Origin: Holophagaceae bacterium
GTDB taxonomy: Bacteria > Acidobacteriota > Holophagae > Holophagales > Holophagaceae
Direction: 5' to 3'
DNA length: 64,000 nucleotides
NCBI GenBank assembly: GCA_046331545.1
Contig: JAXLQR010000002.1
Span: 3,247,080-3,311,079 of the forward strand
The translations under genes were made by a program, and so were the position numbers. Positions within the stretch are counted from its first letter, which is position 1. Every line of letters starts with the position of its first letter. Below the pieces are notes generated by a model. The model did not search any database and was not told the DNA's origin. It saw nothing but the letters and a program-made list of their open reading frames with translations. Positions 1-64,000 of this stretch are shown in pieces.

Positions 1-40
1 TGAAGGAGTCCGGCGTGAGGTTGAGGATGCCGATGAACAA

Positions 41-65
41 GGGGCCGCGCCGGAGGCGCGGCCCC
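41..65 (-). terminator. Putative intrinsic terminator downstream of ftsH
   Basis: Perfect 10 bp GC stem (ggggccgcgc / gcgcggcccc) with a 4 nt loop about 20 nt past the ftsH stop. On the minus strand it is followed by UUGUUCAUC. The U-tract is weak. Confidence 0.35.
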
Positions 66-84
66 CAGGCGAAGGGCGCGGCCA

Positions 85-2010
<1,926 letters not shown>

Positions 2011-2060
2011 GCGGACTCCCGGACGGGTGTGTCCCGGGTACGGGTCCCGGGCTCTCCAGT

Positions 2061-3059
2061 TTAACCGTGAAGCGGTCCCTGGTCCTCGATTGGATGCAGG
2101 AAGACCCCTGATGGTTCATGGGAAATGCGCCAGTGGCCGTGGGTCCGTGACCGGGCGCGGCGGGGCGCGGGCCCCGAGACGTGGGGCCAGAGGAAGGCCG
2201 CGAGCCCGCGCAGGGCCTCGGCCTCCCGCGGCCAGCCCTGCTCGCGGAAGGCGGCCTCGAGGACGGCCCGCAGCTCCGGCTCCGTCCAGATTCCGCGCTT
2301 GAGTTCGAGAATCCCTCCCGCGAGCCTCCACTTTTCCTTGCGGCGGGCCGCGACCTCCGCGGCGCGCCACTCGAGCAGCTCGCGGACCTGGGCGTGGGTT
2401 TCCAGCAGGTGCGCATCCAGCCCTGGAAGTTCGCGGCGCAGGGGCTCGAGGAGGGGACGCAGGCGGTTCCGGGGGGTGAAGGCCTCCTGGTTGCTCGCGT
2501 CCTCCCGCCAGGGGATCCGCCGGGCCTCGAGGTAACTCCGCAGCTCGGCGCGGCGCAGGTGCACCAGGGGCGACCACCGCAGGCCCTGGCGCGGCGGAAG
2601 CGGCGTGAGCGAGCCGAGGCCCCCGCCGCGCCCCAGGCGCAGGAGGACCGTCTCGGTGTGGTCGTCCAGGGTGTGGCCCGTGGCGACCACGGCGGCGCCG
2701 GAGGAGGCGGCCTCGGCCCGCAGCCAGGACCACCGCAGCTCCCGCGCGGCCGTCTCGAGGCCCTGGCCCGCGGCCTTGGCGTGCCCCCGCACGTCGAGCC
2801 AAGCCTCCGCCAGGTCCAGGCCGAAGTGGCGCGCCAGGGCCCGCACGAAGGCGGCATCCCCGGCCGAGGCCTCCCGCAGCCCGTGGTCCGCGTGGGCCAG
2901 CACCAGGTCGAGGCCGAGGCTCTTCCGCAGCGCGGCGAGCAGGGAGACCAGGGCGGTGGAATCCCCGCCCCCGCTGCAGGCCACGAGCACCCGGCCGCCC
3001 GCCACGCCGTCGCCCCTGCGGCGCAGGGCCGCCAGGAGATCGGCTTCGAGGCGGTTCAC
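2061..3059 (-). CDS. tilS: tRNA(Ile)-lysidine synthetase TilS
   Basis: PP-loop motif [14 protein letters not shown] at the N-terminus. About 330 aa. Sits immediately upstream of ftsH, the conserved tilS-ftsH arrangement (no hpt between them here). Confidence 0.85.
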
Positions 3060-3081
3060 GGGCCGGCCTCCGCGCCGGGCA

Positions 3082-3792
3082 TCACCTCAGGCGCTCCAGG
3101 AGCTTCAGCAGGGCCTGGGGCACGGGCTTCTCGCACCACAGGGCCTCGGCGAAGTCCGCCTGGATGAGCGAGCCCCAGTGCATGGCGCGCCCTTCGATGC
3201 CCCGGCGGAAGGAGGGGTGGGCGATGCGCACGGCGGGCTGGGCCGGATCCGGGCTGAACTGGCTTCCGAAGGCGTCGAAGGCGGCCATGCGCCGGGCCCA
3301 CGCGGCGCTGACGTCCACCACCAGGTCGGGCCGGTCCGGGTTCTCGCCCCCCACCCAGGCGAGGGCCTCGACGCGCCAGGGCTCGCCTTCGTGGGGATAG
3401 CCCTTCAGGCCGGCGTGGAAGGCGGCCGCGCGCAGCAGGCGGTGGGCCCGGCGATGATCCGGGTGGCGGTCCTCCGGCGCGGGGATCACGAGGACGGTCG
3501 GGCGCAGGGTCCTGAGGGCCGTCATCACCGCGCGCCGGGAAGCCTCCCCCTCGTCGAAGCGCCCGTCGGGGAGGTCGAGGGTGGTGCGGGAGGCGCCGAG
3601 GATCCGGGCGGCCTCCAGGGCCTCGGCGCGGCGGATCTCGGGCGTGCCGCGGCTGCCCAGCTCCCCGCGGGTGAGGTCGAGGATGCCCGCGCGCAGGCCG
3701 CGGTCCGCGGCCAACGCGAGGAGGCCGCCCACGTGCACCTCCACGTCGTCGGGATGGGCGCCGACGGCCAGCAGGTCGAGCATCGCGGTCAT
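3082..3792 (-). CDS. bshB1: PIG-L/LmbE family N-acetylglucosaminyl deacetylase (BshB1-like)
   Basis: MTAMLDLLAVGAHPDDVEVHVGG... (AHPDD motif of the LmbE/PIG-L family), 236 aa. The six-frame ORF extends upstream only because of high GC. Start chosen at the ATG overlapping the upstream gene's stop (ATGA). Confidence 0.7.
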   Translation of the reverse strand: MTAMLDLLAVGAHPDDVEVHVGGLLALAADRGLRAGILDLTRGELGSRGTPEIRRAEALEAARILGASRTTLDLPDGRFDEGEASRRAVMTALRTLRPTVLVIPAPEDRHPDHRRAHRLLRAAAFHAGLKGYPHEGEPWRVEALAWVGGENPDRPDLVVDVSAAWARRMAAFDAFGSQFSPDPAQPAVRIAHPSFRRGIEGRAMHWGSLIQADFAEALWCEKPVPQALLKLLERLR

Positions 3793-4991
3793 GGGGCCTC
3801 CACCAGCAGGGTGCCGCCGCCCTCGGGATGGGTGGCGAGGCGCGCGGCGAGGGCCGCTTCCAGGCGGTCCAGCAGCGCGCCGTCCCGCAGCCAGGAGAGG
3901 CCCGGCAGCACACGCTCCTGGGGCCGACCGAGGGGAAAGAGGGCCTGGCGGAGCTTCTCGGGATCCGTGCCGAAGCGGGCCGCGGCGAGATCCCGGCGGT
4001 GGCGGCGGTCCAGCCGCGCCAGGCGGGCACGGGTGCGCTGGAGTTCGTCCTCCACGCGTTTCAGCAGCGTCGGGCCCCAGGCGGCGGCGCCCGCGGGGTC
4101 GAGGCTGAGGGCCGAGGAGGGAAGGTGGTCGGCGCGGGCGAAGGCGGCCCAGTCGCCGGTGCGGAGGGGATCGAGGTCCGCCGCGTCGAGGTGGGCGCCC
4201 CTGGGCACGAGGGCCGCCGAGGGCCGCGCCACGATCCGGGGCGCCTCCAGGCCCACGCGTTCCCACAGCGGCTCGGCGAGGCGCCAGTAGGCACGCTCGG
4301 CGGGGCCGAGGACCACCGCGGCCGTGCCGGGCAGGAGGCGCTGCTGCATGAGCGGACGCAGGGCGGCGCCGGGGCTGAGCCAGTGGCCGGGAGGGCAGGG
4401 CTCGCCGGGATCGAGGCGGGCGCGGGCGCCGGTGGACGGGTCGAGGCTGAACCAGGCGCCCTGGGTGCGCGGATCCAGGGGCAGGGCCAGGCGGGCGCTC
4501 TCCAGCCTCTCGGCCTGGGCCACCAGGTCCCGCTCCAGGCCCAGGGCCCGCCAGCGCCGGAGATCGTCCTGGATCGCGGCCCTGGCTCCGGGTTCCGTGG
4601 GCGAGAAGGCGCGCACGCCCCGTCGCCACAGGGGCGCGCCGCAGGCGAGGAAGTGGCCACGCAGCGTCGGCTCCGGGGCGCCGGGCACCTCGCCCCAGAG
4701 CGCCTCGGCCTCGGCCTGGTGGTTCGCCGTCCAGGCCAGCCAGCCGGTGGCGGTGCCCAGGGGCGCGGCGAACCGGAAGCGGTGGGGGCGCAGGCGGCCG
4801 CCGGCCCCGAAGCCCACCGTGGCGGCCACCTCCAGGGCGTCATGGTCCTCGTCGGCCATCCAGAACACCGCCTCGCCGCCGAGGCGGTCCGCCTCGGCCT
4901 TGGCGGCGAGGGCCTTCACCACCGAAAGGGCCGGGGTCCACCCCGCGCCGATCTGCTGGCCGGTCACCACGAGGGGGCGGGAGGTCGACAT
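3789..4991 (-). CDS. bshC: BshC-like putative bacillithiol biosynthesis cysteine-adding enzyme (short form)
   Basis: VVTGQQIG...FWMADEDHDALE aligns with the B. subtilis BshC (YllA) motifs VVGGQQAG...FWVAGEDHDLDE. 4 nt overlap with the PIG-L deacetylase gene. 400 aa, lacking the roughly 100 aa N-terminal extension of Firmicute BshC. Confidence 0.55.
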   Translation of the reverse strand: MSTSRPLVVTGQQIGAGWTPALSVVKALAAKAEADRLGGEAVFWMADEDHDALEVAATVGFGAGGRLRPHRFRFAAPLGTATGWLAWTANHQAEAEALWGEVPGAPEPTLRGHFLACGAPLWRRGVRAFSPTEPGARAAIQDDLRRWRALGLERDLVAQAERLESARLALPLDPRTQGAWFSLDPSTGARARLDPGEPCPPGHWLSPGAALRPLMQQRLLPGTAAVVLGPAERAYWRLAEPLWERVGLEAPRIVARPSAALVPRGAHLDAADLDPLRTGDWAAFARADHLPSSALSLDPAGAAAWGPTLLKRVEDELQRTRARLARLDRRHRRDLAAARFGTDPEKLRQALFPLGRPQERVLPGLSWLRDGALLDRLEAALAARLATHPEGGGTLLVEAP

Positions 4992-5014
4992 GGGGGGAAG
5001 GGTACCTTGGAAGC

Positions 5015-5485
5015 ATGGAAGTCCCCACCGTGGAGCCCTGGATCCCGCCCCCGCGGCCGGACCTCGCGCGCCTGGCCATGGACGTCGCGGACGAGCTCGG
5101 GACCGAGACCCTGCGCGCCTGGCCCGAGGCCCGCAAGGGCGGCATCGGCTTCGGCGACCTGCCGCCCTTCCTGAGCTGGCACGGGCTGGTGGAGGGCCAG
5201 CACCATCTCGTCCTCCTGCAGCCGCGGGAGCTCGGCGCCCTCGTCCCCGGCGCGCGCACCGCGCCGCTGCCCGCGCGGTGGCTCGAGGACCTGGACCTGG
5301 AATCCCTCGCGCGGCCCCTGGCCCGCCATCCGGCCTGGGGCGGCGCGGTGGCCTCGGTGCACGTGGTGAGCGTGGCCAGGGCGGGGGAGGCGCGGGTGCG
5401 CACGGAGGGCGAACCCGCCCCGGACGTGGTGGCGGCGGTGCTGGACCGCGTCAGCGAGGCCCGGGTGTGGAGCTTCAGCGACTGA
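5015..5485 (+). CDS. Hypothetical protein
   Basis: 156 aa ORF in an otherwise empty gap. Very high GC3 codon bias consistent with host coding DNA. No recognisable motif. Confidence 0.45.
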   Translation: MEVPTVEPWIPPPRPDLARLAMDVADELGTETLRAWPEARKGGIGFGDLPPFLSWHGLVEGQHHLVLLQPRELGALVPGARTAPLPARWLEDLDLESLARPLARHPAWGGAVASVHVVSVARAGEARVRTEGEPAPDVVAAVLDRVSEARVWSFSD

Positions 5486-6488
5486 GCCGCTCGGCCATCG
5501 CCAGCACCAGCTCCACCAGCCTCGCCGCGTAGGCGGTCTCGTTGTCGTGCCAGCCGAACACCTTGACGAAGCGGGAACCCAGCACGCGGGTGAGCTGGAG
5601 GTCCATGAGCACGCTTTCTTCCCGGCCCGTGAAGTCGCGGCTCACCAGGTCGGGCTCGGCGAGGGCGAGGACGCCCTTCAGCGAGCCTTCGGCGGCATAG
5701 CGGTAGGCGGCGTTGAGGGACTCCACCGACGCGTCCTTCTCCAGGAGGGCCGTGACGTCCACCAGGTTCACGCTCAGGGTCGGCACCCGCAGCGCCGAGC
5801 CGCTGAAGGCGGGGTCCAGCCAGGGCAGGGCCTTGTGCAGCGCCCCGAAGGCCGAGGAGCTGGTGGGGATGATGCTCTGGAAGGCGGCCCGGGCCCGGCG
5901 CAGGTCCTTGTGGGGCGCGTCCTGGAGGCGCTGGTCGTTGGTGACCACGTGCACCGTGCTCATGCCCGCGTGGGCGATCCCGAAGGCGTCCCTCAGCACC
6001 CGCAGCATGGGCGCCGTGGCGTGGGCGGTGCAGCTCGCGTTGCTGACGACCCGGTGCCGCCCGGGATCGAGCCCCGCGCCGTTGAGGGGCTGGATGGCGG
6101 TGAAGTCCGCGTCGGGGCTGGGCGCGCTGATGACCACGTGGGAGACGCCGCCCCGCAGGTGCCGCGCGGCGTCGGCGCGGCGGGTGAAGCGGCCGCTGCT
6201 CTCCACCACGAGGCCCACGTCGAGGCCGTCGAAGGGGACGCGCTCGGGCTCGGTCTCGTGGAAGACCCGCACCCGGGCCGCGCCGAGGCGGAGGAACTCC
6301 TCCCCGCGCTCGACCTCGGCGAGGATTTCCAGCGATTCCGCCCCGTGCACCGAATCCCGCCGCAGCAGGGCCGCGAGGGTCCCGAGGTCCGCCGGGTCGT
6401 TCACCGCCGCCAGCCGCGCGGGAGCGCCGACCGCCAGCCGCTTCAAGGCCAGGCGCCCGATGCGGCCGAGGCCGTTGATCGCGATCAT
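5475..6488 (-). CDS. gap: Glyceraldehyde-3-phosphate dehydrogenase paralog (divergent active-site region)
   Basis: NGLGRIGR Rossmann start. Catalytic Cys in SNASCTAHATAPML (canonical is ASCTTNCLAP) and the TVH histidine. 337 aa. Tandem to a second, canonical GAPDH. Confidence 0.85.
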   Translation of the reverse strand: MIAINGLGRIGRLALKRLAVGAPARLAAVNDPADLGTLAALLRRDSVHGAESLEILAEVERGEEFLRLGAARVRVFHETEPERVPFDGLDVGLVVESSGRFTRRADAARHLRGGVSHVVISAPSPDADFTAIQPLNGAGLDPGRHRVVSNASCTAHATAPMLRVLRDAFGIAHAGMSTVHVVTNDQRLQDAPHKDLRRARAAFQSIIPTSSSAFGALHKALPWLDPAFSGSALRVPTLSVNLVDVTALLEKDASVESLNAAYRYAAEGSLKGVLALAEPDLVSRDFTGREESVLMDLQLTRVLGSRFVKVFGWHDNETAYAARLVELVLAMAERLSR

Positions 6489-6507
6489 GCCAGGACGGCC
6501 CGCCGGC

Positions 6508-7512
6508 TCAGATCCGGTCCAGCACGTGGCAGCAGAGGTCCATGAGCCGCGTGGCGTAGCCGAACTCGTTGTCGTACCAGCCGAAGACCTTCACCATCCG
6601 CGGCCCGAGGGCCCGGGTGAGGAAGGGGTCGAAGGTGCAGCTGGCCTCGCAGCCGATGAGGTCCACGCTCACCAGCTCGTCCTTCATCACGTCCAGGTAG
6701 GGCGCGAGCGGGCCCTCGACGCTGGCCTTCAGGAAGGCCTCGTTCACCGAGGCGACGGAGGCGTCGGACTTCAGGATGGCCGTGAGGTCCGTGAGGCTCA
6801 CGTCCGGCGTGGGCACGCGCACCGCCACGCCGTCGAGCTTCCCCTTGAGGTGGGGCAGCACGAGGCTGATGGCCTTCGCCGCGCCGGTGCTGGTGGGGAT
6901 CATGGACAGCGCCGCGGCCCGGGCCCGGCGCAGGTCCTTGTGGGGCAGGTCGAGGATGCGCTGGTCGTTGGTGTAGCTGTGCACCGTGGTCATCAGGCCG
7001 TATTCGAGGCCGAAGGCGGCGTCCAGCACCTGCACCATCGGCGCGAGGCAGTTGGTGGTGCAGCTCGCGTTGCTGAGCACGCGCTCCTTCTCCAGGTCCA
7101 GGGCGCCCTCGTTGATGCCCATGACCACCGTGCGGTCCGCGTCGTCGGCGGGCGCGCTGATGATGACGTGGCTCACGCTGCCGTGGAGGTGGTTGGAGGC
7201 GTCCTTCTTCTTGGTGAAGATGCCCGTGCACTCCAGCACCACCTGGGCGCCGAGCTGGCCGAAGGGGATGAGGTGCGGGTCCTTCTCTGCGTAGACCCGG
7301 ATGCGCCGGCCCTCGAGGACGAGGTGGTTGCCGTCCGCGGCCACGGAGAAGTCCGCGTGCCCGTGCACCGAGTCGTACTTCATGAGGTGGGCGAGGGTGG
7401 CGGCGTCCGTGAGGTCGTTCACCGCGACCACCTGGACGTGGGGGGCCTTCATGAGCTGGCGCAGGACGAGACGGCCGATGCGGCCGAGCCCGTTGATGGC
7501 GACTTTCTTCAT
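6508..7512 (-). CDS. gap: Type I glyceraldehyde-3-phosphate dehydrogenase
   Basis: MKKVAINGLGRIGR. Canonical SNASCTTNCLAPMV active-site signature. 334 aa. Confidence 0.95.
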   Translation of the reverse strand: MKKVAINGLGRIGRLVLRQLMKAPHVQVVAVNDLTDAATLAHLMKYDSVHGHADFSVAADGNHLVLEGRRIRVYAEKDPHLIPFGQLGAQVVLECTGIFTKKKDASNHLHGSVSHVIISAPADDADRTVVMGINEGALDLEKERVLSNASCTTNCLAPMVQVLDAAFGLEYGLMTTVHSYTNDQRILDLPHKDLRRARAAALSMIPTSTGAAKAISLVLPHLKGKLDGVAVRVPTPDVSLTDLTAILKSDASVASVNEAFLKASVEGPLAPYLDVMKDELVSVDLIGCEASCTFDPFLTRALGPRMVKVFGWYDNEFGYATRLMDLCCHVLDRI

Positions 7513-7608
7513 GGCGGCTCCCCGGTGCGGAAGGGGTCCAGCCTAACGCCCTTCGGGGCCGGCCTGAAGCCTGGCCTGTGACCTGCGTCGCGTCCCGTCC
7601 CTGGCCGC

Positions 7609-7836
7609 TCAGCTCGCCAGGGAGGCCCGGCGCCGCAGGGCGAGGGCGGGGGCCTCGAGCTTCTTCGAGAGGGTGTTGCGGTGGATGCCGAGGACGCGGG
7701 CGGCGGCGCTCTGGTTGCCCTTGTTCGCGGTGACCACCTCCTCGAGGTAGACGCGCTCGAACTCGCGCTTGGCCATGTCCAGGGGGACGCCCTTGCGCAC
7801 CATCTCGGCCACGAGGCGCCGCAGCTCATCTCGCAT
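7609..7836 (-). CDS. Fis-family helix-turn-helix DNA-binding protein
   Basis: 75 aa. C-terminal GNQSAAARVLGIHRNTLSKKL matches the Fis/NtrC-type HTH. The long overlapping ORF (7609..8892) is a GC artefact; the start is at MRDELRRLV. Confidence 0.7.
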   Translation of the reverse strand: MRDELRRLVAEMVRKGVPLDMAKREFERVYLEEVVTANKGNQSAAARVLGIHRNTLSKKLEAPALALRRRASLAS

Positions 7837-7981
7837 CGTCGGGCTCCAACTCAATCGGGAAGTGCGAACGTAGCACCCGTTCGCGGCGCGGGGAAACAAA
7901 ATGATTCCGCCGGCGCCGGGCCCGCCCTTCCCAACCTGCGGAAAACCCTGTGGAATACCTGTGGAACCCCTGGGGAGCGAG

Positions 7982-9397
7982 ATGCGCAAGACGAAGCTGG
8001 TCATCACCATGGGGCCCGCGCTGGCCGACGACGAGAAGCTGCGCGAGGTCCTGCGCGAGGCCGACGCCATCCGGCTGAACGCGAGCCACGGGGATCCCGC
8101 GGCCCGCAGCGGCGTCCTCGCGCGGGTCCGCGCCGTCGCGGCGGAGCTCGGCCGGGAGCTGCCGGTCTTCCTCGACCTCCAGGGCCCCAAGTGGCGCGTG
8201 GGCGCCCTCGAGGCGCCGGTGGACCTGGCCGAGGGCAGCGAGGGCTGCTTCGTGCCGCCCGGGGCGGAGGGCGCGGGAGGCGGAGCCTGGCGCGTGCCCC
8301 TTCCCCACCCGGAGCTCTTCGAGGGCGCGCGGGAGGGCCAGCGCTGGCTCCTGGACGACGGCGCGCTGGAGGTGGAGGTGCTGGAGGCGCGGGCCGACGC
8401 GGTGCGCGCCAAGGTGCGCGTGGGCGGCGAGCTGAAGGCGCGCAAGGGCGTGCATCCCATCGGCCTCGAGCTGGCCCTGGACCCGCTGACCGCCAAGGAC
8501 CTGGAGGACGTCCGCTGGGGCGTGGCCAACGGCGTGGAGCTCTTCGCCCAGAGCTTCGTGCGCCGCCGCGCGGACGTGGAGCAGCTCCAGCAGCGCATCC
8601 GCGAGGCCGGCGGGAACCAGCCGGTCATCGCCAAGATCGAGCATCCCCAGGCCCTCGAGAACCTGGAGGAGATCCTGCAGGTCTCCTGGGGCGTCATGGT
8701 GGCCCGGGGGGACCTGGGCGTGGAGCTGGGCGTGGAGCGCGTGCCCTCCCTCCAGAAGAAGATCATCCGCACGGCGCGCAAGGCCCTGAAGCCGGTCATC
8801 ACCGCGACCCAGATGCTGGAGAGCATGATCGAGAACCCCTCGCCCACCCGCGCCGAGGCCAGCGACGTGGCCAACGCCATCTGGGACGGCACCGACGCCG
8901 TGATGCTCAGCGCCGAGAGCGCCGCCGGCGCCTACCCCGTGGAGGCGGTGCAGTGGCTGGCCCGCATCGCGGCGGAAGCGGACGCCCACGTGCCCGGCAT
9001 GGCCTACCGCCGGGACATCGGCGAGATGGCCCGGGGCCGCACGGACATCTCGGTGGCCTTCGCCGCCTGCCGGGCCGCCGAGGACCTGGGGGCGCGGTGG
9101 ATCGTGGCCTTCACCGAGGGCGGCGGCAGCGCCCGCATGGTGAGCCGCCTCGCGGGCCAGACGCCGGTGCTCGGCGCCACCACTGATGGCGCCACGGCCC
9201 GCTGCATGGGCCTCCTGCGGGGCGTGACCGCCCTCATCATCCCGCGGGTCCAGAGCACCGACGACATGGTGGAGGCGGTGCGGGAGCTGCTCCTGGCCAA
9301 GCACGAGCTGCTGCCCGGCGACCACGTGGTGATGACCATGGGCCTGCCCCTGTGGAAGAGCGGCAGCACCAACACGATGAAAGTGATGACGTTCTGA
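7982..9397 (+). CDS. pyk: Pyruvate kinase
   Basis: MRKTKLVITMGPA... pyruvate kinase N-terminus. Barrel and C-terminal domains throughout. About 471 aa. Start moved to an internal ATG of the six-frame ORF. Confidence 0.93.
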   Translation: MRKTKLVITMGPALADDEKLREVLREADAIRLNASHGDPAARSGVLARVRAVAAELGRELPVFLDLQGPKWRVGALEAPVDLAEGSEGCFVPPGAEGAGGGAWRVPLPHPELFEGAREGQRWLLDDGALEVEVLEARADAVRAKVRVGGELKARKGVHPIGLELALDPLTAKDLEDVRWGVANGVELFAQSFVRRRADVEQLQQRIREAGGNQPVIAKIEHPQALENLEEILQVSWGVMVARGDLGVELGVERVPSLQKKIIRTARKALKPVITATQMLESMIENPSPTRAEASDVANAIWDGTDAVMLSAESAAGAYPVEAVQWLARIAAEADAHVPGMAYRRDIGEMARGRTDISVAFAACRAAEDLGARWIVAFTEGGGSARMVSRLAGQTPVLGATTDGATARCMGLLRGVTALIIPRVQSTDDMVEAVRELLLAKHELLPGDHVVMTMGLPLWKSGSTNTMKVMTF

Positions 9398-9398
9398 G

Positions 9399-9563
9399 AT
9401 GAAGTGGGCCCTCAACCTCGTGTTCACCACCGCCGGCGGCTGGCTGGGGTGGTGGCTGGGGGCCTTCGTGGGGATCACCACGGCGGTGGTGCTCTCCATG
9501 CTCGGGACGGGCTTCGGGCTCTGGGTCGCGATCCGGGTGTGGCGGGACCACTTCGAGGCTTGA
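9399..9563 (+). CDS. Small two-helix membrane protein (54 aa)
   Basis: Manually translated: MKWALNLVFTTAGGWLGWWLGAFVGITTAVVLSMLGTGFGLWVAIRVWRDHFEA. It starts 2 nt after the pyk stop and is below the ORF-track size cut-off. Hydrophobic, Trp/Gly-rich. Confidence 0.4.
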   Translation: MKWALNLVFTTAGGWLGWWLGAFVGITTAVVLSMLGTGFGLWVAIRVWRDHFEA

Positions 9564-9570
9564 GCCCCGT

Positions 9571-9852
9571 TCAGGCGAGGCCCCAGGCCCGCAGCGCCTC
9601 CACGAGGCCCTCCAGCTGATCGGCGCTGGTGGTGTGGAAGCGGCTCACGAGCTTCCAGCCCTGGGCGACGCGCTGGTAGCGGTGCAGCCACAGGAAGGGG
9701 CCTTCCCAGCCGGCCTCCGGTCCGCGCCGGGTGCGCACGAGGAAGGCCACGGTGGTCCAGGGGCCGCGGCTGAGGACCCGCCGCCCCAGCTCCTCCAGCG
9801 CCGAATCCTCGTCGTGCTCCAGCGTCAGGTCGTCGATGTCCGGGATGATCAT
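9571..9852 (-). CDS. Hypothetical small protein (93 aa)
   Basis: C-terminal 93 codons of a long GC-artefact ORF. Begins MIIPDIDDLTLEHDED. No recognised domain. Confidence 0.35.
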   Translation of the reverse strand: MIIPDIDDLTLEHDEDSALEELGRRVLSRGPWTTVAFLVRTRRGPEAGWEGPFLWLHRYQRVAQGWKLVSRFHTTSADQLEGLVEALRAWGLA

Positions 9853-9883
9853 CCTCGCCTCGCCCCCAGGGTACCCTCCCTCC

Positions 9884-11122
9884 ATGCGCCTCGAATGCAT
9901 CGCCATCGGCACCGAGCTCCTCACCACCCGGCGGCTGGACACCAACTCGGTGTGGATCGCCGAGCGCCTCGCGGAGCTGGGCCTGGCCCTCCACCGCAAG
10001 ACCGCGGTGGGGGACGACCGCGCGGACCTGCGGGCCCTGGTGGAGGAGGCCCTCTCCCGCAGCGACGTCATCCTCTGCACCGGCGGGCTGGGGCCCACCT
10101 TCGACGACTTCACCAAGGAGGTCTTCGCCGAGGCCCTGGGGGCCGAACTGAAGGAGGACGCCCGGTGCCGGGCGGAACTGGAGGCCTGGTACGCGGCGCG
10201 CAACCGCGTGCCCTCGGCCAACAACTACAAGCAGGTGCTCATCCCCGAGGGCGCCGAGCCCCTGCGCAATCCGCTCGGCTCGGCCCCCGGCGTCTGGTGG
10301 CAGGATCCGCCCTCCCAGCCCGGCAAGCGCATCGTCCTCATGCCCGGCGTGCCGCGGGAGATGAAGCGCATGTGGACCGACCACGTCCATGCGCGCCTGA
10401 AGCCGCTCGCCGGCGCGCCGGTGCACACGCTCCGCGTGGTGGTGGGCGGCGTGCCCGAGAGCACGCTCGACGAGCGCACGGCGCCGGTGCGCGCGCGGCA
10501 CGCCGAGCTGGACTGGACCATCCTGGCCTCGCTGACCCACGTGGAATTCGTGGTGCGCAGCGCCGACGCCGCGGCCCTCGAGGCCGCGCGCCGGGACCTC
10601 GCGGAGGCGCTGGGCCCTGACCGGGTCTGCGAGGGGGACGGCGACCTGGAGTCGACAGTGCTGGACCGGCTGAAGGCCCTGGGCGAGACCCTCGCAGTGG
10701 CGGAGAGCATGAGCGGCGGCCTGCTGGCCGCGCGGCTCACGGCCATCCCCGGCGCCAGCGACGCCTTCAAGGGCGGCGCCGTCGTCTACACGCCGGAGGC
10801 GAAGACGGCCCTCGCAGGGATCGATCCCGCGGTGCTTGAAGCCCACGGCACCATCTCGGAGGCCACCACCGAGGCCTTGGCGAAGGGCATCCGCGTGAAG
10901 CTCGGCGCCACCTGGGGCCTCGCCATCACCGGCAATGCCGGGCCCAGCGTGGATCCCCAGGGCGACGTCGAGCGCGCCAACCCCGTGGGCACCTGCCTCA
11001 TCGCCATCGCCGGGCCTGGTGGCGTCGAATCGAAGCGCTTCGTCGTGCCCGGCGAGCGCCAGGACGTGCAGCTCCGCGCGGCGGGCTGGAGCCTGGACTG
11101 GCTGCGGCGGCGGCTGGTCTGA
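9884..11122 (+). CDS. cinA: CinA family protein (competence/damage-inducible; MocF-like domain plus PncC-like NMN deamidase domain)
   Basis: MRLECIAIGTELL...ILCTGGLGPT N-terminal MoCF-type domain. C-terminal CinA domain with SMSGG. About 412 aa. Confidence 0.85.
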   Translation: MRLECIAIGTELLTTRRLDTNSVWIAERLAELGLALHRKTAVGDDRADLRALVEEALSRSDVILCTGGLGPTFDDFTKEVFAEALGAELKEDARCRAELEAWYAARNRVPSANNYKQVLIPEGAEPLRNPLGSAPGVWWQDPPSQPGKRIVLMPGVPREMKRMWTDHVHARLKPLAGAPVHTLRVVVGGVPESTLDERTAPVRARHAELDWTILASLTHVEFVVRSADAAALEAARRDLAEALGPDRVCEGDGDLESTVLDRLKALGETLAVAESMSGGLLAARLTAIPGASDAFKGGAVVYTPEAKTALAGIDPAVLEAHGTISEATTEALAKGIRVKLGATWGLAITGNAGPSVDPQGDVERANPVGTCLIAIAGPGGVESKRFVVPGERQDVQLRAAGWSLDWLRRRLV

Positions 11123-11126
11123 ACCC

Positions 11127-12020
11127 TCAGCGGTACGGGTAGGCCTCCCCGTCGCTGGCCCGCGCCCGCGGGATCGAATCCTGCCGCGCGAGGGTGTGCA
11201 GGTACCAGACCCAGCCCTCGCGTTCGAGGTGGATGAGGTAGCCGCCGTAGAAGGGCTTGGCGGGGAGCTTCCCGGCGTGGCCGAGGCTCTCGAAGATCGC
11301 CTTCAAGGGGAGGCTGGCGGGGTGGGGCGGCAGCTCCTCCCGCGGATCGTGCACGGAGGTCACGAGGGCGCGGACGGCGCCCTGCTTCACCTCGAGGAAG
11401 AGGCCGGCCTGGACGTCGGACTTCCCGAGGTCCATCTGGCGGCGCTGCTCCTCCAGCAGGGCGGGGGAGCGGAAGCGGTACATCACCGAGGCCGCCTCGT
11501 CGTCCCGGGCGTTCACGAGCCCGTCGGGGCGGACCTTCTCCACGTCCACCCGCTCGAGGCGCGCGTCGGCGCGCCAGGCCTGGGCCAGGGAGACGGCCCA
11601 GGGGATCGCGGCCACCGCGTCGAGGTTGCCGGCGCCCCCGGGCGGCTCGGCCACGTCCAGGGCCTGCCAGCCCCGGCCCGCGACCAGCTCCGACGGCTTC
11701 ACCTTCGCCTTGGCGGCGGCGAGGATCGAGGCCTTCAGGCCCTCCCGGCGGCCGGTCATGCCCGCCTTGGCGGTGTCGATGGCCTTGTTGGCGGTGACGA
11801 AGATCCCGCAGGTGACGAGGGCGACGCCGAGCACGGGGATGAGCACGATAGCCGCGACGAACCAAAGCAGCTTGCGGCCAGCCCCCGGCGGCAGCTTCAC
11901 CGCCACATTGGGGCGGAAGGCCGACGTGGGATCGTAGGCCATCCCGCAGTAGGCGCAGGTGACCGGGCCATCGGCCTCGGGGAGGGGCGCGCCGCAACGC
12001 TGGCACTGGCGGGCTTTCAT
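11127..12020 (-). CDS. Zinc-ribbon membrane protein, hypothetical
   Basis: N-terminal CQRCGAPL...CAYCG Zn-ribbon, one TM helix, then an extracytoplasmic domain of unknown function. Confidence 0.55.
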   Translation of the reverse strand: MKARQCQRCGAPLPEADGPVTCAYCGMAYDPTSAFRPNVAVKLPPGAGRKLLWFVAAIVLIPVLGVALVTCGIFVTANKAIDTAKAGMTGRREGLKASILAAAKAKVKPSELVAGRGWQALDVAEPPGGAGNLDAVAAIPWAVSLAQAWRADARLERVDVEKVRPDGLVNARDDEAASVMYRFRSPALLEEQRRQMDLGKSDVQAGLFLEVKQGAVRALVTSVHDPREELPPHPASLPLKAIFESLGHAGKLPAKPFYGGYLIHLEREGWVWYLHTLARQDSIPRARASDGEAYPYR

Positions 12021-12072
12021 GGCACCAGCCTAGCGGGAGAGGGCGGGCCGCGGCCTCTGATAAGGTGATGCC

Positions 12073-12738
12073 ATGCCGCCCGACACGTCGAAGCTGCTCC
12101 TCTGGGGCCTCGCCGCCTTCCTGGCCGGATCCATTCCCTTCGGCCTGGTGATCGTGAAGCTCCTGGGCAAGGGCGACGTCCGGTCCCAGGGCAGCGGCAA
12201 CATCGGCGCGACCAACGTCAGCCGGGTGGCGGGGAAGGGGATCGGGCTCTTCGTCCTCCTCCTGGACATCGCCAAGGGTGTGGTGCCGGTGGTCCTGGCC
12301 AAGCGGGCGGGGATCCCGGAACCCACCTGGCCCTGGATCGGATTCGGCGCCGTCTGCGGCCACGTCTTCTCACCCTGGCTGGGCTTCAAGGGCGGCAAGG
12401 GCGTGGCCACGGCCCTGGGCGTCGTCGCGGCGGTGAACTGGCGCCTCGGGGCCCTGCCCATGGCGGTCTTCCTCGCGGCCCTGTGGTTGACCCGCCACGT
12501 GAGCCTGGGCTCCATCCTCGCCGCGCTGCTCCTGCCCGCGGAGGTCGTGCTCCTTGCCCTGGCGGGCGAGTACGGCGGATTCAGGGCCCTCGCGGACAAC
12601 CTGCCCTACCTCCTGGCCTGGGCCTTCCTCGCCGTCCTCGTCATCGCCAAGCACCACGAGAACATCCGCCGCCTGCAGCTCGGCACCGAGTCCAAGCTCT
12701 GGGGCGGAGCGCCGAAGCCCGGGGACACCGATGGCTGA
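12073..12738 (+). CDS. plsY: Glycerol-3-phosphate acyltransferase PlsY
   Basis: GSGNIGATNVSR motif and multiple TM helices. 221 aa. Followed by gpsA with an ATGGCTGA start/stop overlap. Confidence 0.9.
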   Translation: MPPDTSKLLLWGLAAFLAGSIPFGLVIVKLLGKGDVRSQGSGNIGATNVSRVAGKGIGLFVLLLDIAKGVVPVVLAKRAGIPEPTWPWIGFGAVCGHVFSPWLGFKGGKGVATALGVVAAVNWRLGALPMAVFLAALWLTRHVSLGSILAALLLPAEVVLLALAGEYGGFRALADNLPYLLAWAFLAVLVIAKHHENIRRLQLGTESKLWGGAPKPGDTDG

Positions 12739-13804
12739 GCGTCCCGACGCCGCCGTCCCCGACGCCGCCGTCCCCGACGCCGCCGTCCCCGACGCCGCCG
12801 TCCCCGACATCGCCGTCTTCGGCGCGGGGGTCTGGGGCAGCGCCCTGGCGGTGAACTGGGCGCGCTCCGGGAAGCGCGTGGCGCTGTGGGGCCACACGCC
12901 CGCGAAGATGGCGGAGATGGCGGCGACCCGGCGGCATCCTCGGCTCAACGGAGTCGAGCTGCCGGAGGGCCTGCGGCCCGTGAGCGATCCCGCCGAGGCC
13001 TTCCCCGCGCCGGTGTGGGTCTCCTGCATGACCACCCAGTCCAGCCCGGAGGCCTGGGCGGCCCTGAAGGGCCAGGCTGAAGCCTCGGGCACGGCGTGGC
13101 CCGACGTGCTGCTGCATTCCAGCAAGGGCATCCTCGCCCGGACCCACCAGCGCCTCAGCGAGGCCCTCGAGCCGCTCCTCGGCATCCCCGTGGGCGTCAT
13201 GAGCGGGCCGACCTTCGCCGACGAGGTGGCCCAGGGCCTGCCTTCCGCCCTGGTGATGGCCCTTCCCGCCGCCGTCTCCGACGCCCGGGCGGTGGCGTTG
13301 CAGCACGCCCTGGCCACCGAGCGGCTGCGGGTCTACCTCAGCCGCGACGTCACGGGCGCCGAGCTCTGCGGCGCGCTGAAGAACGTCCTGGCCATCGCCG
13401 CGGGCCTCGTGGAGACCCTGGGCCTCGGCCACAACGCCCGGGCGGCCCTCATCACCCGCGGCCTCGCGGAGATGGCCCGCCTCGTGGCGGCCCTGGGCGG
13501 GTCCCCGGACACCGTCATGGGCCTCGCGGGCATGGGCGACCTGCTCCTCACCGCCACCGGACCCCAGAGCCGCAACCGCCGCTGCGGCGCCTACCTCGCC
13601 GAGGGGAAGACGCTGGCGCAGGCCTCGGAGCTCATGGGCGGCCAGGTGATCGAGGGCGCGAGCACCACCCGCGCCGCCCTGGCCCTGGGGGCCGAGGCCG
13701 GCGTGGACCTGCCGATCACCGAGGAGGTGGGCCGCCTGCTGGACGGCGCCGACCCGCGGGAGGCCGTGGCGCGGCTCATGGGCCGCAGCCTGAAGTCGGA
13801 GTAG
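12731..13804 (+). CDS. gpsA: NAD(P)H-dependent glycerol-3-phosphate dehydrogenase GpsA (with an N-terminal pentapeptide repeat)
   Basis: IAVFGAGVWGSALA Rossmann motif and the conserved GpsA body. The N-terminus carries 4 to 5 copies of a DAAVP unit, encoded by a 15 nt DNA tandem repeat. Confidence 0.88.
   Translation: MAERPDAAVPDAAVPDAAVPDAAVPDIAVFGAGVWGSALAVNWARSGKRVALWGHTPAKMAEMAATRRHPRLNGVELPEGLRPVSDPAEAFPAPVWVSCMTTQSSPEAWAALKGQAEASGTAWPDVLLHSSKGILARTHQRLSEALEPLLGIPVGVMSGPTFADEVAQGLPSALVMALPAAVSDARAVALQHALATERLRVYLSRDVTGAELCGALKNVLAIAAGLVETLGLGHNARAALITRGLAEMARLVAALGGSPDTVMGLAGMGDLLLTATGPQSRNRRCGAYLAEGKTLAQASELMGGQVIEGASTTRAALALGAEAGVDLPITEEVGRLLDGADPREAVARLMGRSLKSE
12746..12820 (+). repeat. 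15 nt tandem repeat (gacgccgccgtcccc) x4 perfect plus 1 degenerate, in-frame in the gpsA 5' end
   Basis: Directly visible: 12746-12805 are four identical 15-mers; 12806-12820 is a degenerate copy. Confidence 0.9.
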
Positions 13805-13837
13805 GCCGGCCCGGCCCGGGGCCGCCCAGGAGGAACC

Positions 13838-14887
13838 GTGTCCAAGCCCTTCCGCTTCCGCATCCCCACCCACGGCACCCTCGTGAAAGAGCCCTTCGAG
13901 CCCGCGGACCCCCCGCCGGGCTGGGTCCGCCTCGCGGTGAAGGCCATGGCCCTCAACCACCTCGACCTCTGGACGACCCGGGGCATCGAGGGGGTGAAGC
14001 TGCCGCTGCCGCTCACGCCCGGCTGCGACGGCGCGGGGATCGTGGAGGCCGTGGGCCCGGGCACGGCCCTGCCGCCGGGGGTCGAGGCGGGAGGCAGCGC
14101 CATGATCGCGCCGGGCCTCTCCTGCGGCCTCTGCGCCGACTGCCTGCGGGGCGACGACATGCGCTGCGCCCGCTACGGCGTCCTCGGCCACGCCTGCGAC
14201 GGCACGGCCGCCAGCCACGTCCTCGTGCCCGCGGCGAACCTCCTGCCCATCCCGCCGAACTGGGACTTCCGCCAGGCGGCGGCCTTCCCCCTGGTCTTCC
14301 TCACGGCCTGGGAGATGCTCCTCCACAAGGCGCGGCTCCAGCCCGGCGAGACGGTGCTGGTGTGGGGCGGGGGCAGTGGCGTCGGCACCGCCGCCATCCA
14401 GCTCGCGAAGTTCCTCGGGGCCCGGCCCCTCGCCGTGGTCTCCTCCCTGGAGAAGGCCATGAAGTGCTGGGAGCTGGGCACGGAGCACGTCATCGACCGG
14501 AGCCGCGAGGACGTGGCTCGACGGGTCCGCGAGCTCACCGCCAAGCGGGGCGTGGACGTGGTGTTCGAGCACACCGGCGCCGCGACCTGGGACGCCAGCC
14601 TCGCCACGCTGGCCCGGGGCGGGCGGCTGGTGACCTGCGGCACCACCACGGGGCACGAGGCCCGCCTCAACCTGCGGGTGCTCTTCGCCAAGCAGCTCAC
14701 CTTGATGGGCTCCTACATGGGCCGCCGGGAGCACCTCTGGACCCTGCTGGGCCACCTCCAGCGCAACCCTTCCAACCCGCCCTTCCGGCCCATCCTCGAC
14801 CGGGTCTTCCCGCTCGCCGAGTACCCCGCGGCCCAGGCCCACCTGGAGGCCGGCCAGGCCTTCGGGAAGGTGGTCTGCGAAGCGTGA
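13838..14887 (+). CDS. Zinc-binding alcohol dehydrogenase / quinone oxidoreductase family protein (MDR superfamily)
   Basis: GCDGAGIVEAVG, GLSCGLCADC and a GxGxxG nucleotide-binding segment. 349 aa. GTG start. Confidence 0.8.
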   Translation: MSKPFRFRIPTHGTLVKEPFEPADPPPGWVRLAVKAMALNHLDLWTTRGIEGVKLPLPLTPGCDGAGIVEAVGPGTALPPGVEAGGSAMIAPGLSCGLCADCLRGDDMRCARYGVLGHACDGTAASHVLVPAANLLPIPPNWDFRQAAAFPLVFLTAWEMLLHKARLQPGETVLVWGGGSGVGTAAIQLAKFLGARPLAVVSSLEKAMKCWELGTEHVIDRSREDVARRVRELTAKRGVDVVFEHTGAATWDASLATLARGGRLVTCGTTTGHEARLNLRVLFAKQLTLMGSYMGRREHLWTLLGHLQRNPSNPPFRPILDRVFPLAEYPAAQAHLEAGQAFGKVVCEA

Positions 14888-15060
14888 AGGAGGGCAGCCT
14901 CCTCCGGGTCCTGGGGCCGGGCTCCGGGCTGGCGGTGGCCCTGTCCCCGCTGGCCGGGGCCCTGGCCCGGGAGCCGCGGCCCGCCCCGGCCCTGGCCGCG
15001 GGCCTCCTGCTCGCGTGGCCCCTTTACCGGGTCACGGGCCCGGCGCGAAGCTGAAGCGCC

Positions 15061-15969
15061 ATGCCCCGCGTCAACAGCCTCCCCTCCGGCACGCCCTTCA
15101 CCTGGGTGGACCTCGTCAACCCCAGCGACCAGGAGCTGCTCAGCTCGGCGCCCACCTACGGCCTGCCCCCCGAGGTCGTCCGGGACTTCCTCAACAAGCC
15201 CCACCTCCCGAAGTTCGAGCGGATGGCGGGCGGACTGATGGTGGTGCTGCGGGCCTACGACGAGCAGGCCCGGGGCAACGACACCTACCAGGCCCTCACG
15301 CGGCGCCTCGTGGTCTTCATCACCCCGGAGTGGTTCTTCACCGTGCGGCGCAAGGACCAGGACTTCGCCGCGAAGGTGGTCCAGCGCTTCGCCCAGCCCG
15401 ACGCCCGGGTCCCCCGGCCCGAGACCCTGCTCAGCCACCTGGCGGCGGGGGCGGTGCGCAGCTACGAGGAGCCCCTCCGGGAGGCCGAGGAGCGCCTGGA
15501 CCGCGTGGAGACGCTGATCCTGGACCGGGGCCACGCCCGGGACCACCTGCGCCACATCTACGCCATCAAGCGTCGCTGCGCGGTCTTCAAGCGGATGCTC
15601 TGGCGCAGCCTCCTGGTGGCGAAGGAGCTGCGGGCGGAGTTCCCGGACGAGGGGGGCTGGTGGTCGGACCTCCAGGAGGAGGCCGACCGGCTCCAGGCCT
15701 GGGCCGACGAGCTGCTGGAGTCGGCCACCCACCTCCTCAACATGCAGCTCGCCCTCCAGAGCCACCGCACCAACGAGGTGATGCGGGTGCTCACGGTCTT
15801 CAGCGCCTTCTTCCTCCCGCTGACCTTCCTCGTGGGGGTCTACGGAATGAACTTCCAGCACATGCCCGAACTGAAGTGGCGCTGGGGCTACGCCCTCGCG
15901 TGGGCCGTCATGGCGGCGACGGTGCTGGGCATCCTCGCCTGGTTCCGGCGCAAGGGCTGGCTGAAATGA
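15061..15969 (+). CDS. corA: Magnesium/cobalt transporter CorA
   Basis: C-terminal two TM helices with YGMNF (GMN motif). About 300 aa. Confidence 0.9.
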   Translation: MPRVNSLPSGTPFTWVDLVNPSDQELLSSAPTYGLPPEVVRDFLNKPHLPKFERMAGGLMVVLRAYDEQARGNDTYQALTRRLVVFITPEWFFTVRRKDQDFAAKVVQRFAQPDARVPRPETLLSHLAAGAVRSYEEPLREAEERLDRVETLILDRGHARDHLRHIYAIKRRCAVFKRMLWRSLLVAKELRAEFPDEGGWWSDLQEEADRLQAWADELLESATHLLNMQLALQSHRTNEVMRVLTVFSAFFLPLTFLVGVYGMNFQHMPELKWRWGYALAWAVMAATVLGILAWFRRKGWLK

Positions 15970-16018
15970 GCCGGTCCCCGCGCCTCCGGCGCGGACTCCG
16001 GCGGCGGGAGGCGATAGG

Positions 16019-18001
16019 ATGAAGGGTTCGGGCCTTCCAGGGCCCGGTGGAGCCCGCTTGACCCCCGAGAATCCGAATCGCATCCCGCACCGCTTCCACG
16101 TCCTCCTGGCCGCCGCGGCGTTCTACCTCGGGGGCTGCACCCTCTTCCGCCTCTTCCTGCTGCTCCGCTTCGGCGGCTCCGAGCCCGTGGGCGCCCTCGG
16201 CGTCCTCAAGGTCTTCGGCTACGGCCTGCGGGTGGACCTCGCCGCGGCCGCCTGGCTGCTGCTGCCCCTCGCCCTCTGGCTGACCCTGCTGCCCCAGCGC
16301 CTCCACGGCTCGCGCTTCCACCAGGTCCTCTTCTGGATCGTGTTCACCGCCTGGCTGGTGGGGCAGACCTTCGGCTTCGTCGTGGAGTACTTCTTCTTCG
16401 AGGAGTTCAACGCCCGCTTCAACTCGGTGGCGGTGGACTACCTGCTCTTCCCCTACGAAGTCTTCGTGAACATCTGGGAGAGCTATCCCGTCGCCCTCTA
16501 CGTCGGCTCCGCGGCGGTGCTGGGCCTGATCTTCCTGCGCCTCGCGCATCCCACCCTGAAGCGGTCGATGGCGGCGAAGGACACCTTCGGCCACCGGCTG
16601 AAGGCGCTCGGCGTCTACCTGCTGGTGGGGGCGGCCGCCGTCCTCTCCATCTCCTACCGGCGCACCCACTTCTCCCCCAGCCGCGTGGTGAACGAGTTCG
16701 CCGGCAACGGCTACTACGCCCTCATCTTCGCGGCCACCACCAACCACCTCGACTACCCCGCCTTCTACGCCACCATCCCCCGGGAGGAGGCCCACGCCCG
16801 GGCCCGGAAGCTCGTGGCCCTGCCCGGGGACGCCTTCGCCTCGCCCACCCAGGGCCTGACCCGGGTGGTCGGCCCGGCGGCGGCGGCGGAGGGCCGGCCC
16901 CGGAACCTGGTGATCATCCTGGTGGAGAGCTTCGGCTCGGAGTTCTGGGGCTGCCTGGGCCGCAAGGACTCGCTCACCCCCGAGATGGACGCCCTGGCGA
17001 AGGAAGGCATCCTCTTCACCAACCTCTACGCCAGCGGCAACCGCACCGTGCGGGGCATGGAGGGGGTGCTGGCCTCCTTCCCGCCCCTGCCCGGGGACGC
17101 CATCCTCAAGCGGGACCGCTCGGACCATGTGGCCACCGTGGCGCGGGTGCTCGCGGACCAGGGCTACCAGCGCACCTTCCTCTACGGTGGGCGCGGCGTC
17201 TTCGACGGCCTCCGCTCCTTCATGGTCCGCAACGGCTACGAGCGCTTCATCGAGCAGAAGGACTTCCCCTCCGACGCCTTCAGCACGGTCTGGGGCGTGG
17301 CGGACGAGGTGCTCATGGACCGCGCCGTCGCCGAGTGCCGCGCCATGAGCCAGTCCGGCAAGCCCTTCCTGGCCACCCTGCTGACCGTGAGCAACCACAA
17401 GCCCTACACCTACCCGGCGGGCCACATCCCGGAGGATCCCTTGGCCAAGCGCCGGGAGCACGCCGTGAAGTACACCGACTGGGCCATCGGCGAGTTCTTC
17501 CGCAAGGCGAGGAAGGAACCCTTCTGGCAGGACACGCTCTTCGCCGTGGTGGCGGACCACGGGGCGCGGGTCTACGGGCGCCAGACCATCCCCATCCACT
17601 CCTACGAGATCCCCCTCCTCATCGTGGACCCGCGCGCCCCCCAGGCCCGGCGGGTGGACACCCTGGGCGGCTCCCTGGACGTCTCGCCCACCCTGCTCGC
17701 CATGCTGGGCCCGCGCTACCGCAGCACCTTCTTCGGCCGCGACCTGCTGGCGCCCCTCCCCGCGGAGGAGCGCTGGGCGGTGATGCACCACAACCGCGAC
17801 GTCGGCCTCTACCGCAACGGCCGGATGGTGGTGCTGGGGCTGAAGAAGTCCAAGGAGTTCTACGCCATGGACCCGGCGACGCGCCTGCTGGTCCCCTCGA
17901 AAAAGGAGGGCGCGGGCGACGAGGAACTGGAACGGGACGCCACGGCCCTCTTCCAGGTCGCCGACGAGCTCTACACCTCCGAGCGGTACCGGACGAACTG
18001 A
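16019..18001 (+). CDS. Sulfatase-domain membrane protein, LTA synthase / phosphoglycerol transferase family
   Basis: Five N-terminal TM helices followed by an alkaline-phosphatase-superfamily (sulfatase) domain (LVIILVESFGSEFWG...). 660 aa. Confidence 0.7.
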   Translation: MKGSGLPGPGGARLTPENPNRIPHRFHVLLAAAAFYLGGCTLFRLFLLLRFGGSEPVGALGVLKVFGYGLRVDLAAAAWLLLPLALWLTLLPQRLHGSRFHQVLFWIVFTAWLVGQTFGFVVEYFFFEEFNARFNSVAVDYLLFPYEVFVNIWESYPVALYVGSAAVLGLIFLRLAHPTLKRSMAAKDTFGHRLKALGVYLLVGAAAVLSISYRRTHFSPSRVVNEFAGNGYYALIFAATTNHLDYPAFYATIPREEAHARARKLVALPGDAFASPTQGLTRVVGPAAAAEGRPRNLVIILVESFGSEFWGCLGRKDSLTPEMDALAKEGILFTNLYASGNRTVRGMEGVLASFPPLPGDAILKRDRSDHVATVARVLADQGYQRTFLYGGRGVFDGLRSFMVRNGYERFIEQKDFPSDAFSTVWGVADEVLMDRAVAECRAMSQSGKPFLATLLTVSNHKPYTYPAGHIPEDPLAKRREHAVKYTDWAIGEFFRKARKEPFWQDTLFAVVADHGARVYGRQTIPIHSYEIPLLIVDPRAPQARRVDTLGGSLDVSPTLLAMLGPRYRSTFFGRDLLAPLPAEERWAVMHHNRDVGLYRNGRMVVLGLKKSKEFYAMDPATRLLVPSKKEGAGDEELERDATALFQVADELYTSERYRTN

Positions 18002-18043
18002 GCCGCCGCGACGTCCCCCCTTGCTAGATTTGGATTCGAACCT

Positions 18044-19105
18044 TTGGGAGCGCCCATGAAAGTGCTGATCCTCGGCGTGAACGGCTTCATCGGGAGCCAT
18101 CTGGTGGGCCGCATCCTCCGCGACACGGCCTGGGACGTCTACGGCATGGACCTGGGCACCCACAAGATCACCGACCACGTGGGGCATCCCCGCTTCCACT
18201 TCGTGGAGGGCGACATCACCATCAGCAAGGAGTGGATCGAGTACCACGTGAAGAAGTGCGACGTGGTGCTGCCGCTCGTCGCCATCGCCACCCCGAAGAT
18301 CTACGTCACGGATCCGCTGCGGGTCTTCGAGCTGGACTTCGAGGAGAACCTGCGCATCGTCCGCCAGTGCGTGAAGTACCGGAAACGCGTGGTCTTCCCC
18401 AGCACCTCCGAGGTCTACGGCATGTGCGGGGACGCCGAGTTCGACGAGGAGACCTCGCCCCTGGTGACCGGCCCCATCCCCATGCAGCGCTGGATCTACA
18501 GCACCAGCAAGCAGCTCCTGGACCGCGTGATCTGGGCCTACGGCCAGAAGGAGGGCCTGCAGTTCACCCTCTTCCGGCCCTTCAACTGGATGGGGCCCAA
18601 GCTGGACAGCCTCAACACCGCGAAGGAGGGCAGCTCGCGCCTGGTGACCCAGTTCGTCTGGAACCTGATCCAGGGCCAGCCCCTCAAGCTCGTGGATGGA
18701 GGTGCCCAGCGGCGGTGCTTCATCGACGTCGAGGACGCCATGGACGGCCTGATGATGATCCTGCGCAACGAGGGCGGGAAGGCCGACGGCGGCATCTTCA
18801 ACATCGGCAACCCGAAGAACGACCACAGCGTCCGCGAGGTGGCCGAGATGCTCCGCGGGCTCTGGAAGGACCACCCGAAGCGCGCCGAGCTCGGGGTGGC
18901 CCTCAGCGAGCTGGTGGAGACCAGCAGCGGGGAGTTCTACGGCAAGGGCTACCAGGACGTGCTGACCCGCACGCCGAGCATCCACCGCATGCGGGAGGCC
19001 TTCGGCTTCGACCCGAAGATCGGCATGATGCAGAGCCTGGCCACCAGCCTGGACTTCTTCCTGAAGGAATACGCCGCCATGGAGCAGGTGGCCGACGAAG
19101 GCTGA
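18044..19105 (+). CDS. ArnA C-terminal-domain-like NAD-dependent UDP-glucuronate oxidative decarboxylase (UDP-4-keto-pentose forming)
   Basis: Near-colinear match to E. coli ArnA residues about 315-660: [75 protein letters not shown]. Standalone, with no N-terminal formyltransferase domain. Confidence 0.8.
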
Positions 19106-19117
19106 GGCCCCCCGACG

Positions 19118-20806
19118 ATGACGCGCCGCGACCGCCTGCAGCTCCTGGCCGCCTGGGTCCTCCTGGGGCTGCTGCCCCTCTTCATCCGGCCGCTCTGGGA
19201 GCCGGACGAGACCCGCTACGCCGAGATCCCGCGGGAGATGCTCGCCACCGGCGACTGGCTGGCGCCCCGGCTCCAGGGCCTCCTCTACTTCGAGAAGCCC
19301 CCCCTGCAGTACTGGCTGTCGGCGCTCTCCATGAAGCTCTTCGGCCTGAATGCCCCGGCGGCGCGCCTTCCCCTGGCCCTGGCGGCGGGGCTCATGATGC
19401 TCGCGGCCTGGCGCCTGGCCTGGCGCCTGGGGGCCCGGCGGCCGGCCTGGGCGGCCATCCTGGCGGGCACCACGTTGCTGGGCTTCGTCACGGGCCAACT
19501 CCTCACCCTGGACGCCCTCTTCACCGCCTTCACCCTGGCGGCCCTGGCGGCGGCGGTGGAGGCCGTCACCGCGCGGGTGGAGGACCGGCCCCACCTGCCC
19601 TGGACCCTGGGCGCCTTCGCCGCCTGCGCCGCGGCCATGCTCACGAAGGGCCTCGCGGGCCCCGTGCTGCTGGGCGGCGTGCTGCTCTTCTCCCTGCCCG
19701 TGGCGTGGCGGGACGCGCGGCTCCGCCGGGCGGTGCTCGCCACCGGCTTCCATCCCCTGGGCTGGGCCTGCTTCCTGGCCCTGGCGGCGCCCTGGTTCGT
19801 GCGGGTGGACCGCGCGCACCCGGGGCACGCGGCCTACTTCTTCATCCACGAGCACTTCGCCCGGTTCAGCAGCACCGTCCACAACCGCCAGGGCGCCGCC
19901 AACCCGCTCCTCGACAAGCTCTACTTCGTGGGCGTGCTGGCCCTGGGGCTCCTGCCCTGGCTGAGCATGGCCGTCGTGGGGCTGAAGCGGGGCCTGGCCT
20001 TCTTCCGCCGCGCCTCGGGCCCGGTGATGGAGGGCGCCTCCCTGCGCCGGTGGACCGTGGCGGCGGTGTGGTGGGCCGCCCTCTGGCCCTTCCTCTTCTT
20101 CACCTTCTCGGGCTCCAAGCTGCCGCCCTACGTCCTCCCCTGCGTGGTGCCCCTGCTGGCCCTCGCCTGCGCCTTCGAGCGCGAGGGGGAGGAGCCCGCC
20201 GCCCTCCGGCGCGCCGCCTTCGAGCTCTTCATCCTGGGCGCGGTGCTGATGGTGGCCGCCGTGGTCTTCCGGGCCGAGGTGGACGGAGAGGAGTGGGCCT
20301 TCGCCGCGGGCTTCGCCTACGGACTGCTCGGGCTCTGGGCCCTGAGACCCCAGGCCCTGGGCGGCCTCACGGCGCCGCGGTGGCTGGCCGCCCTGGCGGG
20401 CTGCAGCCTGCTCTTCGTCGAGGCCGGGCACCGGGTCGCCATTCTGGACAAGGACCCGGCCCCCCTGGTCGGGGCGGCGCCGCCCGGCGCCCAGTGGATC
20501 AGCTACGGCGTCCATTTCCACGGCCTCCCCTTCCACGCCCGGCAGCGGGTGGCCGTCGTCGCGGGCACCGGAGAGCTGGCCGACGGGCGCGATCGCGCGC
20601 CCCAGGCCGAACGCGAACGGTGGATCCCCGAGCACGCGGGGGACCTGCTCCCCCTGGCGCGGCGCATGCGCGCCGAGGCGCCCGGCCGCCCGGTCGCCCT
20701 GCTCGCCAAGGAACGGGACTGGGATCGTGCCCTCCCCGAGGCCCGGACGGCCTTCCGGGAGCTGCGGCGGCAGCACGGCATGGTGCTGGCGGTGCTGGCG
20801 GAGTGA
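19118..20806 (+). CDS. GT39 family glycosyltransferase (ArnT / PMT_2-like undecaprenyl-phosphate-sugar-dependent transferase)
   Basis: WEPDETRYAEIPREM and EKPPLQYW motifs characteristic of ArnT/GT39. About 12 TM helices. 562 aa. Confidence 0.8.
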   Translation: MTRRDRLQLLAAWVLLGLLPLFIRPLWEPDETRYAEIPREMLATGDWLAPRLQGLLYFEKPPLQYWLSALSMKLFGLNAPAARLPLALAAGLMMLAAWRLAWRLGARRPAWAAILAGTTLLGFVTGQLLTLDALFTAFTLAALAAAVEAVTARVEDRPHLPWTLGAFAACAAAMLTKGLAGPVLLGGVLLFSLPVAWRDARLRRAVLATGFHPLGWACFLALAAPWFVRVDRAHPGHAAYFFIHEHFARFSSTVHNRQGAANPLLDKLYFVGVLALGLLPWLSMAVVGLKRGLAFFRRASGPVMEGASLRRWTVAAVWWAALWPFLFFTFSGSKLPPYVLPCVVPLLALACAFEREGEEPAALRRAAFELFILGAVLMVAAVVFRAEVDGEEWAFAAGFAYGLLGLWALRPQALGGLTAPRWLAALAGCSLLFVEAGHRVAILDKDPAPLVGAAPPGAQWISYGVHFHGLPFHARQRVAVVAGTGELADGRDRAPQAERERWIPEHAGDLLPLARRMRAEAPGRPVALLAKERDWDRALPEARTAFRELRRQHGMVLAVLAE

Positions 20807-20847
20807 TCGGCCTTGGGGCCCGGCCCGGGGAACTCCATGATGAAGCC

Positions 20848-21591
20848 ATGAGCTCCCGCCTCCTCGAGAAGATCACCGCCAAGGACCACCGCCTGGCCAG
20901 CTACCGCTACTTCGAGCTGCTGGTGCACCTCTACGTGGTGGTGCTCCTCATCTCCAACCTCGTGGGCCAGAAGACCTCGGCCTTCGGCCCCTTCCGGGTG
21001 AGCGGGGCCCAGCTCCTCTTCCCCATCACGTACATCTTCAGCGACATCTTCACGGAGGTGTACGGCTACGCCGCGTCCCGGCGCGCCATCTGGATCGCCT
21101 TCGTGGCCTCCATCCTCATGGCGGCCATGGGCATGTTCATGGTGTGGATCCCGCCCGCCGAGGGCTTCCGGAACCAGGCGGCCTTCGAGGCGGTCTTCGG
21201 CGCCGTTCCGCGCATGGTGGCGGCCAGCCTCCTGGCCTTCTGGGCCGGCGAGTTCACCAACTCCTACGTGCTGGCGAGGATGAAGGTCTGGACCGGCGGG
21301 CGGTGGCTCTGGACCCGCACCATCGGCAGCACCGTGGCGGGCCAGCTGGTGGACAGCATCATCGTCACCTTCGGCTTCTTCTACGGCCGGGAGAGCGTGC
21401 CCCACATCCTCCAGATCATCGCCTCGGGCTACGTGGCCAAGGTGCTCTACGAGAGCCTGGCCACGCCGCTCACCTACGCCATCGTCCACGGGCTCAAGAA
21501 GGCGGAGGGCGTGGACGTCTACGACGTGGGGACGGACTTCAACCCCTTCGGGCGGGAGAAGCGGACGGAAGGGCCGGCGGAGGCGCCGTGA
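20848..21591 (+). CDS. YhhQ/VUT family queuosine-precursor transporter-like membrane protein
   Basis: DUF165-type sequence (LISNLVGQK...FSDIFTEVYGY). 6 TM helices. 247 aa. Confidence 0.65.
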   Translation: MSSRLLEKITAKDHRLASYRYFELLVHLYVVVLLISNLVGQKTSAFGPFRVSGAQLLFPITYIFSDIFTEVYGYAASRRAIWIAFVASILMAAMGMFMVWIPPAEGFRNQAAFEAVFGAVPRMVAASLLAFWAGEFTNSYVLARMKVWTGGRWLWTRTIGSTVAGQLVDSIIVTFGFFYGRESVPHILQIIASGYVAKVLYESLATPLTYAIVHGLKKAEGVDVYDVGTDFNPFGREKRTEGPAEAP

Positions 21592-22514
21592 GCGGCCGCC
21601 TCCGGCTCGGCGTGGACCTGGGCGGCACGAAGATCGAGGGCCTGGCGCTCTCGGCCGCCGGCACGGAAGTGGCGCGCCGTCGCGTCCCCACGCCCCCGGG
21701 TGACTACGCCGCCACGGTGGAGGCCGTGGCCGTCCTGGTGGAATCCCTCGAAGCCGAGGCCGGCGTGCGCGGCACCGTCGGCGTCGGCACGCCGGGGGCG
21801 GCGTCGCGGGCCACGGGGCTGATGAAGAACGCGAACTCCACCTGCCTGATCGGAAAGCCCCTCCAGGCGGACCTGGAGGCCCGGCTGGGGAGACCCGTCC
21901 GCCTCGCCAACGACGCCGACTGCTTCGCCCTCTCCGAGGCCGTGGACGGCGCGGGGCAGGGGGCGGAGACGGTCTTCGGCGTGATCCTCGGCACCGGCGT
22001 CGGCGGCGGCGTCGTGGTGCGCGGGCAGCTGCTCACGGGGCCGAACGCCATCGCCGGGGAGTGGGGCCACAACCCGCTGCCCCTGCCCGAAGGGCCCGAC
22101 CTGCCGTTGCCGAACTGCTACTGCGGGCGCCGGGGCTGCGTGGAGGCCTACCTCTCGGGGCCGGCCTTCGCCGCCGACCACGCCCGGCGCACCGGCCAGG
22201 ACCTGGAGGCGCCGGAGATCGCCGCCCGGGCCCAGGCCGGGGACGACGCCTGCGACGTGAGCCTCGGGCTCTACGAGCAGCGCCTCGCCCGCGGCCTCGC
22301 CGGCGTGATCAACCTCCTCGACCCCGACGTCATCGTCCTGGGCGGAGGCCTCTCGAGGATCCCGCGGCTCTACCGCACCGTGCCGCGGCTCTGGCTCCCC
22401 CACATCTTCTCGGACGCGGTGGCGACGCGGCTCCTGCCCGCCGCCCACGGGGACGCCAGCGGCGTGCGGGGCGCGGCCTGGCTCTGGAGCCCGGCGGAAG
22501 CCGCGAGGGCCTAG
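21588..22514 (+). CDS. ROK family sugar kinase (N-acetylglucosamine kinase / fructokinase-like)
   Basis: LGVDLGGTKIE and the CxCGxxGCxE zinc motif (CYCGRRGCVE). GTG start overlapping the upstream stop. Confidence 0.8.
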   Translation: MSGRLRLGVDLGGTKIEGLALSAAGTEVARRRVPTPPGDYAATVEAVAVLVESLEAEAGVRGTVGVGTPGAASRATGLMKNANSTCLIGKPLQADLEARLGRPVRLANDADCFALSEAVDGAGQGAETVFGVILGTGVGGGVVVRGQLLTGPNAIAGEWGHNPLPLPEGPDLPLPNCYCGRRGCVEAYLSGPAFAADHARRTGQDLEAPEIAARAQAGDDACDVSLGLYEQRLARGLAGVINLLDPDVIVLGGGLSRIPRLYRTVPRLWLPHIFSDAVATRLLPAAHGDASGVRGAAWLWSPAEAARA

Positions 22515-23782
22515 GGCTTCGGCGCGCGGTCGAGGCGCTCGAGCGTGGCCGTGCTCGCGGGGCGCTCCTTTCGCAGGCGGCCGGAGACGGCCTCGGCCCG
22601 GGCGAAGGCGCGCATCAGGTTGCCGCCGGCGAGCTTCCGGAGATCGTCGTCCTGCCACCCGCGGCGGACCAGCTCCGCGAGGAGGTCCGGGTACTTCGAC
22701 ACGTCCTCGAGCCCCACGGGCATGTCGCCGCCCCAGAAGTCGCTGGAGATGCCCACGTGGTCGTGGCCGGCCACCTTCGCCACGTGGTCGATGTGGTTGG
22801 CCACGTCCTTGAGCGCGGCCTTCGGGCTCGGCCCGTGGGCCTTCGCGTACGCGGCCTCCAGCGTCTTGTAGTCTGCGTCGAAGGCGATGCCCTTCGCCTT
22901 GGCCTCCTGTTCCAGGCCCTCGCTCCAGGCCTTCACGTCCTTGTTCACGAAGGACGGGATGAAGGTCACCATCACGACGCCGCCGTTGGCTGCCATGCGC
23001 GCCAGGATCGCGTCAGGCACGTTGCGGGGATGGTCCACCAGGGCCCTCGCGCTGCTGTGGGAGAAGATCACCGGCGCCGCGCTGGTGTCCAGCACGTCGC
23101 GCATGACGTCGGGGCTCACGTGGCTGAGGTCCACCAGCATCCCCAGGCGGTTCATCTCGCGCACGACCTCCTTCCCGAAGGGCGTCAGGCCGTGGTGCTT
23201 CGGCGCGTCGAGGGCCGCGTCGGCCCAGTCCAGGGTCACGTTGTGGGTGAGGGTCAGGTAGCGCGCGCCGAGGTCGTAGTAGGCCCGCAGGGCGCCCAGG
23301 CTGTTCTCCAGCACGTGGCCGCCCTCCATGCCCAGCAGCGAGGCCACCTTGCCCTTGGCGCGGATGCGGCGGATGTCGGCGGTGCCCAGGGCCAGTTCCA
23401 GGGCCTCCGGGTACCGCGCGATCATGCGCCGGGCGAGGTCCAGCTGCTCGAGCTGCACCTTCGCGAAGCCCTCCTTCGTCTCGCCCGGCACGTAGACGGA
23501 CCAGAACTGGGCGCCCACCATGCCCTGCTTCAAGCGGGCCAGGTCCGTGGGACCGGAGGTGGGCCTGCGGAGGTCGTAGGCCTCCACGTCCCGGGGGGCC
23601 TTCGGATCCTCGCGGATGGTCCAGGGCAGGTCGTTGTGGCCGTCCACGAGGAGGGTGGAGGCCAGCAGCCTCCGGGCGTGGGCGAGGGCGGGGTCCGGCT
23701 TGGGGACCGGCGCGGTCTGGGCCTGCGGCGCCTGGGCGGCGAGCAGGCAGGGAAGGGACAGGACGGGCAGGGCGCGGCGCAT
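22511..23782 (-). CDS. Membrane dipeptidase, peptidase family M19
   Basis: Signal peptide, then the VDGHNDLPW signature and the conserved M19 body. 423 aa. Confidence 0.85.
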   Translation of the reverse strand: MRRALPVLSLPCLLAAQAPQAQTAPVPKPDPALAHARRLLASTLLVDGHNDLPWTIREDPKAPRDVEAYDLRRPTSGPTDLARLKQGMVGAQFWSVYVPGETKEGFAKVQLEQLDLARRMIARYPEALELALGTADIRRIRAKGKVASLLGMEGGHVLENSLGALRAYYDLGARYLTLTHNVTLDWADAALDAPKHHGLTPFGKEVVREMNRLGMLVDLSHVSPDVMRDVLDTSAAPVIFSHSSARALVDHPRNVPDAILARMAANGGVVMVTFIPSFVNKDVKAWSEGLEQEAKAKGIAFDADYKTLEAAYAKAHGPSPKAALKDVANHIDHVAKVAGHDHVGISSDFWGGDMPVGLEDVSKYPDLLAELVRRGWQDDDLRKLAGGNLMRAFARAEAVSGRLRKERPASTATLERLDRAPKP

Positions 23783-23798
23783 GGTGACTCCAGGCGGA

Positions 23799-24068
23799 TC
23801 AGTGCTTCGTGAAGGCGTCCTTGACGCCGTGGCCCAGTTCCTTCGCGCCTTCGGCGATGCCCTTGCCCGCGGTCTTCGCCCCTCGGCCGACGGCCTTCCC
23901 GCTGTCCTTGGCCACCTGGCCCACCTTCTTCCCGCCCTTCCTGGCGGCCTGGCCCACCTTCTTCCCGGCCTCTCCCACCTTGTGGCCGGCGTCCTTCAGG
24001 TCCTTCTTCACGGTCCCTTCCTGGCCCGGGGCGGCGGCCAGGAGCGCGGCGAGCAGGGCGGGGAGCAT
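23799..24068 (-). CDS. Small Lys/Gly/Ala-rich secreted protein with KKVGQ-type repeats
   Basis: 89 aa with an N-terminal hydrophobic leader and degenerate repeats (GHKVGEAGKKVGQAARKGGKKVGQVAKDSGKAVGRGAKTAGKG). Confidence 0.4.
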   Translation of the reverse strand: MLPALLAALLAAAPGQEGTVKKDLKDAGHKVGEAGKKVGQAARKGGKKVGQVAKDSGKAVGRGAKTAGKGIAEGAKELGHGVKDAFTKH

Positions 24069-24138
24069 GGGGCCTCCGGGAATCCGCCAGTGTAGCTCCG
24101 GCCTTGGAGGATGGCGTGGCCTCGCGGAAACTGGAGGG

Positions 24139-25860
24139 ATGGACGAAGACCAGCTCCAGGGCCCGGGCGGGAAGGGCGGATTCGCCGCGTGGATCCGGGC
24201 GAACCGCTGGCCCCTCCTCTTCGCGCTGCTGATGCTCCTCGTGCTGCCCATGCGGGACCTCTGGGCCCCGGATGAGCCCGACTTCGCCCAGTGCGTGCGG
24301 GAGATGCGCGAGCGCAGCACGTGGCTGATGCCCTGGCTCAATGGCGTCCCCTACGACGAGAAACCCATCCTCTTCTACTGGGCCATGAAGGCCTGCGCGG
24401 TGGCGGGGGACGCGATCACCGGCGGCGCGGGCTTCCGCCACGGCATCGCCGCCTGGGCCCTGCGCCTGCCTTCGGTCCTGACCTCCATCGCCTTCGTCTT
24501 CGCCCTGCGGCGGTGGACCGCGCGGTTCCTGGACCTGAAATGGGCCGACCTCGCCGTGCTGGTGCTGGCCTCCACCCCCCTCTGGTTCTGGCAGTCCCAT
24601 TTCATCCAGATCGACCTGATGTTCGCGGCCCTGCTGGCCTGGAGCTGGCTCGCGTGGCTGGGGGGCTACCTGCTGCTCCGGGGCCACGTGTCCGTACGTC
24701 GCCCCCGCGAAGCCCGGCGCTGGTTCCTGCAGGCCTACCTCTGCCTGGGCCTCGCCTTCCTGGCCAAGGGGCCCCTGGCGGTCGTCCTGTCGCTGATGAT
24801 CCTGTTCTTCTTCCTGCTCTGGCAGGGGGACTGGAAGGCCGCGTGGCAGGCCCACACGCCCCTGGGCGTGCTGGTGGTGGCCGCGGTGGTGCTGCCCTGG
24901 TACGTGGCGGCGGGGCTGCAGGGGGGCGCCGTCTACGCCTACGCGCTGATCATCCACCAGAATTTCGAGCGCGCCACCAAAGCCTGGGACCACGTGCAGC
25001 CCTTCTGGGCCTACGGGAAGTACCTCGGCGCCGACTTCTTCCCCTGGGTGCTGCTGCTGCCGGCCCTGGCCTTCCACCTCGCGGGCGGCGAGGCGCGCAA
25101 GGACCCGCGCCAGCGCTTCCTCCTGCTCTGCTTCGCGCTGCCCTTCCTCTTCCTCTCCACGGTGCAGAGCAAGCAGGGCAAGTACCTGCTGCCCAGCTAT
25201 CCCGCCCTGGCCCTGCTGGTGGCGGGGCTGCTGCGGCCGCTGGTGGACGCGGGGGCGGACGCGGTCCGGACCCGGAGGCTCGGCGGCGTGCTGGCGGCGG
25301 CCCTCAGCCTCCTCGCCCTCATCGCCTGCCTCGTGGCCTTCCTGCCCCTCGGCGACGCGGCCCTGCGGGCCCAGGGGGCGCCCCTGCTTCCGGTGGTGCG
25401 CGCGCTCGGGCTGCTCCTGGTGGCCGGTTCGATCCTGGCCGCGGCGGCCGCGCTCAAGGCCGACGGCCGCCGCGCGGTGCAGGTCACGGCCCTCACCCTG
25501 GGCGCGGTCTACCTCGTGGGCGGCACCTGGGGCTTCCGCCGGCTGGACCCCCAGAAGAACTTCTTCGCCTGGACCGAGGCCGTTCAGCCCCTGATCGCGG
25601 GCCGCAAGGTGCGCTTCTGGCAGACCATCCGCAGCGGCGCCATGGTCTACACCGAGCACCGCATGCCCGAGGTCCGCGACTTCGAAACCCTCGAGAGGGA
25701 ACTCGGCCCCGAGGACCGCCTGGTGTCCATGGCCCGGGAGTGGAACGAGGACGCCCGGGGTCTCACCCCCGAGCGACGCGCCCGCTTCGAGGTGCTGCTG
25801 CGCATGCCCAGCGGCGGGGGCGAACTGCTACTGCTGAAGTGGAAGGACCCGAAACCCTGA
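24139..25860 (+). CDS. Second GT39 family glycosyltransferase (ArnT-like)
   Basis: WAPDEPDFAQCVREM and EKPILFYW are equivalent to the GT39 motifs of the 19118 gene. Multi-TM. About 573 aa from the internal ATG. Confidence 0.7.
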   Translation: MDEDQLQGPGGKGGFAAWIRANRWPLLFALLMLLVLPMRDLWAPDEPDFAQCVREMRERSTWLMPWLNGVPYDEKPILFYWAMKACAVAGDAITGGAGFRHGIAAWALRLPSVLTSIAFVFALRRWTARFLDLKWADLAVLVLASTPLWFWQSHFIQIDLMFAALLAWSWLAWLGGYLLLRGHVSVRRPREARRWFLQAYLCLGLAFLAKGPLAVVLSLMILFFFLLWQGDWKAAWQAHTPLGVLVVAAVVLPWYVAAGLQGGAVYAYALIIHQNFERATKAWDHVQPFWAYGKYLGADFFPWVLLLPALAFHLAGGEARKDPRQRFLLLCFALPFLFLSTVQSKQGKYLLPSYPALALLVAGLLRPLVDAGADAVRTRRLGGVLAAALSLLALIACLVAFLPLGDAALRAQGAPLLPVVRALGLLLVAGSILAAAAALKADGRRAVQVTALTLGAVYLVGGTWGFRRLDPQKNFFAWTEAVQPLIAGRKVRFWQTIRSGAMVYTEHRMPEVRDFETLERELGPEDRLVSMAREWNEDARGLTPERRARFEVLLRMPSGGGELLLLKWKDPKP

Positions 25861-25872
25861 GCCGAGGCCCCC

Positions 25873-26250
25873 ATGCCCCCCACCATCAAAGCCATCCCCC
25901 TCATCGTCGTCGGCGTGCTGCTCAACGCCGGGGCCCAGATCGCGCTGAAGAAGGGCCTCCAGGCCGCCGGCGGCCTGGACCTCCACCTGGGCGCGCTGGT
26001 GAAGGTGCTGCTCCAGCCCTGGGTGCTGGCGGGCCTGGCCTGCTACGCCGTGAGCGTGGTGGTGTGGCTGGGCGCGCTGTCCATGGTCGACGTGAACTAC
26101 GCCTACCCCTTCCTCGCCCTGGGCTTCCTCGCCAACGCCCTCATGGCCCGGGCCTTCCTCGGCGAGGCCATTCCGCCCATGCGCTGGGTGGCCCTGGCGG
26201 TCATCGTGGCGGGGGTCGGGCTGCAGGCATGGACGGGGAAGGGGCACTGA
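25873..26250 (+). CDS. SMR/EamA-like 4-TM protein, ArnE/ArnF-like undecaprenyl-phosphate-sugar flippase subunit
   Basis: 125 aa, four TM helices. Similar to ArnE/ArnF small multidrug resistance-type proteins. Immediately downstream of a GT39 gene. Confidence 0.6.
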   Translation: MPPTIKAIPLIVVGVLLNAGAQIALKKGLQAAGGLDLHLGALVKVLLQPWVLAGLACYAVSVVVWLGALSMVDVNYAYPFLALGFLANALMARAFLGEAIPPMRWVALAVIVAGVGLQAWTGKGH

Positions 26251-26306
26251 GGGCTTCGCTCCACCCTCGGGGTCCCGCTAGGCTGTCTCACCCATCCCGG
26301 TGAGCC

Positions 26307-27899
26307 ATGCATCTCCGCAGCCCCCTGCCCGCGCCCGAAGTCCCGCAGGCGCCCCTCCAGCACCTGGTCCTGCGCCGCGCGAAGGACCTGCCCGACAAGA
26401 CGGCCCTCATCGACCTGGGCACGGGCCGGCACCTCACCTTCCATGCCCTGGAGGCGGCGGTGCGGCGGGTGGCGGGAAACCTGGCGGCGCGGGGGTTCAG
26501 AAAAGGGGATGTGCTCGCCCTCGCGACGCCCAACTGCGCCGAGTTCGTGCTCGCCTTCCATGGCGCGGGGCTCCTGGGCGGCGTCGTCACGACCCTGAAC
26601 CCCGCGTACACCGCCGAGGAGATGGCCGCCCAGCTCAAGGATGCCGGCGCCACGCGCCTCCTCGCCCATCCCGTCATCGCCGAGAAGGCCCGGGAGGCGG
26701 CCCGCCTCGCCAACCTCGCCGAGCTCTATGCGACCCACCCGGAGCCCGGCTTCATCCCCTTCGCCGAACTGGAGGCCGAGGGGCCGCCGCCGCCGGAGGT
26801 GGCGATCGACCCCCACGCGGACCTCATGGCGCTGCCCTACAGCAGCGGCACCACGGGGCTTCCGAAGGGCGTGATGCTCACCCACGCCAACCTCGCCTCC
26901 AACGTCCTGCAGAACGTCGCCTGCGGCCTCACGGAGCGGGACGTGCTCCTGGGCGTGCTGCCCCTCTTCCACATCTTCGGGCTGAACGTGCTCATGAACA
27001 CGGGGCTGAGCATCGGGGCCACCCTCGTGCTCATGCCCCGCTTCGACCTGGAGGACTTCCTCGGCGCCATCCAGATGCACCGCGCCACCTATGCCTTCGT
27101 GGTGCCGCCCATCCTGCTGGCCCTGGCCAAGCACCCGCTGGTGGCCAAGTACGACCTCAGCTCCCTCGACCGCCTCCTCAGCGGCGCCGCGCCCCTCGGC
27201 GACGGGCTCGCCCGGGAGGTGGAGGCCCGCCTGGGCTGCGCCGTGATGCAGGGCTACGGCCTCACGGAGACCAGCCCCGTGGCCCTGGTCTCGGCCCTCG
27301 ACGGCAGCATGCCCAAGGACGCCGCCGGCATGCCCGTGGCCGGCACCGAGGCGCGGATCGTGGACCTGGAGACCGGCGCCGAGGCCGCCCCGGGGGCCCG
27401 GGGCGAGCTGTGGATCCGCGGACCGCAGGTGATGAAGGGCTACCTGAACCGTCCGGAGGACACGGCCCACGTCCTGGACGCCGAGGGCTGGTTCCACACC
27501 GGAGACATCGCCCGGGCCGACGAGGCGGGCCGCGTCTTCGTGGTGGACCGGCTCAAGGAGCTCATCAAGGTCAAGGGCATGCAGGTGGCGCCCGCGGAGC
27601 TGGAGGCCATCCTGCTCACCCACCCCGCCGTCGCGGACGCCGCCGTGATCCCCATCCCCGACGAGAAGGCCGGCGAGCGGCCCAAGGCCTACGTGGTCCT
27701 CAAGCCCGGCCAGCAGGCCGGGGCCGAAGCCCTCATCGCCTACGCCGCCGAGCGCACCGCCCCCCACAAGCGCATCGCCGAGGTGGCCTTCGCGGCCACC
27801 ATCCCGAAGTCGCCCTCGGGCAAGATCCTCCGCCGGCTCCTCGTGGAGGAGGAGCGGGCCCAGCGCACCTGGGAGCCGGAGCGGGGAGGCGGGCTCTAG
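26307..27899 (+). CDS. AMP-dependent acyl-CoA synthetase / 4-coumarate--CoA ligase family
   Basis: AMP-binding signature LPYSSGTTGLPKGV plus GYGLTE and GWFHTGD motifs. 530 aa. Confidence 0.88.
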   Translation: MHLRSPLPAPEVPQAPLQHLVLRRAKDLPDKTALIDLGTGRHLTFHALEAAVRRVAGNLAARGFRKGDVLALATPNCAEFVLAFHGAGLLGGVVTTLNPAYTAEEMAAQLKDAGATRLLAHPVIAEKAREAARLANLAELYATHPEPGFIPFAELEAEGPPPPEVAIDPHADLMALPYSSGTTGLPKGVMLTHANLASNVLQNVACGLTERDVLLGVLPLFHIFGLNVLMNTGLSIGATLVLMPRFDLEDFLGAIQMHRATYAFVVPPILLALAKHPLVAKYDLSSLDRLLSGAAPLGDGLAREVEARLGCAVMQGYGLTETSPVALVSALDGSMPKDAAGMPVAGTEARIVDLETGAEAAPGARGELWIRGPQVMKGYLNRPEDTAHVLDAEGWFHTGDIARADEAGRVFVVDRLKELIKVKGMQVAPAELEAILLTHPAVADAAVIPIPDEKAGERPKAYVVLKPGQQAGAEALIAYAAERTAPHKRIAEVAFAATIPKSPSGKILRRLLVEEERAQRTWEPERGGGL

Positions 27900-27919
27900 G
27901 CGGGGGCGTCCGCCGGAGC

Positions 27920-29188
27920 CTACTTCGTCAGCGCGCGCCAGGCCCGGGCCAGGTCCTCCCGGTCGTCGGGGTGGGCGAGGTTGATGAGGGCCTTGGCCCG
28001 CTCGTGGAGGGTCTTGCCGGCCAGGTCGGCGGCGCCGTACTCGGTGATCACGTAGTGCACGTGGGCCCGGGTGGTGACCACGCCCGCGCCGGCCTTGAGC
28101 TGGGGCACCAGGCGGGACTTGCCGTCCCGGGTCCGGCTGGGCAGGGCGATGATGGGCTTGCCGCGCTCGGAGATGGAGGCGCCGCGGATGAAGTCCATCT
28201 GGCCGCCCACGCCGCTGATGATGCGGCTGCCGATGGAGTCGGCGCACACCTGGCCCGTGAGGTCCACCTCGACCGCCGAGTTGATGGCGGTGACCCGCGG
28301 GTTCCGCGCGATGATGCCCGGGTTGTTGACGTAGGCGATGTCGAGCAGGATGCAGGCCGGGTTGTCGTGGATGTAGTCGTAGAGCGGGCGGGAGCCCACC
28401 ACGAAGCCCGCGATGGTCTTGCCGGGGTGCACCTTCTTCTGGCTGTTGTCCACGGCTCCGGACTTGAGGAGCTCCAGGCAGCCGTCGCTCCACATCTCGG
28501 TGTGGAGGCCCAGGTGGCGGTGGCTGTGCAGCGCCGCCAGCACCGCGTCGGGGATGGCGCCGATGCCCATCTGGAGGGTGGCGCCGTCCTCGATCAGCGC
28601 CGCGGCGTGGCGGCCGATGGCCTCCTCCACCGGACCGCGGGGCGCCGCCGGGGACTCGGGGATCTCCACCTCCGTCTCGATCCAGTGGTGGATCTGGCTC
28701 ATGTGGATGAAGCCGTCCCCGTGGACGCGCGGCATGCGCGGATTCACCTGGGCGATGACCACCGCCGCGGTCTCCACCGCGGCCCGGGCCACGTCCACCG
28801 AGGTGCCGAGGGTGCAGTAGCCGTGCTGGTCCGGCGGGCTGACGTGGATCAGCGCCACGTCCGGCGCGCGCCGCCCGGAGCGGAAGAGGTTGGGGATCTC
28901 CGAGAGGAAGCAGGGCAGGTAGTCCACCTGCTCGCTGCCCACGCGGTCCCGCAGGTTGTGGCCGACGAAGAGGTTGGTGGTGCGGAAGGAGTCGGCGTAC
29001 ACCGGATCGGCGTAGGCCCCGCGGCCCGAGGTGTGGAGGTGCATGATCTCCACGTTCCGCAGCTCGGGGGCGCGCTCCAGCAGCGCGTCCACCAGGGCCA
29101 GGGGCGTGGCGCTGCCCCCGTGGAGGAAGACCCGCTGGCCGGAGCGGATGCGGGCGATGGCGTCGCGGGGATCGGTGTGGCGGGGCAT
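27920..29188 (-). CDS. Acetyl-CoA hydrolase/transferase family protein (4-hydroxybutyrate / succinyl-CoA:acetate CoA-transferase-like)
   Basis: N- and C-terminal AcetylCoA_hydro domains (GGSATP...SGRG; EVDLTGQV). 422 aa. Confidence 0.8.
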   Translation of the reverse strand: MPRHTDPRDAIARIRSGQRVFLHGGSATPLALVDALLERAPELRNVEIMHLHTSGRGAYADPVYADSFRTTNLFVGHNLRDRVGSEQVDYLPCFLSEIPNLFRSGRRAPDVALIHVSPPDQHGYCTLGTSVDVARAAVETAAVVIAQVNPRMPRVHGDGFIHMSQIHHWIETEVEIPESPAAPRGPVEEAIGRHAAALIEDGATLQMGIGAIPDAVLAALHSHRHLGLHTEMWSDGCLELLKSGAVDNSQKKVHPGKTIAGFVVGSRPLYDYIHDNPACILLDIAYVNNPGIIARNPRVTAINSAVEVDLTGQVCADSIGSRIISGVGGQMDFIRGASISERGKPIIALPSRTRDGKSRLVPQLKAGAGVVTTRAHVHYVITEYGAADLAGKTLHERAKALINLAHPDDREDLARAWRALTK

Positions 29189-29337
29189 GGGGCGATCCTT
29201 TCGGGCAGGGTGCGGCTCACCGGTCCGGAGGGCGGGAACCAGGGCGGCGGCGCAGCGGCCGGGCGGTCCCCTCGCGGCTGGCGGTCCCAGCCTAGGCCGC
29301 GCCGGTTGAGACGGGGCTCACATCCCGTCTCGGGAAA

Positions 29338-30867
29338 TCACAACCCCAGCGCATGCCGGTGGGCCCGGGTGGAGCCCGGGACGTGGAGTTCGGCCGTGTC
29401 GAGGAGCTGCCGGGCCTCCTGGCGCCGGCCCAGGAGGACGAGGGCCTGGGCCCCCTGGATGCACTGCATCTGCAGCTTGGCGAGGTTGCCCGTGGCGAGG
29501 TGGGTGGAGACGAGCCCCAGGATCGCGCTCATGCGCCCGGGCTCCTGGCCGAGGATCTGCTGGAAGAGGGCGCCGGCGCCGAGGTGGTTGCCCAGCTTGG
29601 CCTGGGCGAAGGCGTCCTTCTCCATCTGCTCGATCTGGATCTTCTGGGGGGCCTCGATGCGGATGCTGAGGGAGGGCACGGTCATGGTGGCGCCGCCGGC
29701 CTGCTCCCGGGTGATCTGCTGCGCGCTCTTCTTCACGCCCTCCAGGGCCTCGAGGCGGCCGTGGACGATGCGGAGCAGGTGGGGGCTGCGGCGGCCCTGC
29801 AGGAGGGTGTGGGCCTGGCGGAGGGCGAAGAGGGCTTCGTCCTTCATGTCCCCCTCCTGGGCCACCTCCGCCTCGAGGATCCAGCGCACCGGGTGGGGCC
29901 GGCCCTTGAAGGCGGCCTTGAGGGCGGCCATCACCGCGGTGGCGCTGCCCTTGCGCGCCAGGGCCAGGGCCAGGGGGCGGAAGAGGCGCAGGGCCAGCCG
30001 CGCCTGGCCCTTCTGGGCCAGGTCCGCCATCGCCTGCTCGCTGCTCGCCAGGCAGCGCGCGGTGGGCTGGCGCACCGCGCGGAGGGCCTCCAGGCAGCCT
30101 TCGGGAGAGCCGGCCTGCAGCCGGGCGTCCGCGAGGGCCTCCAGCAGCACCGGGTTCCCGGGGTAGTGGCCCAGGGACTCCTCGAGGATTCCCGCGGCCT
30201 TCGCCAGGTTGCCGTTGAGCACCGCGACCCGGGCCCGGGAGAGGGAGAGGCGCGGCCCCTCGGCGAGGTGGGCCGCGCGGTCGAGGAGGGCCTCGGCCTC
30301 GGGGTAGCGCCCGGCCAGGGCCATGGCCTCGGCGGCCTCGAGGAACTGGCCCGCGGCCCGGTCCTTCTGCCCGGCCTCGGCGTAGCGCTGGGCGAGCTGG
30401 GACCTCAGGTCCACGTTGCCGGGATCGGCCCCCACGCCGGCGGCGAACTGCTCCAGGGCCCGGGCCGGGTCCCCGTACTGCTCGAGGTGGCGCGAAAGCT
30501 GGAAGTGGACCTGGGCGGCCTCCCGGGGCTGCCCGCCGGCGTGGAGGAGCTCCACGAGCTGCTGGGCGGCCTCCTCGTCCCCGGGGGCGAAGCGCAGGAC
30601 CTTCCTCAGGAGCGCGATGGCCTTCTTGTCCTCGCGGTCCTTCTGGAGGTTCAGGGCCAGGACCTTGAAGGTGGCCGCGGCCTCGTCCAGGCGGTGGGCC
30701 TGGACGCAGAGGTCGCCGAGGCGGTTCATCAGGGCCATGTCCCCGGGGAACTCCCGGAGCAGCAGCCGGTACTCCTGGAGGGCCTTGAGGAGCTGGCCCT
30801 CGGCGACCAGCCGGTCCGCGGTCTCCATCATTCTCTGGCGGTCGGGCTTGGCGCGGTCGAAGGCCAT
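29338..30867 (-). CDS. TPR repeat protein
   Basis: Repeated 34-residue Ala/Leu-rich helical repeats across 509 aa. No catalytic motif. Confidence 0.65.
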   Translation of the reverse strand: MAFDRAKPDRQRMMETADRLVAEGQLLKALQEYRLLLREFPGDMALMNRLGDLCVQAHRLDEAAATFKVLALNLQKDREDKKAIALLRKVLRFAPGDEEAAQQLVELLHAGGQPREAAQVHFQLSRHLEQYGDPARALEQFAAGVGADPGNVDLRSQLAQRYAEAGQKDRAAGQFLEAAEAMALAGRYPEAEALLDRAAHLAEGPRLSLSRARVAVLNGNLAKAAGILEESLGHYPGNPVLLEALADARLQAGSPEGCLEALRAVRQPTARCLASSEQAMADLAQKGQARLALRLFRPLALALARKGSATAVMAALKAAFKGRPHPVRWILEAEVAQEGDMKDEALFALRQAHTLLQGRRSPHLLRIVHGRLEALEGVKKSAQQITREQAGGATMTVPSLSIRIEAPQKIQIEQMEKDAFAQAKLGNHLGAGALFQQILGQEPGRMSAILGLVSTHLATGNLAKLQMQCIQGAQALVLLGRRQEARQLLDTAELHVPGSTRAHRHALGL

Positions 30868-30976
30868 GGGAGAAGGATCCTGGATGGGCGAAGGGCCAGG
30901 ATAGCGGGAACCGGGAGGGGCGGCACGGGGAATGGGGGCGGGCCCGGCCCGCCCCCGTCCACCGTGCCCGGGGCGC

Positions 30977-33025
30977 TCAGGCCTGGGGCTTGTGCATGCG
31001 GGTCTTGATCTCGTCCCGCAGGGCCTGCACCGCCGGGTCGCGCTCCGTGGCCACGCCCGTGGTCTCGGCCAGCTTCGTGGTCATGAGCAGGCCCAGGAGG
31101 TTCTCGATGAGCGTGCCGCCCTGGCCCCCGGCCTGGCCGCCGGCCATCTGGATGCGGGGCACCACCTCGATCTGGCCCTTCTCGATGGCCTCGGCGAAGC
31201 GGTTCATCACCTGCTGGGTGAGCTGGTACTGGGGCCCGCCGTAGGCGCGCACCTTCTCCTCCACCGCGATGGCCTCGGCGATGCCCACCCGCGCCGCGCG
31301 CTCCGCGTCGGCGTCCGCCAGGGCCTTGATGCGCTTGGCCTCGCCCTCGGCGGTGATGCGCAGGCGCTCGGCTTCCGCCGCCGCGAGGGTCTGGATGCGG
31401 TTGGCCTCCTGCTGGGCGCGGGCGTACTCGGCCTTGCCCTGGTTGCTCTGGATGGCGATGGCGATGTCGGACTCGGTCAGCACGGTCTGCTGCCGGGCCT
31501 TCGCCTCGGCCTCGCGGAGCTCGCGCTCCTTGAGGCTGGCCTTCTCCTGGCGGGCGTAGGTCTCGATCTGCTCGTCGGCGATCTGCCGGCTGCGGAGCTG
31601 GGTGAGGATCTGCTCGATCTGCCCGCCGCTGCTGCCGCTGTTGGGCGTGCCGATGAGGACCTCCTGCAGCTCGAGGTTGTACATCTCGAACTTGGCCTTC
31701 ATCTGCTCGCCGCTCTGCTGCTGGATCGCGCTGCGGTCCTGGATGAGCTGGATGAGGGTGCGGGTCTGGCCGATGTTCTTGAAGTAGGCGCTGACCATGG
31801 GGTCGAGGGTCTGCTCCACGAGCTTCTTCACGTCGCCGAAGCGCTGGATGACCAGGGGGGCCTTGCGGTAGTCGATGTGCACCACCACCGAGAGGGGCAG
31901 GCTGGGCTCGAAGGCGTCCTTCGTGATGAGGCTCACCTCGGCGAGGTTCTCGTCGAACTTGTGGCTTCCGACCTCGCCCCGGGCCCACTTCAGGATGAAG
32001 TTCGTCGTGGGCACCATGAGCACCTTGCCGGCGTAGGTGTTGAACGCGTACTTGCCGGGCATGAGGGGCTCGTTCCACACGCCGCGCTCGCCCTGGTGCA
32101 CCAGCTCGCCGTGGCGGTACTCGGAGCCGGACAGGTCCGCGCCCTGCTCGCCGGTGTAGCTCACCACCACGCCCACGGTGCCCACCTCGACCACGGTCTT
32201 GGCGATGGGCTCCACCGTGGCGAACAGGCGGTTCACGTAGTAGGTGCCCTCCACCAGCACCTGCAGCTGCCGGCCCCGCATGCCGCCGGCCCGCAGGAAC
32301 TTGTCGGGGTCCTGGAAGTTGTTGTGGTAGGTCTCCGGCGAATGGGGATCCTCGCCCACGGTGGGCGCGATGATCTCGCCGGTGGGCAGGCTGGGGCCGT
32401 CGTGGACGGTGACGATGCCCACCACGTCGTCGGTGCCCTTGATGATGATGGGCCGGTAGCCGCCGCGCTCGGCGATGATGGCGCTCATCTTCTGGAAGGT
32501 CTCCAGCTCCGAGCGGTCCAGGGGCAGGTAGTAGAGCTGGTCCTCGGTGATGACGATGAACTGCGCCAGGTTGATGGCGTACGTGCCCTCGCGGAGGATC
32601 TGGCGCTGGGGGCCCTTCTGGCCGCCGTTGGCCAGGAAGGCCCGCACGTCCTGGAAGTCCCTCGCCTTGTCGTTGGCCGCCAGGGCCTGGGTGGCGGGGA
32701 GGTCCCGGCCGTCCCGGGCGAAGACGTAGCCGATCTTGCCCTGGGGGATGGTCACCAGGGGCACCTTGTGGATGCGGTACTGGAAGGGCGTGAGGAAGTG
32801 CCAGCCGCCGCGCAGCAGTTCGGGCTGGAAGCCCGCCTCGCCCTGCAGGGCGATGAGGCCGGTCTTCACCGAGCCCTTGCCGCTGATCAGCTTCTCGACG
32901 ATGCCCACCCGCGTGTTCGGGATGTAGCGGATCCACTTCGAGAGCAGGATCAGGAGGAAGAGGCCGAAGACGAAGAAGGCGAAGGTCGCCAACGGATGGG
33001 CCGAGGCCCCGGTCATGAGGTCCAT
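30977..33025 (-). CDS. Flotillin family protein (SPFH/band 7 domain with a long coiled-coil)
   Basis: N-terminal TM helix, SPFH domain, C-terminal Ala/Glu-rich coiled-coil repeats (EAEAKARQQ..., AAAEAERLRITAEGEAKRIKALADADAERAA). Start at MDLMTG inside a longer artefactual ORF. Confidence 0.8.
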   Translation of the reverse strand: MDLMTGASAHPLATFAFFVFGLFLLILLSKWIRYIPNTRVGIVEKLISGKGSVKTGLIALQGEAGFQPELLRGGWHFLTPFQYRIHKVPLVTIPQGKIGYVFARDGRDLPATQALAANDKARDFQDVRAFLANGGQKGPQRQILREGTYAINLAQFIVITEDQLYYLPLDRSELETFQKMSAIIAERGGYRPIIIKGTDDVVGIVTVHDGPSLPTGEIIAPTVGEDPHSPETYHNNFQDPDKFLRAGGMRGRQLQVLVEGTYYVNRLFATVEPIAKTVVEVGTVGVVVSYTGEQGADLSGSEYRHGELVHQGERGVWNEPLMPGKYAFNTYAGKVLMVPTTNFILKWARGEVGSHKFDENLAEVSLITKDAFEPSLPLSVVVHIDYRKAPLVIQRFGDVKKLVEQTLDPMVSAYFKNIGQTRTLIQLIQDRSAIQQQSGEQMKAKFEMYNLELQEVLIGTPNSGSSGGQIEQILTQLRSRQIADEQIETYARQEKASLKERELREAEAKARQQTVLTESDIAIAIQSNQGKAEYARAQQEANRIQTLAAAEAERLRITAEGEAKRIKALADADAERAARVGIAEAIAVEEKVRAYGGPQYQLTQQVMNRFAEAIEKGQIEVVPRIQMAGGQAGGQGGTLIENLLGLLMTTKLAETTGVATERDPAVQALRDEIKTRMHKPQA

Positions 33026-33312
33026 GAGGACTCCTGGAAAGGCATGGGGGACAACAGTGTAGACCGCCGCCCGGCAGGGCCGCCGCGGCCCGTCCCATCC
33101 CCCGCCGTCCCGGTCCGGAGGGCCTTGCCTCTGGGCTCGGGGACGCCATGCGCGCGGGAGGTGGGAAGGATCATCGAAGGGGCCAGCGTAGGCGCGGCGC
33201 CGTCCCGGCACTGTGACGGAGATCACAGGGCGCGGCCGGGAGGGCCCCGGGCTTGCTCGGACCTCGGGAATCCCGAAGCATCCTTCGATCCGAATCGGGA
33301 ATACCCTGGGGC

Positions 33313-33951
33313 ATGGACCGGGACGACCTGCAGGACGCGCTGGACTGGGCGCGGGACCGAGCGCTGCTGCTGGCGCTCTTCCTGGGCGCCCTGGTCTTCG
33401 GCTGCCACGCCTGGACCCGTCGCGCGGTCACCCACGGCCCCGGCGTCCTCGCGCCCGAGGAGCCCCAGCAGGTCCTGCTGAAGCCCCCGCCCCGGTGGAA
33501 CGCCTACGGGCACGCCTTCACGGGCCTCGCCTCCTTCGAGATCCACGCCCGGGTGCTCTCCACCGAGCGCTACCGCTTCGACCCGCCCTCGGTGCTCAGC
33601 CCGGTGGACTTCGCCCTCGGCTGGGGACCCATGAGCGACTCGCGGGTGCTGGAGCGCCTGACCATCGTCCAGGACAACCGATGGTTCCACTGGGCCGCCC
33701 GGGAACTGCCGATCCCGGAGTCCCAGATCATCTCCCACGCGGCGAACATGCACATGATCCCCGCCGACGCCGCCGTCCGCGCGGCGCTGCTGGACGTGCG
33801 GGAGGGGGAGGTGGTGCGCCTGCGCGGCAAGCTGGTGCGGGCCGAGAGCCCCGAGGGCTTCGGGTGGGTGAGCTCCCTCTCCCGCACGGACACCGGGGAT
33901 GGCGCCTGCGAAGTGGTCTGGGTGGACGCGGTGCGGGTGGACGGCCGCTGA
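33313..33951 (+). CDS. Hypothetical membrane-anchored protein
   Basis: One N-terminal TM helix after MDRDDLQDALDWARDR. 212 aa. No recognisable domain. Confidence 0.45.
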   Translation: MDRDDLQDALDWARDRALLLALFLGALVFGCHAWTRRAVTHGPGVLAPEEPQQVLLKPPPRWNAYGHAFTGLASFEIHARVLSTERYRFDPPSVLSPVDFALGWGPMSDSRVLERLTIVQDNRWFHWAARELPIPESQIISHAANMHMIPADAAVRAALLDVREGEVVRLRGKLVRAESPEGFGWVSSLSRTDTGDGACEVVWVDAVRVDGR

Positions 33952-33963
33952 CGGGCCGGCGGC

Positions 33964-34854
33964 TCAGTCCGCCGCGCGGGGGAGGTGCCGCAGGTCCGCG
34001 AGGAGCCCGTCCCGCCACAGGGCCTTCCAGCGGCCGCCCGGGTGGTCCACGCGGATCTCCACGCTCGACCCGAGGGGCGACTGGTGGCGGGAGAAGCCGA
34101 CCTGCACCCCGCCGCCCTTCTCCCCGTCGCCCTTCTCCCCGTCGTCGGGCCGCGCCGGGATCGCCGCGAGGTGGGGCCGCCAGCCGTGGATCTCCTGGAG
34201 GAAGGCCTCCTCGGAGGGCCAGGCGCGGCCGAGGCCTGGCGAGCTCCGGAACAGGTCCCGGGCCCCCTCGTCGGTGGCCAGGGCCGAGGTCAGGCGCCGG
34301 AACTCCTCCCACTCCCGGGACCTCGCCTGGCGCCGGGCGTCCCGGGCGGCGTCCTGCAAGCCCCGGTAGGAGTCGGCGAAGACGAGCCGGACGAGCCCCT
34401 CGCCGGCCTCCTGGCCCTGGGTGGCCGGGCCCGTGGCGAAGCGGGCGCGCATCCAGCCCCCGCCGGTGCCCTGGATGGCGACGTCCAGCTCGAAGGGGTC
34501 GCTCTCCACCGTGTAGCCCCGCCGGTCGTCGCGGGGCTCCTGGGTGGGAAGGCCGCCTCCCTTCGACCGCCAGGCCCGGGCCGCCTCGACGAAGGCCTCC
34601 TCGGACGCGTAGCCCGCCGCGCAGAGGGGGTTCTTCCGGAAGAGGTCGCGGGCCGCCTCGTCGGTGGCCAGGCGGGCGTTGACCGCCTGGATGAGGGGCC
34701 AGGCCTGCCGCCGCAGCCCCGTGGCCCGGCCCACGAGGGCGAAGACCAGGGCCGCGACCCCGGCGGCCAGGGCCAGGGGCACCAGCAGCCAGGACGCGCG
34801 GAAGCGGCGGCGGCCGCGGACCGGGGCGGGCGTGTTCCAGCTGCTGTCGGCCAT
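33964..34854 (-). CDS. Hypothetical membrane-anchored protein with an internal duplication
   Basis: N-terminal TM helix. Two homologous halves (ATDEAARDLFRKNPLCAAGYASEEAFVEAARAWR vs ATDEGARDLFRSSPGLGRAWPSEEAFLQEIHGWR). Confidence 0.5.
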   Translation of the reverse strand: MADSSWNTPAPVRGRRRFRASWLLVPLALAAGVAALVFALVGRATGLRRQAWPLIQAVNARLATDEAARDLFRKNPLCAAGYASEEAFVEAARAWRSKGGGLPTQEPRDDRRGYTVESDPFELDVAIQGTGGGWMRARFATGPATQGQEAGEGLVRLVFADSYRGLQDAARDARRQARSREWEEFRRLTSALATDEGARDLFRSSPGLGRAWPSEEAFLQEIHGWRPHLAAIPARPDDGEKGDGEKGGGVQVGFSRHQSPLGSSVEIRVDHPGGRWKALWRDGLLADLRHLPRAAD

Positions 34855-34881
34855 GGGACTCCCGGGGCTGCCCTGGATACG

Positions 34882-35274
34882 ATGGCCGGGCCTCTCCGTT
34901 CAGTGGAGCCCGCCGTGGCCGTCTCGCCCGCCTTCCGAACCTTCGTCCTGGAGCAGCTCGAACCCTTCGCGCGCCTGCAGGCGAGGCCGATGTTCGGGGG
35001 CGTGGGGCTCTACGGGGACGGGCGCTTCTTCGCCCTGCTGGATGACGACCGCCTCTATTTCAAGGTGGACGACGCCACGCGGCCCGGGCTCGTGGCCCTG
35101 GGCAGCGGCCCCTTCCTGCCCTTCGGCGACCCCGCGAAGCCCATGCGCGGCTACTACGAAGTGCCCGGGGACCTCCTGGAGGACCTCGACCGCCTGGAGC
35201 CCTTCGCGCGCCAGGCCCTCGCCGTGGCCGCCCGCGCCGCGGACAGGGGCCGGGCGAAGGGGCGGAAGGCCTAG
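34882..35274 (+). CDS. TfoX N-terminal domain protein
   Basis: RPMFGGVGLYGDGRFFALLDDDRLYFKVDD matches the TfoX/Sxy N-terminal domain pattern. About 130 aa. Stop overlaps the convergent tricorn stop (CTAG). Confidence 0.55.
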   Translation: MAGPLRSVEPAVAVSPAFRTFVLEQLEPFARLQARPMFGGVGLYGDGRFFALLDDDRLYFKVDDATRPGLVALGSGPFLPFGDPAKPMRGYYEVPGDLLEDLDRLEPFARQALAVAARAADRGRAKGRKA

Positions 35275-38200
35275 CGCTTCGGGTAGGCGGGCACCGGCGG
35301 GAAGGCCTCCGTGGGCTTCTCCTGGAGCTGCTTCAGGAGGGTGTCCACGGCGGTCTCCAGCATCGGGTCGCGGCCCTGGAGCACCGCCTCGGGGGTCTGA
35401 TCCGGATCCACGAGGACGTCGGGGTCCACGCCGTGGTTCTCCACCCACCAGCGGCCCTCCTTCCCGTAGAAGGCGTTGTTGCTCTGCTCCACCGTCCCGC
35501 CGTCCACGGTGAACTGGGTGTTGATGATGCCCACCAGGCCGCCCCAGCTCGGGATCCCCACGATGGTGCCCAGGCCCCGCGCCTTCACGTGGGCGAGGAA
35601 GGCCTCGCCGTCGCTGCCGTTCAGCTCGTTGCTGACGAAGACGTAGCGGCCGTCGGAGGCGGTGCCGGGGTAGCGGAAGGGCGCCATGCCGCGCAGCACG
35701 TTGAAGCCCACCTGCCGGCGCTCCAGCTGGTCGATCATGAAGAACTCGGTCCAGCCGCCGCCGTTCCCCCGCACGTCCACCACGAGGCCCTTGCGGTAGC
35801 GGAAGGCCCGCCAGTACTTGTCGAACTCGCCGACGTTCTCGTCCCCCATGGCGGTGATGTGCATGTAGCCGAGCTGGCCCCGGGAGCGCCGCTCCACCAG
35901 GGCGATCCGGTCCGCCACCCAGCGGACGTAGCGGAGCCGCGTATCGCTGGCCACGGGCTCCACCTCCACGGTGCGGGCGCCCTCGAGGCCCGGCCGCGCG
36001 TTGACCGTGAGCTTCACCTTCTGGCCCTTCACCACCTGCAGGCGCCGCGCGACGGCGTCGGGCGCCTTCAGGTCCTGGCCGTCGATGGCGAGGAGGTACT
36101 CGCCCTCCTTCACCTTCGGGTCGGGGTCCGCGAGGGGACCCTTGGCGTCCCGGTCGTAGGGGGTGGGCCCGTAGACCCGGGTGAAGCGGTAGCGGCCGCT
36201 GGCGTCCGCCGCGAGGTCCGCCCCCAGCAGGCCGGTGAAGACCGGCGTGGGGGCCGGCGGCGGCGCGATGCCGTGGGTGAAGTCCCCGCCGCCCACGTAG
36301 GTGTGGCTCACCGACAGCTCGCCCACCATCTGGGAGAGCAGCCAGTTCAGCTCGTAGCGGGTGTTGAGCTGGGGCAGGAAGGCCCGGAACTTGTCGCCGA
36401 TGGCCTGCCAGTCCTGGCCGTGCATGTCGGCGTCGTAGAAGAAGTCCCGGTACCAGCGCCAGGTGTCGTTGAAGATCTGGGTCCACTCCTCCCGGGGCGA
36501 GACGGTCAGGCTCAGCCGCTCCAGGTCCAGCCTCGCCGGGAGCTGGCCGCTTCCGAGCAGGGCCTTCGCCTCGCCCACGTGGAAGGCGCCCTGCTTGCGG
36601 ATGAGCAGGTGGGCGCCCTCGGGGCTCCAGCGCCAGTCGCTGACGGTGTCGGCCAGCACCGTGAGCTTCTTCGCCGCCGGATCGTAGAGGTGGAGCTTCC
36701 AGCTGTCCTGGGTGCGGGCGCGGAAGACCTGCTCGTTCAGGCCGTCGTCCCAGCCCTCGGCGGAGGCCCAGGACACCAGGCCCTTCCCGGCCCGCAGGTG
36801 GAAGTAGTTGCCGGGCTTCACGGGCAGCGGCGCGATGCGCTCGGCCAGGCCCTCCACGTCCACGCGGAAGGGGCCCGCGGCGTCGCCCTGCTTCAGCTTC
36901 ACGGCCATGACCTGGGTGGGCGTGGGCTCGATGTGGTGGTCCTGGCTGGGGTCGAGCTGGATGTGGAAGTTCGAGTAGCTGAGGAAGTAGAGGGTGCTGC
37001 CGTCGGCGTCGAAGCTGGGGTTGAGGCAGTCGAAGAAGCCGTCGGTGAGGGCCACCTTGCGCCCGGTGGGCAGGTGGAAGAGGAAGATGCGGTTGTTGCG
37101 GTTGGGCTGCACGAAGGAGTAGGCCACCCACTGGGAGTCCGGGGACCACGTGTAGTCGCTGACCTCCCAGAAGAACTGGTCGTTCTTCAGTTCGTGGCTC
37201 TCGTCGAGCTTCGAGAGCCTCCTCGTCTCCACGTCCATGACGTAGAGGGCGAAGCTCTTGTCGCCGAAGAGGAGCTTCTTCCCGTCGGGGCTCCACTCGA
37301 GGTGGTAGAGGGTGGTCTTCAGCCCGGTGGCGAGGCGCTGGGCGGGGCCGCCCGCGGCGGGGCGCACGTAGAGGTCGTACTCGCCGCTCTCGTCGGAGAG
37401 GTAGGCCACCCTCGTGCCGTCCGGCGAGAGCTGGGGGAAGCGTTCCCGGACGCCGGGGGTCCGGGTCAGGTCGAGGGCGGGCTTCGAGGCGTCCACGGGC
37501 ACCACGAAGACGTCGCCCCGGGCCTCCAGGGCCACGGACTCCCCGCCGGGTCCCAGGGCCATGCCCTGGATCCAGTCCTTGGGGTTCACGGTGCGGGGCC
37601 GCACGCGCCAGTCGTCGGTGGCGAGGTCCAGGTCGAGGGCGCGCTCCGTGCGCGCCTGGAGGTCGTAGACGTGGAGCCGGCCGCCCTGGACGAAGACCAC
37701 CCGCCGACCGTCGGTGGCGGGCCACTGGACGTCGAAGTCCTGGAAATCCGTCAGGGCGCGGGGATTCCGGCCCTCGGCGTCCATGGCGTAGAGGTTCGCG
37801 ATGCCCTTCGGGCCGCGGTCCGAGACGAAGAGCACCTGGCCTCCGGCCCACATGGGGTACGCGTTCTTGCCCACGTAGTCCGTGAGCTGCGCCGGCGCCT
37901 GGGCCCCGGGCTCCAGCTTCCAGATCTCCTGGTGCATGCCGCCCTTGTAGCGCTTCCAGTAGTACTCCTCCGGGCCGTAGGGGTTGTAGACGTGGCCGCG
38001 GGGGCTGTAGAGGAGGTGCTGCGTGTCGCCCATGAAGGCCCCCTGCACGCCCCGCGGGACGGGCAGGGCCTCGGGCTCGTGGCCCTCCAGGTGCACGGTG
38101 TAGAGCCGCGTCACCGCCCGCTCCGAGGCCTCCCAGGCCGCGCGGAAGAGCACCCTCGAGGCGTCCGGCGACCAGCCCTGCACCGTCGCCCCGGGGCGCC

Positions 38201-38495
38201 AGGTCAGGCGCCTGGGCGTGCCGCCCGAGGCCGGGATGACGTAGATGTTCGAACCGCCGTCGTAGGTGCCGTTGAAGGCGATCCACTTCCCGTCGGGGCT
38301 GAAGCGGGGATAGGTCTCCGCCCCCGGGTGGCTGGTGATCCGGCGGGGGGCGCCCCCGGACAGGCTGCCCAGCCAGAGGTCGCCGTCGTAGGAGAAGACG
38401 ACCGCGTCACCGTGGATGTCCGGCGTGGAGACCACCCTCGGCGCCCCGGCGACGAGGGCGAGGGAGAGGGTGGCGAGGGCGAAGGCGAGGCGCAT
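35271..38495 (-). CDS. Tricorn protease homolog (S41 family, beta-propeller + PDZ + peptidase)
   Basis: Signal peptide. TolB-like repeats (SPDG..IAF) throughout the N-terminal two-thirds. C-terminal S41 peptidase region. 1074 aa is typical. Confidence 0.8.
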   Translation of the reverse strand: MRLAFALATLSLALVAGAPRVVSTPDIHGDAVVFSYDGDLWLGSLSGGAPRRITSHPGAETYPRFSPDGKWIAFNGTYDGGSNIYVIPASGGTPRRLTWRPGATVQGWSPDASRVLFRAAWEASERAVTRLYTVHLEGHEPEALPVPRGVQGAFMGDTQHLLYSPRGHVYNPYGPEEYYWKRYKGGMHQEIWKLEPGAQAPAQLTDYVGKNAYPMWAGGQVLFVSDRGPKGIANLYAMDAEGRNPRALTDFQDFDVQWPATDGRRVVFVQGGRLHVYDLQARTERALDLDLATDDWRVRPRTVNPKDWIQGMALGPGGESVALEARGDVFVVPVDASKPALDLTRTPGVRERFPQLSPDGTRVAYLSDESGEYDLYVRPAAGGPAQRLATGLKTTLYHLEWSPDGKKLLFGDKSFALYVMDVETRRLSKLDESHELKNDQFFWEVSDYTWSPDSQWVAYSFVQPNRNNRIFLFHLPTGRKVALTDGFFDCLNPSFDADGSTLYFLSYSNFHIQLDPSQDHHIEPTPTQVMAVKLKQGDAAGPFRVDVEGLAERIAPLPVKPGNYFHLRAGKGLVSWASAEGWDDGLNEQVFRARTQDSWKLHLYDPAAKKLTVLADTVSDWRWSPEGAHLLIRKQGAFHVGEAKALLGSGQLPARLDLERLSLTVSPREEWTQIFNDTWRWYRDFFYDADMHGQDWQAIGDKFRAFLPQLNTRYELNWLLSQMVGELSVSHTYVGGGDFTHGIAPPPAPTPVFTGLLGADLAADASGRYRFTRVYGPTPYDRDAKGPLADPDPKVKEGEYLLAIDGQDLKAPDAVARRLQVVKGQKVKLTVNARPGLEGARTVEVEPVASDTRLRYVRWVADRIALVERRSRGQLGYMHITAMGDENVGEFDKYWRAFRYRKGLVVDVRGNGGGWTEFFMIDQLERRQVGFNVLRGMAPFRYPGTASDGRYVFVSNELNGSDGEAFLAHVKARGLGTIVGIPSWGGLVGIINTQFTVDGGTVEQSNNAFYGKEGRWWVENHGVDPDVLVDPDQTPEAVLQGRDPMLETAVDTLLKQLQEKPTEAFPPVPAYPKR

Positions 38496-38615
38496 GGGGG
38501 CTCCGGTCGGGGCCCGGGCAGTCTACCTCGAAAAACGAGGGCTTGCCGGGGCCCCTCTCCCCGCGGAGTGTCAAAGCAGGTCGGGAAGGCGCCCGGGCCC
38601 CGCTAGCATGGCGGG

Positions 38616-39143
38616 ATGGACTCCCGCCCCATCCCCCCACCCGGACCCGACGAATACGCGGACTTCTACGCCGGCTACGTGGCCAAGGCCGAGGGCGCGA
38701 AGCTGCCCCGGGCCTACCTGGACCAGCTCGCCGACCTCAAGGCGCGCCTGGGTGGCCTGGACGCGGGCCGCGGCCGGGAGCGCTACGCCGAGGGCAAGTG
38801 GAGCATCCAGGAGCTGGTGGGCCACCTCTGCGACGCGGAGCGGGTCTTCGCCTACCGCATGCTGCGCATCGGGCGCGGCGACGGAACGCCCCTGCCGGGC
38901 TTCGAGGAGAACGCCTACGTCGCCGCGGCGGGCTCGGACGCCCGCACCCTGCCGGACCTGCTCGAGGAGTTCGAGGCCCTGCGCCGGGCCACCTACCTCC
39001 TCGCCCGCCACATGCCCGAGGAGGGCTGGGCCCGCCGCGGCACCGCCAGCGGCAAGGAGGTCAGCGCCCGGGCCCTGGCCGCCATCCTCTACGGCCACGC
39101 GGCCCACCACCTCGCGGTCCTGAAGGACCGCTACGGAGTCTGA
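38616..39143 (+). CDS. DinB_2 / YfiT-like metal-dependent hydrolase family protein
   Basis: 175 aa. HLCDAERVF...HxxxH-type four-helix DinB/YfiT fold signature (LYGHAAHHLAVL). Confidence 0.6.
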   Translation: MDSRPIPPPGPDEYADFYAGYVAKAEGAKLPRAYLDQLADLKARLGGLDAGRGRERYAEGKWSIQELVGHLCDAERVFAYRMLRIGRGDGTPLPGFEENAYVAAAGSDARTLPDLLEEFEALRRATYLLARHMPEEGWARRGTASGKEVSARALAAILYGHAAHHLAVLKDRYGV

Positions 39144-39145
39144 GC

Positions 39146-39625
39146 ATGCTGCCCTTCCTGGCCCTTCCCGTCCCCGCGCTGCAGGCCCCCGCGCCCCAGG
39201 CCGCGCCCACGGAGGCCGATCTCGCCCTCGCCCGGAGCGTGGTGGCGGCCTGCTACAAGGACCACCTGCGGCGCCGCTTCGGCTACGACGCGGCCTCCCT
39301 CAGGGCGAAGCGCCGCTGGTTCACGCCCGCCGTGCTCGACCTGGTCCAGAAGGAGCTCGCCAAGCCCTCCAAGCCCGACGAGGTGCCTTACCTCGACGGC
39401 GATCCCTTCACCAACAGCCAGGAGCCGCTGAGGAGCCTGAAGGTGGGCGCGGCCAGGGCCGCGGGCCAGGGCATCGAGGTGGCCCTCCACCTCGCCGGCG
39501 AGGGCTTCACCCGCGACTTCAAGGTGTCCCTCGTGCGCCTGCCGGCGGGCTGGCGCATCGACGACCTGACCTACGAGGACGGCACCACCCTCCGGGGCTT
39601 CCTGGCAGCGGCGCCCAAGGAATGA
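39146..39625 (+). CDS. Hypothetical secreted protein
   Basis: Signal-like N-terminus MLPFLALPVPALQAPAP. 159 aa. Begins 3 nt after the upstream stop. Confidence 0.45.
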   Translation: MLPFLALPVPALQAPAPQAAPTEADLALARSVVAACYKDHLRRRFGYDAASLRAKRRWFTPAVLDLVQKELAKPSKPDEVPYLDGDPFTNSQEPLRSLKVGAARAAGQGIEVALHLAGEGFTRDFKVSLVRLPAGWRIDDLTYEDGTTLRGFLAAAPKE

Positions 39626-40329
39626 ACCTGGTCCTGCTCCTCGACGGGGACCTGGCGGGCCCGGGCCGCGCGCGGCTCACGGGCCGCCGCTTCGCCCACG
39701 TGCGGGACGTGCACCGCGCGGAGGCCGGGAAGACCCTGAGGGTGGGGCTCCTCGGCGGGGAGGCCGGCCTGGGCCGTGTCATCGAGATGGGGGAGGAGCA
39801 CCTCGACCTCGCGTTCACCCTCGACACGCCGCCACCTCCCAAGCTACCCCTCACCCTCCTCGTCGCGCTCCCGCGTCCCAAGGTGCTGAACCGCGTCATC
39901 GCCTCCGCCACCAGCCTGGGCGTCGCGCGCATCGTGCTCCTCAACGCGTGGCGGGTGGAGAAGAGCTACTGGAAGAGCCCGCGCCTCGAGCCCGAGAGCC
40001 TGCGCGCCCAGATGCTGCTGGGCCTCGAGCAGGCCTGCGACACGGTGCTGCCGGAGCTGCGTCTGGCGCGGCTCTTCCTCCCCTTCGTGGAGCAAGAGCT
40101 GCCGGCACTGGCCGCGGGCTCGCGGAGGCTGGTGGCGCATCCCGGCGCCGTCGATGCCTGCCCCAGCGGGGTGGAGGGGCCCGTGACCCTGGCCCTGGGC
40201 CCCGAGGGCGGCTGGATCGACGCGGAACTCGCGAGCCTCGAGAAGGCGGGCTTCGAACCCGTCTCCCTCGGCCTGCGGATCCTGCGCACGGAGACGGCCG
40301 TGGCGGCCCTGGCGGGGAGGCTGGCGTGA
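39622..40329 (+). CDS. rsmE: 16S rRNA (uracil1498-N3)-methyltransferase RsmE
   Basis: LGPEGGW...LGLRILRTETA C-terminal SPOUT motif. 235 aa. Confidence 0.82.
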   Translation: MNLVLLLDGDLAGPGRARLTGRRFAHVRDVHRAEAGKTLRVGLLGGEAGLGRVIEMGEEHLDLAFTLDTPPPPKLPLTLLVALPRPKVLNRVIASATSLGVARIVLLNAWRVEKSYWKSPRLEPESLRAQMLLGLEQACDTVLPELRLARLFLPFVEQELPALAAGSRRLVAHPGAVDACPSGVEGPVTLALGPEGGWIDAELASLEKAGFEPVSLGLRILRTETAVAALAGRLA

Positions 40330-40859
40330 AGACCTTCCACGTGCGCCCCGCCGCCGCCGCCGCCGCCCAGCGCCTGCAGCGGGTCGCCCTGGACACCTTC
40401 GAGGAGGCCTTCAGCCCGGCCCTGCCCGCGGCGGTGCTCGAGGCGATCTTCGCCGAGCGGTTCACCCTGGCGCGCTTCCGGGGCGAGCTGAAGGATCCCG
40501 CCTTCGCCATCTTCCTCGCCGAGGACGCCGAGGGCTTCCAGGGCTACGGCGTGGTGCAGCCCGATCCCTCGCCGCTGGACCTCGACGGGCCCTCCGTGGA
40601 ACTGGGCCGCCTCTACGTCCGCGCCGCCCGCCACGGCGAAGGCGTGGGCGAGGCCCTGATGGCCGCCTGCGTGGGCGAGGCACGGCGGCGCGGCGCGCGC
40701 TGGCTGTGGCTCAAGGTGTGGGAGGCCAACCCGCGGGCGAGGGCCTTCTACCGACGGTGGGGATTCCGGGAGGCGGGCAGGGAGGAGGTCCGGGTCGCGG
40801 GCGTGGCGCTGCCGCATTTGATCCTGGTGAAGGACCTGGTGGAGCCCGGGCGTGGCTGA
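40326..40859 (+). CDS. GNAT family N-acetyltransferase
   Basis: [20 protein letters not shown]...[22 protein letters not shown] (acetyl-CoA binding motif A plus C-terminal YxxxGF). GTG start overlapping the rsmE stop. Confidence 0.65.
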
Positions 40860-41580
40860 GACCAAGGGCAAGCCGCGACGGTGGTGGCGGAGGCTGCTGA
40901 GCTGGGGCGCGGGGCTCGCGGGGGCCTTGATCGCGGGAACCGGACTGCTGGTCCTCCTCCTGCGCTGGATCGACCCCCCCGTGACCGCCATCCGCGTGCA
41001 GCGCCGGGTGGCCTCCTGGTCGGAGCCTGGACCCTACGCGGCCAGGTCCACCTGGAAGGACCTGGAGGACATCGCGCCGTCCATGGGGCTGGCGGTCATC
41101 GCGGCGGAGGACCAGACCTTCCCGGAGCACTCCGGCTTCGACTGGAAGGCCATCGAGAAGGCGATCGACCACAACGAGAAGAGCCGCCGCAAGCGCGGCG
41201 CCTCCACGGTGAGCCAGCAGACCGCGAAGAACCTCTTCTGCTGGTCCTCCCGGTCGTGGATCCGGAAGGGCACGGAAGCCTACTTCACGCTCCTGATGGA
41301 GACCTTCTGGTCCAAGCGCCGGATCCTGGAGGTCTACCTCAACATCGTGGAGTTCGGCGACGGCATCTACGGCGTGGAGGCCGCCAGCCAGGCCTATTTC
41401 CGCAAGCCGGCGAAGCGGCTTTCCCAGTCGGAATGCGCCCTCCTGGCCGCGGTCCTGCCCAACCCCCACAAGTTCAAGGCCAGCGCGCCGTCCGCCTACA
41501 TCCTGGGCCGGCAGGCCTGGATCCTGAAGCAGATGCAGCAGCTCGGCGGGGAGGCGGTGGTCAAGGAGCTGGGGAAGTAG
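40852..41580 (+). CDS. mtgA: Monofunctional biosynthetic peptidoglycan transglycosylase MtgA
   Basis: N-terminal TM helix. GT51 motifs [43 protein letters not shown]. 242 aa. Confidence 0.9.
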
Positions 41581-41623
41581 GCGCCCCGTTGCGCTAGGCT
41601 GGCGGGATCGCCCCGAGGCCTCC

Positions 41624-42754
41624 ATGTCCGCCGTGCGCAACCGCCGCGACTTCCTCCTCGCCAGCCTCGCGGCGGGCGCGGCGGCCTCCCTTGATGCCTC
41701 GGGGCCGAAGGGCCTCGCGCCGGGACAGGCGCCGGCGATCCGCAAGGGCGGCCCACGCCCCGTGGTCATCGCCAGCGCCAACGGCCACCGCTTCAAAAAC
41801 GGCGGCCGCCAGACCTGCGTGGAGACGGCCTTCGACTTCCTGACGAAGGGCGGCGATCCCCTGGAGGCGGTGATCTCCGGCGTCAACGTGGTCGAACTCG
41901 ATCCCCTGGACGACAGCGTGGGCTATGGCGGCCTGCCCAACGCCGAGGGCGTGGTGCAGCTCGATGCCTGCTGCATGCACGGGCCGCGGAAGGCGGCCGG
42001 CGGCGTGGCCTGCCTGGAGGGCGTCCGCACCCCCAGCCGCGTGGCCCAGGCGGTGATGGAGGAGACGGACCACCACCTCCTGGTGGGCCGGGACGCCCAG
42101 GCCTTCGCGAAGGGCCTGGGCTTCACGGTGGAGGCCGACCTGAACACCGAGCACAGCCGGAGGAAGTGGATGGAGTGGAGGCGCCGCCTGGACCCCGAGC
42201 ACTGGCTGGACCCCGCCAAGCGGGCCCGGGCCGCCGCCGAGGCCCGCGCCTCCATGGTGCGGGACGGCCTCCTGGACCCCGAGCACGTCTTCGGCACCAT
42301 CAACTGCACCGCCGTCACCGCCAAGGGCGAGGTGGCCGGCGTCACCACCACCAGCGGGCTGGCCTGGAAGATCCCGGGCCGCGTGGGGGACTCGCCCATC
42401 CTCGGCGCGGGGCTCTACGTGGACAACACGGTCGGGGCCGCCGGCAGCACCGGCCGGGGCGAGGCCAACCTCTACGGCCTGTCGTCCTTCCTGATCGTGG
42501 AGCTGATGCGCAAGGGCATGAAGCCCAGGGACGCCGGGATGGAGGCCCTGCGCCGGGTCCAGGCCAGCACCGTGGAGAAGCGCCTGCTCAATGGCCGGGG
42601 CCTGCCGAACTTCGGGCTCAGCTTCTACGTGCTGGGGGCCGACGGCAGCCACGCCGGCGTCTCGATGTACGCCTCCACCTACGCCGTCTGCGACGAGGCC
42701 GGGCCGCGGATCCTGCCGACGGAGCCGCTGCTGCCGGGGAAGGAGGAGGATTGA
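41624..42754 (+). CDS. Asparaginase_2 family Ntn hydrolase (isoaspartyl peptidase / glycosylasparaginase-like), Tat signal
   Basis: RRDFLLASLAAGAAAS twin-arginine leader. Ntn autoproteolysis region FGTINCTAV. GAGLYVDN..GAAGSTGRGE motifs. Confidence 0.75.
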   Translation: MSAVRNRRDFLLASLAAGAAASLDASGPKGLAPGQAPAIRKGGPRPVVIASANGHRFKNGGRQTCVETAFDFLTKGGDPLEAVISGVNVVELDPLDDSVGYGGLPNAEGVVQLDACCMHGPRKAAGGVACLEGVRTPSRVAQAVMEETDHHLLVGRDAQAFAKGLGFTVEADLNTEHSRRKWMEWRRRLDPEHWLDPAKRARAAAEARASMVRDGLLDPEHVFGTINCTAVTAKGEVAGVTTTSGLAWKIPGRVGDSPILGAGLYVDNTVGAAGSTGRGEANLYGLSSFLIVELMRKGMKPRDAGMEALRRVQASTVEKRLLNGRGLPNFGLSFYVLGADGSHAGVSMYASTYAVCDEAGPRILPTEPLLPGKEED

Positions 42755-42830
42755 GGGGGGCCCGGGGCAATTCGTGATCGTGGGCCGGGGCGCCCTCCGG
42801 TAGGATCATAGGGTTTGCCTGGAGGAACCC

Positions 42831-43820
42831 ATGAAGACCCCCGTCCGCGTCGCCGTCACGGGTGCTGCCGGCCAGATCGGCTACAGCATCCTCTTCCGCA
42901 TCGCCTCCGGCGAGATGCTCGGGAAGGACCAGCCGGTCATCCTGCACCTCCTGGAGATCACGCCGGCCCTGAAGGCCCTCAACGGCGTGATCATGGAGCT
43001 CAAGGACTGCGCCTTCCCGCTGCTGGCGGGCGTGGTGGCCACCGACGACCCGATGGTCGCCTTCAAGGACGTGGACTTCGCGCTGCTGGTGGGCGCCATG
43101 CCGCGCAAGCAGGGCATGGAGCGCAGCGACCTGCTGAGCGCCAACGGCGGCATCTTCAAGCCCCAGGGCGAGGCCCTGAGCGAGGTGGCCTCGCGGAACG
43201 TGAAGATCCTCGTGGTAGGCAACCCGGCCAACACCAACGCCCTCATCGCGCTGTCCAACGCGCCGAAGCTGAAGCCCGAGCAGTTCCACGCCATGGTGCG
43301 CCTGGACCACAACCGCGCCGTGGCCCAGCTCGCCGAGCGCACGGGCAAGCCCGTCACCGCCATCAAGAACATGACGATCTGGGGCAACCACAGCACGACC
43401 CAGTTCCCGGACCTCTACCACGCCACCGTGGACGGCCAGAACGCCCACGTCGCGGTGAACGACCAGGCCTGGTACGAGGGTACCTTCATCCCCACCGTGG
43501 CGAAGCGCGGGGCCGCCATCATCGAGGCCCGCGGGCTGAGCTCCGCCGCGTCCGCCGCCAACGCCGCCATCGACCACATGCGCACCTGGGTCATGGGCAC
43601 GCCCGACGGCGAGTGGACCTCCATGGCGCTGCCCAGCGACGGCAGCTACGGCATCCCCAAGGGCCTCGTCTACGGCTACCCCTGCACCGTGAAGGACGGC
43701 GTCGCCAGCATCGTCCAGGGCCTCGAGATCAACGACTTCTGCCGGGCGAAGATGGACGCCACGGCCAAGGAGCTCGAGGAGGAGCGGAAGGCGGTCATCG
43801 ACCTGGGGCTCGTGAAGTAG
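42831..43820 (+). CDS. mdh: Malate dehydrogenase (NAD, LDH/MDH family)
   Basis: [13 protein letters not shown] Rossmann N-terminus. Catalytic His region. 329 aa. Similar to the Thermus/cytosolic-type MDH. Confidence 0.9.
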
Positions 43821-43906
43821 CCCTCCGTTCACGACGCAACCGAAGGCCCCGGGCGACCGGGGCCTTCGCATGTCAGGGATGCGGGTGGATCAGGGTCTTG
43901 AGAACG

Positions 43907-43959
43907 GCACCGCGTTCAAACCTCGCCTGCGCTTTGCAGGCGAGGTTTGAACGCGGTGC
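43907..43959. repeat. Perfect 24 bp inverted repeat (hairpin, 5 nt loop) downstream of mdh
   Basis: gcaccgcgttcaaacctcgcctgc / gcttt / gcaggcgaggtttgaacgcggtgc. There is no U-tract after it. It is followed by a second inverted repeat pair (43961-43981 / 44090-44110, 20/21 match) spanning about 120 nt. Confidence 0.8.
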
Positions 43960-44263
43960 TGCCAAGCGATAGCGCGGCAGGCCGGAGAGCTGGCCTTCGA
44001 TCGGCTCTGGGGCCGGGAGAGGAACGGCCCGCAGGGTGTGGACTTCGTCCCACCTCCCCCTCCATCCCGGGACCCTCCGGGTTCATGTTCCTGCCACGCT
44101 ATCGCTTGGCCGCATGCGAGCCAGCCCCCGCCAAGGGCAGGCGGGGCCTGTCTCGCATGCCTTTGGAAGGTCAAAACCTTGGGCGGATCGTCAAGGCTCG
44201 TCCCCGGGAGGCTCCTTTCTCCTCGCGGCCCGGCTAGCATGTCCGGATCCTTCCGGAGCCCCC

Positions 44264-44662
44264 ATGAAGAAGTTCCTCCTCTCCTGGCTCGTCATCTTCG
44301 TGCTCGCCATGGGCACGGACTTCCTGATCCACGGCCTGGCCCTGCATCCTGACTACCTGGCCCTCCCGAACCTCATGCGTACCGAGGCGGACAGCCAGAA
44401 GTACTTCCACTGGATGCTCCTCGCCCACGTGCTGATGACCGGCGCCTTCGTGTGGATCTACGAGCAGGGCCGCACGAGCCGGCCCTGGCTCCTGCAGGGC
44501 CTGCGCTTCGGCCTGGCCATGGCCTGCCTCTTCGCGATCCCCACCTTCCTCATCTACTACGTCGTCCAGCCGACGCCGGGGATGCTGGTGGTCAAGCAGT
44601 GCGTGCTGGACACCGCGCGGCTGCTGCTCCTCGGCGTCGTCGTGGCGGCGATGAACAAGTAG
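44264..44662 (+). CDS. Hypothetical small integral membrane protein
   Basis: 132 aa, 3-4 TM helices (MKKFLLSWLVIFVLAMGTDFLIHG...). Confidence 0.5.
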   Translation: MKKFLLSWLVIFVLAMGTDFLIHGLALHPDYLALPNLMRTEADSQKYFHWMLLAHVLMTGAFVWIYEQGRTSRPWLLQGLRFGLAMACLFAIPTFLIYYVVQPTPGMLVVKQCVLDTARLLLLGVVVAAMNK

Positions 44663-44671
44663 GAGTTCCCC

Positions 44672-45574
44672 ATGCGCGCCGCCCTCTTCGCCTTCACCGC
44701 CCTCGCCCTCGCCGCCCAGTCGAAGCCCGAGCCCGATCCCCACGCCGGCCACGCCGCCGAAGCCAGGGCCCGGGCCGTTGCTCCCAAGGACGCGCCCACG
44801 CCCGCGCCCCGCAACCCGGCCATCCCGCCTGACGCGGACGGTGCGAAGGCGGCCCTCGCGGCCTCGCCGCGCCACGGCGAGTGGGTGGACATCCCGCTGG
44901 CCGGCGGGAAGCTCCTCACCGCCTGGGTGGTCTATCCGGAGACGAAGGCGAAGGCCGGCGTGGTGATCGTCATCCATGAGATCTTCGGCCTCTCCGACTG
45001 GGTGCGCGCCGTGGCGGACCACGTGGCGAAGGAGGGCTTCATCGCCATCGCGCCGGACTTCCTGTCAGGCCTCGGTCCCAAGGGCGGCGGCACCGACGAA
45101 CTGGGCCCCGACGTGGGCAAGGCCATCCGCACCCTGACGCCCGCCCAGATGACCGAGCGCCTGAACGCCGCCCGGGACTACGGCCTGAAGCTCCCCGCCG
45201 CCAACGGCCGTTCCGCGACCCTGGGCTTCTGCTGGGGCGGCAGCGCCAGCTTCACCTACGCGGTGGCGCAGCCGAAGCTGGATGGCGCGATCGTGTTCTA
45301 CGGCACCTCGCCCTCGGACCCCGCGGACTACGCCCGGATCCAGGCCTCCGTGGCGGGCTTCTACGGCGGCGACGACGCGCGGGTGAACGCGACCATCCCC
45401 ACGGCCGAAGCCGAGCTGGCGAAGCTGAAGAAGCCCTTCAAGGCCCACGTCTTCGAGGGCGCCGGCCACGGCTTCCTGCGCCAGCAGGCGGGCCGCGAGG
45501 GCGCCAACGCCAAGGCCGCCGGCGCGGCGTGGCCCCTGGCCGTGGCCTTCCTGAAGGAGCGGCTGAAGCCCTGA
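44672..45574 (+). CDS. Dienelactone hydrolase family protein
   Basis: Signal peptide. VIVIHEIFGL, the nucleophile elbow FCWGG, and a C-terminal HGF. 300 aa. Confidence 0.8.
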   Translation: MRAALFAFTALALAAQSKPEPDPHAGHAAEARARAVAPKDAPTPAPRNPAIPPDADGAKAALAASPRHGEWVDIPLAGGKLLTAWVVYPETKAKAGVVIVIHEIFGLSDWVRAVADHVAKEGFIAIAPDFLSGLGPKGGGTDELGPDVGKAIRTLTPAQMTERLNAARDYGLKLPAANGRSATLGFCWGGSASFTYAVAQPKLDGAIVFYGTSPSDPADYARIQASVAGFYGGDDARVNATIPTAEAELAKLKKPFKAHVFEGAGHGFLRQQAGREGANAKAAGAAWPLAVAFLKERLKP

Positions 45575-45614
45575 GCCCGCCCGGTCGTGGAATGATGGAG
45601 CCCGGGAGGCCGCG

Positions 45615-46043
45615 ATGAAGGACACGCTGGTGCCGGGCCTGGTCCGCGAACTGCGCTTCACGGTGACGCCCGCGAAGACCGTCCCCGCCCTCTACCCCGA
45701 ATCCGAGGGCTTCCGCGCCATGCCAGGGGTCTTCGCCACGGGCTTCCTGGTGGGCTTCCTCGAGTGGGCCTGCGTGGAGCTCATCGCGCCGCACCTGGAG
45801 GAGGGCGAGCAGAGCCTCGGCACTGCCATCGCCGTCAGCCACGAGGCCGCCACCCCGCCGGGCTTCGAGGTGGTCGCGAAGGCGAAGCTCGTGGGAATCG
45901 AAGGGCGGCGGCTGCGCTTCGAGGTGGAGGCCCGGGACGGCGTGGACCTGATCTCCCGGGGCACCCACGAGCGGGCCGTCATCCAGCGCGCGAAGTTCGA
46001 CGCGAAGCTGGCCGAGAAGGCGTCCCGGAAGGCGGGCGCATGA
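45615..46043 (+). CDS. Hotdog-fold thioesterase family protein
   Basis: 142 aa. Pattern similar to the FlK / 4HBT-like thioesterases (TGFLVGFLEWACVELIAPHL). Confidence 0.55.
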   Translation: MKDTLVPGLVRELRFTVTPAKTVPALYPESEGFRAMPGVFATGFLVGFLEWACVELIAPHLEEGEQSLGTAIAVSHEAATPPGFEVVAKAKLVGIEGRRLRFEVEARDGVDLISRGTHERAVIQRAKFDAKLAEKASRKAGA

Positions 46044-46534
46044 TCGCCGACCTGCGCAAGCTCCTGGCCCGCGAGCTGGCCACCCTGCGCCGGGAGGTGG
46101 ACGCCTATCCCGACGACGCCAGCCTCTGGGCCGCCGTGCCGGGCCTGCCCAACAGCGGCGGGAACCTCGCGCTGCACCTCTGCGGCAACCTGCGCCACTT
46201 CATCGGCGCGGGGCTGGGGCGGACGGGCTACGTCCGTGACCGGGACGCGGAGTTCAGCACCCGGGGCCGCACCCGGGCGGAGGTCGTGGCGGAGATCGGC
46301 CGCGCCGCCGCCGACGTGGACGCGGCCCTCCAGGACCTCGATCCCGCCCGGCTCCGGGAGCCCTTCCCCCTGGCCGTGGGCGGCGGCCATCCGCCGACGC
46401 GCCGCTTCCTGCTGCACCTCCTCAGCCATCTCGCCTTCCACCTCGGCCAGCTCGACGCCCACCGCCGGGCGGCCACCGGCGACCCGAAGGGCGCCGGCGC
46501 CCTGGGCGCGGCGGACCTGCTCGATCCCGCCTGA
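46040..46534 (+). CDS. DinB family (DinB_2 / DUF664-like) protein
   Basis: 164 aa. LALHLCGNLRHFIG...LLSHLAFHLGQL conserved-His four-helix bundle pattern. ATGA overlap with the thioesterase gene. Confidence 0.6.
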   Translation: MIADLRKLLARELATLRREVDAYPDDASLWAAVPGLPNSGGNLALHLCGNLRHFIGAGLGRTGYVRDRDAEFSTRGRTRAEVVAEIGRAAADVDAALQDLDPARLREPFPLAVGGGHPPTRRFLLHLLSHLAFHLGQLDAHRRAATGDPKGAGALGAADLLDPA

Positions 46535-46535
46535 C

Positions 46536-47294
46536 ATGCCCCTCAAGGCCTTCCTGCCCCGCCTGGACCCCCGCAAGCGCATCGCGTCCCTGTTCCTGCT
46601 CCCGGACTGCAACATGGCCTGCGACTTCTGCGGGAGCGAGGGGGGCTTCGACACGATGTCGAGGACCCAGGCGGAAGGCGCCCTGGCGGACCTGGCGGCC
46701 CAGGGCGTGCGCAACCTGGTGCTCGGGGGCGGCGAGCCCCTCCTCTGGCCCCATGGCCTCGGGGACCTGGCGCGGCTCGCCAAGGGCATGGGCTGCACGG
46801 TGCAGCTCTGCACCAACGCCATCCACCTGCCGGAGGCCCTCGACGGCCTGGACGCCGTGGACCGCTTCATCCTGCCCCTGGAAGCCGCCGATCCGGCGGT
46901 GCACGACCGCCTGCGCCACCACCCCGGCGGCCACCACGCCCTCGTGTGGCGCCGGCTGGAGGCCCTGCGGGCCGCGGGCCGGGAGGTCACGCTGTCCACG
47001 GTGGTCACCCGGGAGAACCTGGACGGGCTCGGGGACCTGGCCGTGGCGCTGCGCGCCCTCGGGGCCCGGGGCGCGCGGATCCATGCCTGGCACCTCTACC
47101 GCTTCCTCCCCATCGGCCGCTCCGGGGCGCGCCACGCGGACCGCCTCGCCACGGACACCGAGGCCTACCGCGCCGCGGTGGAGGCCGCGCGCCGGGAGGA
47201 CCTGGGCTTCCCGGTGTACCGGCGCAGCGACATGGTCCACGCCTCCTCGGTGGCCTACGTGTGGGCCGAAGGAGGCCGGCTGAAGGTGGGCTGA
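46536..47294 (+). CDS. Radical SAM domain protein (small, about 252 aa)
   Basis: CNMACDFC (CX3CX2C) at residues about 24-31. GGGEPLL SAM-binding motif. No SPASM or other extension. Starts 1 nt after the DinB stop. Confidence 0.7.
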   Translation: MPLKAFLPRLDPRKRIASLFLLPDCNMACDFCGSEGGFDTMSRTQAEGALADLAAQGVRNLVLGGGEPLLWPHGLGDLARLAKGMGCTVQLCTNAIHLPEALDGLDAVDRFILPLEAADPAVHDRLRHHPGGHHALVWRRLEALRAAGREVTLSTVVTRENLDGLGDLAVALRALGARGARIHAWHLYRFLPIGRSGARHADRLATDTEAYRAAVEAARREDLGFPVYRRSDMVHASSVAYVWAEGGRLKVG

Positions 47295-47300
47295 CCGGCC

Positions 47301-47981
47301 TCAGGCCGGGCGGCGGAGGAGCACCACCGCGTGGCCGAAGCGGGCGCGGGGCGAGCGCCGCAGCTTGGCCGCCACGGCCTCGCCGCACAGCGCCCCGAGG
47401 ATGGCCTCCGCGTCCCCGGCGGAATCGAAGCGCAGCTCGGTCTCCAGGCGCTCCGCGACCTGGAAGCCGTGGGTCTCGAGCAGCGCCTTCACGCCGGGCT
47501 CGGCCCCGTAGCCCGCGCAGTCCCGCAGCTCCTGGAAGTCGCCCTCCCAGTGGTTCTCCACCAGCCACGCGGCGCCGCCGGGGCGCAGCACCCGCAGGGC
47601 CTCGTCCACGGCGGCCTCCCGGGCCGCGGGCCGGAGGTAGGCGAGCACCCAGGTGGCGAGGAACCGGTCGGCGCCGCGGTCGCGGAAGGGCAGGGCCTCC
47701 GCCCGCGCCCGCACGAGGGCGAGGCCCGGGTTCGAGGCCCCGGCGAGGCCCAGCAGCGCGGGGCTCGGATCCGTGGCCACGTAGCGGCCGCAGGCCCGGG
47801 CCAGCTCCGCCGTGTAGCGCCCCGTGCCGCAGCCCACCTCCACCGCCGTGGCGCCCTCGAGGTCCGCCAGGGCGCGGAGCCGCCCCACGATGCGGCCCTC
47901 GGGGTCCTCCGCCCGGCAGAAGGCGGCGAAGATGTCCGGCCGTTCCCGGTAGATCCGCGGCCAGGGTTCGGCGTGGGGCAT
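47301..47981 (-). CDS. Class I SAM-dependent methyltransferase
   Basis: VEVGCGTGRYT motif I and LRPGGAAWL motif. About 226 aa. Confidence 0.75.
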   Translation of the reverse strand: MPHAEPWPRIYRERPDIFAAFCRAEDPEGRIVGRLRALADLEGATAVEVGCGTGRYTAELARACGRYVATDPSPALLGLAGASNPGLALVRARAEALPFRDRGADRFLATWVLAYLRPAAREAAVDEALRVLRPGGAAWLVENHWEGDFQELRDCAGYGAEPGVKALLETHGFQVAERLETELRFDSAGDAEAILGALCGEAVAAKLRRSPRARFGHAVVLLRRPA

Positions 47982-48076
47982 GGTCCACGGTAGCACCCGG
48001 GCTGGCCCCGCGCGGAGGCCCGCGACCCGGGGAGGCTGGAGGCGGCCCTTCGCGGAGCCTCGGGGCGCCCGGGGAC

Positions 48077-48445
48077 TCAGTCCAGCCCCAGCTCCTCCAG
48101 CCGCGCCTCGTCGATGCCGAAGGCGTGGCCGATCTCGTGCATGACGGTGATGGCGATCTCGTCGGCGAGCGCGTCCTCCTCGAAGTCCTCCTCCAGGGGG
48201 CCGCGGAAGATCAGGATGCGGTCCGGCAGGAGTCCGGGATCGGCGCCGCGCTCGGGGAGGGGCGTGCCCAGGAAGACGCCGTAGAGGGCCTCGTCGGGCG
48301 CCATGCCCAGGGAGTCGAGGAGCTCGGCCTCGGGCCAGTCCTGGACCTCGATGCGCACGCGGTCCAGGTGCCGGCGGAACTCGGCGGGAAGGGCGGCCAG
48401 GGCCTCGTCCACGCGGGCGAGGAAGGGGTCGCGGCGGCGGGCCAT
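48077..48445 (-). CDS. Zincin-like metallopeptidase family protein (small, HExxH)
   Basis: 122 aa with ITVMHEIGHAFG near the C-terminus. Resembles the possible-Zn-metallopeptidase (PF06262) family. Confidence 0.55.
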   Translation of the reverse strand: MARRRDPFLARVDEALAALPAEFRRHLDRVRIEVQDWPEAELLDSLGMAPDEALYGVFLGTPLPERGADPGLLPDRILIFRGPLEEDFEEDALADEIAITVMHEIGHAFGIDEARLEELGLD

Positions 48446-48456
48446 GGGACCGGGGC

Positions 48457-48834
48457 TCAGGACCTGGGGATGTCCTTGGTGGCTTCGTAGACCACGGTGC
48501 GCTGCTCCTTCTGGACCAGGCGCGCCTGGTAGGTGGCGCGCTTCCCCGCCGCGTCCACCTTCACCGTGGCTTCCAGCCGGGAGCCGCTGACGGGCTCGTC
48601 CAGCACCGCGCTCCCGGACTTCCCGGGCAGCACCCGGAAGGGCCGCGTGGTGAGGGTGCCGCGCCCCATCTGGTCGGTGACCGAGGCGATGCAGACGAAG
48701 CCCGCCGTCGCGTCGGGGCTGATCTCGAGCATGAAGCGGTAGCGCCCGTAGCCGCTGGCGTCGGCGGGCTCCGGGGTCCGGCAGGCCGCGAGGCCGGCGA
48801 GGGCGAGGATCGCGGGAAGGAGGGCTCGGCGCAC
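48457..48834 (-). CDS. Hypothetical lipoprotein
   Basis: Signal peptide with a LAGLAAC lipobox. 125 aa. Confidence 0.55.
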   Translation of the reverse strand: MRRALLPAILALAGLAACRTPEPADASGYGRYRFMLEISPDATAGFVCIASVTDQMGRGTLTTRPFRVLPGKSGSAVLDEPVSGSRLEATVKVDAAGKRATYQARLVQKEQRTVVYEATKDIPRS

Positions 48835-48903
48835 GGGGACTCCGGAGGGGCTGGATGTACGGTGGCAGGATCGCCCCGGGAGTTCCAGGCGCCGGGCCGG
48901 CGC

Positions 48904-49647
48904 TCAGGCGGGGAAGTCCGCCAGGTCCGCCTCGCCCGCGCGGCCGAAGACCCGCTCGTAGGCGATCCAGTGGACGCCGAGGGTGAGGGGCATCAGCAGC
49001 AGGGCGCCGACGTAGCAGAGCATCAGGCCGAGGAAGGTGAGGGCGAAGGTCGCCAGGGCCAGGACCACGAGGCCGCCGAGGTTGGCCCAGGCGGCGCGGA
49101 AGCTCAGCTTCACGGCGTCCAGTCCGGCGAGGCCGCGGTCGGCGAGGAGGGGGAAGGCGAAGGTGAAGAGGAGGTTCACCAGGGTGGAGGCCAGCAGGAT
49201 GAGGGCGATCATCCCGGCCCAGAGCAGGCAGAGCCCGGCGGCGGCGCCCCCGGCCAGCCCCTCCGAGTGCTGTCCCGCCGCCGCGAGGCCGACGGTGCCG
49301 AACACCGCGCCGAAGACCAGCACGAGGACCAGGGGCAGGACGACCACGAGGCTGGCGGCCATCATCAGCAGGGCGGCGATGAAGGCGTCCACGAAGCGGT
49401 CGAAGCCCTTGAAGAGGAGGTCGAAGCGCACCTCCTCGCCCCGCGCCCGGGCCCGGTGGCAGAGGAAGATGCCCACCATCATCGGGCCCATGAGGATGCC
49501 CATGGGGCCCAGCCCGCCCACGAGGACGCCCACGAAGGTGACCCCCAGGAAGAGGGCGTACCGGTCCTTGATCCGTGCCCAGGCCTCGGCATAGAGCGCT
49601 CCCGGGCGCAGGCTGGCCCGGACGAAGGGGAGGTCGGCGGGGGCCAT
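48904..49647 (-). CDS. Hypothetical polytopic membrane protein
   Basis: 247 aa with about 6 predicted TM helices. No catalytic motif recognised. Confidence 0.5.
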   Translation of the reverse strand: MAPADLPFVRASLRPGALYAEAWARIKDRYALFLGVTFVGVLVGGLGPMGILMGPMMVGIFLCHRARARGEEVRFDLLFKGFDRFVDAFIAALLMMAASLVVVLPLVLVLVFGAVFGTVGLAAAGQHSEGLAGGAAAGLCLLWAGMIALILLASTLVNLLFTFAFPLLADRGLAGLDAVKLSFRAAWANLGGLVVLALATFALTFLGLMLCYVGALLLMPLTLGVHWIAYERVFGRAGEADLADFPA

Positions 49648-49660
49648 GGGGTCGCCGGGG

Positions 49661-51403
49661 CTACTGCACGTCGCTGACGCGGCCGTTGAGGAAGGTGACC
49701 TTCAGGCTCCCGTAGACGTGGATCTTCTTGGCACCGAGGTCCACGGTGTTCTTCGGGCGGCCCAGGATGGCCTCCACCTCGGCGGGGGTCATGCCGAGGG
49801 TGACGGTGCCCGGGGCCGGGGCCTCGGCGGGGCCCTGGGCGATGACCGCCTGCTCGGCGGCGTTGGCCTCCCGGGCGGCGGCGGCCAGGTCGGCGGCGGC
49901 CTCGGGGTCGGCCTGCAGGGCGGAGGCGTAGGGCGACGGGGTGCTGCCGGCGGCGCCGGCGGGCAGGGCGGGCAGGCCCTCCTTGCCGGAGCCCTCCTGG
50001 AGCTGGGCGAGGCCCTGGTCCACGGTGGCCTGCATGTGGTTCTGCATCTCCTGGAGGTCGGCGACGCGGATGGAGAGGGCGGTGCCCCTGGGGCAGACGG
50101 CATTGCGGCTGGCCATCACCCACACGTCGGCCCACTCGGCGGTGGGGGAGGGCGTCTGGAGGACCTGGAGGACGTCGCCCTCCACCAGGGCGCATTCGTC
50201 GATGCCCACGTGGGCGGTGATGGGCGTGTTCACGAGGAAGACCCGGGGGCCCTTCGCGCTGAAGATGGCGGGGGCCTCCGTGGCGCTCATGGCGCTCTGG
50301 GCGGGGGCCCGCCCGTAGCGCTCCTCCTCCATCCGGGCCTCGTCCATCTGGCGGCGCACTTCGTCGGCGATGGCCTGCTTCACCTCCGGGGTCAGCGGCG
50401 TGGCGGTGCCGTAGGCGACCGGGGGCGCGGCGCTGCTGGCGTTCTGGGCGACGAAGGCGGCCTCCAGGGTGGTGGCGATGAGGAAGTCGGCGAGCCAGAG
50501 GGAGGGGCTGCCGTAGGTGGGATAGGGGGTGAAGTAGCCGCCGTAGTAGCCGTACCAGGGCCGGGCCTCCCAGCCCCAGCGCCAGCGCACCGGGTGGGCC
50601 CAGGGGCGGTAGACCCAGGTGTAGAAGGCCGGCCGGTAGTAGCGGGGCCGCGCGTAGACGGGGTAGGTGAAGGCGCCGTAGGTCCAGGGCCGGTAGAGCC
50701 GGGGATGGGCCACGCCGTTCAGGACGTAGGTCCGCTGCACGAGGGTGACGTTGCGGATGACCACGGGGCGCTGGACGTACCCCGCGCGGCCGGTGGCGTT
50801 GGCGACGATGACCCGGTTGCCGGGCCGGGTGACCTCGACGATGCGGGTGCCGGTGGCGGTGTGGCGGATGACGGCGCCGGCGGGGGTGCGGACCTCGCGG
50901 ATGGCGCCGGCGGGAGTGCGGTGGATCTCGGCGCCCTCCCGGGTGCGCACGACGACGCGGGGCGGCGCGATCCGGGCGGCGGGGGCGGGCGTCGGGGCGG
51001 GCATGGGCCGGGGGACCGGCGCGGGCCGGAGTTCAGGCCGGGGCGTCTCCCGGCGGGGCTCCGGGCGGATCTCAGGCCGGAACTCGGGCCGGGGCTGCGT
51101 CCGGGGCTCGGGCCGGGCGTCGCGGCGCTCGTCCCGGTGCTCCTGGCGCTCCTGGCGGACGTCGCGGCGCTGCTCCTGCCGCTGCTCGTGCCGCTCCTGG
51201 CGGGCCTCCTGCTTCTGCTCCCGCTTCTCCTCCCGCTTCTCCTGCCGGGCCTCCACCTTCCGGGGCTCGGGCCGGTGCTTGTCCTTGTCCTTGTCGTCCC
51301 CGGCGGAGGCGAAGGTCCCGGCGGCGAGGGCCAGGGTCAGGGCGCCGAGGCGGAGGGAGCGCAGGCTCCCGGACGGGATGGGGGCGAGGATGCGCGTGGC
51401 CAT
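49661..51403 (-). CDS. Secreted hypothetical protein with an RE/RQ-rich charged repeat tract, a Pro-rich linker and a Tyr/Trp/Arg-rich domain
   Basis: Signal peptide MATRILAPIPSGSLRSLRLGALTLALAAGTFASAG. The artefactual 1090 aa ORF is trimmed to this start. QEKREEKREQKQEARQERHEQRQEQRRDVRQERQEHRDERRD tract. YRPWTYGAFTYPVYARPRYYRPAFYTWVYRPWAHPVRWRWGWEARPWYGYYGGYFTPYPTYG segment. C-terminal BamE/SmpA-like-looking module. Confidence 0.6.
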   Translation of the reverse strand: MATRILAPIPSGSLRSLRLGALTLALAAGTFASAGDDKDKDKHRPEPRKVEARQEKREEKREQKQEARQERHEQRQEQRRDVRQERQEHRDERRDARPEPRTQPRPEFRPEIRPEPRRETPRPELRPAPVPRPMPAPTPAPAARIAPPRVVVRTREGAEIHRTPAGAIREVRTPAGAVIRHTATGTRIVEVTRPGNRVIVANATGRAGYVQRPVVIRNVTLVQRTYVLNGVAHPRLYRPWTYGAFTYPVYARPRYYRPAFYTWVYRPWAHPVRWRWGWEARPWYGYYGGYFTPYPTYGSPSLWLADFLIATTLEAAFVAQNASSAAPPVAYGTATPLTPEVKQAIADEVRRQMDEARMEEERYGRAPAQSAMSATEAPAIFSAKGPRVFLVNTPITAHVGIDECALVEGDVLQVLQTPSPTAEWADVWVMASRNAVCPRGTALSIRVADLQEMQNHMQATVDQGLAQLQEGSGKEGLPALPAGAAGSTPSPYASALQADPEAAADLAAAAREANAAEQAVIAQGPAEAPAPGTVTLGMTPAEVEAILGRPKNTVDLGAKKIHVYGSLKVTFLNGRVSDVQ

Positions 51404-51492
51404 GGCCGGTCCTTTCGGATCCCGCGCGGGATCGGGGCTTGGAATGGGGACACGGTACCACCGGGAAAGGTTGGGGGCCTGCCCGGGAAGGC

Positions 51493-52941
51493 CTAGTACT
51501 GTCCGTAGCGCCCCTTCACGGAGTCGAAGAGCTTTGCGGGGTCGTAGCCGACGCCGTCCTTGAAGACCAGCTCCACCTTCTCGAGGTCCTCGATGGTGGC
51601 GGCGGGGTTGCCGCGCACGACCATGAGGTCGGCGTCGAAGCCCGGGGCGACGGAGCCGATGCGGTGCTCGAGGCCCAGGAACGTCGCGCCGTTGTGGGTG
51701 GCGATGCGGATCGCCTCCACGGGGCTGAAGCCGGCCTCCACGAGGAGCTCCACCTGGCGCCAGTCGCTGATGCCGGGGATGGTGCCGCCGTTGCCGGTGG
51801 GGTCGCAGCCGGCGAGGAGGAGGCCGCCGGCGGCGACGAAGGCGCGCTCGAGGGCCATGGCGCGCTTGAAGATGGCGGTGGGACCGTCCGGCGGCCTCGA
51901 CGCGATGCGGTTGCGGGCATAGAGGAAGGCCTCCCGGGCCTGGGGGCTCAAGACCTCGAGGGCGAGGGGCCGCAGGGGCGGGCGGTTGGGGACCATGTGC
52001 TCGAAGACGGGCAGGGTGGAGGTGACGGCGATATGGTTCGCGATGAGCTTGGCGAAGAGGGCCTTGGCCACGGGGCCCTCGGGGTCCATGGCCATGGGCG
52101 TGGTGCCCAGGGGCGCGCTGGAGGCCTTGTCGGGGACCTTGCCGGGGTCGAGCTGGGTGTTGACGATGAAGCCGTGCTCCAGGTCGTCGATGCCCAGGTC
52201 GGCGGCCTCGTCGTAGGTGACGGAGCTGAGGTGGCCGGTGACCTTGAGGCCCCGGGCGTGGGCGGCCTCGATGGCGGCCTTCAGCTCGGCCCGGGTGATG
52301 TTCATGTAGGCCTTGAAGGAGGTGGCCCCCGCGTCGGCCCAGAAGTTGACGAAGGCCCTGGCGTCGTCGGGGCCCTTCAGCGGGTGCATCTGCATGAAGG
52401 GGCTGCCCGCGCCTTCGAGGTAGGGCGCGGTGACGTGGATGTGGGGCCCCGGCAGCTTCCCGTCGTCCACGAGGCGCTTGAGGTTGAGGTCCGCGTAGGG
52501 CTCCACGCTGCCCGTGGTGCGGATGGTGGTGACGCCCGCCGCGAGGTACAGCCGCGGCGCCGAGAAGGTCATCTGCGGCACCAGCAGCGGCGCATCCGAC
52601 GACGCGTCCGCCTTCATGTTCGGCCGCGCGATGTGGAAGAGGTGGTCGTGCATCCCCACCAGCCCCGGCAACACCGTCGCGCCGCGCAGGTCCAGCACCG
52701 TCTGGTTGGGAGCCGCAGCCACGTCCGCGCCTGGCGAGATGGAGGCGATCTTCCCTCCCTCGAGGACCACATTGCGGTCCTCCATCGGAGGATTGCCCAG
52801 GCCGTCGATCACGCGCACGTGGGTGAGCACCACCCGGGGGGAATCGATCTTGATGTAGCGGGCGACGTCGGGGGAGGGTTGGGCTAGGAGGGCGCCGGAC
52901 AGTAGAGATGAAATCAAAAATGAACGAAGACAATATTTCAT
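51493..52941 (-). CDS. Secreted amidohydrolase family protein (metal-dependent hydrolase)
   Basis: Signal peptide. PGLVGMHDHL metal-binding HxH motif. Amidohydro fold through the C-terminus. 482 aa. The first 12 codons are AT-rich. Confidence 0.8.
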   Translation of the reverse strand: MKYCLRSFLISSLLSGALLAQPSPDVARYIKIDSPRVVLTHVRVIDGLGNPPMEDRNVVLEGGKIASISPGADVAAAPNQTVLDLRGATVLPGLVGMHDHLFHIARPNMKADASSDAPLLVPQMTFSAPRLYLAAGVTTIRTTGSVEPYADLNLKRLVDDGKLPGPHIHVTAPYLEGAGSPFMQMHPLKGPDDARAFVNFWADAGATSFKAYMNITRAELKAAIEAAHARGLKVTGHLSSVTYDEAADLGIDDLEHGFIVNTQLDPGKVPDKASSAPLGTTPMAMDPEGPVAKALFAKLIANHIAVTSTLPVFEHMVPNRPPLRPLALEVLSPQAREAFLYARNRIASRPPDGPTAIFKRAMALERAFVAAGGLLLAGCDPTGNGGTIPGISDWRQVELLVEAGFSPVEAIRIATHNGATFLGLEHRIGSVAPGFDADLMVVRGNPAATIEDLEKVELVFKDGVGYDPAKLFDSVKGRYGQY

Positions 52942-54434
52942 CTATACTCCGTTGAAAGAAATTAGCTTAGGGGTATTAGTTTGATATATGACATATTCAT
53001 CTTTAAATTGTCAGTAATAATTCAATGGGATTATCTTGGCCAATATGAATTCCTAACCCCTCAAATAAAAGAATTAAAATAGGGACGAGTGTTGAGGCCG
53101 GAAATGGAATTATCTCTTCCGAATTAGATTTGAAATAATCTTGCATTTCTAGAGGTAAAAGATATGACTTCTTTATATGAGTTGGGATCTGCAATGAATT
53201 CTCGAGAAGTATTGGAATCCCGTATTTTTTGCAGTGCTCAAAATATTGTGGCTTATCAATATACGGACATTTGCCCCCTGTGTTTGTTGTTTTAACAGCA
53301 CAAAGTAAGTCTCTATGGTCCATCGTTCTTTTTTTAATATCAATTATGGTATTTAGGAAGCAGGAAAGGATGACTCCTACTTGCGTTAGATCTAATATTT
53401 TAAGATCTTCGCTCTTTTTAATATCCACCATTGTTATAAGTTCTTTTTTGTGTTTGAATCTAGGATCCTTCATGTACCCATCGATCGAGAAACTATTAAT
53501 GGGTATTGAGATTTTAAATCTCCCATTATGCCAAAAGCGCAGCGTTGGGAGGAAGTAGTAAAAGTGGTTTTCTTGGACATACCTAGCTGTGAACCCATAT
53601 TTAGATGGGAAAACATGGTCAAAGTTGAGGGAGAACGGAGTCTTTCTCTCGCAACAAATAGTTTTGAAGTCATCAATCTTTATTTGATTGAGACTGCTTT
53701 CATCCGAGCTTTGTGGGAGAAGATAGATGTGTAAAATCGAGTCTTCTGATTGCTTTTTATGCAAATGTGGGGAATCATCAATAAATTGCTTTAATAGTGT
53801 ATCGGCGCTTGCACTTTTATCGAACAGCCTGTCGATTGCGTACCTGTTTGTTTCGGCCTCCGGCTTCGAGTGATCCGCAGTTCTTTTATATATTCGCCCA
53901 GATGAGTGCACATAGGGCGGTTCCTCTCCTTCACTTATTTTAACGATCAATATGTATTTATCCGCATCTAATTCAATCTCAGCGCATGGGCCTTTAATAG
54001 TCTTTGTTTCAAAATATACCGTAGGGAATGAATGAGCACTTGAAGCTTCTCTAAGTCGAGTGAGCAACGTGTCTAAAACTTCTCCGTTGATCCCTATAAA
54101 TTTATCAGCGGCATGAGTCGCGGTGTGTTCTTTGATTCCAAAAAAAATCCATCCGCCATAAGTGTTGGCGAAAGATGTTAAATGTTTGGCGATATCTTTA
54201 AGGTCAATCAGATCTTGCTTGTAATCAATGTACCAACCTTCTGAGACCTCTTTCAAGACATGCAAATCCCTGGATTCTACCTCGTGCAAGGGTTTTCGGA
54301 AGGGATCCAGCATTGGTGTATCTATTGAGAATTTAAGATAACCCCATTCATATTGTTATAGATAGCTTGATTAGATCGGGGGATTTGAATGTCTTGCGTC
54401 GGACAATCATGGCGAATGTGTTTGGCTCGTCCAT
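52905..54434. mobile_element. AT-rich horizontally acquired island (about 1.5 kb, roughly 35% GC against roughly 70% in the flanks)
   Basis: Abrupt composition change at about 52905 and at the nrdJ stop (54435). A single gene inside. No integrase, tRNA or clear direct repeats found. Confidence 0.7.
53003..54313 (-). CDS. AlbA_2 / Schlafen-like domain protein with an unknown C-terminal region (candidate defence or toxin gene)
   Basis: 436 aa. N-terminal ESRDLHVLKEVSEGWYIDY...IAKHLTSFANTYGGWIFFGIKEH fits the AlbA_2 (divergent AAA / Slfn-box) consensus E..lEfK......iak.isAfANt.GG.l..Gv.d. Low-GC codon usage unlike every other gene in the window. Confidence 0.65.
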   Translation of the reverse strand: MLDPFRKPLHEVESRDLHVLKEVSEGWYIDYKQDLIDLKDIAKHLTSFANTYGGWIFFGIKEHTATHAADKFIGINGEVLDTLLTRLREASSAHSFPTVYFETKTIKGPCAEIELDADKYILIVKISEGEEPPYVHSSGRIYKRTADHSKPEAETNRYAIDRLFDKSASADTLLKQFIDDSPHLHKKQSEDSILHIYLLPQSSDESSLNQIKIDDFKTICCERKTPFSLNFDHVFPSKYGFTARYVQENHFYYFLPTLRFWHNGRFKISIPINSFSIDGYMKDPRFKHKKELITMVDIKKSEDLKILDLTQVGVILSCFLNTIIDIKKRTMDHRDLLCAVKTTNTGGKCPYIDKPQYFEHCKKYGIPILLENSLQIPTHIKKSYLLPLEMQDYFKSNSEEIIPFPASTLVPILILLFEGLGIHIGQDNPIELLLTI

Positions 54435-57400
54435 TCATGAGCACCCCGTCGTAGCCCCGCACGTCTGGCACTTCATGCACGCGCCATTCCGCACCAGCGT
54501 CAGATGCCCGCACTCGGGGCAGGGATCGCCGGTGTAGCCCTTCTCCCTTGCGGCCTGGATGGCGCTCTTGGCGGTGGCACCGGCCACGGTGCGGTGGCTG
54601 ACGGCGACGAGGGCGGGGGCGGGGGACACCGGGGCCGCGGGGGCGGTCATGTCGCCGGCGTTGAAGAGGGGGGTCATGCCGCCTTCGGCCGCGGGCGCCT
54701 CGGTGGCCAACCCCGGCGCGTGGCTGACGGGCTTGGTGGTGAGGTGCATGAGCTGCTCAGGCTCCACCTGGGCCAGCTCGTAGCGGCCGAGGTACGAGAT
54801 CGCCAGCTCGCGGAAGACGAAGTCGATGATGCTGGTGCTGAACTTCACCGTGTCGCTGCCCTGCACGAGGCCGTTGGGCTCGAAGCGCGTGAACAGGAAG
54901 GCGTCGCAGTACTCCTCCAGCGGCACCCCGTGCTGCAGGCCCATGCTCACCGCGATGGCGAAGCAGTTCAGCACCGCGCGGAAGGCCGCGCCCTCCTTGT
55001 GGATGTCCAGGAAGATCTCGCCCAGCTGGCCGTCCTCGTACTCGCCGGTGCGCAGGTACATCTTCGTCCCGCCCACCGTCGCGCTCTGGGTGTAGCCGCC
55101 CCGGCGGTTCGGCAGCTTCTTGCGGTAGGTGCGCACGATCTGGTTGGAGAGCGCCTGGGTCTGGGCGACGGCCATCGCCGCCACCTTCTCCGCCTTCGGC
55201 GCCGCCTCGTCCTGCAGCGTCTCGCTCGCCTCGGCCCCGTCCAGCAGGTCCAGGTTCGTCGCCATGGCTTGGCTCATCTTCGAGCCGTCGCGGTAGAGGG
55301 CCACCGCCTTCAGCATCAGCTTCCAGCTCGCCTCGTAGACGTCGGCGACGTCCTTCACCGTGCTCTCGGCCGGCAGGTTGATCGTCTTGCTGATCGCCCC
55401 GGACAGGAACGGCTGCGCCGACGCCATCATCCGCAGGTGGCCCAGGGGCGCGATGTAGCGCTGGCCCGTGCGGCCGCACTTGTTGGCGCAGTCGAAGATG
55501 GGCAGGTGCTCCGCCTTCAGGTGCGGCGCCCCCTCCACCGTCATCGTCCCGCTCAGCGCCGCCAGGAAGGCCTTCACCTGGTCCGCGCCGAACTGCTGGT
55601 TCAGCTTCTCCATGGGCAGCACGAAGCTCGGGTCGAAGGCCGTGGGCAGCTTCGCCTCGATGGCGGCCAGCTCCTCCTCCGTCCAGCCCTTGGCCAGGAA
55701 CTCCCTGCGCGTGATGCCCGGCGTCGCGTCGCTCAGCTCCTGCCAGCCCACCACGTGGCGCTCGATGTCCTTGATCTGCGAGGGCGTGTAGCCCAGGCGC
55801 ATCAGGGCCTCGGGGATGGCGCCGTTGACCAGCTTGAAGTAGCCGCCGCCCGCCAGCTTCTTGAACTTCACCAGGGCGAAGTCCGGCTCCACGCCCGTGG
55901 TGTCGCAGTCCATCAGCAGGCCGATGGTGCCCGTGGGGGCCAGCACCGTCACCTGGGCGTTGCGGTAGCCGTGGGCCTCGCCCAGCAGCAGGGCGCGGTC
56001 CCAGCTCTCCCGCGCCGCGTCCAGGATGGACTTCGGCACCCCGGCGCCGTGGAGGCCCTGGGGCTTCACCGAGAGGCCCTCGTACTCGGCCTCCGGCGCG
56101 TTGTAGGCCGCCCGGCGGTGGTTGCGCACCACTCGGAGCATATGGTCGCGGTTGGGGGCGTACTTGGGGAAGGGGCCGAGCTCCGCGGCCATCTCGGCGG
56201 ACGCGGCGTAGGCGTCGCCGGTGAGGATCGCCGTCAGCGCGCCGCACCACTGGGTGCCCTCCACGCTGTCGTAGGGGATGCCCAGGCGCATCAGCATCGC
56301 GCCCAGGTTCGCGTAGCCCAGGCCCAGGGTGCGGAAGTCGTAGCTGAGCTGCGCGATGGCCTCCGACGGGAACTGGGCCATCAGCACCGAGATCTCCAGC
56401 ACCACCGTCCAGAGGCGGATGCCGTGGCGGTAGCCCTCCAGGTCGAAGCCGCCGTCCGCCGTGAGGAAGGTGCAGAGGTTCAGCGACGCGAGGTTGCACG
56501 CCGTGTCGTCCAGGAACATGTACTCCGAGCAGGGGTTCGACGCGTTGATGCGGCCGTGCTCGGGGCAGGTGTGCCAGTCGTTGATGGTGGTGTCGAACTG
56601 CAGGCCGGGGTCGGCGCAGGACCAGGCGGCGTAGTTGACCTTCTTCCAGAGGTCCTTGGCGCGGAGCTTCTTCGAGACCTTGCCGTCCACCCGGCGCTTC
56701 AGCTCCCAGTCGCCGTCCTGCTCCAGGGCGCGCATGAAGGCGTCGGGCACCCGCACCGAGTTGTTGGAGTTCATGCCGCCCACGGTGTAGTAGGCGTCGC
56801 CGTCCCAGGAGGTGTCGTAGCCCGCGATGTCGCGGTCGAAGTCGCCGTCGGCCAGGCGGGAGAGGCACTGGCTGAGGAAGGCCGCCGGCACGCCCTCCTT
56901 CTTGGCCTGCTGCAGGGCCTTCTTCAGGGCGCCGTTGGTCTTCGGGTCGGCGTCGCCGTGGGTGTTGCCCTCCACCGCCTCGCACAGGGCGTTCCAGGTG
57001 CGCTTCAGCAGGATGCTGCCCGCGGCGATCATGGCCACCTTGCGCTCCTCGAGGACCTTCCAGTCCACGAAGGCCTCGATGTCGGGGTGGTCCAGGTCGA
57101 GGCAGACCATCTTCGCGGCGCGGCGGGTGGTGCCGCCGCTCTTGATGGCGCCCGCGGCCTTGTCGCCCACCGCCAGGAAGCTCATCAGGCCCGAGCTGCG
57201 GCCGCCGCCCGAGAGCGGCTCCTCGGCGCCGCGGATGCGGGAGAAGTTGGAGCCCGTCCCCGAGCCGTACTTGAAGATGCGGGCCTCGCGGGTCCAGAGG
57301 TCCATGATGCCGCCCTCGTTCACGAGGTCGTCGCTCACGCTCTGGATGAAGCAGGCGTGGGGCTGGGGCCGCTCGTAGGCCGACGTGGACTTCATCATGG

Positions 57401-57854
57401 CGCCGGTCTTCGGGTCCACGTAGCTGTGGCCCTGGGCCGGGCCCGAGATGCCGTAGGCGTAGTGCAGGCCGGTGTTGAACCACTGCGGGCTGTTGGGCGC
57501 GCACATCTGCCGGGCGAGCATGTAGGTCAGCTCGTCGTAGAAGGCCTGGGCGTCCTCGGGGGTGTCGAAGTAGCCGTGGGACTCGCCCCACATGCGCCAG
57601 CAGCCCGCGAGGCGGTGGAAGACCTGCCGCGCGTCCTTCTCGCCGTTGTTCTGCGCGTCGGTGCCCTTCCGGCGGAAGTACTTCTGGGCCAGGATGTCCA
57701 CCGCCACCTGGGACCAGGACTCGGGCACCAGCACGTCCCTGGCCTCGAAGACCACGGTGCCGTCCAGCTTGGTGATGCGGGAGGTCCTCGGCACGAAGGG
57801 GATGTCCTTGAGGGGATCCTGGCCCTGGGAAGTGAAGTGGCGCGCGATCTTCAT
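54435..57854 (-). CDS. nrdJ: Class II (adenosylcobalamin-dependent) ribonucleoside-diphosphate reductase NrdJ
   Basis: 1139 aa. RNR active-site regions, NPCSEY and an ACNLASLNL-type motif. C-terminal Cys-rich tail [22 protein letters not shown]. Start trimmed to MKIARHF. Confidence 0.92.
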
Positions 57855-58249
57855 GCGATGCCTCAGGCTGGGGGACCGGCGGGGGTGGGGCGCAGGTCCG
57901 GCAAGGGTGGGGATGGGTACTGAAAGATCGGTTCCGGGCGGCACAAAACCCACCCTCCGGTCAAGGGAGGGCGAAGGTGCGGCTGGGCGTTATGGACCTC
58001 AAGGGGTTGTGCCGGAGTCAAAGCATCACCCCAAGATCTGGGGGTGTCAAGGGAGCCCCATACGGAATTTTCCACCCCTCCGGCAACCTCCGGATCTTCA
58101 GCACTTGTCGAGTCCGGAAGACCCCCTCGGATGGTTGGAAACCCGCGCTGCCGCTATATTGGATCCAAGCCGGGCCCCATGCATCGGGGTGCGATGAACC
58201 GGGTCAGGTCGGAAGAAGCAGCCCTAAGTCGTCGCCTCGAGTGCCGTGG

Positions 58250-59125
58250 TCAGCCCGGCCCTTTCGCGCCTGCGGCGCGAACGGGCCGGGCCGGCGTGTC
58301 GCGGCCCGCCTTGCACACGCCCACCAGCGGGCAGGGCCGGCAGCCCGGCAGGCTCCGCACCCCCGGGCAGTCCCCGAGGATGCCGAGGTGCGACAGGGCG
58401 AAGTCGTAGGCCAGGGGATCGTCGGGGTCCCGCCGGCGCAGGGCCCGCGTGACCTCCGCGGCCATCTTCCCGTCCGGGGTGGCGCGGCGGCTGAGGCCGA
58501 TGAAGCGGGCCACCCGCGCCACGTGGGTGTCGAGGGGGATCACCAGGGCGTCCAGCGGGTAGCGCCTCCAGACGCCCAGGTCGGGCCAGCCCCGGCGCAC
58601 CATCCACCGGAGGAACATCCGCCAGCGCTTGCACGCCGAGCCCTCCAGGGGATCGGGCAGGTTGAAGCGCAGGCCATGGGTGTCCGGCAGCTCCGCGCGA
58701 AGCCGGCGCACCAAACGCGAGAGGGCCGCGTCCGCGTCCCCGCCTTCCCCGGGCAGCAGGTGCGCCTCGAGGCCGTGCCCGCTCTCGCGGTCGAGGACCG
58801 CCCAGGCCCCCATCCACCAGGCCAGGTCCTCGCCGGTGTGGAAGCGCCAGGCCCAGCCCGCGAGCGCGGCCTCGAGGTCCTTCCGGCCGCGCCCGGGGCC
58901 GCGCTCCCGCAGCCACGCGGCGGGCCGCGGCCCCAGGGGCGCCAGGGCCGCCTCGATGGCCCGGAGCATCGGCGCCACGCGGCCATAGGCAAGGTGGGCC
59001 GCCAGGAAGGCCGCCGCCTCCTGGTCGAGGGGATCCTCGAAGCGCCGGGGGATGGCGAGGGGATCCAGGGCCAGGGCCTCGGGCGTCTCGTAGCGGGCCC
59101 GCAGGGCCAGGAGCTTGGCCTTCAT
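58250..59125 (-). CDS. TIGR02757/DUF2400-like protein (possible HhH-GPD-related)
   Basis: Contains GSACKRWRMFLRWMVRR. I recall this as the hallmark of the TIGR02757 family, with moderate certainty. About 291 aa. Confidence 0.45.
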   Translation of the reverse strand: MKAKLLALRARYETPEALALDPLAIPRRFEDPLDQEAAAFLAAHLAYGRVAPMLRAIEAALAPLGPRPAAWLRERGPGRGRKDLEAALAGWAWRFHTGEDLAWWMGAWAVLDRESGHGLEAHLLPGEGGDADAALSRLVRRLRAELPDTHGLRFNLPDPLEGSACKRWRMFLRWMVRRGWPDLGVWRRYPLDALVIPLDTHVARVARFIGLSRRATPDGKMAAEVTRALRRRDPDDPLAYDFALSHLGILGDCPGVRSLPGCRPCPLVGVCKAGRDTPARPVRAAGAKGPG

Positions 59126-59307
59126 GGCGCGGGGAATGGAGGAGCCGGAGGCATGGACCATTGTGACGGATCCCCGCTGCGCGGCACCTGCCCGGGCCTA
59201 CCTGGAGTCGGGCCGAGGAATCGCCTTGGCGGGCCTGGCATCGGCCGGTATTCTGGAGCGCTGGCCCGTCCCCCTGAACCCGGCGGCCGCAGGAGATCCC
59301 CCCACCC

Positions 59308-59709
59308 ATGAGCAAGCGCAGCCTCGGCAGCCTGGCCGACCTGGCGAAGATCCTCGAGGAGTCCGCCAACCCCGAATCCGTCGTCCGCGAGGACCGCAAG
59401 GTGGTGAAGGCCAAGAAGGCCGATGGGCGCAAGGCGGTGCAGGTGAAGGCCAAGGTGGTGGATCCCAAGCGCAAGGCCTGGCACGACCGGCGGCTCAAGG
59501 AGCAGGCGGCCGCGCCCGCCGCGGCCAAGGCCGCCGCGCCCGCCGCGGAGAACCCCGTCAAGCCGGCCCTGACCAAGGCCGTGGCCACCAGCCTCACGGG
59601 CAGCCTGCTGGACACCCTCGCCGCGGCGAAGGAGGCCAAGCCCAAGCAGGACGGCAACGGCAAGAAGACCGAGGCCTGGCGCCGCAAGCCCGGCGATCCG
59701 ATCTTCTAG
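59308..59709 (+). CDS. Small Lys/Ala-rich basic protein (histone-like composition)
   Basis: 133 aa, KAKKADGRKAVQVKAKVVDPKRKAW... Stop codon is the first TAG of the heptamer array. Confidence 0.45.
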   Translation: MSKRSLGSLADLAKILEESANPESVVREDRKVVKAKKADGRKAVQVKAKVVDPKRKAWHDRRLKEQAAAPAAAKAAAPAAENPVKPALTKAVATSLTGSLLDTLAAAKEAKPKQDGNGKKTEAWRRKPGDPIF

Positions 59710-59788
59710 GCTCTAGGCTCTAGGCTCTAGGCTCTAGGCTCTAGGCTCTGGGCCTGGGCCCGGGCCTGGGCTCCGGGTTCTAGGCGCT
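59705..59788. repeat. Heptanucleotide tandem array (TCTAGGC) x6 perfect followed by about 6 degenerate copies
   Basis: Directly visible: 59705-59746 are six exact TCTAGGC units, then cTgGGcc/cgGGcct... decaying copies. It supplies TAG for the + strand gene and CTA (TAG on the minus strand) for the convergent gene. Confidence 0.9.
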
Positions 59789-60301
59789 GGCGCCGAGGAG
59801 CGCGGCGTACTTCCGGCCGATCCAGGTCTGGGCCAGCGGGCGCTCCAGGCGGCCCTCGCGGAGCTCGCCCAGGTGCTGGAGGGTGAGGTCCAGCACCGGC
59901 GTGGTCCCGTCCAGCTCGCCGGACTGCAGCAGGGCCTCCAGGCGGGCCTTGGGCACCACCGTCAGGCCGCCGGCGGCGCGCACCAGCACCTTCTGGGCGT
60001 CCAGCAGGGGCAGCTCGAGGAGGTCCGCGAGCTTGTAGAGCTGGCGCAGCATCGAGTCGATGGCGCAGCCCGAGGGCTGGGTGCCCATGGTGCGCTCGAC
60101 CACCGCGAGCATCTGGTTCTCCAGCAGGTCGAAGGCGCTGTCGATGGGCGTGCCGCGGGTCTTCCAGTGGGGCTGGAAGCCCTCGAAGTGGGCCTTCAGC
60201 TTCGCGGCCTCCTCCGCCAGCAGGGGCCGCGGGAAGGCCGCCAGCCACAGGCGCGCGTCGTCGGCGAATCCATCGAAGGCCTTGAGCTCGTGCATCGTCA
60301 T
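59780..60301 (-). CDS. Hypothetical protein
   Basis: 173 aa from MTMHELKAFDGFADDARLWL. The upstream part of the six-frame ORF is a GC artefact. Stop lies inside the heptamer array. Confidence 0.45.
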   Translation of the reverse strand: MTMHELKAFDGFADDARLWLAAFPRPLLAEEAAKLKAHFEGFQPHWKTRGTPIDSAFDLLENQMLAVVERTMGTQPSGCAIDSMLRQLYKLADLLELPLLDAQKVLVRAAGGLTVVPKARLEALLQSGELDGTTPVLDLTLQHLGELREGRLERPLAQTWIGRKYAALLGASA

Positions 60302-60357
60302 CGCGTCCTCGGGTGCGCTCCAGTGTAGGCGGATTCGCGGGCCGCGCGACCGCGGCC

Positions 60358-60993
60358 TCAGGCGCGCAACGCGCGCTCCAGCACGCGGGCCACCGGGCCG
60401 AGGGCCGCGGCCTCCGCGAGGTAGGCGGCGCGGGAGGCCACCAGCCGCGCCGAGGTCGTGCCCAGCACGTGCGCCTCGGCGAGGCCGTGGGCCCTCAGCG
60501 TGCCGCCGGTCTGCACGAGGTCCACGATGGCGTCCGCGAGGCCGAGGACGGGCGCCAGCTCCACGCTGCTGGCCAGGCCCACCAGCTCGGCGGTGAGCCC
60601 CTCCTTCGCCAGCCACGCGGCGGTGGCCTTCGGGAACTTGGTGGCCAGGCGCAGGTGGGGCTTCCGGCGCAGGTCCTCGAGGGTGGTGCCCCGGGCGGCG
60701 CAGAGGGACAGCCGGCAGGCGCCGAAGCCGAGGTCGGCGAGTTCCAGCAGGTCCTCGGAGGATTCGTCCAGGGTGTCGCTGCCCACGATGCCCAGCGCCG
60801 CGATGCCCGTGGCCACGTAGCGGGGGAGGTCCGCGCCCTTGAGGAGCAGCACCTCCACGCCGGCGGTCGCGGTGGGGACGCGCAGGGCCCGGGACGTCAG
60901 GGCCGCCTCGTCCAGCGCGAGGCCCGTGCCCCGCAGCTTCGGAACGAGGTCGTCGCCGAGGCGGCCCTTGGGAAAGGCGAGGAGGAGGCTCAT
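60358..60993 (-). CDS. hisG: ATP phosphoribosyltransferase, short form
   Basis: MSLLLAFPKGRL N-terminus, 211 aa short-form HisG. ATGA overlap with hisZ upstream. Confidence 0.9.
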   Translation of the reverse strand: MSLLLAFPKGRLGDDLVPKLRGTGLALDEAALTSRALRVPTATAGVEVLLLKGADLPRYVATGIAALGIVGSDTLDESSEDLLELADLGFGACRLSLCAARGTTLEDLRRKPHLRLATKFPKATAAWLAKEGLTAELVGLASSVELAPVLGLADAIVDLVQTGGTLRAHGLAEAHVLGTTSARLVASRAAYLAEAAALGPVARVLERALRA

Positions 60994-61964
60994 CGGAGGC
61001 CCTCCCCGGCGAAGAGCTCGGGCCGCGTCTCGGCCAGGTCCAGCAGCCGCGAGAGGCGCAGGCAGAAGCCCGCGGCCTTCCAGTCCCGGCCGAGTTCGGG
61101 GTAGAGCCCGTCGTAGCGCCCGCCGCTGGCCAGCTCCGCCTGGGCCCCCGGTGCCCAGAGCCGCAGGGTCGGGCCGGTGTAGAAGCCGATGCCCTGCACG
61201 TCCGCGGGATCGAGGCGGAGCTCGAGGCCGGGGGGCAGCAGCGGTGCGACGGCGGCGTGGGCGCGGCCCAGGTGCGCGATCTCCTCCTCCAGCATGGCGG
61301 CGTAGGGGCTCGCGCCGAGGGCGCGCAGGGTGGAGGGGCCGTCGGGCTCGGCGAGCAGGGCCTCGGCGTGGGCGGCGAGCCGCGCCGCCGCCGGATGGCC
61401 GTCCAGGGCCTCGCGCACGCGGTGCGCCGCGCGGCGGTGGAGGGCCCGCACCACCCGCGCGGTGGTCTCGGCGTCCAGGCCCTCGGCCTCCATGGGCCGG
61501 CGCAGCAGGGCCGCGTGGCCGAGCTGGAGGATGCCGCCCTTCAGGCCCAGGGCCGCGGGCATGGCCACCATCAGCCGGGCCAGCTCCACGTCGGCGGCCG
61601 CGGTGTCCTCGCCGGGGGCCTGGAGGCGCTCGCAGCCCACCTCGAAGCGCTCCACGGGCTCCCAGGGCTGCTGGGGGCGGCGGAACACGGCGCCGGCGTA
61701 GCTGATCCGCGGAGGCGGCGCGTCGAAGCGCGTGGAGAGGAGGCGCGCCAGGGCCACGGTGAAGTCCCAACGCAGGGCCACCAGGTCCGCGCCGTCGAAG
61801 AAGCGCACGGCCTCCGGCTCGAGGGGCTCCCGCATCACGAGGCTCGGGTGCAGCTCCGCGTAGCCGCCCTCCGCGAGCAGGCCCATGAGGGCGTGCTCCC
61901 AGGCCCGCAGGCGGGCCGCGGGCTCGAAGAGCAGGTCGGGGAAGTGGGGCATGTGGGTGGGCAT
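60990..61964 (-). CDS. hisZ: ATP phosphoribosyltransferase regulatory subunit HisZ
   Basis: HisRS-like class II fold without an anticodon domain. 324 aa. Immediately upstream of short hisG. Confidence 0.8.
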   Translation of the reverse strand: MPTHMPHFPDLLFEPAARLRAWEHALMGLLAEGGYAELHPSLVMREPLEPEAVRFFDGADLVALRWDFTVALARLLSTRFDAPPPRISYAGAVFRRPQQPWEPVERFEVGCERLQAPGEDTAAADVELARLMVAMPAALGLKGGILQLGHAALLRRPMEAEGLDAETTARVVRALHRRAAHRVREALDGHPAAARLAAHAEALLAEPDGPSTLRALGASPYAAMLEEEIAHLGRAHAAVAPLLPPGLELRLDPADVQGIGFYTGPTLRLWAPGAQAELASGGRYDGLYPELGRDWKAAGFCLRLSRLLDLAETRPELFAGEGLR

Positions 61965-61967
61965 GGC

Positions 61968-62618
61968 TCAGTCCTTCGGCGCCGTGCGCGCCGCGTGGCG
62001 GACCTTCAGCACGTCCACGGCGTCCTGGAGGCTCAGGCCCGCGTCCACCAGGAGCAGGTCCAGGTGGAAGAGCAGGTCCGCGGCCTCGCCGAGGAACTCC
62101 TCCCGGTGCTCGTCACTGGGTCCGTGCTCGAAGGCCTTGGCGGCGAGGATCACCTCCCCGGCCTCCTCGACCACCTTCTTCGCGATGCGGTCCGTACCCC
62201 GGGCGAAGAGCTTCTGGGTATAGGAGCCCTCCAGGGAGGCCGCCGCCTTCCGGGCCCGCAGCAGCCCCTCGAGGCGCTCCATCCACGGCCATGTGGTCTC
62301 GGGGGCCTCCGCGGCCTCGAAGCAGGTCTCGGTGCCCCGGTGGCAGGTGGGGCCTTCGGGTTCGGCGATGGCGAGGAGCGTGTCCCGGTCGCAATCGGCG
62401 CGGAGCGCGATCAGCCTGAGCCGGTTCCCGCTGGTCTCGCCCTTGGTCCAGAGGGACTGGCGGGAGCGGCTCCAGAAGGTGAGCTGGCCCGTGTCGAGGG
62501 TGCGCTGCAGCGCCTCCCGGTTCATCCAGCCCACCATGCGCACGTCCCCGGCGCGGCCCTGGGCCACGCAGGGGATCAGGCCGGCGGCGTCGAAGACGAG
62601 CGTGTCCGGATCGATCAT
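61968..62618 (-). CDS. hisI: Bifunctional phosphoribosyl-AMP cyclohydrolase / phosphoribosyl-ATP pyrophosphatase
   Basis: LIPCVAQ...GWMNREAL...SRSRQSLWTKGETSGN (HisI). C-terminal HisE helical MazG-like segment. 216 aa. Confidence 0.88.
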   Translation of the reverse strand: MIDPDTLVFDAAGLIPCVAQGRAGDVRMVGWMNREALQRTLDTGQLTFWSRSRQSLWTKGETSGNRLRLIALRADCDRDTLLAIAEPEGPTCHRGTETCFEAAEAPETTWPWMERLEGLLRARKAAASLEGSYTQKLFARGTDRIAKKVVEEAGEVILAAKAFEHGPSDEHREEFLGEAADLLFHLDLLLVDAGLSLQDAVDVLKVRHAARTAPKD

Positions 62619-63376
62619 GCGGCCTCCCCTCGGATGTCCTGGCCCGCGTCCAGGAGGAAGCGCTTGAGGCGCGGGACGGGCAGCGTGCCCTCGTGGAAGA
62701 GCGTCGCCGCCAGCACCGCGTCCGCGCCGGCCCTCAGGGCCTCCAGGAAGTGCGTCTCCGCGCCCGCGCCCCCCGAGGCGATGACGGGGATGCCCAGGCG
62801 CGCGGCCTCCCTCAGCAGGTCCAGGTCGAAGCCCTCGCCGGTGCCGTCCCGGTCCATGGAGGTGAGGAGGATCTCGCCGGCGCCCAGGGCCTCCAGCTCC
62901 CGCAGCCAGGGCAGGGCCGCGCGCTCCGTGGCCACCTTGCCCCCCTGGATCCACACCCGCCAGCCCAGCTCGGGGTCGCGCTTCACGTCCACCGCCGCGA
63001 CGACGCTCTGGCCGCCCACCCGCTCCGCGGCCTCCTTCACGAGCCCGGGCCGGCGGACGGCGGCGGTGTTGATGGCCACCTTGTCCGCGCCCAGGCGCAG
63101 CAGGCGCGCCACGTCCTCGGCGGAACCCACGCCGCCGCCCACGGTGAAGGGGATGGTCAGCGCGCGGGCCACGGCCCGCACCCAGGCCTCCTGCGTGCTC
63201 CGCTGCTCCTCGGAGGCGCTGATGTCCAGGAAGCACACCTCGTCGGCCCCTTCCGCGTCGTAGCGCAGGGCGTGGGCCACCGGGTCGCCCAGGTCGCGGA
63301 GGTGCTCGAAGCGCACGCCCTTCACGGTGCGGCCGCCCTTCACGTCCAGGCAGGGGATGACGCGGCGGGCGGGCAT
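62615..63376 (-). CDS. hisF: Imidazole glycerol phosphate synthase cyclase subunit HisF
   Basis: RVIPCLDVKGGRTVKGV N-terminus. 253 aa TIM barrel. Confidence 0.93.
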   Translation of the reverse strand: MPARRVIPCLDVKGGRTVKGVRFEHLRDLGDPVAHALRYDAEGADEVCFLDISASEEQRSTQEAWVRAVARALTIPFTVGGGVGSAEDVARLLRLGADKVAINTAAVRRPGLVKEAAERVGGQSVVAAVDVKRDPELGWRVWIQGGKVATERAALPWLRELEALGAGEILLTSMDRDGTGEGFDLDLLREAARLGIPVIASGGAGAETHFLEALRAGADAVLAATLFHEGTLPVPRLKRFLLDAGQDIRGEAA

Positions 63377-64000
63377 CAGGGCCTCCCTTGCAGCGCGGCC
63401 CGGGTGGCGGGATCCGCGAGGTCGATGCGGCCCTCCAGCAGCGCCTTGCCGGTGATGGCGCCGGCCACGCCGGGGATCCCGGCGAGGGGCGCGAGGTCGG
63501 CGAGGTCCCGCAGGCCGCCGCTGGCCTGGACGGCGAAGCCCTCCCGCGCCACGAGGCGCGTGGCCTCCAGGCCGGGGCCCTCCAGCGTGCCGTCCCGGCC
63601 CACGTCGGTGACCAGGGCGCGCTTGAACCCGAGGGTCAGCAGCGCCTCGAAGACGTCGGTGCTCTCGCAGACGCTTTCCGCCTGCCAGCCCTTGGTGGCG
63701 ATGCGGTCGCCCCGCAGGTCCAGGGCGCAGAGGACGCGGTGGGGCGGCAGGCCGGCGAGGTCCCGGGGCTTCTCCACCGCGAGGGTGCCCACCACCGCCT
63801 CGAAGCCCAGATCCAGCGCCTCCTGCACCGCGGCGCGGGTGCGCAGGCCGCCGCCGAGCTGGAAGGCCGCCTCGGGGAAGAGCTTGGGGAAGAGCTTGAA
63901 GGCGCCCTGGCGCGCGAGGCCGAAGGCGCCGTCCAGGTCCACGAGGTGGATCCGCGTCGCGCCGGCGTCCAGGAGGCGCTGCACCCAGGCGGTGGGCTCG
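63376..64000 (-). CDS. hisA: ProFAR isomerase HisA (5' end runs off the window)
   Basis: RIHLVDLDGA and the C-terminal GGLR..D/SGG motifs. The N-terminal first beta-strand (IPAIDL) is missing, so the true start lies beyond 64000. Confidence 0.8.
   Translation of the reverse strand, partial: EPTAWVQRLLDAGATRIHLVDLDGAFGLARQGAFKLFPKLFPEAAFQLGGGLRTRAAVQEALDLGFEAVVGTLAVEKPRDLAGLPPHRVLCALDLRGDRIATKGWQAESVCESTDVFEALLTLGFKRALVTDVGRDGTLEGPGLEATRLVAREGFAVQASGGLRDLADLAPLAGIPGVAGAITGKALLEGRIDLADPATRAALQGRP

Follow-up and report, generated by a model that had tools for sequence, protein, structure and literature searches.

A locus in the genome of a member of the Holophagaceae (Acidobacteriota; GC ~72%) combines enzymes of the arn type with an apparent lack of arnB, arnC and arnD, and so raises the question of whether such a set can decorate lipopolysaccharide (LPS), with which sugar, and at which target. 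Bacteria become resistant to polymyxin and cationic peptides mainly through arn modification of lipid A, and nearly all studies of this pathway concern Proteobacteria. We analysed a 64-kb stretch of this genome (the window), calling genes by GC3 frame analysis and then checking them against Pfam and NCBIfam. The window encodes an ArnA-type decarboxylase (DH), two ArnT-family glycosyltransferases (GT1 and GT2nd), an SMR gene and an LtaS-like sulfatase-family protein, and housekeeping genes (plsY, gpsA) surround the cluster (Table 1). The gene calls, together with Pfam, NCBIfam and PDB matches, bear out a preliminary description of this DNA that had placed five envelope-modification genes within 10 kb. 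Its overall view, of an Arn-like undecaprenyl-phosphate-sugar locus without arnB, arnC and arnD, is also supported, and holds for 42 related Holophagaceae genomes. We give about even credence to the cluster being a reduced, clade-wide arn-type LPS-modification set.

Table 1. Features of the cluster, in window coordinates, with the evidence for each assignment.
Feature	Position	Strand	Evidence
LtaS/MdoB-like membrane-anchored sulfatase-family protein	16019-18001	+	Pfam Sulfatase, E 2.9e-45
DH: predicted standalone ArnA-C-terminal-type UDP-glucuronate oxidative decarboxylase, SDR	18044-19105	+	NCBIfam, PDB, catalytic residues
GT1: predicted ArnT orthologue, GT-C fold, GT83-type lipid A/LPS glycosyltransferase	19118-20806	+	Pfam PMT_2, PDB 5ezm, ArnT motifs and residues
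Vut_1/YhhQ-like queuosine-precursor transporter	20845-21591	+	Pfam, NCBIfam
ROK kinase	21588-22514	+	Pfam, NCBIfam
M19 dipeptidase	22511-23782	-	Pfam, NCBIfam
Small secreted Lys/Gly-rich (KG) protein, 89 aa, 11-residue repeats	23799-24068	-	Codon-position GC; divergent to GT2nd
GT2nd: predicted divergent ArnT-family paralogue	24139-25860	+	Pfam PMT_2, PDB 5ezm
SMR-type 4-TM protein, ArnE/F-like candidate flippase for undecaprenyl-phosphate sugar, 125 aa	25873-26250	+	Weak ArnE/ArnF matches

DH aligned colinearly with residues 316-655 of E. coli ArnA at 61% identity, in agreement with the earlier account of a standalone ArnA-C-terminal-like decarboxylase near-colinear with that enzyme; the ATG at 18056 (MKVLILG) could serve as the start just as well. 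In a PDB search, the ArnA decarboxylase domain (2bll) matched DH at 480 bits, while UXS (94 bits) and UDP-apiose/xylose synthase (215 bits) matched far more weakly. DH scored 542.8 bits against NF008872, above the cut-off of 294. The full-length ArnA model NF005998 scored almost equally (529.7 bits against a cut-off of 777, over model positions 316-649 only), so the name of NF008872 cannot separate the two activities. The GxxGxxG motif and residues T432, S433, E434, Y463, K467 and R619 (E. coli ArnA numbering) showed no variation among the 43 Holophagaceae sequences or the 38 from other lineages; we take T432, Y463 and K467 to be catalytic, and S433, E434 and R619 to be the decarboxylation residues. 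The Holophagaceae DH sequences formed a monophyletic clade with a median identity of 61% to formyltransferase-linked ArnA domains, compared with 63% among those domains themselves, and the two groups were separated by only two fixed differences, neither at a checked catalytic position. The bifunctional architecture of ArnA is lacking: formyltransferase sequence was absent upstream of DH in the window and in 42 related loci, and the gap between DH and the preceding gene is 43 nt. By these comparisons, DH is an intact ArnA-type decarboxylase, with UDP-4-keto-pentose rather than UDP-xylose as its predicted product.

GT1 begins 13 nt past DH and matched the ArnT structure 5ezm over residues 13-496 (E 8.9e-37). 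CAZy places ArnT in family GT83, not GT39. The claim that the locus holds two GT39/ArnT-like glycosyltransferases with characteristic motifs was thus correct in its motifs and ArnT likeness, since both motif sets and both 5ezm matches were found, but not in its family label. GT1 carries WEPDETRYAEIPREM...YFEKPPLQYW, and its loop (EPDExRYAEIPREM...YFEKPPLQYW) is almost the same as in ArnTs of complete arnBCAD operons. The RYA and YFEKP motifs, which belong to the first periplasmic loop of ArnT (PMC5377068), were both kept in 36 of 37 GT1 orthologues, although these motifs may not be specific for Ara4N among the sugars of GT83 enzymes. Equivalents of Y36, K62, R246 and E478 (S. enterica numbering), which are needed in the ArnTs of S. 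enterica and B. cenocepacia (PMC5377068), were kept in 36-37 of the 37. Scores against the ArnT equivalog NF009784 were below the cut-off of 567 for both GT1 (183.9 bits) and GT2nd (128.2 bits), with the membrane domain alone aligning; ArnTs of complete environmental arn operons gave comparably low scores against E. coli ArnT (137-169 bits). Judged by its residues, GT1 is an ArnT orthologue that retains every known functional position, and transfer activity is predicted.

GT2nd also matched 5ezm (E 3.3e-19), and is 28% identical to GT1 (52 bits). It carries WAPDEPDFAQCVREM...YDEKPILFYW, and across 18 orthologues the ArnT signature was altered, with DFA replacing RYA and Y[SD]EKP replacing YFEKP. 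At the equivalents of Y36, K62, R246 and E478 these proteins have F, K, R and A/G, so that the Y and the E are lost. Among its best 120 homologues in the database, all at least 56% identical, every organism-named one is from the Holophagaceae (Geothrix, Mesoterricola). We interpret GT2nd as a second ArnT-family enzyme whose predicted donor/acceptor loop is altered. For the neighbouring Lys/Gly-rich gene, codon-position GC supports the minus strand and the interval in Table 1 is the best model; its product had no Pfam or NCBIfam match. In 22 loci an orthologue with a signal peptide stands at this position, and its repeat number varies.

The SMR gene begins 13 nt past GT2nd. Its product matched ArnE at E 1e-8 (35.3 bits, cut-off 92) and ArnF at E about 6e-8 (33.2 bits, cut-off 99), both below the cut-offs, and it is the single SMR gene at the locus, where an ArnE/ArnF system would have a pair. 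It is 40-54% identical to the sole SMR gene that lies between arnT and arnB in five canonical loci (L055, L059, L061, L073 and L080). These weak matches and this identity accord with the ArnE/F-like 4-TM protein proposed earlier, and by homology the SMR protein is the counterpart of the lone ArnE/F-like gene in canonical environmental arn operons.

The grouping of these genes is not by chance, because DH and GT1 are also adjacent in 34 of the 37 related loci. In those 34, GT1 lies downstream of DH with a gap below 350 bp, across DH identities of 74-97%. This DH-GT1 core is often followed by the Lys/Gly-rich gene, GT2nd and the SMR gene; in most relatives, the Lys/Gly-rich gene and GT2nd come directly after GT1. 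GT2nd was present in the cluster in 16 of 31 loci and SMR in 18 of 30. Such recurrence tells against DH and the GT-C enzymes being mere neighbours in separate pathways. In that case, cytoplasmic glycosyltransferases for core, O-antigen or exopolysaccharide would draw UDP-xylose or UDP-4-keto-pentose from DH, and the donors of GT1 and GT2nd would be undecaprenyl-phosphate sugars of another kind (hexosamine, galacturonate or mannose, for instance). That arrangement would accommodate the two loci, L015 and L038, in which DH occurs with no GT1 within 10 kb, and the about 40-50% of loci without GT2nd and SMR. It also has precedent in GT83 enzymes with non-Ara4N donors, namely Rhizobium RgtA-D, Bordetella LgmB and Francisella FlmK. 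However, the closest non-clade relatives of all three components sit in complete arn operons, and we consider two separate pathways improbable.

If the set is of the arn type, where are its remaining enzymes? Searches by tblastn and with HMMs built from 29-35 canonical sequences found no ArnB, ArnC, ArnD or ArnA-formyltransferase in the 64-kb window, confirming their reported absence from it, and none lay within ±10 kb of DH in 42/42 related Holophagaceae genomes. In loci outside the Holophagaceae, formyltransferase sequence lies beside DH in 37 of 38, and ArnB, ArnC and ArnD are there too where the flank allows. An ArnC-like GT2 polyprenyl-phosphate transferase was likewise absent within ±10 kb in every one of the 42 genomes, which means that unlinked genes are required whatever the sugar. 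Because every scenario needs unlinked genes, the local absence of arnB, arnC and arnD is no proof of a non-aminated sugar. Splitting of arn genes has an example elsewhere, in one locus (L068) that has DH and ArnD only. In the literature and supplements, we found nothing on the four arn genes elsewhere in these genomes. Most likely, judging from the sequence comparisons, this would be a split Ara4N-type pathway with its remaining enzymes unlinked.

The preliminary description had reasoned from this absence that a non-aminated pentose, or the 4-keto intermediate itself, may be the sugar transferred. No test made here supports this step, given the lack of any nearby GT2 in any case, the ordinary divergence of DH (61% versus 63%) with catalytic residues kept, the retention of Ara4N-transfer residues in GT1, and the split locus L068. 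Still, a clean clade-wide loss of the four steps that handle the amino group would also fit a switch to a neutral sugar. Had the amination branch truly been lost, DH, with or without an unlinked 4-reductase, would yield UDP-xylose, UDP-L-arabinose or a 4-keto-pentose, a non-ArnC GT2 elsewhere would load it onto undecaprenyl phosphate, SMR would flip it, and lipid A or the LPS core would receive the neutral pentose from GT1 and GT2nd. It is precisely ArnB, formyltransferase, ArnC and ArnD that are missing near DH in all 42 Holophagaceae genomes and present in 37 of the 38 other loci, and the order DH-ArnT-...-SMR is that of an arnBCADTEF-type operon minus B, C, the formyltransferase half of A, and D. 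According to PMC5607165 (which cites Gu 2010 and Polizzi 2012), UDP-xylose can also leave ArnA-type enzymes as a by-product. Against such a loss, neither of the two fixed differences between DH and linked ArnA domains falls at a checked catalytic site, GT1 has a loop almost the same as that of canonical ArnTs, and the absence covers the 64-kb window and ±10 kb only. We also know of no described pathway in which undecaprenyl-phosphate-xylose or -arabinose feeds a GT83 enzyme. We regard true loss of amination as unlikely. Slightly less probable still is a fuller version, in which the amination and formylation branch has been dispensed with. Here, a neutral or 4-keto pentose from the ArnA-type decarboxylase would reach the ArnT orthologue by way of an unlinked non-ArnC GT2, the ArnT orthologue would place a non-cationic pentose on lipid A or the LPS core, and GT2nd with the cationic Lys/Gly-rich periplasmic repeat protein would form a further, undescribed LPS-remodelling module.

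Returning to the split Ara4N-type pathway, its target can be approached from gene content. In 7 Geothrix-group loci, GT2nd and SMR are separated by a GT9 gene of the LPS heptosyltransferase family, and this in-cluster gene points to LPS as the target. A protein target by PMT-like O-glycosylation, as had also been suggested, is accordingly unlikely. Under that proposal, the two GT-C enzymes would glycosylate proteins of the periplasm, such as the Lys/Gly-rich protein encoded next to them; the Pfam PMT/PMT_2 matches would fit, as would the 22 loci in which the small secreted protein is conserved between GT1 and GT2nd. However, the PDB search of both GTs returned ArnT only and no PMT, Pfam detected no MIR domain, ArnT-specific residues including the C-terminal Glu are kept in GT1, and conserved Ser/Thr is almost absent from the small protein. 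With the heptosyltransferase-family gene inside the cluster of 7 relatives, we consider protein O-glycosylation very improbable.

In the pathway that we favour, DH would convert UDP-glucuronate to UDP-4-keto-pentose by oxidative decarboxylation. Unlinked enzymes, at minimum a GT2 polyprenyl-phosphate glycosyltransferase and most probably ArnB, formyltransferase, ArnC and ArnD, would convert this to an undecaprenyl-phosphate-linked sugar, which SMR would flip to the periplasmic face. GT1 would then transfer the sugar, most probably L-Ara4N, to lipid A phosphate, and GT2nd would probably put the same or another sugar on a different LPS position.

The closest known system is arnBCADTEF (pmrHFIJKLM) of E. 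coli and Salmonella, which adds L-Ara4N to lipid A. The Holophagaceae cluster shares with it a DH colinear with the ArnA domain, a GT1 with ArnT residues and an SMR-type flippase homologue, and its order of DH, ArnT, ..., SMR mirrors A-(D)-T-E/F. Unlike arnBCADTEF, it is without ArnB, ArnC, ArnD and formyltransferase, both in the window and in the ±10 kb around DH of 42 relatives, has one SMR gene in place of ArnE and ArnF, includes an extra ArnT paralogue and the Lys/Gly-rich protein, and sits in housekeeping surroundings. A decarboxylase as a separate polypeptide is also found in the arn cluster of Burkholderia cenocepacia (split arnA1/arnA2) and as B. pseudomallei PbgP3 (3slg). The match of DH to 3slg (428 bits) is below that to E. 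coli ArnA (480 bits). This greater closeness to E. coli ArnA, compared with the standalone enzyme of Burkholderia, suggests that the Holophagaceae DH became standalone independently. DH further resembles a standalone ArnA-C-terminal homologue from 2010 work, as cited in a passage of PMC5607165, in exceeding the cut-off of NF008872, the model that bears its name.

A model for GT2nd comes from Rhizobium RgtA-D/RgtE, Bordetella LgmABC and Francisella FlmK/FlmF2/NaxD. In these systems, ArnT-family GT-C enzymes use a polyprenyl-phosphate sugar from a GT2, often with several paralogues for different LPS positions, and the GT2 partner is usually linked; to our knowledge, no UDP-GlcA decarboxylase is involved. 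By analogy, a multi-paralogue arrangement of this type is plausible for GT2nd.

A reduced arn cluster across a family of abundant soil and sediment Acidobacteria means that the pathway may be split across the chromosome. If it is, resistome surveys based on counts of 'arnA' or 'arnT' hits would give these genomes a wrong score. A less likely meaning is that ArnA- and ArnT-type enzymes now serve another sugar. The cluster does not overturn current understanding. Two conserved members of the cluster, GT2nd and the small cationic secreted protein, are as yet uncharacterised, and both could be tested in the cultured strains of Geothrix and Mesoterricola.

The remaining genes of the region have a different history. 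The sulfatase-family protein has the LtaS/MdoB-type layout of five N-terminal TM segments (residues 28-212 in a crude hydropathy scan) followed by a sulfatase domain (Pfam Sulfatase at 295-564), as expected from the 5-TM sulfatase/LTA-synthase-family protein first reported here. It fell short of the named equivalogs for phosphoglycerol transferase I (89.6 versus 572 bits) and LtaS (45 versus 970); the closest solved structure was VP1736 (3lxq, 287 bits), with LtaP and LtaS weaker. The YhhQ-like transporter, ROK, M19 and Lys/Gly-rich secreted repeat protein are interleaved as originally described. Of 38 related loci, only 3 have a sulfatase-family gene upstream of DH, and same-position occurrence was 5/34 for Vut_1, 2/33 for ROK and 2/31 for M19. 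The genes for the sulfatase-family protein, Vut_1, ROK and M19 are recent additions in this lineage and stand outside the system.

The region 16019-26250 holds a reduced Arn-like cluster in which three of the seven Arn functions, the decarboxylase, the transferase and the flippase, are present and, as far as can be judged from sequence, unaltered. Because mechanical ORF lists contain many spurious frames at the window's GC content of ~72%, gene calling relied on third-position GC and on the asymmetry between codon positions, with a cross-check against Pfam and NCBIfam. These calls bore out the gene content listed in a preliminary description of the sequence (see table). The long upstream extension of the ORF for the second ArnT-like enzyme (from 23809) was rejected as coding, as codon-position GC places 23799-24068 on the minus strand. 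A promoter and terminator scan of 14800-28000 found nothing exceeding shuffled controls. Housekeeping functions make up the remainder of the window, namely FtsH, TilS, two GAPDH paralogues, pyruvate kinase, CinA, PlsY, GpsA, a tricorn-like protease, MtgA, malate dehydrogenase, a class II ribonucleotide reductase and SRP RNA.

Table. Features of the cluster in the window and in related loci (L numbers, each in its own coordinates). Occurrence is given relative to DH as Holophagaceae loci with the gene/loci with enough flank.
Feature	Sequence	Coordinates	Strand	Occurrence	Remark
Sulfatase-family protein, 5-TM	window	16019-18001		upstream, 3/38	TM count from crude hydropathy scan
DH, standalone ArnA-C-terminal-type dehydrogenase/decarboxylase	window	18044-19105			NF008872, 542.8 bits (cut-off 294)
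GT1, ArnT-like GT-C enzyme	window	19118-20806		downstream, 34/37	gap <350 bp in 34 loci
Vut_1 transporter	window	20845-21591		downstream, 5/34
ROK kinase	window	21588-22514		downstream, 2/33
M19 dipeptidase	window	22511-23782	minus	downstream, 2/31
KG, small secreted Lys/Gly-rich repeat protein	window	23799-24068	minus	between the two GTs, 22 loci	best model
GT2nd, second ArnT-like enzyme	window	24139-25860		downstream, 16/31
SMR-type protein, 125 aa	window	25873-26250		downstream, 18/30	weak ArnE/ArnF similarity
NifS-type cysteine desulfurase	L032	15776-16984
NifS-type cysteine desulfurase	L033	12726-13976
NifS-type cysteine desulfurase	L034	15020-16276
GT9 gene	L042	14813-15832			heptosyltransferase II-like, 87 bits, below cut-off

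The decarboxylase (DH) is colinear with ArnA residues 316-655 at 61% identity, and with either start codon its protein has no exact-sequence database record. Every DH sequence aligned keeps GxxGxxG, T432, S433, E434, Y463, K467 and R619, which we take to be functional residues of ArnA. Median identity of DH to formyltransferase-linked ArnA domains is 61%, and such domains share 63% between phyla; the only fixed differences between the Holophagaceae enzymes and the formyltransferase-linked ones lie at two positions, which turn an LxW motif near the C-terminus into FxF. The Holophagaceae sequences form one clade in a midpoint-rooted neighbour-joining tree without support values. Against solved structures, DH scored 480 bits with ArnA, 215 with UDP-apiose/xylose synthase and 94 with UDP-xylose synthase. 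Since similarity to the latter two is far below that to ArnA, the placement among ordinary UDP-xylose synthases that we looked for was not found, and the ArnA-type identity first proposed for DH holds.

We searched the window by tblastn with the Arn proteins of an Escherichia ruysiae locus (L070), and the only matches were DH, the two glycosyltransferases and the SMR protein. ArnB, ArnC, ArnD and the formyltransferase half of ArnA had no match in the 64 kb, as the preliminary description had stated. A one-genome-per-species scan with the protein encoded at 18056-19105 recovered 42 loci at 76-97% identity, in MAGs and isolates labelled Holophagaceae, Geothrix or 'Acidobacteria', and 38 loci from other phyla (58-68%); the closest, L001, is 97% identical and matches the window in gene order. 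These matches place the window in a member of Holophagaceae (Acidobacteriota). DH is standalone in all 42 Holophagaceae loci. HMMs for ArnB, ArnC, ArnD and the formyltransferase, each built from 29-35 sequences and applied at E<1, found nothing within 10 kb on either side of DH in these loci except one formyltransferase ORF, in L032. We rejected this 254-aa ORF, which has Formyl_trans_N only and occurs in a single locus, as ArnA-type; with no more than 37.7 bits on the HMM for the ArnA formyltransferase, it is probably a purine-pathway enzyme. In 37 of the 38 loci outside Holophagaceae, a formyltransferase sequence lies directly upstream of DH, and ArnB, ArnC and ArnD are also present wherever the flank is long enough. 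The odd one, L068 (Pseudomonadota MAG, 10001-11968), pairs a standalone decarboxylase of the ArnA type with a downstream ArnD and shows no ArnB, ArnC, formyltransferase or ArnT within 10 kb on either side. With only these two genes nearby, its genome must encode the remaining steps elsewhere, and it is thus a precedent for dispersed arn genes.

Two neighbouring genes were considered as substitutes and rejected. The conserved upstream Zn-ADH is an MDR of the PIG3/quinone-oxidoreductase type and, because the NDP-sugar 4-ketoreductases known to us are SDRs, was not counted as a likely 4-reductase. The class-V aminotransferase next to GT1 in L032-L034 proved to be a cysteine desulfurase of the NifS type (503 bits); in this 'Holophaga sp.' subgroup the gene lies directly 3' of GT1 and slightly overlaps it.

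Across Holophagaceae, the cluster is embedded after plsY-gpsA-adh-(corA). From the per-gene counts, the conserved unit is DH-GT1, often extended by KG-GT2nd-SMR, while the sulfatase, Vut_1, ROK and M19 genes are recent insertions in the immediate lineage of the window. In three loci (L016, L018 and L020, GT1 region ~10800-13300), all on long-read MAG contigs, GT1 is broken across frames, in L020 into many pieces; the gene is either a pseudogene there or disrupted by sequencing errors in homopolymers. In KG orthologues (for example L042, 12765-13073), Lys/Gly-rich repeats of 11 residues (GGKAVGxxAKE-like) follow a signal peptide and vary in number. The protein is strongly cationic and has no family match.

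Among solved structures, ArnT is the only match to GT1, over residues 13-496, and the first periplasmic loop of GT1 (EPDExRYAEIPREM...YFEKPPLQYW) differs only slightly from that of ArnTs from complete arn operons of environmental bacteria. Activity of Burkholderia cenocepacia ArnT, which carries RYA and YFEKP motifs, needs Y43, K69, R254 and E493 (Tavares-Carreón et al., PMC5377068), equivalent to Y36, K62, R246 and E478 in S. enterica (PMC5377068). All four are kept in 36-37 of 37 GT1 orthologues. GT2nd, a divergent ArnT-family paralogue, has DFA for RYA, Y[SD]EKP for YFEKP and A/G for the C-terminal Glu in 18/18 orthologues. With GT1 it shares only 28% identity (52 bits), less than its similarity to canonical ArnTs (median 90 bits). 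The 120 best homologues of GT2nd in the database have identities of 56% or more, and all the organism-named ones among them are Holophagaceae, including Geothrix oryzae, G. campi and Mesoterricola silvestris. The SMR protein is 40-54% identical to the product of the lone SMR gene that separates arnT from arnB in canonical loci.

To our knowledge, all known polyprenyl-phosphate monosaccharides that feed GT83 enzymes are made by GT2 enzymes, and none of the 42 Holophagaceae genomes has a GT2 gene within 10 kb of the cluster. A GT2 is required yet none is nearby, so the system must use unlinked genes whatever the sugar, and the local lack of arnB, arnC and arnD therefore cannot be read as a genome-wide lack. 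The most probable reading in our view is a split Ara4N-type pathway, held with about even confidence. DH would make the UDP-4-keto-pentose, which unlinked ArnB, formyltransferase, ArnC and ArnD would convert to undecaprenyl-phosphate-Ara4N; SMR would flip this lipid and GT1 would place Ara4N on lipid A, while GT2nd may have a different site of action or a different donor. The transfer of a neutral pentose instead of Ara4N, as initially proposed, seems to us unlikely. In its favour, the four missing genes are exactly those that handle the amino group, the order DH-ArnT-...-SMR is that of arnBCADTEF once those four are removed, and ArnA-type enzymes can release UDP-xylose (PMC5607165). Functional uncoupling of DH from the glycosyltransferases encoded beside it is less probable again; together with protein glycosylation, it is a weaker reading than the split pathway or a neutral pentose.

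As to the target, lipid A, another glycolipid and protein had all been suggested at the outset. In seven Geothrix-group loci (L026, L029, L030, L031, L035, L039 and L042), a gene of the GT9 LPS heptosyltransferase family lies inside the cluster between GT2nd and SMR, and this makes LPS a likelier substrate than protein; the window is without this gene. An LPS target is also consistent with the lack of a PMT match or a MIR domain in the glycosyltransferases and with the composition of KG, which has almost no Ser/Thr, conserved or otherwise. Protein glycosylation is very improbable.

The components of the cluster are individually not new. Standalone ArnA-type decarboxylases are familiar from Burkholderia (arnA2 and PbgP3), where they form part of a complete arn cluster (PMC4993015), unlike the reduced one of Holophagaceae. 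The Holophagaceae DH scores higher with E. coli ArnA (480 bits) than with PbgP3 (428 bits). Ralstonia RsU4kpxs is a further standalone example (cited in PMC5607165). A literature search on lipid A or arn genes of Holophagae, Geothrix and Acidobacteria found nothing, and the supplements of PMC13362970 had no arn entries. The novelty lies in how they are arranged, as a reduced cluster, shared across the family, that carries an additional, divergent ArnT paralogue along with a cationic repeat protein.

Elsewhere in the window, the two glyceraldehyde-3-phosphate dehydrogenase paralogues lie in tandem (5475-6488 and 6508-7512, both minus strand) and adjoin pyruvate kinase. A long ORF at 49661-51400 (minus strand) has no Pfam match; its N-terminus is signal-like, one repeat stretch is highly charged and rich in Lys/Glu/Arg/Gln (EKREEKREQKQEARQERHEQRQEQ...), and another segment is Pro-rich. 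A low-GC island at ~52950-54430 (1.5 kb, about 52% GC versus 72% for the genome) holds a 436-aa ORF (53003-54313, minus strand) with an N-terminal Schlafen/AlbA_2 domain (PF04326, E 4e-16), flanked by an amidohydrolase on one side and the class II ribonucleotide reductase on the other. The gene seems to have been acquired horizontally and may have a role in defence. The sole Rfam match is the bacterial small SRP RNA (RF00169, 64 bits; 58168-58263, plus strand), whose 3' end overlaps the predicted end of an opposite-strand DUF2400 gene.

What the first reader, a model, noticed from the sequence alone, without database searches (positions are those of the whole stretch)
52905..54434. AT-rich single-gene island encoding an AlbA_2/Schlafen-like protein with a novel C-terminal region
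Every other gene in 64 kb has about 70% GC and extreme GC3. This 1.5 kb block between nrdJ and a secreted amidohydrolase is AT-rich, so it is almost certainly horizontally acquired. Its one gene (53003..54313, minus strand, 436 aa) opens with a good match to the AlbA_2 (Slfn-box) domain, ESRDLHVLKEVSEGW...IAKHLTSFANTYGGWIFFGIKEH. The remaining roughly 300 residues are Cys-containing (CCERK; KCPYIDKPQYFEHC) and match nothing I recognise. From established knowledge, the AlbA_2/Schlafen fold is the tRNA/rRNA endoribonuclease core of eukaryotic Schlafens, and AlbA_2 domains recur in prokaryotic defence islands. My inference is that this is a standalone abortive-infection-type nuclease or toxin with an uncharacterised effector or sensor half. 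No integrase, tRNA or clean att repeat is visible. It may be a remnant cargo gene, or it may have been inserted by a non-site-specific route.
Basis: partly seen in the sequence, partly recalled or inferred. Interest (0 to 1): 0.85.

Follow-up and report, generated by a model that had tools for sequence, protein, structure and literature searches.

The report
Schlafen-type nuclease defence gene island
A 1.5-kb foreign, AT-rich insert in a very GC-rich Holophagaceae genome carries one intact gene for a bacterial Schlafen-type RNA-cutting enzyme fused to an uncharacterised probable sensor domain; it is an untested member of a class of anti-phage defence genes first described in 2025-2026.

Summary

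The C-terminal 280 residues are a real conserved domain. A profile finds 764 clusters at 50% identity, and the 150 best all have the same ~450-aa layout. It has no Pfam, PDB-sequence or strong fold match, only weak TBP-like hits.

A sister Holophagaceae MAG has ThsB-TIR, TIR and SLOG genes in the same nrdJ/amidohydrolase slot, so this is a variable, defence-type hotspot. Homologs sit near AriA/OLD-like, PD-T4-6-like, KAP-NTPase, BrxR and toxin-antitoxin genes and a CRISPR array, or as lone AT-rich islands.

The gene fits the prokaryotic Schlafen (pSlfn) nuclease-plus-sensor defence class (Nat Microbiol 2026). I rate it a new member of a known kind. Defence activity, RNA target and trigger are all untested.

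The parts
52879..54434 (.). Variable, AT-rich cargo segment (38% GC) in the slot between nrdJ and the amidohydrolase
   Evidence: GC profile. Homology to the sister MAG L008 ends at the nrdJ stop codon and resumes at about 52878. L008 carries a different 3.2-kb cargo in the same slot.
53003..54313 (-). pSlfn-type gene, 436 aa plus stop codon: N-terminal Schlafen/AlbA_2 nuclease domain joined to a C-terminal uncharacterised domain
   Evidence: ORF. An identical protein is deposited from a Holophagaceae MAG. It aligns over nearly its full length with about 20 relatives. AlphaFold2 model has mean pLDDT 86.5 and pTM 0.78.
53861..54238 (-). Schlafen/AlbA_2 domain (residues 26-151), the predicted endoribonuclease effector
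54218..54241 (-). Catalytic motif Ex4(E/D)xK, read as E25-G-W-Y-I-D30-Y-K32
   Evidence: Translation gives EGWYIDYK. E25 is invariant and K32 at least 90% conserved. The motif is present in 144 of 146 full-length family members. It was defined as catalytic for SLFN11 and pSlfns in PMC13056530, where the RorSlfn5 E15A/D20A mutant is dead.
53006..53848 (-). C-terminal domain (residues 156-436): a linker helix followed by two alpha/beta units, the first with beta-alpha-beta4-alpha order. Predicted sensor or regulatory module.
54314..54434 (-). 121-nt spacer between the nrdJ stop codon and the slfn start codon, holding the leader and presumably a promoter
   Evidence: Sequence. No convincing sigma-70-type site on the minus strand upstream of the ATG. 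No Rfam match. An inverted repeat at 54375-54396 pairs with 54254-54275, but the fold is not significant (z = -1.56).
52900..52950 (-). Shine-Dalgarno site (GGAG, 52947-52950), ATG (52939-52941) and the first 14 codons (MKYCLRSFLISSLL) of the amidohydrolase, all encoded in the AT-rich cargo DNA. This makes a chimeric signal peptide.
   Evidence: Sequence and 30-nt GC windows. Alignment with L008, where the signal peptide (MHRPLASLALALFSL...) and its upstream region are GC-rich.

Best explanation
The island carries a single-gene anti-phage system of the prokaryotic Schlafen (pSlfn) class.

The N-terminal Schlafen/AlbA_2 domain is a metal-dependent endoribonuclease whose active site is E25, D30 and K32. 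The C-terminal ~280-residue alpha/beta domain, which evolves faster, holds the nuclease inactive until it recognises a phage-derived cue, either a protein or a nucleic acid. Once triggered, the nuclease cuts tRNAs of the host and possibly of the phage. Translation stops and phage yield falls, which amounts to an abortive-infection outcome.

The gene arrived by horizontal transfer into a variable slot between nrdJ and an amidohydrolase. Related genomes fill this slot with other defence cargo. The arrival overwrote the promoter and the first 14 codons of the amidohydrolase.

- **Shown:** the foreign composition, the domain, the motif, the fold, the fixed family architecture, the variable slot, and the neighbourhoods of homologs.
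- **Inferred by homology:** RNase activity, tRNA as the target, the sensor role of the C-terminal domain, and the defence phenotype.
For: **Composition:** GC 0.38 against 0.725, GC3 0.39 against 0.94-0.98.

**Nuclease domain:**
- PF04326, E = 4.3e-16.
- The Ex4(E/D)xK motif is present and kept in 144 of 146 full-length relatives.

**C-terminal domain:**
- Among the 150 best of 764 clusters it occurs only behind this nuclease domain.
- All 10 sampled members have SLFN_AlbA_2 as their only Pfam domain.
- The nuclease domain is conserved (48.5% pairwise identity) and the C-terminal region variable (23.9%). The sensor of pSlfn5 shows the same pattern (PMC13056530).

**Genomic setting:**
- The sister MAG L008 has ThsB-TIR (PADLOC E = 1.6e-62), a TIR_2 protein and a SLOG protein in the same slot.
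- Homolog neighbours include an AriA/OLD-like ATPase (1e-58) and a PD-T4-6-like kinase (9e-45) in L001, and a QatA/PifA-like KAP NTPase, HNH, resolvase and integrase in L007.
- Others are BrxR in L171, ParE and Phd/PIN in L168 and L172, and DUF927 in L173.
- A 7-repeat CRISPR array and a C-protein/CapH-like HTH lie next to the Tistrella copy.

**Literature:** pSlfn fusions give phage defence, and RorSlfn5 is a trigger-activated tRNase (PMC13056530). An Enterococcus Schlafen whose C-terminus has no known domain gives abortive-infection defence (PMC13552941).
Against: - Neither this protein nor any member of its subfamily has been tested.
- PADLOC v2 (2023) and NCBIfam give no hit.
- None of the ten neighbouring window genes scanned against Pfam belongs to a family that points to defence; they were not run against PADLOC.
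- At least 2 of 12 homolog contexts are lone genes among housekeeping genes (L003 and L005/L006).
- In the published survey, 30% of pSlfn genes had no defence neighbour, and only 2 of 7 tested systems protected E. coli (PMC13056530).
- With GC3 of 0.39 in a host near 0.95, the gene may be poorly expressed.
- No promoter was identified.
- No match in the phage or plasmid collections.
Confidence: 0.6

Rival explanations
1. The protein is a toxin or stress-responsive RNase that is not dedicated to phage defence. It could be an addiction-type selfish gene that persists because losing it is harmful, or an RNase that acts in dormancy or inter-bacterial conflict.
For: Homologs sit beside ParE, Phd/PIN, ParA and HTH genes typical of toxin-antitoxin and mobile-element regions. 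The gene often travels alone as a 1.5-kb cassette. The catalytic motif is intact.
Against: No conserved partner or antitoxin gene accompanies the family across 12 contexts. The window has no small adjacent ORF. Every experimentally tested Schlafen fusion so far works in antiviral defence (PMC13056530, PMC13552941, PMC13462974).
Confidence: 0.15
2. The protein is a DNA-binding or transcriptional regulator, as the database names suggest ('AlbA family DNA-binding domain-containing protein', 'helix-turn-helix domain-containing protein', 'ATP-binding protein').
Confidence: 0.07
3. The gene is recently acquired but silent or non-functional cargo. It is intact only because it is young, and it is effectively unexpressed in this 72%-GC host because of codon mismatch or xenogeneic silencing.
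For: GC3 is 0.39 against about 0.95 for the host. No recognisable promoter or strong ribosome-binding site lies upstream. The protein is identical to a single MAG entry only.
Against: The ORF is full length and retains every invariant family residue. The downstream amidohydrolase now depends on cargo DNA for its Shine-Dalgarno site and start codon, which implies transcription through the island. The same unameliorated state occurs independently in Tistrella and in L003, so it is typical of the family and not a sign of decay.
Confidence: 0.12
4. The AT-rich block is an assembly or binning chimera and is not really part of this genome.
For: The source is a metagenome-assembled genome, and the composition jump is extreme.
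Against: Both flanks are collinear with a sister MAG (88% and 87% DNA identity). The block lies inside a 3.48-Mb contig. The amidohydrolase reading frame runs in frame across the junction. Analogous single-gene AT-rich islands occur in the complete genomes of Tistrella and Microbulbifer.
Confidence: 0.02

Closest known systems
Prokaryotic Schlafen nucleases (pSlfn1-55 and unannotated fusions), especially RorSlfn5 (Perez Taboada et al., Nat Microbiol 2026, PMC13056530)
   Same: A single polypeptide with an N-terminal PF04326 Schlafen domain carrying Ex4(E/D)xK (E25/D30 here, E15/D20 in RorSlfn5). A C-terminal non-catalytic domain evolves faster than the nuclease. The size is about 50 kDa against 43 kDa. 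The gene stands alone in a variable or defence locus.
   Different: The C-terminal domain is not Ig-like. It is a ~280-residue two-unit alpha/beta domain with no Pfam or PDB match. It may belong to the paper's 'TBP-like' (1.5%) or 'unannotated' (17.2%) groups, but the supplementary tables could not be read. The host is an acidobacterium. Trigger, target and phenotype are untested.
Enterococcus Schlafen defence protein whose C-terminus lacks known domains (PLoS Biol 2026, PMC13552941)
   Same: A Schlafen domain plus an unannotated C-terminal region. A single gene that gives broad abortive-infection defence.
   Different: Its sequence could not be retrieved here, so homology of the C-terminal regions is untested. 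It was found next to small serine recombinases, and none lies near the window gene.
Eukaryotic Schlafens (SLFN11, SLFN13, SLFN12, SLFN5) and SAMD9
COG2865-type AlbA_2 proteins (AlbA_2 + HATPase_c_4 + winged helix, e.g. DIP2311, PDB 3lmm; 'HisKinase' and 'HisKinase-HTH' pSlfn classes)
   Different: No HATPase_c_4 or HTH domain is present. The C-terminal domain is unrelated.
Chromosomal defence hotspots, where variable cargo sits between conserved core genes
   Same: The same pair of core genes (nrdJ and the amidohydrolase) brackets unrelated low-GC cargo in two related genomes: pSlfn in one, ThsB-TIR/TIR/SLOG in the other. There is no integrase.
   Different: Only two genomes could be compared, so the diversity at this slot is unknown. 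Here the cargo also overwrote the 5' end of a flanking gene.

Membership tests
Prokaryotic Schlafen (pSlfn) defence nucleases | Full-length Schlafen/AlbA_2 domain (PF04326, more than 100 aa) | tested here: met
   E = 4.3e-16, 59.9 bits against a cut-off of 25.3, residues 26-151, profile positions 2-116 of 118.
Prokaryotic Schlafen (pSlfn) defence nucleases | Catalytic Ex4(E/D)xK motif | tested here: met
   E25-GWYI-D30-Y-K32. E25 is invariant. The motif is in 144 of 146 full-length relatives.
Prokaryotic Schlafen (pSlfn) defence nucleases | Schlafen nuclease fold | tested here: met
Prokaryotic Schlafen (pSlfn) defence nucleases | Fusion to an accessory (sensor) domain | tested here: met
   A 280-aa C-terminal domain, confidently modelled and conserved in 764 clusters, with a fixed layout in the 150 best. 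Its sensor role is inferred.
Prokaryotic Schlafen (pSlfn) defence nucleases | Located with known defence genes or in a defence hotspot | tested here: inconclusive
   None of the ten neighbouring window genes scanned against Pfam belongs to a family that points to defence (PADLOC was not run on them). The same slot in sister MAG L008 holds ThsB-TIR and TIR genes. Known defence genes or a CRISPR array lie next to the homologs in L001, L002, L007 and L171, and toxin-antitoxin or mobile-element genes next to those in L168, L169, L172 and L173. The sample is too small for statistics.
Prokaryotic Schlafen (pSlfn) defence nucleases | Phage-triggered tRNA cleavage and reduced phage plating | not testable with these tools
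   Needs phage challenge, toxicity assays and tRNA cleavage assays.
COG2865-type AlbA_2 regulators / 'ATP-binding protein' (AlbA_2 + HATPase_c_4 + HTH) | HATPase_c_4 (GHKL-like) domain and C-terminal winged helix | tested here: not met
   Pfam finds only PF04326 in this protein and in 10 relatives. No Pfam family recurs in 17 C-terminal halves.
Eukaryotic-type Schlafen core | Two Schlafen lobes (N-lobe plus C-lobe) forming a horseshoe, followed by a linker or helicase | tested here: not met
Type II toxin-antitoxin module | A conserved adjacent antitoxin gene | tested here: not met
   The window has no small partner ORF. Neighbours differ in all 12 homolog contexts. Only L002, L169 and L173 have a nearby HTH gene.
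Integrase-borne genomic island or prophage | Integrase or recombinase, att direct repeats, tRNA or gene-end target | tested here: not met
   No tRNA in the window, no flanking direct repeat, no integrase among the ten neighbouring genes scanned. One homolog, L174, is flanked by a 144-nt duplication of the gatB 3' end.

The most novel reading that the evidence does not exclude
The conserved ~280-residue C-terminal module is a new type of phage sensor. It is a two-unit, distantly TBP-like alpha/beta domain found only behind this Schlafen nuclease, and it would recognise a phage cue different from the tail-assembly chaperone sensed by pSlfn5. It would define an untested pSlfn subclass of at least 600 clusters at 50% identity. 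This subclass spreads as a ~1.5-kb, integrase-less, persistently AT-rich single-gene cassette that lands at the ends of core genes and can rewrite them. Examples are the new signal-peptide start here and the gatB 3' end duplication in L174.
Probability: 0.35. Interest if true: 0.55.

Novelty: new member of a known kind. Interest (0 to 1): 0.4.

Why it matters
If it is active, this gene would extend Schlafen-based tRNA-targeting immunity to Acidobacteriota. It would also add a sizeable, untested subfamily whose sensor domain has no known relatives. That makes it a good candidate for finding a new phage trigger and for asking how different sensors switch on the same nuclease.

The locus also gives a clean natural example of a chromosomal slot, nrdJ/amidohydrolase, where unrelated defence cargoes replace one another without an integrase. 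In this case the exchange also rewired the start of a neighbouring host gene.

Practically, the public names for these proteins ('ATP-binding protein', 'helix-turn-helix domain-containing protein') are misleading and should be corrected.

Tried and rejected
- **Cys residues as a metal-binding or zinc-finger motif (CCERK; KCPYIDKPQYFEHC).** Rejected. None of these Cys columns is conserved.
- **Membership of a known PADLOC, NCBIfam or PHROG family.** No PADLOC or NCBIfam hit. The one PHROG hit ('DNA helicase', 6.9e-8) covers only the AlbA_2 part.
- **Sequence-level identification of the C-terminal domain.** Pfam scans of 17 members, a profile search of PDB sequences and a Foldseek search of viral structures all gave nothing significant.
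- **Family on phages or plasmids.** tblastn found no match in either collection.
- **More copies of the nrdJ/amidohydrolase junction.** The metagenome scan found no relative above 67% identity. Only L008 has nrdJ adjacent.
- **Profile search through the word-indexed protein database.** Only 2 hits, limited by the index. Cluster look-ups gave no organism names.
- **AFDB Foldseek search.** The library was unavailable.
- **A regulatory RNA structure around the slfn start codon (inverted repeat 54254-54275 / 54375-54396).** The fold has z = -1.56, not significant. No Rfam family matches in the island.
- **Remnant of the native amidohydrolase 5' end on the far side of the cargo.** None found by inspecting 54314-54434.
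- **Supplementary tables of the two key papers.** Not held as text. The assigned pSlfn class and the Enterococcus protein sequence could therefore not be checked.
Full report
**1. The observation**

A sliding-window profile shows GC falling from about 0.70 to 0.33-0.43 between roughly 52900 and 54440. The flagged block, 52905-54434, has GC 0.380 and the rest of the window 0.725. No 500-nt window elsewhere in the 64 kb falls below 0.632.

The only long ORF in the block is 53003..54313 on the minus strand (436 aa). Its GC3 is 0.389. The two neighbours have 0.942 and 0.978. Pfam identifies those neighbours as a class II B12-dependent ribonucleotide reductase (Ribonuc_red_lgC, Ribonuc_red_2_N, TSCPD) and an Amidohydro_1 protein. 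The other genes scanned nearby are housekeeping genes (a HisRS-like gene, HisF, a methyltransferase, a dienelactone hydrolase, DUF2400), and none is an integrase. The window has no tRNA, and the block has no flanking direct repeat.

**2. The protein**

Residues 26-151 match Pfam SLFN_AlbA_2 at E = 4.3e-16. PADLOC v2 and NCBIfam give nothing. The one PHROG hit covers only the AlbA_2 part.

An identical protein is deposited from a Holophagaceae MAG on a 3.48-Mb contig, under the name 'ATP-binding protein'. About 25 relatives at 25-36% identity align over nearly the full length.

The alignment shows a strongly conserved N-terminal domain, with motifs EGWYxDYK, AKHLSAFANxYGGW and HSSGRIYRR. The C-terminal half is more variable.

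The sequence E25-GWYI-D30-Y-K32 (window 54218-54241) is an exact instance of the Ex4(E/D)xK motif. Perez Taboada et al. define that motif as the catalytic site of SLFN11 and of prokaryotic Schlafens (PMC13056530). It is present in 144 of 146 full-length family members, and the two exceptions are N-terminally truncated.

**3. Structure**

I modelled the C-terminal half (residues 156-436) on its own (pLDDT 86.2, pTM 0.87). It has a long linker helix, then a beta-alpha-beta4-alpha unit, then a second alpha/beta unit.

Foldseek against viral models finds nothing significant, and its weak top hits are again TBP/TFIID. No Pfam family recurs among 17 C-terminal halves, and the profile finds no PDB sequence.

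**4. The family**

A profile of the C-terminal half alone, searched against 1.84 billion representatives, finds 764 clusters at E of 1e-3 or better, 606 at 1e-10 and 303 at 1e-30. In the 150 best hits the domain begins at about residue 157-163 of a ~450-aa protein; the shorter proteins appear to be fragments, and a few longer ones carry an N-terminal extension. Ten sampled members all carry SLFN_AlbA_2 as their only Pfam domain.

So the C-terminal domain is not unique to this gene. As far as the sample shows, it occurs only behind this nuclease, in a fixed two-domain layout.

Mean pairwise identity is 48.5% in the nuclease domain and 23.9% in the C-terminal region. pSlfn5, where the variable domain is the phage sensor, shows the same contrast.

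**5. The locus is a variable slot**

A related Holophagaceae MAG (L008; amidohydrolase 85% identical, nrdJ 92%) has the same two flanking genes. DNA homology stops exactly at the nrdJ stop codon. It resumes at the codons for the mature N-terminus of the amidohydrolase, PSPDVARY, at window position ~52878.

Between these points L008 has a different, 3.2-kb, 45-55%-GC insert encoding three proteins:
- a ThsB-type TIR protein (Pfam 5e-23, PADLOC ThsB 1.6e-62)
- a 440-aa TIR_2 protein (PADLOC ThsB 3.5e-23)
- a SLOG cluster-3 protein

Two related genomes therefore carry unrelated foreign cargo in the same slot, and one of those cargoes is recognisably defensive.

In the window, the cargo also supplies the Shine-Dalgarno site (GGAG), the ATG and the first 14 codons of the amidohydrolase signal peptide. 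L008 has GC-rich native sequence there. The amidohydrolase probably now depends on transcription through the island.

**6. Contexts of homologs (12 distinct places)**

| Locus | Context |
|---|---|
| L001 (Microbulbifer) | Follows an AriA/OLD-like ATPase (1e-58) and a PD-T4-6-like kinase (9e-45) |
| L002 (Tistrella) | 29 bp after a C-protein/CapH-like HTH; 0.8 kb from a 7-repeat CRISPR-type array |
| L007 | QatA/PifA-like KAP NTPase, HNH, resolvase, integrase |
| L171 | DUF3644 and BrxR |
| L168, L172 | ParE and Phd/PIN modules |
| L169 | ParA and HTH_3 |
| L173 | HTH_3 and DUF927 |
| L170 | Small unknown genes |
| L003, L005/L006 | Lone genes among housekeeping genes |
| L174 | Sits just after gatB; flanked by a 144-nt, 90%-identical duplication of the gatB 3' end, with no integrase between the copies |

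No partner gene is conserved across these contexts. The gene is AT-rich whatever the host: 0.38 against 0.69 in Tistrella, 0.36 against 0.67 in L003, and lower than the rest of the contig in L168-L171. No copy was found in the phage or plasmid collections.

**7. Mechanism**

The best-supported reading is a single-gene sensor-effector defence protein of the pSlfn class. The C-terminal domain would keep the Schlafen RNase off until it binds a phage cue. Activation would then lead to tRNA cleavage, translational arrest and reduced phage yield.

The domain, motif, fold, architecture, conservation pattern and genomic setting are shown here. RNase activity, the tRNA target, the sensor role and the phenotype are inferred from three sources:
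- RorSlfn5, whose Ig-like sensor detects the T5 tail-assembly chaperone and whose nuclease cuts the anticodon arm
- the Enterococcus Schlafen whose C-terminus lacks any known domain
- the mammalian Schlafens SLFN11/13

I put the confidence at about 0.6 for defence and about 0.85 for membership of the pSlfn structural class.

The rivals are a non-defence toxin (0.15), silent recent cargo (0.12), a DNA-binding regulator as the database names imply (0.07) and an assembly chimera (0.02).

**8. Comparison and novelty**

The 2026 survey lists 5,930 pSlfns in 55 architectures. It includes a 'TBP-like' class (1.5%) and 1,020 proteins (17.2%, 558 clusters) with unannotated fusion domains. This family very likely falls into one of those two groups. 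I could not check, because the supplementary tables are not held as text.

The finding is therefore a new, untested member of a known kind.

What remains of interest:
- the uncharacterised sensor domain and the size of its family
- the nrdJ/amidohydrolase hotspot with alternative cargo
- the rewritten 5' end of the host gene
- the persistent AT-richness of these cassettes in GC-rich hosts

Interest is 0.4.

Noticed in passing
L008:4845-8025: In the sister Holophagaceae MAG, the same nrdJ/amidohydrolase slot holds a three-gene, lower-GC cassette. It encodes a ThsB-type TIR protein (165 aa), a 440-aa protein with a central TIR_2 domain, and a SLOG cluster-3 protein (276 aa) with no PADLOC match. 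This could be a Thoeris-like TIR-plus-SLOG system whose SLOG protein reads a TIR-made signal.
   Followed up: partly
window 52900-52950 (minus strand): The amidohydrolase's Shine-Dalgarno site (GGAG), its ATG and its first 14 codons (MKYCLRSFLISSLL) are encoded by the foreign AT-rich DNA. The insertion replaced the native promoter and the start of the signal peptide and created a chimeric but still signal-peptide-like N-terminus.
   Followed up: partly
L174:1998-2141 and 3714-3857: A homologous slfn cassette sits directly after gatB. It is flanked by a 144-nt direct duplication (90% identical) of the gatB 3' end, which leaves a 74-aa GatB fragment downstream. This is an att-like footprint with no integrase between the copies. 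It suggests mobilisation in trans or decay of a larger element.
   Followed up: partly
L002:8748-9182: A CRISPR-type array lies about 0.8 kb upstream of the Tistrella slfn homolog and its HTH gene. It has 7 copies of GTCGCACCCTTGCGGGTGCGTGGATTGAAAC with a 64-68 nt period and unique spacers. None of the Pfam families listed for the called genes in the 21-kb locus is a Cas family, and Rfam gave no hit.
   Followed up: partly
L001-L007, L168-L171 (gene against flanks): Family members have 34-44% GC and low GC3 whatever the host GC (hosts range from 40% to 72%). In three independent high-GC hosts they form sharp single-gene AT-rich islands. This could reflect rapid turnover. It could also reflect selection for AT-richness, for example silencing or throttled translation of a toxic nuclease.
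   Followed up: partly
window 54254-54275 and 54375-54396: A 22-nt inverted repeat (86% complementary) brackets the slfn ribosome-binding region and start codon, and it forms in the minimum-free-energy fold. The fold is not better than shuffled controls (z = -1.56), so a regulatory role is unsupported.
   Followed up: yes
P0025 (L005/L006, spore-forming Firmicute context): The most divergent family member reads EGYYLQFM where the others have Ex4(E/D)xK. It lacks the second acidic residue and the lysine, so it may be a catalytically inactive or repurposed copy. It sits alone between a peptidase M20 gene and pfk.
   Followed up: no
window 49661-51400 (minus strand): The gene downstream of the amidohydrolase encodes a protein of about 579 aa with a signal-peptide-like start. 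It has a long, highly charged Arg/Glu/Lys/Gln-rich low-complexity stretch (…EARQEKREEKREQKQEARQERHEQRQEQRRDVRQERQEHRDERRD…) and no Pfam match.
   Followed up: no
P0001, P0004, P0022 (database names): Public annotations call these proteins 'ATP-binding protein' or 'helix-turn-helix domain-containing protein'. No ATPase or HTH domain is detectable in them, so the names appear to be carried over from COG2865-type AlbA_2 proteins.
   Followed up: yes
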